In this document: piece by piece, positions 1 through 29,017 of the stretch | Layout of the letters: every line of letters begins with the position of its first letter | Position numbering within the stretch: position 1 is the stretch's first letter | Origin: Acutalibacteraceae bacterium | GTDB taxonomy: Bacteria > Bacillota > Clostridia > Oscillospirales > Acutalibacteraceae | DNA length: 29,017 bases | Direction: 5' to 3' | NCBI GenBank assembly: GCA_045603625.1 | Contig: JAZUMM010000108.1 | Span: 1-29,017 of the forward strand | The notes under the pieces: generated by a model | Databases searched by the model: none | What the model was told of the DNA's origin: nothing | The model's input: the letters and a program-made list of their open reading frames with translations, nothing else | Position numbers and translations under genes: made by a program

Positions 1-195
1 ATGGTTAAAACTGCATATAAAACAGCTATAAAGAATTTCAAAGCTGCTGTTGAAGAAGGAAATAAAGAAAAAGCAACAGAATTATTTAAATTAGCAACAA
101 AAGCTGTTGAGAAAGCAGCAAAGAAAGGTGTTATAAAAGACAATACTGCTTCTAGAAAGAAGTCAAGTCTTGCAAGAACTTTGAATACACTTTAG
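1..195 (+). CDS. rpsT: 30S ribosomal protein bS20, C-terminal ~64 aa; 5' end lies outside the window (position 1 is an internal Met)
   Basis: KTAIKNFKAAVEEGNKE...KAAKKGVIKDNTASRKKSSLA matches the bS20 pattern (KTxIKKF...KAAxKGVIHKNxAARKKSRL). Confidence 0.93.
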   Translation: MVKTAYKTAIKNFKAAVEEGNKEKATELFKLATKAVEKAAKKGVIKDNTASRKKSSLARTLNTL

Positions 196-233
196 TATTA
201 ACTTGCTAAGCTACTCTGGAAGGAGGGAAATAT

Positions 234-410
234 ATGTCAGGAATAAAGATTAGAGACAACGAGTCTATAGATAATGCTTTAAAAAGATTCAAAAGAGACT
301 GCGCAAAAAGTGGAGTTTTACAAGAGGTTAGAAAAAGAGAGCATTATGAAAAGCCAAGTGTAAAGAGAAAAAAGAAATCAGAGGCTGCTCGTAAACGTAA
401 GTTCTATTAA
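234..410 (+). CDS. rpsU: 30S ribosomal protein bS21, 58 aa (absent from the ORF track)
   Basis: Manual translation [58 protein letters not shown]; RBS GGAAGGAGG at 218-226. Confidence 0.97.
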
Positions 411-418
411 AAAAATTG

Positions 419-459
419 AGAGATGAACCTTTTTTAAGGTTTCATCTCTTTATTTTTTT
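419..459 (+). terminator. Intrinsic terminator after rpsU
   Basis: agagatgaacctt (419-431) pairs with aaggtttcatctct (436-449) with one bulge, followed by a T-rich tract. Confidence 0.8.
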
Positions 460-505
460 GTTTTACTGTGATATTATATAAAATGAAATATTGTGGGGTG
501 TAAAT

Positions 506-1033
506 ATGCGCGAAAAAGATACTACAATTAAATATATGTTTCACACGGTGAACGATATAACACCTCAGATTGTTCGTGAATTGGGCTTGCAGGCAATAGT
601 GTTTGATTTGGATAACACTACTGTTAAGGATGCAACTCTTACAACAATTCCCGGTTCAATTTCCTGGATTAAGGAGCTTAAGCAAGCAAATATTCCTGTT
701 GCTATTGTTACAAATACACCCCACATAAGGGCTTACTGGTTTTCCAGAACTTTTGGTGTAAAATTTCACGCTTTTGCAAAAAAACCGCTTCCTCACGGCA
801 TACTTCGTATGAGCCGTAAATTATGCGTTCCTGTTGAAAAAATCGGTATGGTCGGTGACCAGGTTTTTACTGATGTTGCGGCGGCAAACAGATGCGGTGC
901 GGTACCTCTTCTTGTTGACCCGGTAGAAAATAAATGGTTCTGGAAAAATCATTACAAGAAAAATCGTATTAAAGAGGCTCCTTTGAGGGAAGCTTTTTTA
1001 AAGGAGCATGGCTATTATGGAGAAAATAAATAA
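506..1033 (+). CDS. yqeG: YqeG-family HAD IIIA phosphatase
   Basis: Motifs FDLDNT, IVTN, AKKPLP, MVGDQVFTDV; ATG at 506 preferred over TTG at 491 because GGGGTG lies at 495-500. Confidence 0.88.
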   Translation: MREKDTTIKYMFHTVNDITPQIVRELGLQAIVFDLDNTTVKDATLTTIPGSISWIKELKQANIPVAIVTNTPHIRAYWFSRTFGVKFHAFAKKPLPHGILRMSRKLCVPVEKIGMVGDQVFTDVAAANRCGAVPLLVDPVENKWFWKNHYKKNRIKEAPLREAFLKEHGYYGENK

Positions 1034-2084
1034 TCTTCAGAATTTTCTTAAAGCGAATGACGAAGCAATTCTTATTTCGTCACCTGAAAACAGGCGTTAT
1101 TTTACTCAGTTTTCTTCAACTGACGGTTATCTTCTTGTAACAAAAAATAAAGCAATATTTTTTACAGACAGCAGATATGTTGAGGCGGCACAAAAGCAGA
1201 TTAAAGCTTGCCGGGTTGCTTTGTTAACGCGGGTTTCTAAAGAAATCAAAGCATTTTTGGAAGAAGAAAAAATATTGAAAATTTACGTTGAATCACAACG
1301 TCTTACGGTAACTGAATACAGCTTATTAAAAAAAGCTTTTTCGCCTGTCAAGGTAAAGGCATTAAAGTCACTTGAAGCTAAAATAAATGCTTTAAGGGTT
1401 CAAAAGTCTTCTGACGAAGCGGAGTGTATAAAAAAGGCTCAGAAAATAGCAGAAGAAGCCTTTGAAAATATTTTAACCTTTATTAAACCCGGTGTTACCG
1501 AAAAGGAAATTGCACTTAATCTTGATTTTTATATGCTTTCTCACGGTGCAGAGGCTCTTTCCTTTGAGACTATTGCCGTAACAGGTGCAAAAACATCAAT
1601 GCCACACGGAGTTCCTGATGAAACAGTTGTAAAATCGGGCGATTTTGTTACTATGGATTTTGGTGCGGTATATAATGGCTACCATAGTGATATGACACGT
1701 ACCGTTGCTGTGGGAAAGGTTTCTTCAGAGCAACGTAAAATTTATGAAACAGTACTTTCTGCTCAAAAAGCATCTCTTTCCGTTTTAAAAGCAGGTGTAT
1801 CTTGCAAGCAAGCAGATTTGGCTGCAAGGAGCATTATAGAAAGTGCAGGCTATGGTGAATATTTCGGTCATGGTACAGGTCACGGTGTCGGTATTGAAAT
1901 TCACGAAGAGCCAAGCCTTTCGCCACGTAGTGAGGCTATTTTAAAAGAGGGCAATATTGTTACTGTTGAGCCGGGTATTTACATTCCGGGTAAATTCGGT
2001 GTGCGTATAGAAGATATGGCACTGATTACAAAAAACGGGTATGAAAATTTGACCTCAACACCTAAGGATTTAATAATTTTATAA
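1017..2084 (+). CDS. Xaa-Pro aminopeptidase/dipeptidase (M24B, YqhT/PepQ-like)
   Basis: Creatinase-like N-domain (NRRYF...TDSRY) and metal-binding motifs DFGA, YHSDMTRT, GHGVGIEIHEEP, VEPGIY, GVRIED; ATG at 1017 is better spaced from AAGGAG than ATG at 1008. Confidence 0.92.
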   Translation: MEKINNLQNFLKANDEAILISSPENRRYFTQFSSTDGYLLVTKNKAIFFTDSRYVEAAQKQIKACRVALLTRVSKEIKAFLEEEKILKIYVESQRLTVTEYSLLKKAFSPVKVKALKSLEAKINALRVQKSSDEAECIKKAQKIAEEAFENILTFIKPGVTEKEIALNLDFYMLSHGAEALSFETIAVTGAKTSMPHGVPDETVVKSGDFVTMDFGAVYNGYHSDMTRTVAVGKVSSEQRKIYETVLSAQKASLSVLKAGVSCKQADLAARSIIESAGYGEYFGHGTGHGVGIEIHEEPSLSPRSEAILKEGNIVTVEPGIYIPGKFGVRIEDMALITKNGYENLTSTPKDLIIL

Positions 2085-2107
2085 AATAAATTTAAGGAGT
2101 AAATTTT

Positions 2108-3676
2108 ATGAAACAGTATGTAGAAAGCGGCAAAGCAATTCTTGGTATTGAATTTGGTTCAACAAGAATTAAAGCGGTGCTTATTGATGATAACGGTGAA
2201 GTACTTGCAGTTGGCGGTTACGATTGGGAAAATAGTCTTAAAAACGGCATCTGGACTTATAGTCTTGATGAAATTTATGCAGGCCTTAAGGGTAGCTATG
2301 CTTCTCTTAAAGCAGATGTTAAAGAAAAATACGGCATTACCCTTAAGTCATTAAAGGCAATCGGTATAAGCGGTATGATGCATGGTTATCTTCCGTTTAA
2401 TGCACAAGGCGAATTGTTGGCAGATTTCCGTACCTGGCGTAATACAATTACTGCCACTGCTGCAGATAAATTAACAAAGGAATTTAATTTCAACATTCCT
2501 CAACGTTGGAGCATTGCTCATCTTTATCAATCAATTCTTAATGGCGAAGAACACGTTAAGGATATTGCATATTTCACAACGCTTGCAGGCTTTATTCATA
2601 CTCTTCTTACAGGGAAGAAGGTTCTTGGTATTGGTGAAGCATCAGGTATGTTCCCAATGAACGGTAATGATTACGATAAAGAGATGCTTTCAAAATTTGA
2701 TGCTCTTTTAGATGGAAAATATAGCTGGAAGATTAAAGATATTCTTCCTGAAGTACTTGTTGCAGGTGAAAATGCAGGGGTGCTTACCGCTGACGGAGCA
2801 AATCTTCTTGATGAAGAGGGTGACCTTGAAAGCGGTATACCAATGTGTCCGCCTGAGGGCGATGCAGGTACAGGTATGGTTGCAACAAACAGCGTGCGTA
2901 TCCGCACAGGTAACGTTTCTGCAGGTACATCTGTTTTTGCAATGATTGTACTTGAAAAAGCACTTAAAAAGCTTCATGAAGAAATTGATATGGTAACAAC
3001 TCCCGACGGTGCTCCTGTTGCTATGGTGCATTGTAACAACTGCACCTCAGATATTAATGCTTGGGTAAATCTTTTTAAAGAGGTTGCAGACCTTAGCGGT
3101 GCAAGTATCGGTATGGGCGATTTGTTTACCGCACTTTTCAAAAAATCTGCAGAGGCTGATGCAGATTGCGGCAACCTTCTTTCATATAACTATTTCTCAG
3201 GTGAGCATATTACAGGCTTTGAAACAGGCAAGCCGCTTTTTGTTAAAAATCCTGACAGTAATTTCTCACTTGCAAACTTTATGAGAGTACAGCTTTTCAC
3301 TTGCTTTGGTGCCCTTAAAACAGGACTTAAAATTCTTGATGAAGAGCAGGTAAACGTAGATAAAATTTTAGGTCACGGTGGCTTTTTCAAGACACCTGTT
3401 ATTGGTCAAAGTGTGCTTGCAGCGGTAATGAATACTCCTGTTTCTGTTATGGAAACTGCAGGTGAAGGCGGTGCCTGGGGTATAGCGGTGCTTGCTGCAT
3501 TTGCAGTAAATAAAGAAGCAGATGAGCTTCTTCCCGATTATCTTGACGGTAAGATTTTTGCATCACAAAAAATGACAACTCTTGAGCCTTGCGCGGCTAT
3601 TGTCAACAGCTTTAATTCCTTTATGGAAAATTACACAAAAGGTCTTGCTATTGAAAGAGCAGCAGTTGATATGTAA
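2108..3676 (+). CDS. FGGY-family pentulose kinase (xylulokinase/AraK-type ribulokinase-like)
   Basis: [61 protein letters not shown]; RBS AAGGAG at 2094-2099. Confidence 0.85.
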
Positions 3677-3696
3677 AGTGAAAAATAATAAAATTT

Positions 3697-3729
3697 GCCC
3701 TTATCTTTATTACGGATAAGGGCTTTTTT
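3697..3729 (+). terminator. Intrinsic terminator after the kinase gene
   Basis: gcccttatc (3697-3705) / gataagggc (3715-3723) followed by T6. Confidence 0.88.
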
Positions 3730-3742
3730 ATGTCCGTTTTTG

Positions 3743-3771
3743 TTGACATATATATGTAATTAAATTATAAT
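3743..3771 (+). promoter_or_regulatory. Consensus sigmaA promoter of the glycan operon
   Basis: TTGACA (3743-3748), 17 bp spacer, TATAAT (3766-3771). Confidence 0.9.
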
Positions 3772-3847
3772 GTAATATGTATAAGTATTAGTATGTCTTA
3801 TTGTGTCTTGATATGGGTAATTTTTAAATAAAAAGGAGTTTCTGTTT

Positions 3848-5038
3848 ATGGAAATAAAGCCTTTTAAAAATAAAATATGGCTCTCTACACCAACAATGCA
3901 CGGTGAAGAAATTGAGTATATAAAGGAAGCTTATGAAACAAACTGGATGTCTACCGTAGGTGCAAATATTAACGAGGTTGAACGCGGTATTTGTGAGAAG
4001 GTCGGCTGTAAATATGCAGTAGCACTTTCTGCAGGCACAGCGGCACTTCACATGGCAATGAAGCTTGCAGGTGTAAAGCGTGGCGAAAAGGTTTTTTGTA
4101 CTGATATGACCTTTGATGCAACAGTTAACCCGGTTGTTTATGAAGGCGGTGAGCCTGTTTTTATTGACACGGAATATGACACATGGAATATGGACCCTGT
4201 TGCTCTGGAAAAAGCATTTGAGCTTTATCCTGATGTTAAAATTTGTGTTGTGGCACATCTTTACGGTGTGCCTGCAAAAATGGATGAAATAAAAGCAATT
4301 TGCAAAAAGCACGGTGCAATTCTTATTGAAGATGCGGCGGAATCCTTAGGTGCAACCTATAAGGGTCAGCAAACAGGCGTTTTTGGTGATTATGCGGCAA
4401 TTTCTTTTAACGGAAACAAAATTATTACCGGCTCTTCCGGTGGTATGCTTTTAACAGATGATGCTGATGCGGCTGCAAAGGTTCGCAAATGGTCAACTCA
4501 GGCAAGAGATAATGCTCCTTGGTACCAACATACAGAGCTCGGCTATAATTACAGAATGAGTAACGTTATTGCAGGTGTTGTTCGTGGGCAGCTTCCGCAT
4601 CTTGAGGAACACATTGCACAGAAAAAAGCAATTTACGAAAGATATAAAGAGGGCTTTAAGGATTTGCCTGTAAAAATGAATCCTTTTGATGAATTAAATA
4701 CTGTGCCTAACTATTGGCTTTCCTGTATGATTATTGATGAAACTGCAATGTGCAAGCAGGTGAGAACAGATTGTGAAGCATTTTATGAATCCGAGAGCGG
4801 AAAATCCTGTCCGACTGAAATTCTTGAAAAAATAGCAGCAATAAATGCTGAGGGCAGACCAATCTGGAAGCCGATGCATATGCAACCTATTTATGAAGAT
4901 AAGGCTTTTGTTGCAATTGGTGAAAATGATGTTGGTGCAGATATTTTCAACAGAGGTCTTTGCCTTCCCAGTGATAATAAAATGACTCCGCAAGAGCAGG
5001 CAGTAATTATTGAAGTTGTAAGAAAGTGTTTTGAGTAA
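3848..5038 (+). CDS. DegT/DnrJ/EryC1/StrS PLP aminotransferase (EpsN/PglE/WcfR-like; UDP-4-keto-6-deoxy-HexNAc C4 amination)
   Basis: SAGTAALH, IEDAAESLG, SFNGNKIITGSSGG (PLP lysine), LGYNYRMSNV, RPIWKPMHMQP, GLCLPS. Confidence 0.92.
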   Translation: MEIKPFKNKIWLSTPTMHGEEIEYIKEAYETNWMSTVGANINEVERGICEKVGCKYAVALSAGTAALHMAMKLAGVKRGEKVFCTDMTFDATVNPVVYEGGEPVFIDTEYDTWNMDPVALEKAFELYPDVKICVVAHLYGVPAKMDEIKAICKKHGAILIEDAAESLGATYKGQQTGVFGDYAAISFNGNKIITGSSGGMLLTDDADAAAKVRKWSTQARDNAPWYQHTELGYNYRMSNVIAGVVRGQLPHLEEHIAQKKAIYERYKEGFKDLPVKMNPFDELNTVPNYWLSCMIIDETAMCKQVRTDCEAFYESESGKSCPTEILEKIAAINAEGRPIWKPMHMQPIYEDKAFVAIGENDVGADIFNRGLCLPSDNKMTPQEQAVIIEVVRKCFE

Positions 5039-5039
5039 T

Positions 5040-5651
5040 ATGTACGCAAAATTTTTTAAAAGATTATTTGATTTTTTTATATCCCTTTGTGCGATAATCT
5101 GCCTTTCTCCGGTTTTTGTTGTTCTCATTATTTTGGGTGCAATAAAAATGAAGGGTAATCCCTTTTTTACACAGAACAGACCGGGTAAGAATGAAAAAAT
5201 CTTTAAGCTTATAAAATTCCGCACAATGACTTGTGAAACGGATGAAAACGGCGAGCTTCTTCCCGATGAAGACAGGCTTACAAAATACGGTAACTTTCTA
5301 AGGTCAACCTCTCTTGATGAATTACCTGAATTTTTTAATATTCTTAAGGGCGATATGTCTTTTGTGGGTCCAAGACCTTTGCTTGTTAAGTATCTTCCTC
5401 TTTATAACGAAGAGCAAAAAAGACGTCACGAATCGCGTCCCGGTCTTACGGGACTTGCTCAGGTAAACGGCAGGAATTCTTTAACCTGGGAGCAGAAGTT
5501 TGAAGATGATGTTAAGTACATAGATAATATTTCTTTAGTGCTTGATATAAAAATTCTTTTTAAGACCGTTGCAACAGTTTTGAAAAGAGAAGGCATAAAT
5601 CAAGAAAATAATGCAACTATGGAAGAGTTCAAGGGAACTCCCGTGAGGTAA
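5040..5651 (+). CDS. Initiating phosphoglycosyltransferase (PglC/EpsL/WcfS-like)
   Basis: KRLFD, KFRTM, LRSTSLDELPE, GDMSFVGPRP, RPGLTGLAQVNGRN; ATG at 5040 just after the upstream stop. Confidence 0.93.
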   Translation: MYAKFFKRLFDFFISLCAIICLSPVFVVLIILGAIKMKGNPFFTQNRPGKNEKIFKLIKFRTMTCETDENGELLPDEDRLTKYGNFLRSTSLDELPEFFNILKGDMSFVGPRPLLVKYLPLYNEEQKRRHESRPGLTGLAQVNGRNSLTWEQKFEDDVKYIDNISLVLDIKILFKTVATVLKREGINQENNATMEEFKGTPVR

Positions 5652-5655
5652 TGTT

Positions 5656-6264
5656 ATGAAAAGTATTGTTATAATCGGTGCCAGCGGACACGGTAAAGTA
5701 ATTGCCGATGTTGCTAAATGCGTTGGTTATGAAAAAATTACTTTCCTTGATGATGGCAGAACAGGAAAGGTCGGCAATTATGAAATTGCAGGAGATACAT
5801 CGTTAATAGATTCCTTTGATGCAGATTTTTTTGTTGCTATCGGCAGCGGTCCTGTCAGGAGAAGAATTACTCAGCGAATTGAGGAAAAGGGTAAAAACAT
5901 TCCCATACTTATTCATCCGTCTGCCACAGTTGCCGAAAGCGTAAAAATCGGCTATGGTTCTGCAGTTATGGCAGGTGCGGTTATTAATCCGGATGCAATA
6001 ATAAGTAAGGGCGCCATTATAAATACAGGCTCCTCTGTTGACCACGATTGCTTTATTGGTGAATATAATCATATAGCAGTAGGCAGTCATATTGCAGGTG
6101 CTGTTGTAACAGGCGAAAATGTTTGGGTTGGTGCAGGCGCAACAGTCAGCAATAACATTAAAATTTGCAGTAACGTACTTCTCGGAGCAGGTGCGGTTGC
6201 AGTTAAGGATATTGATGAAGAGGGTACTTATGTAGGTGTACCTGCAAGACTTATGAAAAAATAA
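5656..6264 (+). CDS. Hexapeptide-repeat sugar N-acetyltransferase (PglD/EpsM/NeuD family)
   Basis: IIGASGHGKVIAD, FLDD, AIGS, left-handed beta-helix repeats, VDHDC, VGVPAR. Confidence 0.92.
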   Translation: MKSIVIIGASGHGKVIADVAKCVGYEKITFLDDGRTGKVGNYEIAGDTSLIDSFDADFFVAIGSGPVRRRITQRIEEKGKNIPILIHPSATVAESVKIGYGSAVMAGAVINPDAIISKGAIINTGSSVDHDCFIGEYNHIAVGSHIAGAVVTGENVWVGAGATVSNNIKICSNVLLGAGAVAVKDIDEEGTYVGVPARLMKK

Positions 6265-6294
6265 TTTAATCTACGTTTAAGAGGTAATTTTGTA

Positions 6295-7494
6295 ATGAAA
6301 AATGTTCTTCTTATAGCCCATTTTTGTGACTATGGTACGGAACAATCAAATAATCGCTTTAATTACATAGCAGAAATGTTAAGTAAGGCAGGGCATAGTG
6401 TAACTGTTGTTACATCAAGCTTTTGTCATAGAGAAAAAAAGCAAAGGGAAGAGGTTCCTCAACCGTGTAACGGCTATAGTACCGTGCTTTTGAATGAACC
6501 GTCTTATGCAAAAAACGTTTCGTTAAAAAGGCTTTTTTACTCTCATAAGGTTTTTGCTGAGAATTTAAAAAATTACCTTAAAACCTGTAATAAGCCGGAT
6601 GTGGTTTATACGGCAATACCCTCAAATGATGTAGGTGCAGTAGTTGCAGATTACTGCAAGAAGGAAAATGTTCCTCTGATTACAGATATTCAGGATTTGT
6701 GGCCTGAAGCATACAAGCTTGTTTTTAATATACCTGTTGTGAGCGATATTATTTTTGCTCCTATGTTAAAGCAAGCAAACAAGCTTTATGCCCAGTCAGA
6801 TAAAATTGTTGCAGTTTCTCAAACATATGTAAAAAGAGGTTTGGAAAATTGCCATAAGGATAAAACAGGGCTCAGCGTTTTTCTCGGAACGGAGCTTGAA
6901 AGCTTTGATAAATCGGCACAAGGCTTTGATATAGATAAAAGCGAAGAAGAAATTTGGGTAACCTACGTTGGCACCTTGGGGCACAGCTATAATATAGAAA
7001 TTGTTATTGACGCACTTAAGCTGTTGCCTGAAGATTTAAAGAAAAAAGTTGTTTTCAAGGTGCTGGGCGATGGTCCCTTGAAAGAAAAATTTGAGTTGTT
7101 CGCAAAGAATACAGATGTTAAAACTGATTTTCTCGGCAGACTTGAGTACGGTAAAATGGTAGCGTACCTTAAAAGGTCCGATATAGCAGTTAACCCTATT
7201 TCAAAAGGCGCAGCTCAAAGTATTATAAATAAACATGGAGATTATGCAATGGCAGGTCTTCCTGTTGTAAGCACGCAAGAAGCAGAAGAGTACAGAAATC
7301 TTCTTGAAAAATATAATTGCGGTATAAGCTGCGGAGCAGAGGATGTTACTGCAGTTTCAGAAGCAATCAAGCTTCTTGTTGAAAATGTGGAATTAAGAAA
7401 TGAAATGGGCGAAAATTCCAGAAAGCTCGGAGAAGAGAAATTTGACAGAAAGCAATCGTATAAAGAAATACTTGATATGATTGAAAAAATATAA
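6295..7494 (+). CDS. GT4 glycosyltransferase (WbuB-like)
   Basis: NRFNYIAEML, DIQDLWPE, YVGTLGHSY, NKHGDYAMAGLPVV. Confidence 0.85.
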   Translation: MKNVLLIAHFCDYGTEQSNNRFNYIAEMLSKAGHSVTVVTSSFCHREKKQREEVPQPCNGYSTVLLNEPSYAKNVSLKRLFYSHKVFAENLKNYLKTCNKPDVVYTAIPSNDVGAVVADYCKKENVPLITDIQDLWPEAYKLVFNIPVVSDIIFAPMLKQANKLYAQSDKIVAVSQTYVKRGLENCHKDKTGLSVFLGTELESFDKSAQGFDIDKSEEEIWVTYVGTLGHSYNIEIVIDALKLLPEDLKKKVVFKVLGDGPLKEKFELFAKNTDVKTDFLGRLEYGKMVAYLKRSDIAVNPISKGAAQSIINKHGDYAMAGLPVVSTQEAEEYRNLLEKYNCGISCGAEDVTAVSEAIKLLVENVELRNEMGENSRKLGEEKFDRKQSYKEILDMIEKI

Positions 7495-7525
7495 CTTTTC
7501 TTTAGGAAAGAGGAAAAAGAAATAA

Positions 7526-8668
7526 ATGAATTTTTTGATTAAGTACGGTCTGTTGCCGGTTCTGTTTCTTTTAGGCTTCGCAATGTCCAGCGATGCCTTC
7601 AGATTCGGGTTCGGGGTAGATATACCGATGATTATAGTAATAGCCTGTGTTTTCTATTACTTGTTTATTTACAAAAAAAGAATACGAGGCGGTATGGCAT
7701 ATTCCTGGTGGATTTATCTTATGGTTGTTCCCACAATTGCCATGACAATGCTTGAGGGTGGAAACATACAGTATATGCTTGTTTCTACCTGTGCTTTGTT
7801 ACTTCCGTTTGCTTTGGAGCCCTTTGTACCCGGTAATAATAAGCAAACAATCAGGGGCTTTTATTTAACCTTTATTGTTTCTACAATGGTACTTCTGTTG
7901 TATGCAAACTTCGGATTTTTAAGCAACTGGAACACTAACTGTATTGCGTACCTTATTTATCTTGGTGTTGCAGGTGCAGCCGTAATACTTTCAGAAAATA
8001 GAAAGAATGTTGTTGTCTGGATATGTCTTTTTTACGTGTTTATTCAGCTTATGGTAACTCAGAGCCGAAATGTTATTTCTGCACTTATTATTGTTATTCT
8101 TCTTGTGTTGTTTAAAAAGACGTTTTCAAAAAAAGGACCTTACACAGCAGCTTGCACCTTTGCAATTGCGTATCCTGTTTTGTTTCCTATAATTACAAAG
8201 CAGGTTGCAGGTACAAGCACATATACGTTCCTCAGACAATTTATGGAATCCTTTTTTGATAAAGAAGGTATTTTCAGCGGACGTGACGGCTTGTTCCCTA
8301 TTGCAGAATCAATTATTGAAAGAGATTTATTTAATAATATTCTGGGCTTTGGTAACCCTATGACCGAAATTCTTTCGGTTCACAATGACTATTATATGAT
8401 ACGCTATGCCTACGGCATTATCGGAACTGTTATTATATGTGCATTACTTATTACGTTCTTTAAAAATGCGTATGTTCTTATTAAAAAAGGCGATAACATT
8501 ACCTTTGGTTGTACAGCAGTTATTATAGGCATTTTGTATCAACAGGCCTCTGAAGGCTGGTTCCTTGGAACCCCGTTGATTGTTTTAATGGCTTTTGTTT
8601 ATATGGCAATAGTTATAAAACGATACAGAATGAGTGAAGGGACACATTTAAAAAATGAAAATGCATAA
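7526..8668 (+). CDS. Multi-pass membrane protein of the O-antigen ligase/Wzy_C type (polymerase or oligosaccharyltransferase)
   Basis: About 10 hydrophobic segments; TQSRN, FSGRD and VHNDYY resemble the SR, GR and HNxY motifs of WaaL/Wzy_C proteins. Confidence 0.7.
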   Translation: MNFLIKYGLLPVLFLLGFAMSSDAFRFGFGVDIPMIIVIACVFYYLFIYKKRIRGGMAYSWWIYLMVVPTIAMTMLEGGNIQYMLVSTCALLLPFALEPFVPGNNKQTIRGFYLTFIVSTMVLLLYANFGFLSNWNTNCIAYLIYLGVAGAAVILSENRKNVVVWICLFYVFIQLMVTQSRNVISALIIVILLVLFKKTFSKKGPYTAACTFAIAYPVLFPIITKQVAGTSTYTFLRQFMESFFDKEGIFSGRDGLFPIAESIIERDLFNNILGFGNPMTEILSVHNDYYMIRYAYGIIGTVIICALLITFFKNAYVLIKKGDNITFGCTAVIIGILYQQASEGWFLGTPLIVLMAFVYMAIVIKRYRMSEGTHLKNENA

Positions 8669-9416
8669 AAGAATTTTAATCTGGGCAGATGTATTATTTT
8701 CTTTCCTTGCTACTTTTTTTGGTGTTAAAGCAACAATTAAAACTCCCCGGGAAACTGTGGAAGAGCTTTTAAAAGGTAAATCCCTCATTCGCTTTGGTGA
8801 TGGGGAATTTGGTATTTATCGCGGAAAGGATATTCACTATCAAAAATGCTCTCCTGAATTAATTAAGTGCTTTGAAAAAATTAAAAAGGATTTTGAAGAG
8901 CAGGGTGAAAATTGTCCGTATATACTTGCTGTACCCAGAAGATTTATGACTGTCAAGGGAACCTTTCTTGCAAAAAAAAGAGTGTATGTTTCCAGCTGGT
9001 CTCAGTCAAGGTATGATTTCAAAAAGAACTTTAAACACAATTTGCCTTATGGTGATTCATTCCTTTTTGAAAAAGTAAATAAAGAAATTTACAGTAAAAT
9101 CTGGTCAGACAGCTCTTGTCCCGAAAATGTTATTTTTGTTCATAACAACGAGCAGTATGCGCAGTACTTTGCCTCTACCTACAAAAAAAATACGGTTTTT
9201 GTAAAATGTCCTTCAAGGGATTCTTTTGAGGAAATAAATTCTCTTGAAAAAGCCATTAAAGAAAAAATCAGTGAAAATAATTGGGATAAGCAACAGGTTA
9301 TGCTTACAATTTCTGCAGGCCCTGCCGGTAAGGTGCTTGTATATAAGCTTTCGCAAGAGGGCTACCGTTGTATAGATGCAGGTCATTGTTGGGATGACCC
9401 TTTGGAAGGTATTTAA
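8655..9416 (+). CDS. GT-D fold glycosyltransferase (DUF1792/SP_1767-like)
   Basis: GKSLIRFGDGEF near the N-terminus and SAGPAGKVLVYKL...GYRCIDAGH near the C-terminus. Confidence 0.82.
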   Translation: MKMHKRILIWADVLFSFLATFFGVKATIKTPRETVEELLKGKSLIRFGDGEFGIYRGKDIHYQKCSPELIKCFEKIKKDFEEQGENCPYILAVPRRFMTVKGTFLAKKRVYVSSWSQSRYDFKKNFKHNLPYGDSFLFEKVNKEIYSKIWSDSSCPENVIFVHNNEQYAQYFASTYKKNTVFVKCPSRDSFEEINSLEKAIKEKISENNWDKQQVMLTISAGPAGKVLVYKLSQEGYRCIDAGHCWDDPLEGI

Positions 9417-9417
9417 A

Positions 9418-10443
9418 ATGAAAAAGGTCAGTATAGTTATTCCTGTTTATAATGCAGAAAAATATGTAAAACGCACCTTGGATGCACTTTTAAAACAAAC
9501 GTATGAAAATATTGAATTGGTGATTATTGACGATGGCTCTTCTGATAAAAGCGGAGAAATTGTTTTAAAGGAAGCAGAAAAGGATAACAGAATAAAGTAT
9601 TTTAAAATTAAAAACGGCGGTCCGGGTAACGCCAGAAACGTGGGCGTAAGCAAGGCAACAGGTGAATATATCGGCTTTTGCGATGCAGATGATATTCCTG
9701 ATGAGGATATGTTTGAAAATCTTGTAGCATACCTTGAAAATAATAATGCGGATATGTCGTTGTGCGATATGTTCAGTGAGCGTGATAACAGCAATTACGG
9801 TTTGCCGTGGGAAGATAATACCTTAATAAAGGGTGAGGCAGTTTCTGAAGAAATAATTGCTTCCATGGTAGGTAATAAGTCTGATAACGATAAGTCTGTA
9901 CCATTGTGGGGATGTGTGTGGCGTTGCTTGTTTAAAAAAGAGATTATTGACAGGTTTGACGTGAAATTCCCAACAGAAATTCATTTTGCAGAAGATTTAA
10001 TTTTTGTTCTTAATTATCTTAAAAGGGCAACAAGCGTTGCTATATGTAACAAGTCTCTTTATTTTTACGCTTGTGTTGAAAGCTCTATAATGAACTCCTT
10101 TTTCTCATATAAAAAGGATATGTTCAAAGCAAGAAAAATTCTTGTTGCGTATATTATAAAGGCGATTGAGGATTTACCTTGTTATGAAGAATTAAGAAGT
10201 CGCCTTACTGTTACAGAGCGTTGCTATTATCAGGAATGTGTTGGTAATGCTTGCAGAAAAGCAGAGGGCAGAACACAAAAAGACGTTAAAGCAGAGCTTA
10301 AAGAAATACTTTTTGACGAGGATGTAAAAAAAGCATTTAAAAGCTTTGATGTTCAGGATAAAAAAAGAAAATTATCATATTTAATGATTCAAAAAAGAAT
10401 GACAGGAGCAATTATGCTCTATTACAAAATCCGTTTCAGGTAA
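9418..10443 (+). CDS. GT2 glycosyltransferase
   Basis: VSIVIPVYNAEKY, IDDGSSD, GPGNARNVG, FCDADD, EDLIF; ATG at 9418 after GGAAGG (the track start at 9376 is an over-extension). Confidence 0.92.
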   Translation: MKKVSIVIPVYNAEKYVKRTLDALLKQTYENIELVIIDDGSSDKSGEIVLKEAEKDNRIKYFKIKNGGPGNARNVGVSKATGEYIGFCDADDIPDEDMFENLVAYLENNNADMSLCDMFSERDNSNYGLPWEDNTLIKGEAVSEEIIASMVGNKSDNDKSVPLWGCVWRCLFKKEIIDRFDVKFPTEIHFAEDLIFVLNYLKRATSVAICNKSLYFYACVESSIMNSFFSYKKDMFKARKILVAYIIKAIEDLPCYEELRSRLTVTERCYYQECVGNACRKAEGRTQKDVKAELKEILFDEDVKKAFKSFDVQDKKRKLSYLMIQKRMTGAIMLYYKIRFR

Positions 10444-10459
10444 AAGGTGAGGTGAAGGT

Positions 10460-11506
10460 ATGAGCAACTTAAAAAGAAATACAGGCTTTGACATTATAAG
10501 GATTATTGCAATTTTTATGGTTGTTGCAATTCATTCGCACGTTGCACCTCTCGCAGTTAATAAAGGGTCTGCAATGTGGTATGTTGTTATGTCATTACAG
10601 GTAATTTGTTTAGTTGCGGTACCTTTGTTTTTTATGGTTTCCGGAGCGCTTCTTCTCTCCGACGAAAAAGAAACGGATATAAGCACTCTTTATAAAAAGA
10701 GACTTCCAAAACAAGCCATACCCTTTATTGTGTGGAGTGTTTTTTATGTAATTGCAAGAATTGTTATGGGTAAAATATCCTTTAGCATTTCTGCATTTAC
10801 AAGTCTTTTATACGAGCCTGCATATTACCAGTTCTGGTTTATGTATACTCTTCTTGCGATTTATTTGTTGCTTCCTATATTACAGACACTCATTAAAAAT
10901 TGCGATAAGAAAAAAACAGAGTACATTTTAATTTTGTGGGCAATTTTCAGTGTTCTTTTACCTGTTATTTCAAGGTTTGTTAAGGGCTTTGATATCTCGG
11001 ATCACGTTGACCTTATTTTGTGTGAAGGTTATATAGGTTATTTTATATTTGGTTACTACCTTAATAAATATAAAACTAATATTAAAAATGCTACTGCAGT
11101 TTTAATATGGCTTATTGGTGCTCTTTCCACAGTCGTTTGTGCGGTAATAGAATATAGGGTAACTCATAAGCTTAATCTTACGTATGAGGGCTTTGTGTAT
11201 CAGGCATATATGGTACCGGGAACAGTTGTTTCTGCAACAGGAGCTTTCCTTTTCTTGAGTAATAAAAAATATAATTTCAGTGAAAAAGTAAATGGCATAA
11301 TAACAAAGGTAGCTGTACTTTCTGTGGGCGTTTATTATATTCATATGCTCGTGCTTACAGTAATTGAAAAGATTGGCTTTACAGGTGAAAACAATATTTT
11401 GATTCTCGGTGTTAAAATTATTGCTACTTACCTTGTTTCTTTAATCGGGGCATTTATAATTTCAAAAATCCCCGTAGTACGCAAAATCCTTTTAGGAGTA
11501 AAATAA
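10460..11506 (+). CDS. Acyltransferase-3 (OafA/WecH-like) membrane O-acyltransferase
   Basis: FDIIRIIAIFMVVAIH, AVPLFFMVSG, FWFMYTL, SVGVYYIH; many TM segments. Confidence 0.88.
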   Translation: MSNLKRNTGFDIIRIIAIFMVVAIHSHVAPLAVNKGSAMWYVVMSLQVICLVAVPLFFMVSGALLLSDEKETDISTLYKKRLPKQAIPFIVWSVFYVIARIVMGKISFSISAFTSLLYEPAYYQFWFMYTLLAIYLLLPILQTLIKNCDKKKTEYILILWAIFSVLLPVISRFVKGFDISDHVDLILCEGYIGYFIFGYYLNKYKTNIKNATAVLIWLIGALSTVVCAVIEYRVTHKLNLTYEGFVYQAYMVPGTVVSATGAFLFLSNKKYNFSEKVNGIITKVAVLSVGVYYIHMLVLTVIEKIGFTGENNILILGVKIIATYLVSLIGAFIISKIPVVRKILLGVK

Positions 11507-11507
11507 A

Positions 11508-12305
11508 ATGAAGATTGAGCATATAGTTTCCACAATGAACAGAGAAGATTTTTCTTTTTTGGAAAATCTTGGTTTTGTAACAGATGTGGTTGTTGTTAAC
11601 CAGAATTGCCCGCAAAAAACTGAAAGCTTTTCTTTATCAAACGGCGTAAGTGTTAAAGCAATTTCAACTCCTGAAAAAGGTCTTAGCCGAAGCAGAAATA
11701 AGCTTATAGAAAATGCAACGGGTGACGTGTGTATTATAGGTGACGATGATGTCCAGTACCTTGACGGTTACCTTGATATTATTGAAAATGCATATAAAAA
11801 GTATACTGATGCAGATATAATAGTTTTTTGCTTTACTCACGAGAAAGGTAAGCAAACACGCTTGAGGTATACAGAAGATGTTGCAGTTTCAATGCAAAAC
11901 GTAAGCAAATTTGCTTCTGTTGAAATTACATTTAAGTCAGAGAGTATAAAAAAAGCGGGAATTTCCTTTAATAATAATATCGGTCTCGGCACGCCGTTTC
12001 CCAGTGGCGAAGAAAATGCCTTTTTGGCTGATGCTTTAAGGGCAGGGCTTAAAATATATCACGTTCCGCAGACTATATGTGTTGCAGTGGAAGATATGAA
12101 AATTAACGAGAATTATGATGTTTTAAAGTATATTGAAGATAAGGGCGCATCATTTTATTGTATTTATAAAAAAATGTTCCCCGTATATTCTCTTGCATTT
12201 ATAATTTTAAAGAAAAAAACAATTTTTAAAGATGTTTCAATTTTAAAAGCCTTTCGTTTTATGTTGAAGGGTAAAAGGAAATATATAAAATCCGTAAAGG
12301 AGTAA
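11508..12305 (+). CDS. GT2-like glycosyltransferase
   Basis: IVSTMN, VVVNQ, KGLSRSRN, IGDDDV, GEENAFL. Confidence 0.82.
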   Translation: MKIEHIVSTMNREDFSFLENLGFVTDVVVVNQNCPQKTESFSLSNGVSVKAISTPEKGLSRSRNKLIENATGDVCIIGDDDVQYLDGYLDIIENAYKKYTDADIIVFCFTHEKGKQTRLRYTEDVAVSMQNVSKFASVEITFKSESIKKAGISFNNNIGLGTPFPSGEENAFLADALRAGLKIYHVPQTICVAVEDMKINENYDVLKYIEDKGASFYCIYKKMFPVYSLAFIILKKKTIFKDVSILKAFRFMLKGKRKYIKSVKE

Positions 12306-12308
12306 GCT

Positions 12309-13187
12309 ATGCTTATAAGTGTAATAACGCCTACCTACAACAGAGCATACATACTGAATAAATGTTACAACAGTCTTGTTGCTCAGACCTCAAAGGCCTT
12401 TGAGTGGATTGTGGTGGATGACGGTTCATCAGATAATACTGAGGAATTGGTAGCTTCTTTTATTGAAGAAAACAGAATTAAAATCAAGTATATAAAGCAG
12501 GCAAACGGCGGTAAGCATATTGCTCATAATACTGCAGTTTTAAATTCACAGGGTGACCTTGTTGTGTGCCTTGATTCTGATGACGTTTTAACAGAAAATG
12601 CAATTGAAAAGGCAGTTTCTTTCTGGGAAGAAAATGCACAAGGGCATAATACGGGTATTCTTGCAAAGCGTGGCGATATGGTAGAGCGTAAGCCTATTTG
12701 CTCAGCGCTTCCCGAGGGTGTTAAGGAATGTACTATGTTTGATTTAACAAACAAATATGGGTTTGAGGGTGATACAATTCTCTATTTCAGGCGTGAAATT
12801 TTAGAGAAAAATCTTTTTAAATCCTTTGAGGGTGAAAGGTTTATTCCCGAAACAAATATGTACATTGAAATAGATAAATTTGGCACAATGCTTCTTTTAG
12901 ATGAGGTTTTGTACCTTTGTGAATATCTGCCTGACGGTTTAACTGCAAAATATCACAAGCTTTTAGAAAATAATCCAAACGGTACTGCCGATACATATTA
13001 TAAACAGATGTGTATGGCAAAGGATTTTAAAACAAAAGTGAAATATGGGTTATTAACCAATATATATAAATCACTTTCTCAAAATAAAAAGGAATTACAT
13101 TTTAAAGAAAACAGATTTTTGTTAATGGCTTTAAGTATTCCTTCAGCATTTATAAAAAATAAGTTTTTAAGTAAATTTGAGAGGTAA
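12309..13187 (+). CDS. GT2 glycosyltransferase
   Basis: ISVITPTYNRA, VVDDGSSD, NGGKHIAHN, LDSDD, EYLPDGLT. Confidence 0.92.
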   Translation: MLISVITPTYNRAYILNKCYNSLVAQTSKAFEWIVVDDGSSDNTEELVASFIEENRIKIKYIKQANGGKHIAHNTAVLNSQGDLVVCLDSDDVLTENAIEKAVSFWEENAQGHNTGILAKRGDMVERKPICSALPEGVKECTMFDLTNKYGFEGDTILYFRREILEKNLFKSFEGERFIPETNMYIEIDKFGTMLLLDEVLYLCEYLPDGLTAKYHKLLENNPNGTADTYYKQMCMAKDFKTKVKYGLLTNIYKSLSQNKKELHFKENRFLLMALSIPSAFIKNKFLSKFER

Positions 13188-13190
13188 ATT

Positions 13191-13973
13191 ATGATACCTA
13201 AAATAATTCATTACTGTTGGTTCGGCAGAGGTCAAATGCCTGAATTGGCGGTTAAGTGTATTGAAAGCTGGAAAAAGTTCTGTCCCGATTATGAAATAAT
13301 GGTCTGGAACGAGGATAATTTTGATATTACTTCTAACCGCTATGTTAAAGAGGCGTATGAATCAAGAAAATTTGCTTTTGTTACAGACTATGTAAGGCTT
13401 TATGCAATGTACAATTACGGTGGTATTTATATGGATACTGATGTAATGATACTTAAAAGTCTTGATGAATATTTGCATCATCACGCGTTTTCAGGCTTTG
13501 AGAGTAAAACAAAAATCCCGACCGGTATTATGGCATCAGAAAAAGGCTACGAGGTAATGGCGGACTTATTAAAGTTTTATGATGATGCAGTTTTTATAAA
13601 GGAAGATGGCTCATTTAACATAGTTACAAATACTGAAACTATTACAGCTATGTTTACTGATTGGGGCTTTGTGCCAAACGGGGAATATCAGGAGATTAAG
13701 GGTATGGCATTTTACCCGCAAAATATTTTTTGCCCTGACCACAAAAAGCTTAATGACAGTAAGTATATGAAAGAAACTGCCACAATTCACTATTTTGCAG
13801 GCTCATGGAAAAGTGAAGCAACACTTAAAAGGGAACGTTCTTTGTGGTGGAAGGCTTTTGCAGTTGTGGCAACGTCTGTATCAAAGGTGCTTACAAAGAT
13901 TTTGGGCGATAAATGGACAAATGCAAAAAATAAAGTCCGTGACAATGTTATTGAAAATGAAAAAAACAAATAA
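13191..13973 (+). CDS. GT32 (DXD, Gly_transf_sug) glycosyltransferase
   Basis: MIPKIIHYCWFG, WNEDNFD, AFVTDYVRL, GGIYMDTDV. Confidence 0.92.
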   Translation: MIPKIIHYCWFGRGQMPELAVKCIESWKKFCPDYEIMVWNEDNFDITSNRYVKEAYESRKFAFVTDYVRLYAMYNYGGIYMDTDVMILKSLDEYLHHHAFSGFESKTKIPTGIMASEKGYEVMADLLKFYDDAVFIKEDGSFNIVTNTETITAMFTDWGFVPNGEYQEIKGMAFYPQNIFCPDHKKLNDSKYMKETATIHYFAGSWKSEATLKRERSLWWKAFAVVATSVSKVLTKILGDKWTNAKNKVRDNVIENEKNK

Positions 13974-13989
13974 TCAGAGGAGCGGTTGT

Positions 13990-14991
13990 TTGAAAAGAGA
14001 TATAAACTTTAATTACATCCGTGTTGCTGCAATGGTTGCAATTGTTTTGTGCCATTATTTTCAGGTGTACGGTTTTTTTGGAGTTTCTTCGTGGTTGAAT
14101 ATAGGTGTTCAGGTGTTTTTTGTTCTTAGTGCTAAACTGATAAGCACCAAAAAATTCAACACAAAAGGTGATGTGCTCAGGTTTTTAAAAACGCGAATTC
14201 TCAGAATTTATATACCTGTCTGGATATACCTGATTTGCCTTATACCTGTTTTGTTTGTTGTGGGCAGGGGACCGGATGTTTCTGCAATTATAATGTATTT
14301 TCTGGGGCTTGCGGGCTTTTCTGAAATGGTTGTTTTGGGACTTGGTCATTTCTGGTACATATCTGTGTTGCTTATCTGTTATCTTTTGGTACCGGTATTA
14401 TATAAAATTGCTGATTTTTGCAAAAATACGGGGAAGGCAAAGGCCTTTGTTTTACAGGTAGCTGTTACAGCCGTACCTGTTTTAGTCTTTTTGTTTACAC
14501 AGTATAAGTTTTATGGTGTGAATATAGCATTTTTCTGCGCAGCATACTTTTTATTTTATAAAACAAAAGATAATGAAAATTGGTATAAAGGGAAGGCAAT
14601 TAAGTTATTCCCGTTAGTAGTTGTATTAACAGCCATCAGGCTTTTTACGGATACAAAGGAAATTGCTTCGAACAGTTATTATGACGGTTTATTTGTTACT
14701 TCAGTAAAAGCAATTACGGGAATGTTTTTGTTCTTTGCAATGTACAAATTGCTTTTGGTTTTAAAGGCAAAAGAATTAAAGATTGTTGATTATATATCAG
14801 ATATTTCTTACGAGGTTTACATTGTTCATCAATTTATACTTCTTGCGCTTTTTGAGTTTATTTCATTCTTTAAATCAGGTGTTGCGGGCAAAGTTTCAAT
14901 GTTGATATGCTCCGTAATAATGATTTTCTTTAATGCCGTGATTGTTTTTTACGTGAAAAAGTTTATTGAAAAAAGGGTTATTAAAAAATGA
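13990..14991 (+). CDS. Second acyltransferase-3 membrane O-acyltransferase
   Basis: TTG start at 13990, 7 nt after GAGGAG (13977-13982), gives (M)KRDINFNYIRVAAMVAIVLCH; GVQVFFVLS, HFWYIS, ISYEVYIVHQ. Confidence 0.83.
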   Translation: MKRDINFNYIRVAAMVAIVLCHYFQVYGFFGVSSWLNIGVQVFFVLSAKLISTKKFNTKGDVLRFLKTRILRIYIPVWIYLICLIPVLFVVGRGPDVSAIIMYFLGLAGFSEMVVLGLGHFWYISVLLICYLLVPVLYKIADFCKNTGKAKAFVLQVAVTAVPVLVFLFTQYKFYGVNIAFFCAAYFLFYKTKDNENWYKGKAIKLFPLVVVLTAIRLFTDTKEIASNSYYDGLFVTSVKAITGMFLFFAMYKLLLVLKAKELKIVDYISDISYEVYIVHQFILLALFEFISFFKSGVAGKVSMLICSVIMIFFNAVIVFYVKKFIEKRVIKK

Positions 14992-16217
14992 ATGTTTTAA
15001 TTGCTTTAGGCAGTATCACACCTAATGATGATGCCAACACAAATATTGCAAAGCTTATTGCCTCAGAAATGAAAAAAGGTAATAACGTAGCTTTACTTGG
15101 CACCGCTTTTCAAAAGGCACCTGAAAAAGAAGTTATAGACGGTGTTACGTATCACAGAATTTTAAGGCTTGAAAAAGAAAAGAATAAAAAGCTTTGGCAA
15201 GTATGGTCTTCTTTAAGCGGTAAAGGTGAACGAATAAAGTTTATTGCAAAGCATCCTTTTTACTTTTTTAAAATTACTTTTAATCATATAAGGGCACGAT
15301 TTACAGATGTACGGGAGGATGCGTACATAAAAAAGCTTAAAGAGCTTGAAAAAACAGAAAAAATAGACAGGGTAATTGTAATCACATCACCTTTTTATAT
15401 TGCTACAGCTGCACAAAAGGCTATTAAAAATGCAGAGGTTGTGTGGCATCAGCTTGACCCTAACCAGTCAAATATTACTGCAATTTATAAAGGTAAAACA
15501 GATTTACTTGAAAAAGAAAAGTCTCTTTATGAGTTTGTAAAGTATGCTGTTGTTCCGCGTCTTGTTTACGAGGAAAATATGCAAAATGAGCTTTCTGTTT
15601 ATAAAGATAAAATGATTCCTGCGGAGTTTCCGAATGTACGTAGGCTGTCATCTTCAGCAGTATCCGATGACGTAAGCTTTGATGAAAATAAAATAAACCT
15701 TGTGTTTGTAGGCGTGTTTTACGAGGATATCCGCAATCCTGTTCCATTGTTTGAAATTGTTTCAAAAACAAAAAATGAAAATATTGTTCTTAATATAGTC
15801 GGTGGCGGATGCGAGGAAATTGTTGAGGAATGGGCATCAGAGTATCCAAATAAAATTATCAGACACGGTTACCATTCACTTGAAGCTGCCCTTAATGCAA
15901 TGCAGAATGCCGATATACTTATAAATGTGGATAATACTGCAAAAAATATGCTTCCCAGCAAGGTTAATGATTATATAAGCACCGGCAAGCCGATTGTTAA
16001 TTTTCATCCCTTTGAGGATAGTAAAACGGTTGAATACTTTGAAAAATATCCGTTACATCACAACGTGTATATGCAAAATGTCTCTGCACAAGAGGTAGAA
16101 CTTTTTGAACGTTTTTGTGTTGAAAACAAGGGTAAGAGCATTGAGTTTAATGAAATAATAAGTAATTATAAGGAAAGCACACCGGAATATGTTTCCGCTA
16201 TGCTTTTAAGGGATTAA
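14988..16217 (+). CDS. GT-B fold (GT4-like) glycosyltransferase
   Basis: C-domain LVFVGVFY...IVGGG...ADILINVDN...PSKVNDYISTGKPIV; ATGA overlap with the upstream gene. Confidence 0.72.
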   Translation: MNVLIALGSITPNDDANTNIAKLIASEMKKGNNVALLGTAFQKAPEKEVIDGVTYHRILRLEKEKNKKLWQVWSSLSGKGERIKFIAKHPFYFFKITFNHIRARFTDVREDAYIKKLKELEKTEKIDRVIVITSPFYIATAAQKAIKNAEVVWHQLDPNQSNITAIYKGKTDLLEKEKSLYEFVKYAVVPRLVYEENMQNELSVYKDKMIPAEFPNVRRLSSSAVSDDVSFDENKINLVFVGVFYEDIRNPVPLFEIVSKTKNENIVLNIVGGGCEEIVEEWASEYPNKIIRHGYHSLEAALNAMQNADILINVDNTAKNMLPSKVNDYISTGKPIVNFHPFEDSKTVEYFEKYPLHHNVYMQNVSAQEVELFERFCVENKGKSIEFNEIISNYKESTPEYVSAMLLRD

Positions 16218-16219
16218 TT

Positions 16220-16876
16220 ATGAAAAAATTTAAAAATATAATTTCTCTCGGTTTTAATTGTCACGTTGCAAAGGACCTGGAAAGGTTAGGGTACAGAAAT
16301 GCCAGCTATCCCTTTGATTGGCTCATAAGTAATTTTTGTGATGTGATAGAGTCAATAGATACAGATTTTGTTCAATGGTTGAAGTTTTCTGATATTGAGC
16401 AGGATTCAGAGCACGAAAATGTGTACCACGATAAGGGTACAGGTCTTGATTTTTATCACGATTTTTTTCCTGATAAAACAATTGAAGAGCAGTACGATAA
16501 GGTTAAAAGTAAATATTCCAGAAGAATTGAAAGATTTCAAAAAGACTGTGCTCAGGCTACGTTGTTTATCCGCTTTGTGCGTAACGAGGAGGATTTGAAA
16601 TATATACAAAACAATCAAGAAAGAATATTATCCGTTCTGAAAAAAGAAAATGAGGATAATGATTGTATATATCTTTTACTTAACGAAAATCTTCAGGCAT
16701 ATGCAGATGATAAAAAGTTTTTTATGGTTACGGAATTGGTTCATCCGATAAAATCAAGCAAATCCGTACAAGCTTTTATAAAGAAAAATTTGGATATGAA
16801 AAAAACGCTTGTTTTAAAAAATAAAAAAAGGTATACAAAAAAAAGAATCGCTTCATTAAAAAAGAGGTTTATGTGA
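16220..16876 (+). CDS. DUF1796 (putative papain-like cysteine hydrolase/transferase) protein
   Basis: ISLGFNC, SYPFDW and FYHDF motifs. Confidence 0.75.
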   Translation: MKKFKNIISLGFNCHVAKDLERLGYRNASYPFDWLISNFCDVIESIDTDFVQWLKFSDIEQDSEHENVYHDKGTGLDFYHDFFPDKTIEEQYDKVKSKYSRRIERFQKDCAQATLFIRFVRNEEDLKYIQNNQERILSVLKKENEDNDCIYLLLNENLQAYADDKKFFMVTELVHPIKSSKSVQAFIKKNLDMKKTLVLKNKKRYTKKRIASLKKRFM

Positions 16877-16882
16877 GAATAT

Positions 16883-18430
16883 ATGGGTAAACTGAAAGGC
16901 ATTATAGAAAAACAAAAAACAATAGTTAATTTGCTGTCTGCCATAATGGCATACGGCTTATCCATTGTTATAAATTTTTTCCTTTCTCCGTATATTACAA
17001 AAACATTAGGCGTTGAGGCAAACGGCTTTGTTACCCTTGCAAATCAGGTCGTGGGATACGTTTCTCTCGTTACTGTTGCCCTTAACTCAATGGCAAGCCG
17101 TTTTGTAAGTGTACATTTAATGAACAAAGAGGAGGAAAAGGCAAAAGGATACTTTTCTTCTGTAACAATAGCAAATGTAGTTATCGGCGTGGTATTGTTT
17201 ATTCCTCTTGTAGTTTGCTCTTTAAACGTTGAAAAGCTTTTTACGGTACCAAGTGATTTGGTTGATGATACGGTTTTATTGTTTATTTTAGTTTCTATTA
17301 ACTTTGTTGTTGGTGTTGTTACAAATATATACAGCGTTTCTACATTTGTGGTTAATAAGCTTTATTTATCAACCTGCCGTAATATTGAAGGTAATATTTT
17401 GCGTTGCGGTACGCTTTTAATAATGTATACTGTGTTACCTCCAAAAATGTATTATGTTACCTTATCTGTAATAGTTAATACCGTGTATATTGTTTTATGG
17501 AATGTTTATTACACAAAAAAATATACACCTCAATTAAAAATCAAAATGCAATATTTTAAATTATCATATTGCATTGAGCTTGTAAAATCAGGTGCGTGGA
17601 ATCTTTTAAGCAGTCTGAATTCCGTGCTTAATACAGGTCTTGATTTATTGTTATGTAATATTTTTATAGACCCTGTTTCAATGGGCGTTTTGTCTGTTTC
17701 AAAGATTTTTCCTACGGCAATATCCACAATGGTCAATTCTGTTTCAGGTGCATTTGGCCCTGAAATGACTCAAAAATATGCAGATGGCGATTATAACGGT
17801 TTTACAAAAACCATTCTTAAAAGTGTTAAGTTTATCGGTATTGTAATTAATATACCCATAGTTGTGCTTGTGGCAATGGGCAAACAGTTTTATAAGGTAT
17901 GGCAGCCTACCCTTGATGAAGGGGAATTGTTTATTCTTTCATTTCTTGCAATTGCGGGCGTTGTGGTAAGTGGTAGCACAGCTTGCGTTTTTGGAATGTT
18001 TACTGTTGTTAATAAGCTTAAGTTTCATTCGGTAACATCACTTTTGTTTGGTGTTTTAAATGCCGTTGTTGTAATTGTTGCATTAAGCATTTCCACAGAA
18101 AACGGTGTTTATATTATTGCAGGCACAAGTACGGTGCTCACTATTATCAGAAACTATTTACTCACATTTCCGTATGCCGCTAAATGTCTTAAGCAAAAGT
18201 GGTATGTTTTTCACAAGGCATCGTTTTCATCAATTGTTGCAGCGGCATTATCAGGCGTGTGTTCTTATTTTGCAGTGAAGCTTATAAATATGAACAGTTG
18301 GCTTACAGTTATTATCGGCGCAGGTATTTGTGCAGTAGTTACTGTTATTGTAAGTGCATTGATTCTTTTTACAAATGAAGAAAAGAAGCAGTATATTAAA
18401 CTTATTACTAAAAAGATAAAGAAGGCGTAA
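16883..18430 (+). CDS. wzx: Wzx flippase (MOP superfamily)
   Basis: 515 aa with about 12-14 TM segments; SPYITKTLGVEANG, LNSMASRF, GLDLLLCNIF, in a glycan locus. Confidence 0.85.
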   Translation: MGKLKGIIEKQKTIVNLLSAIMAYGLSIVINFFLSPYITKTLGVEANGFVTLANQVVGYVSLVTVALNSMASRFVSVHLMNKEEEKAKGYFSSVTIANVVIGVVLFIPLVVCSLNVEKLFTVPSDLVDDTVLLFILVSINFVVGVVTNIYSVSTFVVNKLYLSTCRNIEGNILRCGTLLIMYTVLPPKMYYVTLSVIVNTVYIVLWNVYYTKKYTPQLKIKMQYFKLSYCIELVKSGAWNLLSSLNSVLNTGLDLLLCNIFIDPVSMGVLSVSKIFPTAISTMVNSVSGAFGPEMTQKYADGDYNGFTKTILKSVKFIGIVINIPIVVLVAMGKQFYKVWQPTLDEGELFILSFLAIAGVVVSGSTACVFGMFTVVNKLKFHSVTSLLFGVLNAVVVIVALSISTENGVYIIAGTSTVLTIIRNYLLTFPYAAKCLKQKWYVFHKASFSSIVAAALSGVCSYFAVKLINMNSWLTVIIGAGICAVVTVIVSALILFTNEEKKQYIKLITKKIKKA

Positions 18431-18432
18431 AA

Positions 18433-19335
18433 ATGAATCCGTTAATTCAGTTTAAACTTGGCATAACAAGATTTTTAGGGCCGGATAAATGGAACGATGT
18501 TCTTTTAAAAAACGGTTTTAAAAAGTTTAAAAAGGCTCAGCCGGATTTGGCTGCTGAGGTTGAAAAAAATATAAAATACAAAGGTATTCACAAGGGTGAA
18601 AGGTGCTTTATAATCGGTAACGGACCATCTCTTAAGGAGCAGGATTTATCTGTTTTGGGTGACGAGTATGTGCTTACCTGTAATCAGATTATGAGGAATC
18701 CTGTTTTTCCGAGTCTTCGCACTAATTATCACTTTTGGGCAGACCCTTCGTTCTTTGCTTTGAGTCCTGACAGGCCGGAGGATATGGAAATTTTGGAGGT
18801 TATGCTCAGTGTTAATACCGAAGGCAACAGACCTGTTAACTTCTTTGCTCAAGAGGGCTATGATTTTGCAAAAAGGTTTAACCTTCAAGAAAAGCTTGAT
18901 ATTGCATTTTATTCGCACCGTCTGGAATTAACAGATGACTTTAATAACGGAATTCATTTCGACAAATTCACGCCTAATTTACATACGGTTGTTCATTATG
19001 CTGTTGCTATGGCAATATATATGGGTTTTTCTGAAATATATCTTTTAGGTTGCGATTGTACAAATGTTATTACTGCAGCAAACACTCGTCTTATGGCAGG
19101 TGATGGCGCAGAGTATGCATACAAAATTTCCGAAAATGAGAAAAAACGTATGATGAACAGGAACAATGCAATATCTATGGAGGATGAGCTTAAAAGCTTC
19201 TACGAGGTATTTAAGGGCTACAGAGTTTTGCGTGATATTTGCGAAAAATCTGGTATTAAGCTTTACAACTGCACAGCAGGCGGTCTTTTGGATTGCGTTG
19301 AAAGAAAAAAATATGAAGATGTAATAGGAAGGTAA
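18433..19335 (+). CDS. Maf/DUF115-like protein with CstII-type sialyltransferase-fold motifs; candidate ulosonic-acid transferase
   Basis: RCFIIGNGPSL...VLTCN and TVVHYAVAMAIYMGFSEIYLLGCD parallel CstII VIIAGNGPSL...VFRCN and TSGVYMCAVAIALGYKEIYLSGID. Confidence 0.75.
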   Translation: MNPLIQFKLGITRFLGPDKWNDVLLKNGFKKFKKAQPDLAAEVEKNIKYKGIHKGERCFIIGNGPSLKEQDLSVLGDEYVLTCNQIMRNPVFPSLRTNYHFWADPSFFALSPDRPEDMEILEVMLSVNTEGNRPVNFFAQEGYDFAKRFNLQEKLDIAFYSHRLELTDDFNNGIHFDKFTPNLHTVVHYAVAMAIYMGFSEIYLLGCDCTNVITAANTRLMAGDGAEYAYKISENEKKRMMNRNNAISMEDELKSFYEVFKGYRVLRDICEKSGIKLYNCTAGGLLDCVERKKYEDVIGR

Positions 19336-19339
19336 TGTT

Positions 19340-20104
19340 ATGAAAATAATCGGTGTTATTCCTGCAAGATATAAGTCCTCTCGTTTTCCCGGCAAGCCAC
19401 TTGCTGATATCTGTGGCAAGCCAATGATATGGTGGGTATATAATCAGTGCAAAAAGGTTGAAGATTTTGATGCTGTTTACGTTGCAACAGATGATGATAA
19501 AATCTTTGACACGTGTAAAAGTCTTGGCATTGAGGTTATTATGACCTCTGATACACATAAAACAGGTACTGACAGAATCGGAGAGGTTGCACGCAAAATA
19601 CCTGCAGAGCTTATTGTTAACATTCAAGGGGATGAGCCTCTTTTGGAGCCTGCAACAATTAAGGCTGCAATAGAGCCGTTCTATTCAAATCCTGACCTTG
19701 AAATTTCTAATCTTATGACTAAAATCACAGACCCTATTGAGGTTGTGAATTTTACGGTTCCTAAGGTTATTACTAATAAAGACGGTATAGGTGTCTACCT
19801 TACAAGAGCAACTGCTCCGTATCCGAAGGGGAGCCTCGATTACGCATATTACAAGCAGGTGTGCGTATACGGCTTTAAGCCTGAGGCATTACAATTTTAC
19901 TGTGATTACGGTATGAAGTTCGGTAAGGCAAGGGTAGAAGCAGTTGAGGATATTGAAATATTACGTTTTATTGAAAACGGTTATAAGGTTCAGTATATTG
20001 AGGTTGATTCTGATACCGTTGCAGTTGATACACCTAACGACTTGGAAAAGGTCAGAAAAATTGTGGCAGAAAAGATTAATGCAGGGGAAATAAGTAATAA
20101 TTAA
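19340..20104 (+). CDS. kdsB: KdsB-type 3-deoxy-ulosonate cytidylyltransferase
   Basis: IPARYKSSRFPGKPL, VATDD, TGTDR, VNIQGDEP, VDTPNDL are KdsB signatures rather than NeuA signatures. Confidence 0.88.
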   Translation: MKIIGVIPARYKSSRFPGKPLADICGKPMIWWVYNQCKKVEDFDAVYVATDDDKIFDTCKSLGIEVIMTSDTHKTGTDRIGEVARKIPAELIVNIQGDEPLLEPATIKAAIEPFYSNPDLEISNLMTKITDPIEVVNFTVPKVITNKDGIGVYLTRATAPYPKGSLDYAYYKQVCVYGFKPEALQFYCDYGMKFGKARVEAVEDIEILRFIENGYKVQYIEVDSDTVAVDTPNDLEKVRKIVAEKINAGEISNN

Positions 20105-20113
20105 GAGGTGCTT

Positions 20114-21688
20114 ATGAGCAAAATCAATGTACTTGACTGCACGTTACGTGATGGCGGTTATTGTAACAATTGGATGTTCGGCAAACAGAATATCGGCAGA
20201 ATTATTAATGCTCTTGTAGAAGCAGACGTGGAAATAATTGAGTGCGGTTTTTTAACTCAAAAGGTTGAATATGATGTTAACTCCACTCAGTTTACAGATG
20301 TTTCACAGGTTGGTAGCTTTATACCTGCAAACAAACACGGCAAGCTTTTTGTTTGTATGATTAATTTCGGTGAGTTTTCTGTAGAAAATTTACCTTCTGC
20401 AGAGGATACGTCTTTAGATGGTATTCGCGTTGCTTTTCACAAAAAAGATATGGTTGAAGCCATGGCGTTTTGCAAGCAAATAAAAGAAAAGGGCTACAAG
20501 GTTTTTGTTCAGCCTATGGTTTCTTTAGGGTATACAGAGGAAGAATTCAGCGCCTTGATTTCTCTTGCAAATGATATAATGCCACACGCATTTTATATTG
20601 TAGATAGCTTTGGTGTTATGAAGCAAAAAAACCTCTTCAGACTTTTTAAAATTGTTGAAGAGGAATTGGATGAAAATGTAATTGTCGGCTATCATTCTCA
20701 TAATAATATGCAGTTGGCTTATTCAAATGCTCAGTCTCTTGCGGATGCAGATACTGAAAGAAGCTTGATAATTGATTCCAGTATTTTTGGTATGGGACGC
20801 GGTGCAGGTAACCTTAACACAGAGCTTTTTGTAGAATATCTTAATGATAATAACGGTAAAAGCTATGTGCTTCGCCCGTTACTTGTTGTAATTGATGATA
20901 TTTTAAATAATTTTCACGAAACAAATTATTGGGGCTATTCTTTGCCGAACTATTTATCTGCAAAGCACAATGCACACCCCAATTATGCAACGTACCTTGA
21001 TTCTAAAAAGACACTTACCGTTGAAGCGATTGATGAAATCTTCGGTATGATGGCTGAAGATAAAAAATCATCATTTGATAAAAAATATATGGAAGAGCTT
21101 TACCTTAAATATATGATGAAGGGTAATGTTAACGAGAAGAAGCTTTTTGAATTAAAAGAACAGCTTTGTGGTAAAACGGTGTTGATTATTGCTCCGGGTA
21201 GCAGCTCTGTAACGGAAAAGGATAAAATAATTTCCTTTGCCCAACAGGAAAACGTTATAACGATAAGCGTTAATTTTCATTACGATGAATGTGAAACTGA
21301 TTTTATTTTCCTCAGTAATCTTCGCAGATTCAGAAAAATGAAGAAAGGTAAAGAAAAATGCATTGTAACCTCCAATATACCTGCAGAGAATGTGTACCTG
21401 CAAACAGATTACCAAAGTCTTCTGAATGATTATGAGGGTGTGAAGGATAATGCAGGTATGATGCTTGTTAAGTTTCTTATAGAGCTTGGTGTTAAAAATA
21501 TTTGCCTTGCGGGATTAGACGGTTACTCTATTGATGCTACAAAAAACTTTGCGGATGAAGCAATGAATTTCTTTACACAAAAAAGAATTTTTGAAACTAT
21601 GAATGAGGGTATGAATCAGGCTCTTGGTGAATATAGTAAGTTAATTAATATTCAATTTATAACAACACCTAAGTATGTAAAAATATAA
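20114..21688 (+). CDS. DRE-TIM metallo-aldolase (4-hydroxy-2-oxovalerate aldolase-like) fused to a C-terminal CstII/Maf-like domain
   Basis: LDCTLRDGGY, YIVDSFG, YHSHNN, DSSIFGMGRGAGN; C-domain KTVLIIAPGSS...ITISVN...LIELGVKNICLAGLDGY; ATG at 20114 follows AGAGG. Confidence 0.8.
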   Translation: MSKINVLDCTLRDGGYCNNWMFGKQNIGRIINALVEADVEIIECGFLTQKVEYDVNSTQFTDVSQVGSFIPANKHGKLFVCMINFGEFSVENLPSAEDTSLDGIRVAFHKKDMVEAMAFCKQIKEKGYKVFVQPMVSLGYTEEEFSALISLANDIMPHAFYIVDSFGVMKQKNLFRLFKIVEEELDENVIVGYHSHNNMQLAYSNAQSLADADTERSLIIDSSIFGMGRGAGNLNTELFVEYLNDNNGKSYVLRPLLVVIDDILNNFHETNYWGYSLPNYLSAKHNAHPNYATYLDSKKTLTVEAIDEIFGMMAEDKKSSFDKKYMEELYLKYMMKGNVNEKKLFELKEQLCGKTVLIIAPGSSSVTEKDKIISFAQQENVITISVNFHYDECETDFIFLSNLRRFRKMKKGKEKCIVTSNIPAENVYLQTDYQSLLNDYEGVKDNAGMMLVKFLIELGVKNICLAGLDGYSIDATKNFADEAMNFFTQKRIFETMNEGMNQALGEYSKLINIQFITTPKYVKI

Positions 21689-21707
21689 AAAAGCAGGTAA
21701 TTGCAAA

Positions 21708-22805
21708 ATGAAAAAAGTTATGCTTGTTTTCGGTACAAGACCGGAAGCTATAAAAATGTGTCCGTTAGTAAACGAATTAAAAAGCAGAAAAGAGCTTCAG
21801 ACAGTTGTGTGTGTTACAGGTCAACACCGTCAGATGCTTGACCAGGTGCTTGAAGCATTTTCTGTAACACCGGACTACGACCTTTCAATTATGAAAGAAC
21901 GTCAGACTCTTTTTGACGTAACAACAAATATTCTTAATTCAATTAAAGAGGTTCTTGAAAAGGAAAAGCCGAACGTAGTTCTTGTACACGGTGACACTTC
22001 CACAACGTTTGTTACAGCGCTTGCTTGTTTTTATTTGCAGATTCCTGTTGGTCACGTTGAGGCAGGCTTAAGAACCTACAATATTTATTCACCATATCCT
22101 GAAGAGTTCAATCGTCAGGCGGTAGGTATTGTGAGTCAATTCAATTTTGCTCCCACAGAGCTTTCCAGAGATAATCTTCTGAAAGAAGGTAAATGTGCCG
22201 ATAATATTTATATTACAGGTAACACTGCTATTGACGCACTTAAAACAACAGTTAAAGAAAATTATACTCATCCTGAGCTTGAATGGGCAGAGGGTAGCAG
22301 GCTTATTATGATTACTGCTCATCGTCGCGAAAATCTTGGTGAACCAATGAAGAATATGTTCAGGGCAATTCGCAGAGTTATGGATGAAAATCCTGATGTT
22401 AAAGCGATTTACCCTATCCACATGAATCCTGTTGTTCGAGAAACTGCAAATGAGTTTTTAGGTGATGATGAAAGGATTCACATTATTGAGCCTCTTGAGG
22501 TTCTTGATTTTCACAATTTCCTTAATAAAAGCTATCTTATTCTTACAGACTCAGGTGGTATTCAGGAGGAGGCACCGTCTTTGGGTAAGCCTGTTCTTGT
22601 TATGAGAGATACAACTGAACGTCCTGAGGGAATTAAGGCAGGTACCCTTAAGCTTGTGGGAACAGAAGAAGAAACAATCTATAATGAATTTACAAAGCTT
22701 CTTACAGATGAAAAAGAATATAATAAAATGAGTCAGGCATCAAATCCGTATGGTGATGGCTTTGCTTGTAAGAGAATAGCGGATATTCTTATTGAAAAGT
22801 TATAA
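21708..22805 (+). CDS. wecB: UDP-GlcNAc 2-epimerase, non-hydrolysing (WecB/MnaA)
   Basis: FGTRPEAIKM, TGQHRQML, VHGDT, HVEAGLR, TAHRREN, TDSGGIQEEAPSLGKP, NPYGDG. Confidence 0.96.
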   Translation: MKKVMLVFGTRPEAIKMCPLVNELKSRKELQTVVCVTGQHRQMLDQVLEAFSVTPDYDLSIMKERQTLFDVTTNILNSIKEVLEKEKPNVVLVHGDTSTTFVTALACFYLQIPVGHVEAGLRTYNIYSPYPEEFNRQAVGIVSQFNFAPTELSRDNLLKEGKCADNIYITGNTAIDALKTTVKENYTHPELEWAEGSRLIMITAHRRENLGEPMKNMFRAIRRVMDENPDVKAIYPIHMNPVVRETANEFLGDDERIHIIEPLEVLDFHNFLNKSYLILTDSGGIQEEAPSLGKPVLVMRDTTERPEGIKAGTLKLVGTEEETIYNEFTKLLTDEKEYNKMSQASNPYGDGFACKRIADILIEKL

Positions 22806-22842
22806 AAAATTCGGACTAAATTTAATTTAGTCCGAATTTTTT
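22804..22842. terminator. Bidirectional terminator between convergent wecB and oadB
   Basis: Perfect 17 bp inverted repeat aaaaaattcggactaaa / tttagtccgaatttttt with a 5 nt loop. Confidence 0.92.
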
Positions 22843-22853
22843 TGTTTTGTTAA

Positions 22854-24041
22854 TTATTTTGGTCCAAAAACTGCAAGCAAGAAGCCTGCTGCAACTGCAG
22901 AGCCTATAACACCTGCAACGTTTGGTCCCATAGCGTGCATAAGAAGGAAGTTTGTTGGGTTATATTTTCTGCCTTCGTTTTGTGCAACACGTGCCGCCAT
23001 AGGTACTGCAGAAACGCCTGCCGCACCAATAAGCGGATTAATTTTGCCTTTTGTAACAACGTAAAGAAGCTTGCCGAAGAGTACGCCGCCTGCAGTTGAG
23101 AAAGAAAAAGCAATAAGACCGAGAAGGATAATTTTAAGTGTTTGTGATTGTAAGAAGGTTTCGCCGTCTGCTGTTGCACCAACGCACACACCAAGCATAA
23201 TTGTTACTATGTTCATAAGTGCGTTTTGTGCTGTATCAGAAAGTCTGTCGGTAACACCGCATTCACGGAAAAGGTTACCGAGCATTAACATACCAAGAAG
23301 CGGTACAACATCAGGAAGAAGAAGTGCGCAGAAAATAAGAACTGCAACAGGGAAGATTATTTTTTCTGCTTTTGAAACCTTTCTTAATTGCTTCATTTCA
23401 ACCTTACGCTCTTTTTCTGTTGTAAGGAGTTTCATGATTTTTGGTTGAATGAAAGGAATGAGTGCCATGTACGAATATGCCGCCAAGGCAATCGGCGCTA
23501 ACAATTTTGGTGCAAGTTGAGATGTAAGGAAAATAGCGGTAGGACCGTCTGCACCGCCGATGATTGCAATAGATGCAGCCTCATGTCCTTCAAATCCAAG
23601 AAAGACAGCAATTAAAAATGCCATATAAACACCTAATTGTGCGGCAGCACCTAAAAGAAGGCTGACAGGGTTTGAAAGAAGGGGACCAAAGTCTGTCATA
23701 GCACCTACGCCCATAAATATAAGGCAAGGGAATATGTTTGATTTAACACCAACGTACAGAATTCGCAGGAAGCCCGATTCAAACCAATGTTTTGATGCGT
23801 CGGCTGTGGTTCCTATACTACCTAACTCACCACCGGTGGTGTCAAGCATAACGTTGGCACCCGGGAGATTTGCTAAAAGAATACCAAATGCAATGGGAAC
23901 CAGAAGAAGCGGTTCAAATTTGAATCTGATTGCCAACACCAGGAAGAAAATGGCAACACCAATCATTATCAAATTTTCTACCTGAAGAGTAGCAAAACCG
24001 GATTCTTCCCAGAGATTTAATAAAATGTCTGAAAAATTCAT
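22854..24041 (-). CDS. oadB: Na+-translocating decarboxylase beta subunit
   Basis: FEPLLLVPIAFG, GVGAMTDFGPL, IIGGADGPTAIF, LAAYSYMALIP, GVSAVPMAARV, HAMGPNVAGVIGS. Confidence 0.96.
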   Translation of the reverse strand: MNFSDILLNLWEESGFATLQVENLIMIGVAIFFLVLAIRFKFEPLLLVPIAFGILLANLPGANVMLDTTGGELGSIGTTADASKHWFESGFLRILYVGVKSNIFPCLIFMGVGAMTDFGPLLSNPVSLLLGAAAQLGVYMAFLIAVFLGFEGHEAASIAIIGGADGPTAIFLTSQLAPKLLAPIALAAYSYMALIPFIQPKIMKLLTTEKERKVEMKQLRKVSKAEKIIFPVAVLIFCALLLPDVVPLLGMLMLGNLFRECGVTDRLSDTAQNALMNIVTIMLGVCVGATADGETFLQSQTLKIILLGLIAFSFSTAGGVLFGKLLYVVTKGKINPLIGAAGVSAVPMAARVAQNEGRKYNPTNFLLMHAMGPNVAGVIGSAVAAGFLLAVFGPK

Positions 24042-24062
24042 AGTTTGTTTCCTTTGCTTTAA

Positions 24063-24479
24063 TTAGATAACTGCAAGAACATCATCTGTGTTAACTGTTG
24101 TACCCTTTGGAGCATTAATTGATTTAACAGTACCGTCACAAGGAGCAACAATATCGTTTTCCATTTTCATAGCTTCAAGAACACAAATAACGTCGCCTGC
24201 TTTAACTGCATCGCCAACGCTCTTTTTAACTGCAAGGATTGTACCCGGCATCGGAGCTTTAACCTGTGTACCGTCTGCACTGACAGGAGCAGGTGCAGCA
24301 GGTGCAGCAGGAGCTTCTGCAACAGGAGCTGCAGGTGCTTCAGCAACAGGTGCAGCAACGGGAGCAGCTGCAGGTGCAGCAACAACAAAAGGAACTTGTG
24401 AAACGCCTGTAACAACAGCATCACTTTCTGTAACGTCTACTTCATAAATTTTACCGTTTAATGTAACATTATATTTCAT
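24063..24479 (-). CDS. Stand-alone biotin carboxyl carrier subunit (MmdC/GcdC/OadH type)
   Basis: KYNVTLNGKIYEVDV, Ala-Pro linker, APMPGTI, LEAMKMEN biotinylation site. Confidence 0.95.
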   Translation of the reverse strand: MKYNVTLNGKIYEVDVTESDAVVTGVSQVPFVVAAPAAAPVAAPVAEAPAAPVAEAPAAPAAPAPVSADGTQVKAPMPGTILAVKKSVGDAVKAGDVICVLEAMKMENDIVAPCDGTVKSINAPKGTTVNTDDVLAVI

Positions 24480-24482
24480 AAC

Positions 24483-25001
24483 TTAGTCCTCCACTAATTT
24501 AATTGAGTTAAATATAAGATTTTCTAAAGGTATACCTGTTTTATCGGATGTGATAGCCATAATTGCGGCAGCATCCTGTTCTTCAATATTTTCAAGAACA
24601 GGGTCCTGATTAAGTCTTTTGATTGTTTTAAAATCAAGCCTTGAAAGGTCAATACCTGTTCTGTGTGATGTAATAGCCATTAAAACGGCTGCATCTTGCT
24701 CGGAAACTCCGTCAAGAACAACGTACCCCGGAATATGAGGAATTGCATCTTCTTTTGCCTCTTCTGCAGATTCTGCAATAACCTCAACAGGAGCAGAAGC
24801 TGTTTCTGTGGAAGATGTGTTTTCTTCTGCAGGGGCAGAATCTTTGCTTTTTTCTTTTTTATTTCCAACTATTTTTGAAAGTAAAATAACAAAAATAGCA
24901 AGAACGGCAAGAACGGAAAGCACTATTACGAAACCGAAGCCTGATACCTTTAATGCTTCAGGTATTGAGAGTTTTTCTAATTGAAAAGGAAGAAATATCA
25001 T
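24483..25001 (-). CDS. oadG: OadG/MmdD-type membrane anchor subunit with a duplicated C-terminal domain
   Basis: Single N-terminal TM (GFGFVIVLSVLAVLAIFVILLSKIV), acidic linker, two EQDAAxxMAITS repeats; position within the operon. Confidence 0.85.
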   Translation of the reverse strand: MIFLPFQLEKLSIPEALKVSGFGFVIVLSVLAVLAIFVILLSKIVGNKKEKSKDSAPAEENTSSTETASAPVEVIAESAEEAKEDAIPHIPGYVVLDGVSEQDAAVLMAITSHRTGIDLSRLDFKTIKRLNQDPVLENIEEQDAAAIMAITSDKTGIPLENLIFNSIKLVED

Positions 25002-25013
25002 ATTTAATCCTCC

Positions 25014-26396
25014 TTAATCAATGGCCTTGAATTCGTAGGTGTAGATTTTGCCTGCCATTTCATCGCGATAATCAAAGAAGTTTTCTGCCTGAGTCGGGAA
25101 AGCGATGTATGAAAGAACATCCTCATCACTATGAGCCTTTTCACCGATTTCTGCTTTAGCAGTTTCAAAAGCAGGTTCAAGTGTATCTGCGAATCTGCCT
25201 TCAATAGGAGCAACGTCGCCAAGAATCTGGCTTCTTACATCTTCGTTGATAGCGCCCGGAGCTTTACCGTATTCGCCCATAAGGTAAGATTTAACTTCTT
25301 TAGAAACGTTTTTGTATCTTTCGCCTGAAAGAACGTTGTTTGTGGCCTGAACACCAACCATCTGGCTCATTGGAGTAACGAGTGGCGGATAACCAAGGTC
25401 TTCACGTACACGAGGTGTTTCAAGAAGAACCTCATCAAATTTATCCATCTTACCTTGTGCGGTAAGCTGAGCAACAAGGTTAGAAAGCATACCGCCCGGA
25501 ACCTGATAATCAAGAGCTTTTGCATCTGTGCAAAGAACTGTCGGGTTAAGAAGACCGCTTTCAAGAGCCTTTGCTCTGATTGGCTTGAAGAAATCTGCAA
25601 TCTCGCGAAGAGCATTTGAGTTAAGACCTGTATCGTAGTCAAGCTCTGAAAGTGTGTAGTTAAGTGTTTCTGTTGCAGGTTGAGCAGTACCGCCTGACAT
25701 TGTTGAAATTGCAGTGTCTATAACGTCAACGCCTGCTTCAACTGCTTTAAGGCAAGTCATAAAGCCAAGACCTGTTGTGCAGTGAGTGTGAAGAACAATC
25801 GGAAGGTCAACAGCCTCTTTAAGTGAAGAAACAAGCTTGTGTGCTTCTGCAGGGCTGAGTATACCTGCCATATCTTTAATTGCAATTGTCTGGCAACCAA
25901 GACTCTGCATATTTTTAGCAAGTTCAACGTAAGATTCAAGAGTGTGAATAGGGCTGATTGTGTAGCAGATAGCACCTGAAGCAATCGCACCGTTTTTAAC
26001 AGTTTCGTCAACTGCAACTTCAATGTTTTTTACGTCGTTAAGTGCGTCAAATATTCTGATAATATCAATACCGTTTTCAATGCTCTTTTTAACAAACATA
26101 CGAACTACGTCATCAGGGTAGTGACGGTAGCCGAGAAGGTTTTGACCTCTGAGGAGCATCTGGAGCTTTGTGTTAGGGCAAGCCTTTTTGATTTTTCTGA
26201 GTCTTTCCCATGGGTCTTCGTTAAGGTAACGAAGGCAAGAGTCAAATGTTGCACCGCCCCAGCATTCAAGTGAATAGTAGCCGGCTTTGTCTAACTCTTT
26301 AAGGATTGGCTCAAACTCTCTGAATTTCATTCGTGTTGCAATAAGCGATTGGTTAGCGTCTCGCAACACTGTTTCGGTAAATTGAACCTTTTGCAT
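25014..26396 (-). CDS. oadA: Oxaloacetate decarboxylase alpha / pyruvate carboxyltransferase subunit, without a biotin domain
   Basis: ETVLRDANQSL, LECWGGATFD, MLLRGQNLLGY, IKDMAG, HTHCTTG, YQVPGGMLSN, LGYPPLVTPMSQ; RBS AAGGAG. Confidence 0.9.
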   Translation of the reverse strand: MQKVQFTETVLRDANQSLIATRMKFREFEPILKELDKAGYYSLECWGGATFDSCLRYLNEDPWERLRKIKKACPNTKLQMLLRGQNLLGYRHYPDDVVRMFVKKSIENGIDIIRIFDALNDVKNIEVAVDETVKNGAIASGAICYTISPIHTLESYVELAKNMQSLGCQTIAIKDMAGILSPAEAHKLVSSLKEAVDLPIVLHTHCTTGLGFMTCLKAVEAGVDVIDTAISTMSGGTAQPATETLNYTLSELDYDTGLNSNALREIADFFKPIRAKALESGLLNPTVLCTDAKALDYQVPGGMLSNLVAQLTAQGKMDKFDEVLLETPRVREDLGYPPLVTPMSQMVGVQATNNVLSGERYKNVSKEVKSYLMGEYGKAPGAINEDVRSQILGDVAPIEGRFADTLEPAFETAKAEIGEKAHSDEDVLSYIAFPTQAENFFDYRDEMAGKIYTYEFKAID

Positions 26397-26491
26397 AGTC
26401 TTTTCTCCTTCAAATATATTTAAAAATGTTATACAAGGATATATATAATGGTATGTACAGCAAAAAACTGTCTACCAATTTTCCCCAATAT

Positions 26492-26520
26492 ATCATACTA
26501 TAAACGAGTGATTTATTCAA
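26492..26520 (-). promoter_or_regulatory. Putative sigmaA promoter of the oad operon
   Basis: Minus strand TTGAAT (26520-26515), 17 bp, TATGAT (26497-26492). Confidence 0.55.
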
Positions 26521-26599
26521 GTGTTTAAATATATTTTGTTTAATTTTTAACATGATTATTATATAGTATATATATACTTAATACTTTTATCCTTCGTCA

Positions 26600-26628
26600 T
26601 TGACTTTTAGGTAATTAACAATTAAAAT
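26600..26628 (+). promoter_or_regulatory. Putative sigmaA promoter of the SGNH gene
   Basis: TTGACT (26600-26605), 17 bp, TAAAAT (26623-26628). Confidence 0.6.
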
Positions 26629-26656
26629 TGATTATATAAACCGAGGAGGTGCTTTT

Positions 26657-27838
26657 TTGGAAAATAAATGGGTACAAGTCTGGGGACAAGCTCATTCAGC
26701 TTTTTCTTATTTCTATTATCCCTCTTGTGAAAAAACATTCAGGTTAATAATTAAATCTGCAATATCAGGCGAAAGTGTACGTTTTGAGCTTTCTAATGAA
26801 TGTGCTAAAGAAGATGTCTATGTAGGGGCTTTGAGTGTTGCCAAATGTGATTCAAAGGGTAATTTTATTGGTGAATGCAAAACTGCCACAGTTAATACTC
26901 AAAAAGCATTTTGTTTGAAAATCGGAGAGGTTGTTTTAAGCGATGAAGTTCCTCTTCATATTGAAGAAGGGGAATACTTTTGTCTGAGTGCCTTTATAGA
27001 AAAAGGTTCACTCAGAAGCGGTAATCTCCTTAGCGATGTTACACTTTTGACTGTTAAGGGGAATGTAGTTGATGAGCCGAGAATAGAAAATCAACGCAGA
27101 AAGCGTGATAAGGTTCGAGAGGTTGCCTATTCAATACTGGGTATGTTCTTTCACAAACCAATTCCTCTTTTTCAATCTGTGCAGGTTCTGAATGGCACAG
27201 GAGCAACAAGCATTGTTGTTTATGGGGATTCTATAAGTCAGCAGGGCTATTGGGTGAATTCTTTTGCTGAAAGAATTTATCAGGCGTATCCGGGCAGGTA
27301 TACTGTTATTAATAAGTCGATTATGGGAACAAGGCTTTTGCTTGATTACAGTCCACGGTTTTTCTGTAAAGGGTTGTTTGGTAAAAGCGGACTTAATCGC
27401 CTTGAAAGAGATGTTTTAAATTATAAAGATGCTGAGTACGTAATTGTTGCTTTGGGTACAAATGACTTTTTGCAGCCGGGAACAATACAGGCACCTAAAA
27501 GCGAAGTTTCTGAGCCTGAAGAGTTTGTTTCAGGTATGCTTGATTTAACAAAAAAGCTTTCCGGAGCAGGCAAGAAGGTTATAATTTTTAATATACTTAA
27601 TTTTGGCGAAAGTATTGATTCCCGTCCTGAAAAAGAGGCGAGAGTCACTAAGGTAAATAAGCTTCTTTACGAAAACAAAGAGAGGTTTTATGCTTTTTAC
27701 GATCAAGCATCCTTGTGCGTAAATCCTCAAAAGCCTACGTGCTCCAGGTTAGATTATCTCGGTAAAGATAAGGTTCACCCTAACACTCTTGGTGGCAATG
27801 TGGTTGCCGGTGGTATAGATTTAAAATGGTTTGAATAA
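26657..27838 (+). CDS. SGNH/GDSL hydrolase (XynE-like acetylesterase architecture)
   Basis: Block I YGDSISQ, block II NKSIMGTRLL, block III LGTND, block V DKVHPN; TTG start 7 nt after GAGGAGG. Confidence 0.85.
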   Translation: MENKWVQVWGQAHSAFSYFYYPSCEKTFRLIIKSAISGESVRFELSNECAKEDVYVGALSVAKCDSKGNFIGECKTATVNTQKAFCLKIGEVVLSDEVPLHIEEGEYFCLSAFIEKGSLRSGNLLSDVTLLTVKGNVVDEPRIENQRRKRDKVREVAYSILGMFFHKPIPLFQSVQVLNGTGATSIVVYGDSISQQGYWVNSFAERIYQAYPGRYTVINKSIMGTRLLLDYSPRFFCKGLFGKSGLNRLERDVLNYKDAEYVIVALGTNDFLQPGTIQAPKSEVSEPEEFVSGMLDLTKKLSGAGKKVIIFNILNFGESIDSRPEKEARVTKVNKLLYENKERFYAFYDQASLCVNPQKPTCSRLDYLGKDKVHPNTLGGNVVAGGIDLKWFE

Positions 27839-27880
27839 TAAAACAGGTGCGAAGCATTTGGCTTTCGCACCTGTTTTATT
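27837..27880. terminator. Bidirectional terminator between the SGNH gene and sleB
   Basis: Perfect 17 bp inverted repeat aataaaacaggtgcgaa (27837-27853) / ttcgcacctgttttatt (27864-27880). Confidence 0.92.
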
Positions 27881-28601
27881 ATTTACAAAATACGTGTCGT
27901 CCGATAGTAGTAATAACAGGGCGTGTGCGAATCCATTTGTTTGATGTTTTTGCAGGATTGTAATAATATAGTGCACCTCCGGTAGGGTCCCATCCGTTTA
28001 TAGCATCCTGAGCAGCCTTTTTTGCAGTGCTGTCCGGGGATACACTCCAGTTACTGTCTGTTACCGCAGAAAATGCACCTTTCTGGTAAACAACTCCTGA
28101 AACAGTATCCGGAAAGGAAGCGGAGTCCACTCTGTTAAGAACAACTGCACCAACGGCTACCTGTCCTGTATAGCTTTCGCCTCTTGCTTCTGCAGCAATA
28201 ACCTTTGCAAGAAGATATACGTCTGAGGAACTATACCCGCCTGATGAAGAAGCGCCTGAGCCTAACCCCAAGTATAAAAGTGTTTTTTGTCCTGCAATAC
28301 CGTCTGCGGTAATACCTACAGATTTCTGAAAGTCTCTCACGGCTCGTTGAGTTTTAACACCGTAAATACCGTCAACCGTACCGTTAAAGAATCCGAGGGA
28401 TTTAAGCTTTGTCTGAATTCGTCTTACTTCATCACCTTGTGAACCGAGACGTGAAAGAACTTCACTTGATTCCTTGTTAGTTACATATATTCTGTTAGCA
28501 ACACCCATACTTATTATAATAATAAAGCATAAAATAAGGCAGAGTGATTTACCGATGTGAGTGTTTAATATGTTTTGTATGCTGTAATGCTTTTGTTTCA
28601 T
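27879..28601 (-). CDS. sleB: Spore cortex-lytic enzyme (signal peptide + PG-binding domain + Hydrolase_2)
   Basis: [14 protein letters not shown]...DGIYGVKT...[14 protein letters not shown]; [48 protein letters not shown]; ATG at 28601 is 6 nt after GAGGTG. Confidence 0.92.
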
Positions 28602-28630
28602 TCTGGTCACCTCAATACATTATTTGTAAT

Positions 28631-28659
28631 TAGAATTTACAACAATGTGAGTTTTATAC
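28631..28659 (-). promoter_or_regulatory. Possible forespore (sigmaG/sigmaF-type) promoter of sleB
   Basis: Minus strand GTATA (28659-28655), 17 bp, AATTCTA (28637-28631); short degenerate motif in AT-rich DNA. Confidence 0.35.
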
Positions 28660-28740
28660 ATTCTTTCTACATTTTTTTAAAAGAGAATTGTGGTTAAAAA
28701 AATAAAAAAACACAACATATTGTGAGTGAAAAAATAATTT

Positions 28741-28800
28741 AAAAAAGTGCAAAAATATTTGCAAAAAAGTGTTGACTTTTTCAGTTCAATTTAGTATAAT
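28741..28800 (+). promoter_or_regulatory. Strong sigmaA promoter P1 with upstream A-tracts (UP element-like)
   Basis: TTGACT (28772-28777), 17 bp, TATAAT (28795-28800); A-tracts at 28741, 28751 and 28763. Confidence 0.82.
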
Positions 28801-29017
28801 TCAAAACCGTCGACGTCAAAAGACGACGGCGCGAACTTTGAAAATGTCTTTAATAACTGATTTGCAACTCCATTTTGTAGGGGTAGAAAACGAAACGCCC
28901 GGAACGGTGGAAGAAAGCGATAAAAAAGTTAAAAAAAGATGTTGACAATGGAAGATGATTATGATATTATCTTAAGGCACTCTTCGAGAGGGAAGCGAAC
29001 GGAGAGAGCGAAACGAA
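28801..29017 (+). other. Probable rRNA (or stable RNA) operon leader; the RNA gene itself lies outside the window
   Basis: Tandem near-consensus promoters 170 bp apart, GC-rich hairpin at 28807-28829, boxA-like GAACTTTGAAAAT at 28833-28845, no ORF. Confidence 0.6.
28942..28970 (+). promoter_or_regulatory. Strong sigmaA promoter P2 with extended -10
   Basis: TTGACA (28942-28947), 17 bp, TG-a-TATTAT (28962-28970); A-tracts upstream. Confidence 0.82.

Follow-up and report, generated by a model that had tools for sequence, protein, structure and literature searches.

Can a bacterium build and CMP-activate a 3-deoxy-2-ulosonic acid without KdsA or NeuB? This question was raised by three adjacent genes on the + strand, located directly 3′ of a Wzx flippase gene in a 29,017-nucleotide stretch of Acutalibacteraceae DNA (the window), and encoding an MptE/DUF115-type protein, a KdsB-family cytidylyltransferase and a DRE-TIM aldolase. 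We propose that they act as a biosynthetic module, independent of KdsA and NeuB, whose product is a CMP-activated 3-deoxy-2-ulosonic acid, a reading to which we assign a probability of about two in three, all catalytic activities being inferred.

Gene content of the locus and its host

Judged from its predicted genes, the region is a surface-polysaccharide (capsule) locus of gut-type, spore-forming Clostridia, with the following features:

3848..6264, + strand: initiating set of DegT aminotransferase, PglC-like phosphoglycosyl transferase and PglD-like acetyltransferase (PF01041, PF02397, PF17836), context
7526..8668, + strand: polytopic membrane protein, likely Wzy polymerase or ligase-like (about 9 TM-like segments in a hydropathy scan), context
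16883..18430, + strand: Wzx-type flippase (PF01943, 39 bits; 11 TM-like segments), context
18433..19335, + strand: MptE-like/DUF115 protein of 300 aa, proposed CMP-ulosonate transferase (PF01973)
19340..20104, + strand: KdsB-family cytidylyltransferase of 254 aa, from a distinct aldolase-linked clade (NF009905, TIGR00466)
20114..21688, + strand: DRE-TIM aldolase of 524 aa (PF00682)
20114..20857, + strand: DRE-TIM barrel of the aldolase (residues 3-250 of P0001), proposed pyruvate-dependent ulosonate(-phosphate) synthase
20858..21127, + strand: helical subdomain after the barrel (residues 251-340)
21128..21688, + strand: C-terminal MptE/DUF115-like nucleotide-binding domain of the aldolase (residues 341-526)
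21708..22805, + strand: non-hydrolysing UDP-GlcNAc 2-epimerase WecB, not NeuC (TIGR00236, 522 bits), context
27879..28610: SleB-like hydrolase

The 7526..8668 protein had no match in Pfam or NCBIfam. Intergenic gaps were 2 nt between wzx and the transferase gene, 4 nt between the transferase and cytidylyltransferase genes, and 9 nt between the latter and the aldolase gene. The last value takes ATG 20114, behind an AAGAGG ribosome-binding site, as the aldolase start codon; the ORF is also open from 20108. Given this start, the ORFs confirmed the close spacing of the three genes behind the flippase described in the first-pass annotation. Its statement that the window holds no kdsA, kdsC, kdsD, neuB or neuC was also borne out: none was found, and the 21708..22805 product scored only 110 bits against the NeuC model TIGR03568 (cut-off 236), leaving no hydrolysing neuC. 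Among related loci, a WecB gene follows the aldolase in L006 and is absent in L007.

The host is a metagenome-assembled genome (MAG), 78% complete, whose nearest relatives are Acutalibacteraceae MAGs. Spo0A was present at 258 bits (cut-off 200) and LpxC was not found in this genome. Together with the SleB-like hydrolase, this fits a spore-forming monoderm without LPS, as had been supposed.

A kdsA or neuB elsewhere in the genome would have undermined the proposal. No KdsA, NeuB, KdsD or KdsC exceeded its cut-off in the host MAG, incomplete as it is, and neither KdsA nor NeuB was found in six aldolase-carrying relatives, namely three aldolase-positive Clostridia genomes that are 95-99% complete (G048, G389 and G216) and the isolate Sporolactobacillus spathodeae with two Acutalibacteraceae MAGs (G006, G008 and G009). 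A KdsB-type gene lies beside the aldolase in G048 and G389; adjacency was not checked in G216. Searches for KdsD and KdsC in five genomes, the host and four relatives, likewise detected neither. In a sample of 400 Clostridia genomes, NeuB was absent from 14 of 17 aldolase-positive genomes. Its frequency among the aldolase-positive genomes (3/17) is about the same as the background (62/399). Canonical NeuB genes in this sample adjoin their own separate, weaker-scoring cytidylyltransferases.

The aldolase and its C-terminal domain

The aldolase matched the HMGL-like family PF00682 over residues 6-246 (68 bits, cut-off 29). By sequence it matched PDB 3DXI (E 3e-30 over residues 6-289), which was also the best Foldseek match (TM 0.82 on target); this entry, titled 'N-terminal domain of a putative aldolase', is BVU_2661 of Bacteroides (Phocaeicola) vulgatus. 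In 3DXI the barrel alone was solved and has no assigned function, so it is silent on the product and on the C-terminal domain. Similarity to 4-hydroxy-2-oxovalerate (HOA) aldolases such as DmpG was weaker (E 1e-16 to 1e-11). R14, D15, E45, H196 and H198 were invariant among 70 homologues, and R14, D15, H196 and H198 align with R17, D18, H200 and H202 of DmpG. Hence the Asp and two His that bind the metal are intact, as is the Arg of the LRDG motif, which stabilises the enolate.

The aldolase was also considered as a 4-hydroxy-2-oxovalerate aldolase proper (DmpG/BphI, which work with the dehydrogenases DmpF/BphJ), with which it shares the barrel, the metal ligands, the Arg and the helical subdomain that follows. 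This assignment was rejected. The TIGR03217 score (93.6 bits) was far under the cut-off of 286, and Tyr18, nearly invariant in the family, occupies the position of the catalytic His21 of DmpG, a substitution of the DmpG/BphI His that also weighs against the reading proposed here. No acylating aldehyde dehydrogenase partner was present in the window or noted across 60 related loci, which were mapped by clustering with only the larger clusters annotated. The window aldolase also differs in its biosynthetic context and its additional domain.

The helical subdomain was modelled with high confidence (AF2 pLDDT 94, helices at 256-353) and aligned in Foldseek with the communication domain of HOA aldolases over some 344 columns; W275, G276 and H290 were invariant in the 70 homologues. 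The C-terminal domain had no Pfam match. It was related by hhalign to the neighbouring MptE-like family (probability 91.5%, E 8.8e-7, 132 columns), and its AF2 model (pLDDT 93) gave its top Foldseek probabilities with MptE, the archaeal 6-hydroxymethyl-dihydropterin pyrophosphokinase (HPPK; 8SD5, 8SBU; 0.96-0.97), and with SteA, although at E values of only ~1e-2. N389, N423, G469, D471 and G472 were invariant in the same 70 homologues. The domain keeps the fold and the GxGxS ... N ... GxDG motif order of the MptE/Maf/CstII nucleotide-binding proteins, but lacks a His at the CstII catalytic position. The HOA-like assignment of the first-pass annotation held for the DRE-TIM barrel, but the protein carries this MptE-like domain as well. 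The domain invariably forms part of the aldolase polypeptide, also where no cytidylyltransferase is nearby. Its candidate roles, all inferred, are those of a kinase pulling the reaction, of a sensor for the CMP-sugar end product and of a second transferase.

The cytidylyltransferase, the putative transferase and their pairing with the aldolase

The cytidylyltransferase passed the curated KdsB cut-offs (NF009905, 291 bits against 255; TIGR00466, 165 against 155), matched PF02348 (CTP_transf_3, 159 bits) and aligned over its full length with KpsU/KdsB structures (E ~1e-47 to KpsU 1GQ9). Because of these scores, Kdo cannot be excluded as its substrate by score alone. Alignment with genuine KdsB showed that the CTP and Mg residues R10, R15, K19, D98, D230 and D234 (window numbering) are kept. 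In E. coli KdsB, Q96 and Y177 contact the C5 hydroxyl of Kdo (PMC12199768), and both are retained in the window protein. Other positions of the pocket were altered: N124, T139, N146, Q173, C175, I205 and I207 stand where genuine KdsB, represented by four Campylobacterota KdsB, has S, N, D, H, G, L and Q. These changes include the active-site His181 (Q173 here) and the motif LEQLR (IEILR here), both kept in KpsU, in two KdsB structures and in the four Campylobacterota KdsB. Clostridia and the cytidylyltransferase domains fused to the aldolase in Campylobacterota share the identical signature, and His181 and the Gln of LEQLR are substituted throughout the aldolase-linked clade. This signature, not found in genuine KdsB, indicates that the sugar is probably not Kdo.

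The 300-aa protein was assigned to PF01973 at 37.7 bits (cut-off 34.6), the match spanning residues 184-210 only; the Pfam model for CST-I remained under its cut-off (22.3 bits, cut-off 25). It resembles CstII structures (E ~1e-3) via the GNGPS, CNQ and GxD motifs. No counterpart of the CstII catalytic His188 was found downstream of GxD; as the protein has no His after residue 188, this catalytic residue is not conserved. In 13 of 23 close loci a homologue is found in the vicinity of the cytidylyltransferase-aldolase pair, and all 16 neighbourhood homologues matched PF01973. When GT52-like and polysialyltransferase-like genes are counted with the MptE-like ones, 17 of the 23 close loci carry a sialyltransferase-like gene. 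We propose this MptE/DUF115-type protein as the CMP-ulosonate transferase, its activity being inferred. The identities originally given to the three products (sialyltransferase-fold protein, KdsB-type enzyme and DRE-TIM aldolase) thus withstood profile and structure searches.

Outside one subgroup, 44 of 47 loci had the aldolase and cytidylyltransferase either side by side or fused. The cytidylyltransferase gene lay within 200 bp in 18 of the 23 close loci; in the more distant copies, mostly from Campylobacterota, it was fused in 11/24 and within 200 bp in 9/24 (together 20/24). The expectation that the three genes would be conserved together was met in this sense. Natural fusions, counted among 50%-identity representatives, comprised eight proteins joining the aldolase to a KdsB-type domain, one joining it to a KdsC-family phosphatase (P0252; TIGR01670, 154.6 bits, cut-off 107), one to a HAD-IA phosphatase (P0221) and one to an HpcH aldolase (P0134). 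In two loci (L070 and L071), a cytidylyltransferase gene is located directly upstream of aldolase fusions of such kind. The fusions to a KdsB-type domain and to a KdsC-family phosphatase link the aldolase to ulosonate enzymes. Structure prediction of the aldolase together with the cytidylyltransferase gave no support for a complex and was uninformative.

The exception was a Lachnospiraceae aldolase subgroup (13 loci), which is never beside a cytidylyltransferase and is accompanied instead by a ThDP enzyme and a HAD-IIA phosphatase. This indicated that the aldolase product is not always CMP-activated. In Eubacterium callanderi, a PfkB gene adjoining the aldolase is KDG/KDGal-kinase-like, and a homologue with ~50% identity occurs in five other loci. 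As far as sequence surveys can tell, the aldolase-cytidylyltransferase module looks widespread but unstudied: no literature describing the module or the aldolase family was found, nor biochemical or glycan data for any member.

Proposed pathway and alternative readings

The three genes look like a module that possibly makes, CMP-activates and attaches a Kdo-like acidic sugar, in which a metal-dependent aldolase using pyruvate takes over from the usual PEP-dependent synthase. The DRE-TIM domain would bind pyruvate on a divalent metal, and attack of the pyruvate enolate on an aldose, for which an aldose phosphate is the likeliest candidate, would yield a 4-hydroxy-2-oxo (3-deoxy-ulosonic) acid. 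A phosphorylated product would then need dephosphorylation, by a phosphatase that here would have to be encoded elsewhere. In other lineages, a phosphatase is fused to or beside the aldolase. The KdsB-clade cytidylyltransferase would then attach CMP at the anomeric C2 hydroxyl, with release of pyrophosphate driving the reversible aldol reaction forward. Finally, the MptE/DUF115-type protein would move the acid from its CMP donor onto an undecaprenyl-linked repeat unit, which Wzx and Wzy would afterwards export and polymerise. By inference, the sugar acid probably has 6 to 8 carbons and is Kdo-like without being Kdo.

The phosphatase and KDG-kinase-like genes added in other lineages point to a phosphorylated intermediate, which in the host genome is itself an inference. 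Related modules often carry a phosphatase or kinase gene, but the window module has neither; the route may lack a step, or start from a different substrate here. The module may not be fully self-contained. Of the self-contained ulosonate pathway originally envisaged, independence from KdsA and NeuB was retained and full self-containment is in doubt; a sugar acid is favoured by the fusions, and Kdo itself is unlikely given the pocket signature and the failure to find KdsD in the five genomes searched. Overall, that interpretation is supported, in that none of the in silico tests that could have refuted it did so; this support is computational, with no enzyme activity or glycan chemistry shown.

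Among known systems, the Kdo pathway (KdsD, KdsA, KdsC, KdsB/KpsU, then WaaA, KpsC/S or WaaZ) shares a true KdsB-family member with the module. In both, a 3-deoxy-2-ulosonic acid would be built, probably as a phosphate, dephosphorylated, CMP-activated and transferred. A KdsC-family phosphatase is fused to the aldolase in some relatives, and some MptE-like clusters also carry the label Kdo-III transferase (WaaZ) among the atlas's automatic family labels. The differences lie in the condensing enzyme, which is a pyruvate- and metal-dependent DRE-TIM aldolase whereas KdsA is PEP-dependent, in the absence of a detectable KdsD, in the altered pocket and in the monoderm host without LPS. Nonulosonic-acid clusters (NeuB/PseI/LegI, NeuA/PseF/LegF and sialyltransferases/Maf) offer the same combination of synthase, CMP-synthetase and sialyltransferase-fold transferase in surface-glycan loci, and GT52-, GT38- and GT42/DUF115-like transferases accompany the aldolase-cytidylyltransferase pair. 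However, the module has no NeuB-family synthase, and the window cytidylyltransferase is KdsB-like, not NeuA-like. A further parallel is the laboratory one-pot synthesis of CMP-sialic acid by NanA and CMP-sialic acid synthetase, in which a reversible pyruvate aldolase is pulled by irreversible CMP activation. By analogy, the natural aldolase-cytidylyltransferase fusions suggest that CMP activation may pull the aldolase in the same way, although NanA belongs to the class I (Schiff-base) aldolases and has a different fold, and the one-pot is an artificial system for nine-carbon sugars.

Could the product nevertheless be genuine Kdo? The aldolase would then be a non-homologous replacement of KdsA, joining pyruvate to arabinose 5-phosphate or free arabinose, and its partner an ordinary CMP-Kdo synthetase, as the KdsB scores, the full-length KpsU alignment and the retained C5-hydroxyl contacts would allow. 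The KdsC-family phosphatase of one natural fusion and a WaaA-like gene preceding the fusion in four Campylobacterota loci fit as well. We hold this to be unlikely, since searches of five module-carrying genomes gave no arabinose-5-phosphate isomerase (KdsD/KpsF) and the clade has lost His181 and the LEQLR Gln. Moreover, Campylobacterota with the fusion retain a separate KdsA and a KdsB scoring 232-252 bits, while the fused domain reaches only 125-131 bits (cut-off 155), which shows that the fusion is not their Kdo route.

Still harder to sustain is a short, non-sugar 4-hydroxy-2-oxo acid, made for example from acetaldehyde or glycolaldehyde and either ending up as a non-carbohydrate substituent or consumed by another enzyme, with the cytidylyltransferase acting on a different compound. 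KdsB-type enzymes require the hydroxyl of a cyclic ketose, a ring that short 4-hydroxy-2-oxo acids cannot form; the fusions to KdsB-type domains and to the KdsC-family ulosonate-phosphate phosphatase, and likewise the neighbouring KDG-kinase-like gene, favour a sugar acid. What speaks for such a product is that the nearest characterised aldolase relatives use acetaldehyde, and that the ThDP enzyme of the Lachnospiraceae subgroup without cytidylyltransferase is acetolactate-synthase-like, a possible user of 2-oxo acids. The least credible reading is salvage, in which Kdo, Kdn or sialic acid scavenged from diet or host would be activated and the aldolase would be a NanA-like lyase for degradation or pool balancing. 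Coupling a lyase to an activating enzyme in one protein would be futile, the phosphatase fusions fit synthesis starting from a sugar phosphate, and across phyla the pair is found inside biosynthetic loci of the Wzx/Wzy type, the window itself having no sialidase, transporter or other catabolic gene. Pyruvate aldolases are nonetheless reversible, and in one Clostridia genome (G014) a KdsB-type gene occurs with a NanA/DHDPS-family aldolase, a BNR sialidase-like gene and YhcH, a locus that looks like salvage or catabolism.

Host and polysaccharide locus

A single polysaccharide locus on the forward strand spans positions 3848–22805 of the window, which is contig C108 of a 1.95-Mb metagenome-assembled genome (MAG; G000, 78% complete). 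The closest relatives by locus were Acutalibacteraceae MAGs, with aldolases 87% (locus L006) and 74% (L007) identical to that of the window. Spo0A is present in G000, a SleB-like hydrolase lies in the window, and LpxC was not found in this 78% complete genome, on which grounds a spore-forming monoderm is a reasonable reading of the host. The locus and its three-gene module are composed as follows.

within 3848–22805, +, DegT, PglC-like transferase, and PglD-like acetyltransferase
within 3848–22805, +, several glycosyltransferases and two acyltransferases
within 3848–22805, +, membrane protein with ~9 TM segments, likely Wzy
within 3848–22805, +, DUF1796 protein, then Wzx flippase, upstream of the module
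18433–19335, +, MptE-like/CstII-like protein (DUF115), 300 aa
19340–20104, +, KdsB-family cytidylyltransferase, 254 aa
20114–21688, +, aldolase with an HMGL-like (DRE-TIM) barrel
directly after the module, +, non-hydrolysing WecB

The three module genes, each present in one copy in G000, are adjacent as the first-pass annotation had described, and the 4- and 9-nt gaps that it gave are right with the aldolase ATG at 20114, which is preceded by an AAGAGG site. With this start, the intergenic gaps from wzx through WecB are 2, 4, 9, and 19 nt.

The DUF1796 protein (16220–16876, 62 bits), putatively papain-like, lies between wzx and a soluble 409-aa protein without a family match (14988–16217), and both proteins are kept in the loci of the nearest relatives. 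With its listed TTG start, the acyltransferase ORF at 13795–14991 shares 179 nt with the glycosyltransferase gene before it; its initial ~50 residues appear non-genic, and the true start is probably near the MLLKMKK or MKKTNN methionines, at ~13945–13960. On the reverse strand, positions 22854–26396 hold a sodium-pumping decarboxylase operon (beta subunit, biotin carrier, gamma-like subunit, and a carboxyltransferase that itself contains an HMGL-like barrel), which has no relation to the polysaccharide locus and bounds it downstream. A HAD gene at 491–1033 was considered as the missing phosphatase and rejected: it is of the YqeG-family housekeeping type, far upstream, outside the locus, and has no tie to the module.

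The aldolase and its C-terminal domain

The aldolase barrel matched the N-terminal domain of Bacteroides vulgatus BVU_2661, a protein of unknown function (PDB 3DXI), with an E value of 3e-30, and 4-hydroxy-2-oxovalerate (HOA) aldolases with E values of 1e-16 to 1e-11. Its AF2 model (pLDDT 94) fits onto 3DXI and also onto DmpG-type enzymes, whose helical subdomain it shares. Across 70 homologues, down to 33% identity, R14, D15, E45, H196, and H198 are invariant, a set that corresponds in the alignment to the Arg that stabilises the enolate and the metal-binding residues in DmpG; a nearly invariant Tyr stands at the position of the DmpG catalytic His21. The window aldolase failed the HOA-aldolase equivalog cut-off (94 bits vs 286), and no dehydrogenase partner was found in the window or in the mapped related loci, of which only the larger clusters were annotated. 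This indicated that the protein is a pyruvate-type DRE-TIM enzyme, its activity being inferred, and not an HOA aldolase proper. Public annotation names the family only as "aldolase catalytic domain-containing protein" or "4-hydroxy-2-oxovalerate aldolase". The predicted complex of the aldolase with the cytidylyltransferase scored 0.00, which gave no evidence either way.

Residues 341–526 of the aldolase had no Pfam match, and BLASTP found no similarity between this C-terminal domain and the neighbouring MptE-like protein. Their kinship was visible only by profile–profile comparison and fold search. The former aligned the domain with the MptE-like family of the neighbour over 132 columns, running from a GxGxS motif to a GxDG motif (91.5% probability, E 8.8e-7). 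In the latter, the highest-probability solved folds for a separate AF2 model of the domain (pLDDT 93) were archaeal HPPK (MptE; 8SD5, 8SBU) and SteA, with weak scores (E ~1e-2, TM ~0.48), and look-alike clusters in the atlas sit among MptE-like families, some bearing a WaaZ Kdo-III transferase label. N389, N423, G469, D471, and G472 are invariant in the 70 homologues. Since the domain was found in all aldolase subgroups, including one without a cytidylyltransferase, its job would be linked to that of the aldolase; it may be a kinase, an end-product sensor, or a transferase.

Conservation, natural fusions, and the cytidylyltransferase clade

One search for the aldolase family gave 7,702 matches, and 808 clusters of a 50%-identity representative library matched at E below 1e-30. 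The aldolase with its MptE-like domain is spread over Bacillota, Bacteroidota, Campylobacterota, Spirochaetota, and a MAG labelled as a DPANN (Nanobdellota) archaeon. We mapped 61 loci and sorted them into three groups. The close group (23 loci, aldolase identity at least 48%) has Clostridia, Sporolactobacillus, Selenomonadales, Bacteroidetes, Riflebacteria, and the Nanobdellota archaeon as hosts. A CTP_transf_3 gene lies within 200 bp of the aldolase in 18 of these loci and within 3 kb in three more; in some close loci, a ~220-aa cytidylyltransferase that is only weakly PseF-like takes the place of the KdsB-type one. A sialyltransferase-like gene is found in 17/23 (MptE-like in 13, GT52-like in 2, polysialyltransferase-like in 3, with two kinds in one locus), and a PfkB gene follows the aldolase in 6/23. 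The second group consists of 24 aldolase copies, mostly from Campylobacterota; a KdsB-type domain is fused to the aldolase in 11 (~768 aa) and adjacent in 9, that is, fused or adjacent in 20/24, and the loci of 12 copies contain a HAD-IA phosphatase gene. Had the genes not been conserved together, the proposal of the first-pass annotation would have failed; both groups uphold it on this point.

In none of the 13 Lachnospiraceae loci of the third group was a cytidylyltransferase found near the aldolase. An acetolactate-synthase-like ThDP enzyme is always alongside, usually a HAD-IIA phosphatase, together with CDP-deoxyhexose-pathway-like genes. Loci L029, L035, L038, L041, L047, L057–L059, L063, and L064, whose aldolases are ~37% identical with the MptE-like domain intact, also hold a nucleotidyltransferase, a 4,6-dehydratase-like gene, a long DegT-type protein, GT2, and GtrA. 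The pathway of this subgroup may be one for a branched-chain or extended deoxysugar, with the aldolase product serving the ThDP enzyme as substrate.

Natural fusions bore on the aldolase product. Among the 50%-identity representatives, there were eight aldolase–KdsB-type fusions, one fusion with a HAD-IA phosphatase (P0221), and a fusion with a KdsC-family phosphatase (P0252; TIGR01670, 154.6 bits vs a cut-off of 107) whose phosphatase part also resembles Kdn-9-phosphate phosphatase. KdsC-family substrates are phosphorylated 3-deoxy-ulosonic acids, so that P0252 speaks more strongly than any other single finding for the inference that such a phosphorylated acid is what the aldolase would make. 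The phosphatase fusions also favour an aldose phosphate as the aldolase substrate, which it probably is. In Eubacterium callanderi, the PfkB neighbour resembles the kinase half of a KDPG-aldolase/kinase fusion family and KDG/KDGal kinases; its inferred substrate class would again be a 2-keto-3-deoxy acid.

Two further arrangements were observed. P0134 (772 aa, L071:4515–6833) is a fusion in which an HpcH/HpaI aldolase precedes the DRE-TIM one; its contig, like that of P0252, has a cytidylyltransferase gene directly upstream and polysaccharide genes around. HpcH/HpaI class II pyruvate aldolases are likewise fused or adjacent to the DRE-TIM aldolase in L023 and L048, these cases including a Nanobdellota archaeon MAG. 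Helicobacter loci L049, L051, and L056 hold two to three aldolase copies among up to nine CTP_transf_3 paralogues and TylF-type methyltransferases, an unusually dense cytidylyltransferase gene array.

The cytidylyltransferase retains the CTP and Mg residues, plus Q96 and Y177, whose equivalents in Escherichia coli KdsB bind the Kdo C5 hydroxyl (PMC12199768). It carries N124, T139, N146, Q173, C175, I205, and I207, where four genuine Campylobacterota KdsB have S, N, D, H, G, L, and Q; the CMP-Kdo synthetase KpsU and two solved KdsB structures likewise carry His and LEQLR. The signature is identical across 13 stand-alone Clostridia-type proteins and 10 fused Campylobacterota domains, and Campylobacterota retain a separate KdsA and a housekeeping KdsB (232–252 bits, vs 125–131 for the fused domain). 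By these residues, the cytidylyltransferase is a distinct clade, and it is likely that the same sugar, probably not Kdo, would be made in both phyla. Other pocket variants were seen in three loci (L014, L023, and L070), and the family as a whole probably makes more than one product. Because it scores over the curated NCBI thresholds for KdsB, the cytidylyltransferase would receive the name "3-deoxy-manno-octulosonate cytidylyltransferase" also in monoderms seemingly without the rest of the Kdo pathway, in which this name is probably wrong.

Canonical synthases and the identity of the sugar

A kdsA or neuB elsewhere in the genome would have refuted the proposed KdsA/NeuB-independent route; none was found in G000 or in six module-carrying genomes. 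In G000 (78% complete), KdsA, NeuB, KdsD, and KdsC were not found over cut-off. Because of this incompleteness, further carriers were tested: KdsA and NeuB were not found in the isolate Sporolactobacillus spathodeae or in two Acutalibacteraceae MAGs, and three genomes of 95–99% completeness (G048, G389, and G216) gave only DAHP-synthase-like matches (108–130 bits vs a cut-off of 314) and no true NeuB. The first-pass annotation had also suggested a survey for co-occurrence with kdsB and DUF115 and for anti-correlation with the canonical synthases. The partners were indeed found, but the anti-correlation with NeuB was not: in a sample of 400 Clostridia species, 3 of the 17 genomes with a full-length aldolase had NeuB, against a background of 62/399, so that the two occur independently. 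Strong KdsB-type genes were present in four genomes of this sample and adjoin the aldolase in three; the weaker cytidylyltransferase matches all adjoin NeuB.

The explanation that we prefer, at a probability of roughly two in three, is that the module would provide a CMP-activated ulosonic acid by way of a pyruvate aldolase, all activities being inferred from sequence. The earlier ulosonate interpretation has support in silico but needs correction, as Kdo is unlikely and the aldolase has an extra MptE-like domain. KdsD was found neither in the incomplete G000 nor in the four other carriers tested for it, KdsC likewise, and the lack of KdsD speaks against arabinose 5-phosphate as the substrate and so against Kdo. 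A WaaA-like gene preceding the fusion in four Campylobacterota loci had prompted the idea that the aldolase replaces KdsA for LPS Kdo, which was rejected since those Campylobacterota genomes keep KdsA (4/5) and a higher-scoring housekeeping KdsB. The 4-deoxy-2-hexulosonic acid of the E. coli K3 capsule was a misfit, as a pyruvate aldol product would be 3-deoxy. Plain D-KDG was suggested by the KDG-kinase-like neighbour; G000 has UxuA, KdgK, and Eda, and KDG would be obtainable without the aldolase, which makes D-KDG less attractive, a C4 epimer or another chain length being possible. Contigs C212 (L073) and C202 (L074) of G000 carry KDPG aldolase, a mannonate dehydratase matching 3BAN (E 3e-121), and a KDG kinase matching 2AFB (E 8e-122), and ordinary hexuronate/KDG catabolism is predicted. 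Glyceraldehyde 3-phosphate, erythrose 4-phosphate, ribose 5-phosphate, and hexose 6-phosphate are the obvious universal candidates for the substrate; chain length and stereochemistry are undecidable from sequence.

A more far-reaching proposal, which we regard as tentative and rather doubtful, is that the ~525-aa aldolase with its MptE-like domain is the founder of a third class of ulosonate(-phosphate) synthases, one that depends on pyruvate and is paired with a separate clade of cytidylyltransferases. The CMP-sugar would then be neither Kdo nor a known nonulosonic acid, possibly a Kdo analogue, truncated or epimeric, with glyceraldehyde 3-phosphate, erythrose 4-phosphate, or ribose 5-phosphate as its precursor, and the MptE-like domain, as an ATP-dependent kinase or end-product sensor, would let a reversible aldolase work biosynthetically.

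The CMP-ulosonate module, as we prefer to read it, resembles the Kdo and nonulosonic-acid pathways in the order synthase, phosphatase, CMP-synthetase, transferase, whereas its synthase comes from an unrelated enzyme class and has an extra nucleotide-binding domain. We found no published description of an aldolase–cytidylyltransferase–MptE-like module in the literature. If correct, this would be a third bacterial route to CMP-activated keto-deoxy sugar acids, one in which a class II pyruvate aldolase takes over from PEP-dependent KdsA/NeuB. It would also imply that an unrecognised acidic sugar decorates the capsules of Clostridia from gut and rumen, and probably the surface glycans of Campylobacterota, with a bearing on host recognition and phage receptors. 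The natural aldolase–cytidylyltransferase fusions are possible biocatalysts for CMP-sugar acids, and cultured carriers exist (E. callanderi, S. spathodeae DSM 100968, and Lachnospiraceae bacterium C6A11).

Incidentally, the strongest KdsB-type gene of the Clostridia sample (308 bits) lies in another context, within a gene cluster at ~5600–10850 of locus L069 (G014:C2:470000–489900). No DRE-TIM aldolase was found by it in the 20-kb stretch, a genome-wide search having scored only 3/24 candidates, and true KdsA and NeuB were not found in G014. The gene is flanked by a DHDPS/NanA-family class I aldolase and a YhcH/DUF386 gene, with a BNR_2 sialidase-like gene and an FG-GAP protein close by, and the whole resembles a cluster for salvaging or catabolising a Kdo-like acid.

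Follow-up and report, generated by a model that had tools for sequence, protein, structure and literature searches.

A KdsB-family cytidylyltransferase with a substituted sugar pocket, linked to a pyruvate aldolase in a clostridial polysaccharide locus, probably activates a sugar acid other than Kdo

The window analysed here (the whole stretch of DNA, 29,017 nucleotides) carries a kdsB-like gene whose product, P0001, is a variant inside the KdsB family and not KdsB proper, because the residue triad equivalent to E. coli H181, G183 and Q211 and the coupling to Kdo supply both fail. As judged from sequence and gene neighbourhood, P0001 is probably a CMP-ulosonate synthetase, and its substrate would be a 3-deoxy-2-ulosonic acid, other than Kdo, that the adjacent aldolase, P0122, produces. 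The genetic coupling of the clade with this pocket (type A, defined below) to an aldolase is obligatory, natural fusion proteins included. New in this work are the analysis of pocket signatures and their correlation with the genetic partner, the finding of fusion proteins, the adjacency counts taken from both sides, the canonical/type A pairs within single genomes and one counter-example, genome G379.

Results

Operon organization and host

The mptE-like, kdsB-like, aldolase and wecB genes (Table 1) lie at the end of a Wzx/Wzy-type polysaccharide locus. The MptE/CST-I-like gene stops 4 bp before the kdsB-like start, and the position of the kdsB-like Shine-Dalgarno sequence within its end points to translational coupling; the gap between the kdsB-like and aldolase genes is 3 bp. 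The same gene order (Wzx, MptE-like, KdsB-like, aldolase) was also found in locus L054. By its domain matches, the MptE/CST-I-like protein is a candidate transferase for the CMP-activated acid. The remainder of the locus encodes a DegT aminotransferase, a PglC-like initiating transferase, a PglD-like acetyltransferase and two Acyl_transf_3 proteins, as well as GT1/GT2/GT-D/GT32-like transferases, a Wzy-like protein, a DUF1796 protein and a Wzx flippase. No kinase or HAD gene adjoins the kdsB-like/aldolase pair in the window; an FGGY kinase and a HAD protein encoded at 491-3676 were considered as members of the module and rejected, being xylulokinase-like and YqeG-like.

KdsA, KdsD, NeuB, LpxC and WaaA were not found in the genome of the window (1.95 Mb), absences that are provisional because the assembly is only 78% complete. 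The genome encodes a SleB-like spore-cortex hydrolase, and together with these absences this leads us to regard the host as a monoderm without a recognisable Kdo pathway. The nearest relatives of the kdsB-like/aldolase pair among the matches listed belong to Acutalibacteraceae, Ruminococcus and Oscillospiraceae MAGs.

Table 1. Features of the polysaccharide locus and of the kdsB-like gene (positions in the window)
Feature	Position	Strand	Basis or remark
Remainder of Wzx/Wzy-type polysaccharide locus	3848..18430	+	domain matches
MptE-like / CST-I-like (sialyltransferase-fold) protein	18433..19335	+	PF01973 37.7 bits; PF06002 E 1e-4
Shine-Dalgarno AGGAAGG	19326..19332	+	7 nt before kdsB-like ATG, within 3' end of upstream gene
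KdsB-family cytidylyltransferase, type A pocket (P0001)	19340..20104	+	ATG start, 254 codons + stop
Conserved Q96-G97-D98 codons = E. coli Q98-G-D100, at the sugar O5 and the Mg site	19625..19633	+	alignment
Q173-V174-C175-V176-Y177 = E. coli H181-L-G183-I-Y185, substrate-binding strand	19856..19870	+	alignment; RHIGVYAYR equivalent (PMC7717453)
I205-E206-I207 codons = E. coli L209-E210-Q211	19952..19960	+	alignment
HMGL/DmpG-like class II (DRE-TIM) aldolase, 526 aa (P0122)	20108..21688	+	PF00682 68 bits
WecB, non-hydrolysing UDP-GlcNAc 2-epimerase, last operon gene	21708..22805	+	TIGR00236 522 bits
Bidirectional terminator-like hairpin, 18-bp stem, strong, closes polysaccharide operon	22804..22842	.	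sequence

Family membership and predicted fold

P0001 matched PF02348 with 159 bits and scored above the curated cut-offs of NF009905 (291.4 vs 255) and TIGR00466 (165.3 vs 155.2), and below that of the equivalog NF003948 (180 vs 281). The PseF model TIGR03584 gave 43 bits and did not reach its cut-off of 205.7, and no NeuA-type model matched the protein. That TIGR00466, a curated equivalog, places P0001 above its cut-off counts against a non-Kdo reading. Close homologues number in the thousands at 76-89% identity and bear the name '3-deoxy-manno-octulosonate cytidylyltransferase' in the source databases, and identity to solved KdsB/KpsU structures is 32-38%. The AF2 model of P0001 (pLDDT 96.3) predicts the CKS alpha/beta fold: its best PDB match was KpsU with CMP-Kdo (1gqc; TM 0.90/0.94, rmsd 1.7 A), the top matches 1gqc, 1h7e and 1h6j gave TM values of 0.89-0.94 at rmsd 1.7-1.9, and NeuA/PseF-type structures gave a TM of about 0.6 with rmsd above 7 A.

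The CTP/Mg2+ residues R10, K19, Q96 (E. coli Q98), D98 (D100) and D230 (D225) are all present, and the sugar-ring residues R156 (R157, in the FSR motif), Y177 (Y185) and E206 (E210) are retained. In KdsB, a double hydrogen bond links Q98 to the sugar (PMC2901514), and Q98 and Y185 together hold its C5-OH (PMC12199768). R157, Y185 and E210 have been assigned roles as sugar-ring contacts (PMC7717453, PMC12199768), and FSR and RHIGVYAYR of P. aeruginosa KdsB have been named 'substrate binding motifs' (PMC7717453).

Substitutions in the sugar pocket

A preliminary description of this gene had reported intact CTP-binding motifs together with two altered segments in the Kdo pocket, and both observations held. 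The motifs IPARYKSSRFPGKPL, NIQGDEP and VDTPNDL were all found in P0001, and BLASTP against E. coli K-12 KdsB (b0918 from NC_000913.3) paired KQVCVYGF and DIEILR with RHLGIYGY and MLEQLR. Thus His181 of the E. coli enzyme corresponds to Gln173 (codon 19856-19858), Gly183 to Cys175 (codon 19862-19864) and Gln211 to Ile207 (codon 19958-19960), and alignment to solved structures, as had been proposed, gave equal residue equivalences for KpsU (1gq9), V. cholerae (3oam) and H. influenzae (3duv, 1vh3). We take His181 and Gln211 of E. coli KdsB to touch the sugar. Further clade-specific changes are T125 to N124, V142 to P141 and L209 to I205; apart from N124 and P141, the changes cluster in beta-strand 173-177 and at the helix start 205-207.

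We refer to the signature Q-Q-C-Y-E-I as type A; its full form in E. coli numbering is Q98-R157-Q181-C183-Y185-E210-I/L211-D225, and P0001 carries it. Canonical enzymes have the motifs K-H-[ILV]-G-[LI]-Y and E-x-L-E-Q-L-R, and type A proteins K-Q-V-C-[VI]-Y and E-D-I-E-I-L-R. In the sequences used for the tree, H181, G183 and Q211 were invariant in 69 of 69 canonical members, including a KdsA-linked one from a monoderm (G352), and in the type A members (n=62) Q and C were invariant and I reached 95%, so that chance variation does not account for the difference. The occurrence of the same substitutions in genuine Kdo enzymes had been named beforehand as a result that would overturn the idea of a different substrate; the 69 canonical KdsBs, E. 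coli KdsB, KpsU and the V. cholerae and H. influenzae enzymes are all free of the Q/C/I substitutions.

The changed positions (H181Q, G183C, L209I, Q211I, T125N and V142P) would face the C6 side chain of the sugar. The Gly to Cys exchange adds bulk, and Gln to Ile and His to Gln take away hydrogen-bonding groups, from which we guess, with low confidence, that the C6 side chain is shorter than the C7-C8 diol of Kdo or has fewer hydroxyl groups. The substrate could then be an acid such as a 3-deoxy-hex- or hept-ulosonic acid.

Association of pocket type with a pyruvate aldolase

Type A accounted for 46, and the canonical form for 42, of the 150 best representatives of clusters at 50% identity. 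Fifteen of these representatives were natural aldolase-KdsB fusions of 420-808 aa, in which the aldolase part was HMGL-like and either full length or a TIM barrel only, and the type A signature was present in 15 of 15 (one with Thr for Cys). None of the 10 long canonical forms among the representatives showed aldolase similarity; their N-terminal extensions of 100-230 aa are unrelated.

A survey of 80 metagenome loci found with a KdsB-like protein (16 type A, 14 other non-canonical and 50 canonical) gave the same picture. An aldolase was encoded in the flanks of 14/16 type A and 10/14 other non-canonical genes vs 0/50 canonical ones, and KdsA adjoined the canonical KdsB in 17 of the 50. One of the two type A exceptions lies on a contig that ends 460 bp downstream, and the other has a truncated HpcH/HpaI aldolase. 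The Fisher p value was estimated at ~1e-15 for 24/30 vs 0/50 and computed as 5e-16 for 23/27 vs 0/51 in a first count of the metagenome loci, related sequences in both counts not being independent.

In a sample of 401 genomes of the window's phylum (the window's genome being G000), 27 canonical KdsB homologues were found, 26 of them in LpxC-positive genomes; the 27th, from G352, adjoins a genuine KdsA (420 bits), KdsD, KdsC and a KpsS/C-like gene. The type A pocket occurred in G000, G010 and G104, with an HMGL-like aldolase adjoining in 3/3. A further variant, QQC[MI]DM (G090 and G348), is paired with HpcH/HpaI, a non-homologous class II pyruvate aldolase, and also has a methyltransferase and a D-2-hydroxyacid dehydrogenase as neighbours; what is constant is thus a pyruvate aldolase as partner, while the protein family can vary.

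The association was also followed from the side of the aldolase. A collection with one genome per species contained at least 579 confirmed aldolase loci among the matches listed, with hosts, among those same matches, in Clostridia, Bacilli, Bacteroidales, Treponema, Akkermansia, Gastranaerophilales and two archaeal MAGs. Carriers that can be cultivated include Proteocatella sphenisci DSM 23131 with a type A pocket, Flavonifractor sp. An82 with an NHGLNE pocket, and Bacillus sp. FJAT-29937 and Gottfriedia acidiceleris with NFGQDE pockets. That every aldolase locus pairs with a KdsB-like gene was rejected: in the best 80 of these at least 579 loci, a KdsB-like gene adjoined the aldolase in 23, and in 0 of the 23 was it canonical. 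Of the 23 partners, 12 were type A, 5 belonged to an N-F-G-Q-D-E type (Bacillus, Gottfriedia, Treponema) and 6 had other pockets. In most of the other loci in this best 80 a PseF-like CTP_transf_3 gene took the place of the KdsB-like one, and some had a TagD-like cytidylyltransferase; in some loci the aldolase family pairs with TagD-like enzymes and TPP enzymes. Near-orthologous aldolases pair with either a type A or a PseF-like activating enzyme, which fits the aldolase product being the substrate without pointing to its identity. In many cassettes a KdgK-like kinase or a PGP-like HAD phosphatase gene lies directly 3' of the aldolase; these imply phosphorylated intermediates that the scheme proposed below leaves unexplained.

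The partner aldolase

The aldolase domain of P0122 occupies residues 1-300 and is fused to an MptE/DUF115-like C-terminal domain, with a weak PF01973 match at residues 414-471. It matched the 4-hydroxy-2-oxovalerate aldolase models NF006049 and TIGR03217 (E 3e-30 and 1e-26) and contains the RDG and HxH metal motifs of DRE-TIM metallolyases. Its nearest solved relatives are 3dxi, a 'putative aldolase', and then DmpG-type aldolases. The closest characterised relatives of P0122, which is DmpG-like, reversibly join pyruvate and an aldehyde, and the DmpG-type enzymes, DmpG/BphI, favour small aldehydes. In principle, Kdo itself might be formed from D-arabinose and pyruvate by a class II aldolase, a possibility that counts against a non-Kdo reading.

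With the 4-hydroxy-2-oxovalerate aldolases DmpG, BphI and HsaF (PDB 1NVM, 4JN6) and with 3DXI, P0122 shares the DRE-TIM domain and metal motifs, and the same chemistry, pyruvate plus aldehyde to 4-hydroxy-2-oxo acid, is expected of it. Unlike DmpG, BphI and HsaF, however, P0122 has no DmpF-type dehydrogenase partner, carries the extra C-terminal domain and is encoded in an operon for glycan biosynthesis, and members of its family are sometimes fused to the cytidylyltransferase.

Phylogeny and coexisting paralogues

The phylogeny, computed with FastTree and rooted on PseF-like sequences, placed the canonical KdsBs in a basal grade and type A together with the other non-canonical sequences in one clade of 105 tips (support 0.81) that included 0 canonical members. 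The question of whether the variants make up an aldolase-linked clade, raised in the preliminary description, is thereby answered in its favour, as the variant pockets fall together apart from canonical KdsB with the aldolase-linked type A sequences inside.

Two diderm MAGs, an Akkermansia (G401) and a Selenomonadaceae member (G402), each encode a canonical KdsB beside KdsA and a type A protein beside the aldolase, and so show a division of labour within one genome. That type A might be the sole KdsB of G401 was rejected, as its canonical KdsB adjoins KdsA; this canonical gene was missed at a threshold of E 1e-20. In genome G010 LpxC is present and type A is the only KdsB, and searches of that genome for KdsA and WaaA found neither. 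The LpxC-less genome G379 has two loci in which a genuine KdsA (419-423 bits), KdsD and KdsC lie beside a KdsB-like protein whose pocket (N98, F181, G185, D210, S211) is more altered than that of type A. A strict rule by which the canonical pocket equals KdsA linkage was rejected on this account, and a change in the pocket alone therefore does not exclude Kdo.

Discussion

Proposed function

The retention of all residues for CTP, Mg2+, the carboxylate and the C4/C5 face leads us to expect KdsB chemistry from P0001. The aldolase P0122 would join pyruvate to an aldehyde or aldose, giving a 4-hydroxy-2-oxo acid of the 3-deoxy-2-ulosonic type, and would hence act in the synthetic direction. P0001 would then bind CTP and two Mg2+ as in KdsB and accept the beta-pyranose form of a 2-keto-3-deoxy sugar acid with a Kdo-like ring, presumably not Kdo itself, whose anomeric 2-OH would attack the alpha-phosphate. 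The MptE/CST-I-like neighbour would probably transfer the CMP-activated acid onto the Wzx/Wzy-built surface polysaccharide of this monoderm Clostridia bacterium.

The initial proposal of a different acid tied to the aldolase is upheld in part: the genomic evidence from the fusions, the strict adjacency, the coexisting paralogues with their own synthases and the lack of Kdo pathway genes is strong, and against it stands the altered pocket beside KdsA, KdsD and KdsC in G379.

Alternative explanations

It is unlikely that P0001 is still a CMP-Kdo synthetase, with the aldolase supplying Kdo independently of PEP from pyruvate and D-arabinose and with pocket changes that are neutral or tune kinetics. 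Such a reading would suit the scores above the TIGR00466 and NF009905 cut-offs, the retained equivalents of Q98, R157, Y185 and E210, the non-canonical pocket beside genuine KdsA, KdsD and KdsC in G379, and G010, which has LpxC and no second KdsB. However, G010 also lacks WaaA and KdsA, and neither KdsD nor, with it, a route to arabinose 5-phosphate was found in the window's genome (78% complete). Moreover, H181, G183 and Q211 are fixed in all 69 canonical sequences, that of G352 included, and replaced in all of type A, and where a genome requires Kdo, it retains a canonical KdsB-KdsA pair of its own in addition to the type A-aldolase pair.

It is quite improbable that P0001 activates a compound other than a free ulosonic sugar acid, for instance a keto-deoxy acid in phosphorylated form, or a small 2-oxo or hydroxy acid with which the polysaccharide is decorated. 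The KdgK-like kinase and PGP-like HAD genes just after the aldolase in many cassettes speak for such a substrate, but no such gene adjoins the pair in the window. The established preference of DmpG-type aldolases for small aldehydes, and the pairing of the same aldolase family with TagD-like cytidylyltransferases and TPP enzymes in some loci, would also agree with it, whereas the residues for the pyranose ring and carboxylate (Q98, R157, Y185, E210) and both Mg-binding Asp are retained in P0001, and a sialyltransferase-fold neighbour suits a CMP-ulosonate donor. The idea of a KdsB relic, in decay or without function, in a monoderm is far-fetched: although LPS genes were not found in the window's genome (78% complete), the intact ORF comes with a ribosome-binding site and is coupled within its operon, all catalytic residues are retained, the close homologues at 76-89% identity run into thousands, and the signature is kept across phyla and the gene found in fusion proteins.

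Relation to known systems

P0001, read as the probable activating enzyme for a non-Kdo acid, shares with E. coli KpsU/KdsB (EC 2.7.7.38; 1GQC, 3K8D) its fold, the equivalents of R10, K19, Q98, D100, R157, Y185, E210 and D225 and, as expected from these, a two-metal in-line attack by the anomeric OH. It differs from them in the six pocket substitutions given above, in a setting within a monoderm Wzx/Wzy locus without linkage to KdsA, KdsD, KdsC or LPS genes, and, as a type, in its linkage or fusion to a class II pyruvate aldolase. NeuA, PseF and CMP-Kdn synthetase, which also belong to PF02348, likewise make CMP-beta-ulosonates for sialyltransferase-fold transferases, and a PseF-like member replaces the KdsB-like enzyme beside near-orthologous aldolases in many loci; their similarity to P0001 is weak, however, and their sugars come from PEP-dependent NeuB-type synthases. 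Full-text literature searches yielded nothing on KdsB paralogues that are coupled to pyruvate aldolases, and two leads, the '4-deoxy-2-hexulosonic acid' of E. coli K3 and the kdsB paralogues of prasinophytes, proved unrelated.

A wider proposal, to which we would give slightly less than an even chance, is that type A enzymes and the DRE-TIM aldolase constitute a third, PEP-independent route to CMP-ulosonic acids beside KdsA/KdsB and NeuB/NeuA. Its product would be a 3-deoxy-2-ulosonic acid not described before, probably short-chain or partly deoxygenated. This acid would decorate surface glycans in a great many gut and rumen Clostridia, Bacteroidales, Bacilli and spirochaetes and in some archaea, and each signature (QQCYEI, NFGQDE, NHGLNE, NAGEDH, CVGETL) would stand for a different sugar acid.

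If the non-Kdo assignment is true, thousands of proteins from gut and rumen Gram-positive bacteria named '3-deoxy-manno-octulosonate cytidylyltransferase' do not make CMP-Kdo, and type A genes mark an uncharacterised acidic sugar on commensal surfaces, which might serve phages as a receptor, be bound by host lectins or act as a new antigen. Chemo-enzymatic synthesis might in that case profit from an aldolase route to activated ulosonic acids that does not depend on PEP. The sequences themselves yield a rule that separates true KdsB from type A paralogues, H-G-Y...E-Q vs Q-C-Y...E-I.

Genes following the aldolase

A PfkB kinase lies directly 3' of the aldolase in seven loci, two of which are given in the table. 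These kinases match the kinase portion of the model named 'KHG/KDPG aldolase/sugar kinase fusion', with scores of 528-547 bits, and they also match KDG/KDGal kinases. In 17 other loci, the place of the kinase is occupied by a phosphoglycolate-phosphatase-like HAD protein. In G010, a compared genome where LpxC is present, the sole KdsB-family gene is of type A; searches of the whole genome found neither WaaA nor a canonical KdsB, and no KdsA above the cut-off.

Location of features in the window and in compared loci
Feature	Genome	Coordinates	Strand
GT32-like ORF	window	13191-13973	
Acyl_transf_3 ORF, TTG start	window	13795-14991	
DUF1796 (putative papain-like) protein	window	16220-16876	
Na+-translocating oxaloacetate-decarboxylase-type operon	window	22854-26396	-
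PfkB kinase		L062:7577-8602	
PfkB kinase		L044:334-1359	
KdsB-like, aldolase, KdgK-like kinase (in this order)	G010	L044:334-3682	
QQC[MI]DM-pocket KdsB-like cassette	G090	L050:8322-12526	
QQC[MI]DM-pocket KdsB-like cassette	G348	L049:8411-12017	
Type A KdsB-like gene and half-length aldolase ORF		L138:423-1754	
Locus of KdsB-like gene, pocket N98/F181/G185/D210/S211	G379	L047:7028-8539	
Locus of KdsB-like gene, pocket N98/F181/G185/D210/S211	G379	L048:7326-10288	
KdsC, KdsD, KdsA, canonical KdsB and KpsS/KpsC-like Capsule_synth gene	G352	L046:6980-11413	

Related KdsB-like cassettes

In the G090 and G348 cassettes, a full HpcH/HpaI class II aldolase is encoded 5' of the KdsB-like gene, and on the 3' side come genes for a methyltransferase, a D-2-hydroxyacid dehydrogenase and an epimerase, a gene set which looks like a second, distinct CMP-sugar-acid cassette built on an aldolase. 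L138, a human-gut contig of low coverage, carries a type A KdsB-like gene (83% identical) with an HpcH/HpaI aldolase ORF of half length behind it, which may reflect truncation or misassembly; next comes a BspA-LRR/Big_2 surface protein.

Both KdsB-like copies of G379, an LpxC-less genome, adjoin genuine KdsA, KdsD and KdsC genes and sit in Wzx loci which also encode MptE-like and GT-D transferases. The G352 genome has neither LpxC nor WaaA, and its Kdo set is complete and canonical; it possibly belongs to a monoderm whose capsule contains Kdo or is Kdo-linked.

Full-length aldolase-MptE fusions, with 49-54% identity to that of the window, were also found on archaeal MAG contigs assigned to Thermoplasmata (L069) and Nanobdellota (L079), the latter with a KdsB-like gene of pocket N-H-G-Y-D-L near the fusion. 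These archaeal occurrences could be due to inter-domain transfer or to a binning error.

Other genes in the window

As listed, the GT32-like and Acyl_transf_3 ORFs share 179 nt; because the Pfam match in the latter begins only at residue 71, its real start is probably further downstream. Within the polysaccharide locus, the DUF1796 gene is flanked by a weakly GT1-like gene (409 aa) and by the Wzx flippase. The oxaloacetate-decarboxylase-type operon, which encodes a carboxyltransferase alpha, a gamma-like subunit, a biotin carrier and a beta subunit (460, 172, 138 and 395 aa, respectively), is convergent with the polysaccharide operon, and a hairpin at 22804-22842 is common to both.

Follow-up and report, generated by a model that had tools for sequence, protein, structure and literature searches.

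Architecture of an aldolase fusion gene

The window, a 29,017-nucleotide stretch of DNA from an Acutalibacteraceae bacterium, carries three consecutive genes on its forward strand, coding for a stand-alone Maf/CstII-like (PF01973) protein (18433 to 19335), a KdsB-like CMP-ulosonate synthetase (19340 to 20104) and a three-part protein (20114 to 21688) that is the subject of this analysis. The ORF list and translation give the last of these as 524 aa from an ATG at 20114, a start backed by a database protein of 524 aa with 100% identity; initiation at a GTG at 20108 instead would yield 526 aa, and residue numbers given here follow this 526-aa numbering. The translation reads ...GKTVLIIAPGSS...ITISVN...DNAGMMLVKFLIELGVKNICLAGLDGY..., exactly as previously quoted for this locus. 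More than 7000 full-length homologues of about 525 aa were found in a database search. We are highly confident that the protein combines a DmpG-type aldolase barrel, a DmpG-like helical subdomain and a 185-residue C-terminal domain with the nucleotide-binding fold of MptE, Maf, sialyltransferases (GT42, GT29) and thiamine pyrophosphokinases, that it represents a large, conserved and uncharacterised enzyme family, and that it forms with the KdsB-like cytidylyltransferase a two-gene core module of surface-polysaccharide loci.

The first part (20123 to 20845, forward strand) is a DRE-TIM (HMGL-like) metal-dependent pyruvate-aldolase barrel, identified by Pfam PF00682 (E 1e-18), by NCBIfam models and by PDB matches (3dxi, 1nvm, 4lrs, 8ih7). 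The barrel is closest to the DmpG-type 4-hydroxy-2-oxovalerate aldolases. The NCBIfam models for these HOA aldolases score 94-105 bits, well under their equivalog cut-offs (93.7 bits against 286 for TIGR03217 and 104.9 against 229 for PRK08195). The metal and enolate residues lie in the motifs LRDGGY (R14, D15) and HSH (H196, H198), whose conservation across family members is at least 95%; in an alignment to DmpG, residues R17, D18, H200 and H202 of that enzyme are all conserved, whereas its His21 is replaced by Tyr18, a tyrosine in 80 of 81 family members. The motif LDCTLRDGGY is also found in 3dxi, the structure of putative aldolase BVU_2661 from Bacteroides vulgatus, the title of which specifies an N-terminal domain. 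Database entries for the fusion are labelled 'aldolase catalytic domain-containing protein' or, wrongly, '4-hydroxy-2-oxovalerate aldolase'.

A DmpG-like helical ('communication') subdomain with a linker helix follows (20846 to 21130, forward strand), as seen from the AlphaFold2 secondary structure (helices at 254-351), from Foldseek and from the 3dxi alignment, which extends to residue 287. The family-invariant motif WGYSLPNYL...HPNY sits in this region. Barrel and helical subdomain are common to the N-terminal 340 residues of the fusion and to DmpG, BphI and HsaF (1nvm, 4jn6, 4lrs). Since Foldseek aligns 325-353 columns to DmpG-type chains of about 340 residues, covering the full chain, the C-terminal domain of the fusion does not replace that of DmpG but follows a DmpG-like helical subdomain that has been kept. 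The setting differs as well: DmpG-type enzymes belong to aromatic catabolism, whereas the fusion lies in a polysaccharide biosynthesis context, has an extra nucleotide-binding domain and lacks a DmpF-type dehydrogenase partner. No dehydrogenase gene occurs among the annotated recurring neighbours in 85 loci; the conserved neighbour is instead the cytidylyltransferase.

Fold and conserved residues of the C-terminal domain

The third part, residues 342-526 (21131 to 21685, forward strand; 185 aa), is an alpha/beta domain of the MptE/Maf/CstII superfamily according to AlphaFold2, VIA-align and hhalign, and a profile search of the genome placed the match to the domain family at the same coordinates. 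An earlier note on this DNA had described a sialyltransferase- or Maf-like domain on the aldolase at 21155-21688 (residues 350-526). The domain itself is confirmed by the predicted structure, the VIA-align scores and the profile comparison; only its start had to be moved slightly upstream, to 21131.

Modelled alone, residues 342-526 gave a pLDDT of 93.3 and a pTM of 0.90 in AlphaFold2; the full-length model, with a pTM of 0.65, places the domain only tentatively relative to the barrel. Aligned with VIA-align, the domain model matched MptE (Z 12.1), Maf (10.8), SteA (10.6), three GT29 structures (9.8, 9.0 and 8.6) and CstI (9.0). These top seven matches (Z 8.6-12.1) all come from one superfamily; thiamine pyrophosphokinases follow at Z 6.8-7.9 and unrelated folds appear from Z 5.8. 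The model has the fold of the solved PF01973 members MptE (8sd5; rmsd 2.7 over 147 residues) and Maf (5mu5), with 147-155 residues aligned, and resembles the Campylobacter jejuni GT42 enzymes CstI and CstII (2p56, 1ro7, 2x63) at Z 9.0. The predicted structure therefore matches the CstII/Maf fold, one of the points that the earlier note had set as a test of its claim.

Profile comparison gave a similar picture. Aligned with hhalign, the C-domain family (80 sequences) matched the family of the Maf-like neighbour over 132 columns with a probability of 92.3% and an E value of 5.6e-7, and with 25 sequences on each side the match persisted (79%, E 1.6e-5). Control comparisons with the GT52-like, KdsB-like and PfkB families of the same loci stayed below 1% (E 0.17-0.85). 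When the neighbour was supplied as a single sequence, the comparison was not significant (probability 0.6%); the homology therefore shows only when each side is represented by a family profile. No Pfam model reaches its threshold on the domain. PF01973 (formerly DUF115 or MAF_flag10) scores 13.8-14.7 bits (E 0.027-0.049) against a gathering threshold of 34.6 bits, and only profile positions 112-165 match, over the GxD region of the domain; in the genome search it scores 14 bits. Sequence searches with single models are no more than suggestive here. In a PDB profile search the top sequence match was the GT42 structure 9c08 (E 0.13), which spans RDNAG...GLDGY...NY/F.

Foldseek was less informative. 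The C-domain alone matched MptE in the PDB with a probability of 0.97, yet with a weak E value (about 0.016); matches of the full-length model to the PDB were dominated by the TIM barrel, and a search of the AFDB Swiss-Prot set returned only GMP synthases with TM below 0.35. The fold assignment thus rests on VIA-align and on profile comparison. Shape matches in the ESM Atlas comprised Maf and MptE-like clusters, one of them with a WaaZ_KDO_III family, and a feature-based Atlas search returned only fragments without names and one phage MptE-like cluster. Judged from the model and the family profiles, the resemblance of the C-domain to MptE, Maf and CstII goes beyond chance.

Within this superfamily the domain is minimal. 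The best structural match, MptE, an archaeal 6-hydroxymethyl-7,8-dihydropterin pyrophosphokinase, is of similar minimal-domain size; unlike MptE, the C-domain is fused to an aldolase, is found in a sugar-acid rather than a pterin setting and has the loop APGxS in place of GxGPS. It matches the central domain of Maf glycosyltransferases and corresponds to the core only, with 185 aa against 300 aa for the Maf-like neighbour and more than 600 aa for Maf. C-domain and neighbour share the beta-1 loop, an Asn after beta-2 and a helix-strand-GxD motif, and occur in the same loci with the same presumed CMP-sugar acid.

We then compared the conserved positions of the domain with CstII, assigning putative counterparts through chained low-identity profile alignments and a conservation table (N389 to N31, N423 to N80, D471 to D154 and Y473 to Y156). 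The loop after beta-1, APGSS (21191 to 21205, forward strand; A362, P363, G364 and S366, at least 95% conserved), is the putative counterpart of GNGPS in CstII and Maf: G364 and S366 align with the third and fifth positions of G-x-G-P-S, whereas the Pro is displaced and 78 of 81 members have Ala for the first Gly. Asparagines recur after the following strands, and all three (N389, N404 and N423) show at least 99% conservation and are aligned to CstII Asn residues via the Maf-like family. At the end of beta-2 (21272 to 21274, forward strand), invariant N389 is matched by an Asn that is likewise invariant in the Maf-like family, and by N31 of CstII. N404, in the region of CstII N51, is part of LSNLRR after beta-3 (21311 to 21328, forward strand; S403, N404, R406 and R407, at least 95% conserved), where the Arg pair R406/R407 is specific to the aldolase-fusion family. 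N423 belongs to TSN after beta-4 (21368 to 21376, forward strand; T421, S422, N423), which aligns with SVN of the neighbour and with S79-N80 of CstII.

The next motif, DNAG at the N-terminus of a long helix (21446 to 21457, forward strand; D447 invariant, N448, G450), aligns with ITSG (130-133) of GT42; TSG has become NAG, and the position of CstII R129 is Arg or Lys in 52 of 81 members. AGLDGY (21509 to 21526, forward strand; A468, G469, D471, G472, Y473) is the putative counterpart of CstII GIDFY (D154, Y156), with N480 and F481 coming after it. Of the 81 members, 80 have Y473, and position 481, which would correspond to CstII Y162, is Tyr in 66 and Phe here; this correspondence of the Tyr pair comes from a low-scoring alignment (E 0.13). 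In CstII, the Tyr156/Tyr162 pair holds the CMP phosphate.

Part of the CstII active site has no equivalent. Across the 81-member alignment the C-domain has no conserved His and no counterpart of CstII His188, the catalytic general base; His is frequent only at positions 345 (70%) and 475 (52%, Ile here). (The roles given for CstII residues are those of the CstII literature.) Between Y473 and the last helix, the C-domain has about 14 residues fewer than CstII has in 156-188, the region of the lid and His188. Compared with GT42, the C-domain thus lacks His188, has a shortened lid and has exchanged GNGPS for APGSS. The word 'degenerate', applied to the domain in the earlier note, nevertheless overstates the case, as some 25 positions reach 95% conservation or more, among them the putative counterparts of CstII N31, N80, D154 and Y156. 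There is no variation at D447, D471, R406 and R407, and conservation is 93% at E370 and D398.

Partners and distribution of the fusion family

The conserved partner directly upstream, the KdsB-like gene (19340 to 20104, forward strand), scores 291 bits with PRK13368 (cut-off 255). It occupies this place in 79 of 83 loci, often with an overlap of 4-8 nt, and its mean column identity is 76%. In addition, the ESM Atlas contains a Campylobacterota cluster of 768-aa proteins in which CTP_transf_3, HMGL-like and C-domain are fused in one chain. Both arrangements bear out the proposed tie of the aldolase to CMP-sugar metabolism.

The gene further upstream (18433 to 19335, forward strand; PF01973 37.7 bits, CST-I E 1e-4) bears the motifs RCFIIGNGPS, VLTCN and TVVHYAVAMAIYMGFSEIYLLGCD; its translation gives them as the earlier note had quoted them. 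The family profile of the neighbour matches CstII structures (E 5e-7) and Maf 5mu5 (2e-5) in the PDB, and this family also lacks an invariant His. Its product is, on this sequence evidence, probably the ulosonyl-transferase of the locus and a distant paralogue of the C-domain. Among 46 well-flanked loci, a Maf-like transferase occurs in 22 and a GT52/polyST-like transferase in 17, and none has both. A dedicated transferase of one or the other kind is present in 39-40 of the 46; in the other 6-7, no recognisable separate sialyltransferase-like gene lies within 7-10 kb. Identity between loci amounts to 53% for the C-domain but to 39% for the Maf-like neighbour. Presumably, the separate, swappable sialyltransferase-like enzyme of each locus attaches the sugar.

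Other genes recur less regularly. A KDG-kinase-like PfkB gene lies directly downstream of the fusion in 33 of 83 loci; the locus in the window has none, so that the pathway may not be the same in detail at every locus. Some loci carry a HAD phosphatase, either as a neighbour or as a fusion, and in one genome a HAD (KdsC-type) phosphatase is fused behind the C-domain. In most loci of the two-gene core, no obvious equivalent of KdsD or NeuC, the suppliers of the aldehyde acceptor, was found. NeuB was not found in the source genome (78% complete), which has one DAHP_synth_1 match, a 346-aa frame located elsewhere.

The fusion is present in at least 564 species-level genomes of Bacillota, Bacteroidota, Spirochaetota, Fibrobacterota, Synergistota and Pseudomonadota, with a patchy distribution in the class sampled (17 of 399 Clostridia). 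Across 399 Clostridia and 401 Pseudomonadota genomes, every strong C-domain match falls in a frame of about 510-570 aa, except one of 766 aa in which a HAD domain follows. Candidate stand-alone C-domain proteins, matches of about 215 and 340 aa from a search of representatives, were rejected as the tail of a frameshifted gene, truncated genes or apparent chimeras. In the frameshifted copy (locus L089), the aldolase ORF diverges after residue 246 and a 222-aa ORF begins at the equivalent of Met313; the other short matches are truncated genes with a partial HMGL domain or apparent chimeras with a GT2 or PheRS fragment. One ESM Atlas row hints at a domain of similar shape (TM 0.71) in a NeuB-family cluster of 381 aa; a C-domain profile search of the 401 sampled Pseudomonadota genomes found no such combination with NeuB.

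Candidate roles of the C-terminal domain

The locus resembles the canonical Kdo (KdsD/KdsA/KdsC/KdsB) and NeuC/NeuB/NeuA pathways in that a KdsB-type activator and a sialyltransferase-like transferase lie together in a glycan locus. The condensing enzyme differs: the canonical pathways use PEP-dependent KdsA or NeuB, whereas here a pyruvate-dependent DRE-TIM aldolase, fused to a sialyltransferase/MptE-like domain, takes the place of the synthase beside the KdsB-type enzyme. To our knowledge, a PEP-dependent synthase of the KdsA or NeuB type opens every characterised route to Kdo and to sialic, legionaminic and pseudaminic acids. The chemistry of the family and the gene context suggest that the aldolase would condense pyruvate with an aldose, phosphorylated or not, yielding an ulosonic acid that the KdsB-like enzyme would then activate.

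The reading that we prefer, while giving it somewhat less than even chances, is that the C-domain is a CMP- or CMP-ulosonate-binding control or hand-over domain of the aldolase and does not take part in glycan transfer. Of the options in the earlier note, this reading retains the CMP-sugar sensor. The domain would bind the nucleotide end of the pathway, either CMP or the CMP-activated 3-deoxy-2-ulosonic acid, in a putative CstII-like donor pocket made up of the APGxS loop, the Asn residues ending beta-2, beta-3 and beta-4, DNAG, and GxDGY followed by a second Tyr. Rather than transferring sugar to a glycan, it may serve as a built-in module of the aldolase, which would be the first committed step. 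Isopropylmalate and citramalate synthases carry end-product-binding C-terminal domains on the first committed enzyme of their pathways. The architecture of these enzymes (LeuA and CimA, with 'LeuA_dimer') follows a logic similar to that of the fusion, in which a helical linker subdomain comes between a catalytic barrel and a ligand-binding domain at the C-terminus, although the fold of this last domain is completely different. A fuller version, which we put forward tentatively, is that the domain derives from a sialyltransferase, has lost transfer, and either senses the CMP end product or hands the nascent sugar acid to the KdsB-like enzyme, thereby controlling a pyruvate-dependent, PEP-independent route to a CMP-ulosonic acid.

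Alternatively, the C-domain may be a second enzyme of the sugar-acid pathway, performing ATP-dependent phosphoryl or pyrophosphoryl transfer or, in the manner of PseG or NeuC, hydrolysing a nucleotide-linked precursor to release the aldose. Such a catalytic step is possible and nearly as likely as the control-domain reading. ATP is as plausible a ligand as CMP because the closest structural neighbour, MptE, is a pyrophosphokinase and not a sialyltransferase, and thiamine pyrophosphokinases are among the further matches. The invariant D447, D471, R406 and R407, with the nearly invariant E370 and D398 and the many Asn residues, could equally form a catalytic site. The lack of an obvious acceptor supplier in most loci would also fit a second enzyme, as would the kinase or HAD-phosphatase genes of some loci, which indicate that phosphorylated intermediates occur, and the constant covalent joining of the C-domain to the aldolase, as consecutive steps would predict. 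Against this, in pyrophosphokinases of the MptE/TPK fold Asp residues at strand ends hold Mg-ATP, whereas the strand-end positions of the C-domain are Asn, as in CstII, and its GxDGY...Y motif resembles the CMP-phosphate clamp of GT42. Since the C-domain coexists with separate cytidylyltransferases, PfkB kinases and HAD phosphatases, it is unlikely to be another version of any of these steps, and the dedicated kinase and phosphatase genes alongside argue that it has neither activity. For nucleotide-sugar hydrolysis we know of no precedent in the MptE/Maf/CstII fold.

It is more doubtful that the domain is mainly structural, an oligomerisation or docking module that would hold the KdsB-like enzyme beside the aldolase and so capture the product of a reversible aldol reaction, by analogy with DmpG-DmpF channelling. 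Adjacent and often overlapping genes, triple fusions with CTP_transf_3 and the strong conservation of the KdsB-like partner are what such docking would lead one to expect. A pure scaffold, on the other hand, has no need of conserved pocket-type polar residues that mirror a nucleotide-sugar site.

The earlier note had also considered a second CMP-ulosonate transferase, and we regard an actively transferring C-domain, be it a second glycan transferase, a primer-adding or a self-glycosylating enzyme, as improbable. Homology to Maf- and CstII-type transferases and the few well-flanked loci without a separate transferase could be read in its favour. The missing equivalent of His188 does not prove catalytic inactivity either, since the presumed genuine Maf-like transferases likewise have no invariant His. 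Nonetheless, a second glycan transferase is unlikely because nearly every well-flanked locus has its own swappable transferase, Maf-like and GT52-like types being mutually exclusive, while the C-domain remains constant, is far better conserved and has no His188 counterpart. Its conservation resembles that of a small-molecule enzyme, with no variation according to the glycan; in its 185 residues, most of the lid and the elaborations that bind acceptors in CstII, Maf and GT29 are missing; and fusion of a transferase to the first enzyme, before the activation step, would have no clear pathway logic. Finally, the idea that the resemblance is generic to any Rossmann-like three-layer sandwich, without a specific relation to MptE, Maf and CstII, fits the subthreshold PF01973 score and the poor Foldseek values but is scarcely credible in view of the single-superfamily VIA-align ranking, the significant profile-profile match with its clean controls, and motifs shared in the same order.

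If the sensor or hand-over reading is right, a DRE-TIM aldolase would, for the first time, have taken on a glycosyltransferase fold as its allosteric module, and the pathway would constitute a third way to CMP-ulosonic acids besides the KdsA-type and NeuB-type synthases, used by hundreds of gut and rumen species of several phyla. Our literature searches found no paper on the fusion of aldolase and C-domain; the SugarBase preprint describes new CMP-ulosonic acids, but in Magnetospirillum and without an aldolase fusion. The module is abundant among bacteria of the gut and rumen, and working out the function of the tail would correct the annotation of thousands of genes and identify an acidic surface sugar of commensals, with bearing on immune recognition and phage receptors; it might also reveal the reuse of a glycosyltransferase fold for regulation or a new reaction. 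The fusion protein is small and soluble-looking, and cultured carriers include Eubacterium callanderi, Ruminococcus flavefaciens Y1, Sporolactobacillus spathodeae and Lactimicrobium massiliense.

Architecture of the fusion protein and fold of its C-terminal domain

The translation of 20114-21688 quoted in the earlier note matches the gene exactly, and the encoded protein has three parts rather than two. The first is an HMGL-like DRE-TIM barrel (residues 4-244, Pfam E 1e-18), closest to the DmpG-type 4-hydroxy-2-oxovalerate aldolases and scoring far under their equivalog cut-offs. When aligned with DmpG (PDB 1nvm), residues R17, D18, H200 and H202 are kept as LRDGGY and HSH; where DmpG has His21, the family invariably has Tyr. 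The second part is a helical subdomain (residues ~245-341). Foldseek aligned the fusion model over 325-353 columns to DmpG-type chains of ~340 residues, and the fusion therefore retains the DmpG 'communication' subdomain. The best Foldseek match, PDB 3dxi ('N-terminal domain of a putative aldolase (BVU_2661)', Bacteroides vulgatus), has the motif LDCTLRDGGY in common with the fusion. The third part is an extra alpha/beta domain (residues 342-526, hereafter the C-domain) that reaches no Pfam model; PF01973 (MptE-like) gives 14 bits against a cut-off of 34.6.

Inspection of the sequence had suggested a CstII/Maf-like fold for the C-domain, and structure comparison together with profile alignment bears this out at the superfamily level. 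The AlphaFold2 model of the C-domain alone is confident (pLDDT 93.3, pTM 0.90) and matches Maf, CstI and GT29 folds. Compared with 48,161 PDB representatives, it is most similar to the MptE pyrophosphokinase (Z 12.1), followed by a Maf glycosyltransferase (10.8), SteA (10.6), three GT29 sialyltransferases (9.8, 9.0 and 8.6), Campylobacter jejuni CstI (9.0) and thiamine pyrophosphokinases (6.8-7.9); unrelated folds appear from Z 5.8 downward. Foldseek gives the same ranking (probability 0.97 for MptE and 0.95 for SteA) with weak E-values. A C-domain family profile built from 80 sequences matches the family of the neighboring Maf-like protein (18433-19335) with 92% probability (E 5.6e-7, 132 columns), and three negative-control families drawn from the same set of loci (GT52-like, KdsB-like and PfkB) all fall below 1%. 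The profile of the Maf-like family itself matches CstII structures (E 5e-7) and Maf 5mu5 (E 2e-5). Among the shape matches to the C-domain in the ESM-Atlas is an MptE-like cluster carrying Pfam WaaZ_KDO_III, which links this fold to Kdo transfer.

Chained family alignments and a direct weak match to the GT42 structure 9c08 allowed us to set individual residues against CstII, whose residue functions we take to be those generally ascribed to them. The APGSS loop corresponds to GNGPS, N389 to N31, T421-S422-N423 to C78-S79-N80, DNAG to ITSG and AGLDGY to SGIDFY (D154, Y156); N404 lies in the N51 region. Position 481, equivalent to Y162, is a Tyr in most of the family (66 of 81 members) but a Phe in the window's protein. 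His188, the catalytic base of CstII, is without a counterpart in the C-domain, and the segment matching the CstII lid is ~14 residues shorter. About 25 C-domain positions are at least 95% conserved. Nearly all of them are polar or glycine, and they lie where nucleotide ligands are bound in this fold, at the ends of strands and the N-termini of helices. Judging from this conservation, the domain very likely binds a small conserved ligand.

Distribution and gene context of the fusion

A protein search with the fusion returned 7179 significant homologues among 8000 scored candidates. The best 120 are all full-length (524-557 aa, at least 60% identity), and their database names go no further than 'aldolase catalytic domain-containing protein' or '4-hydroxy 2-oxovalerate aldolase'. 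The fusion occurs in at least 564 species-level genomes, including Clostridia, Erysipelotrichaceae, Sporolactobacillus, Selenomonadales, Tannerellaceae, Treponema, Hallerella, Synergistaceae, Succinivibrio and one Riflebacteria MAG. Sampled genomes carry it only here and there, namely 17 of 399 from Clostridia and 3 of 401 from Pseudomonadota. Within these two samples, strong C-domain matches all lie in open frames of ~510-570 aa, with the sole exception of a 766-aa frame in which a HAD domain follows the C-domain. An exhaustive profile search yielded 1063 cluster representatives; those departing from ~525 aa turned out to be fragments, frameshifted copies or assembly chimeras. On one short metagenome contig (L089, 169-1730), for example, the gene is split into ORFs of 287 and 222 aa because the reading frame changes after the position equivalent to residue 246, reflecting either a pseudogene or a sequencing error. 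Split copies of this kind account for apparent stand-alone C-domain proteins in databases.

In the window, the fusion belongs to a single long plus-strand surface-polysaccharide locus (~3.8-22.8 kb). The locus begins with a DegT aminotransferase, an initiating sugar transferase and a PglD-like acetyltransferase, continues with several GT1, GT2, GT-D and DXD glycosyltransferases and two acyltransferases, then a DUF1796 protein and a flippase, and closes with the Maf/CstII-like protein, a KdsB-like cytidylyltransferase (19340-20104; NCBIfam PRK13368, 291 bits, above cut-off), the fusion and a WecB-type epimerase.

We called and clustered ORFs in 85 related loci. The KdsB-like gene lies directly upstream of the fusion in 79 of 83 loci, often overlapping it by 4-8 nt. 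Its mean column identity (76%) is above that of the aldolase, and copies from MAGs labelled as different families are 82-97% identical, which suggests strong constraint or a recent horizontal spread of the module. A PfkB kinase directly follows the fusion in 33 of the 83 loci (9592-10617 in L004/L005, 11592-12620 in L011 and 31 more); none adjoins it in the window. Against NCBIfam NF041633, a KHG/KDPG aldolase/sugar kinase fusion model, this kinase reaches 546 bits over the kinase half, and against the KDG/KDGal kinase model 229 bits. Many hosts may therefore phosphorylate or salvage the 2-keto-3-deoxy acid that the aldol reaction yields.

HAD phosphatases follow the fusion gene in a few loci, and in a Clostridia genome (G062, contig 406; L092, 1177-3456) a KdsC-type HAD domain (Hydrolase_3) is joined to the HMGL-like aldolase and C-domain in one 760-aa ORF, preceded by a cytidylyltransferase gene. 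This arrangement implies that the pathway, in some of its versions at least, passes through a phosphorylated intermediate. A 772-aa metagenomic protein (P0155; L090, 4515-6833) places an HpcH/HpaI-family aldolase in front of the barrel and C-domain and so unites two distinct pyruvate-aldolase folds; its locus further encodes a cytidylyltransferase, an MptE-like protein, Wzy and a flippase. The ESM-Atlas shape search further found a 768-aa Campylobacterota cluster combining CTP_transf_3, HMGL-like and C-domain, and a 381-aa NeuB-family cluster that, as a shape match only (TM 0.71), appears to hold a similar domain.

To survey transferases, we used 46 loci flanked on each side by 7 kb or more. 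A Maf/PF01973-like gene is present in 22, a GT52/polyST-like gene in 17, both in none and neither in seven. One of these seven has a weak polyST-like gene, and just upstream several encode Pfam-less proteins of 350-590 aa, which may represent a third kind of transferase. The presumed ulosonyl-transferase is thus swappable between loci and the C-domain constant. Mean identity to the window's copy is 39% for the Maf-like transferase, 53% for the C-domain, 61% for the barrel and 65% for the helical subdomain.

Proposed pathway and role of the C-domain

NeuB has no match in the source genome (78% complete), and the only DAHP_synth_1 match there is a 346-aa frame on another contig, which leaves the fusion as the sole candidate condensing enzyme near the KdsB-like gene. 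The aldolase's partner substrate for pyruvate would be an aldose or aldose phosphate, and the product by definition a 4-hydroxy-2-keto-3-deoxy acid. KDG-type kinases act on this class of compound, which may explain the frequent PfkB neighbor.

For the C-domain, the evidence permits elimination more than proof. A cytidylyltransferase, KDG-type kinase or HAD phosphatase activity was rejected, as each co-occurs as a separate gene or extra domain. Our tentatively preferred reading is that the C-domain would bind CMP or a CMP-ulosonate and, attached to the enzyme of the first committed step, serve for control or hand-over. Such a role would be analogous in logic to isopropylmalate synthase (IPMS) and citramalate synthase, members of the same DRE-TIM superfamily with end-product-binding C-terminal domains. 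We rank as nearly as likely, and likewise only possible, an unrecognized catalytic step, either an MptE-like ATP-dependent transfer or a reaction that frees the aldose acceptor from a nucleotide-linked precursor. MptE is the closest structure; the residue pattern, with Asn instead of Asp at three strand ends, then GxDGY and a second Tyr, looks more like the metal-independent GT42 CMP-sugar site than the presumed site of a pyrophosphokinase. A docking or oligomerization module is unlikely. A true transferase, as the earlier note had entertained, is highly improbable despite the shared fold, because the loci bring their own transferase from one of two unrelated families, these transferases diverge with the glycan as the C-domain does not, and the C-domain is a stripped-down core without acceptor-side elaborations or a His188 equivalent.

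The fold and each partner family are already known. Our literature search found no paper describing the fusion, its conservation or its role, and the only public trace found is the structural-genomics entry 3dxi, which covers the aldolase part alone. What is new is the negative-controlled homology of the C-domain to the Maf-like family, its residue-level comparison with CstII, the mutual exclusivity of dedicated transferases alongside a constant C-domain, and the fusion of aldolase, C-domain and HAD.

Other features of the contig

The window has a low GC content (31-43%) and derives from a 1.95 Mb MAG whose closest relatives within the genome collection are Acutalibacteraceae MAGs. Inside the polysaccharide locus, a 380-aa ORF (7526-8668), for which inspection of the sequence had suggested a membrane protein of the Wzy/ligase type, has no match in a Pfam search at E 0.001-0.01. 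The DXD glycosyltransferase ORF (13191-13973) and the next acyltransferase ORF (13795-14991) overlap by ~180 nt as listed; with the Acyl_transf_3 match beginning only at residue 71, the true start probably lies downstream of the TTG at 13795. Directly after the locus lies a convergent, minus-strand operon of the Na+-translocating oxaloacetate-decarboxylase type (22854-26396), encoding carboxyltransferase alpha (25014-26396), a gamma subunit (24483-25001), a biotin carrier (24063-24479) and a beta subunit (22854-24041). The alpha subunit, with its own HMGL-like barrel, counts as the second of the genome's three HMGL-like genes and is unrelated to the finding on the aldolase fusion.
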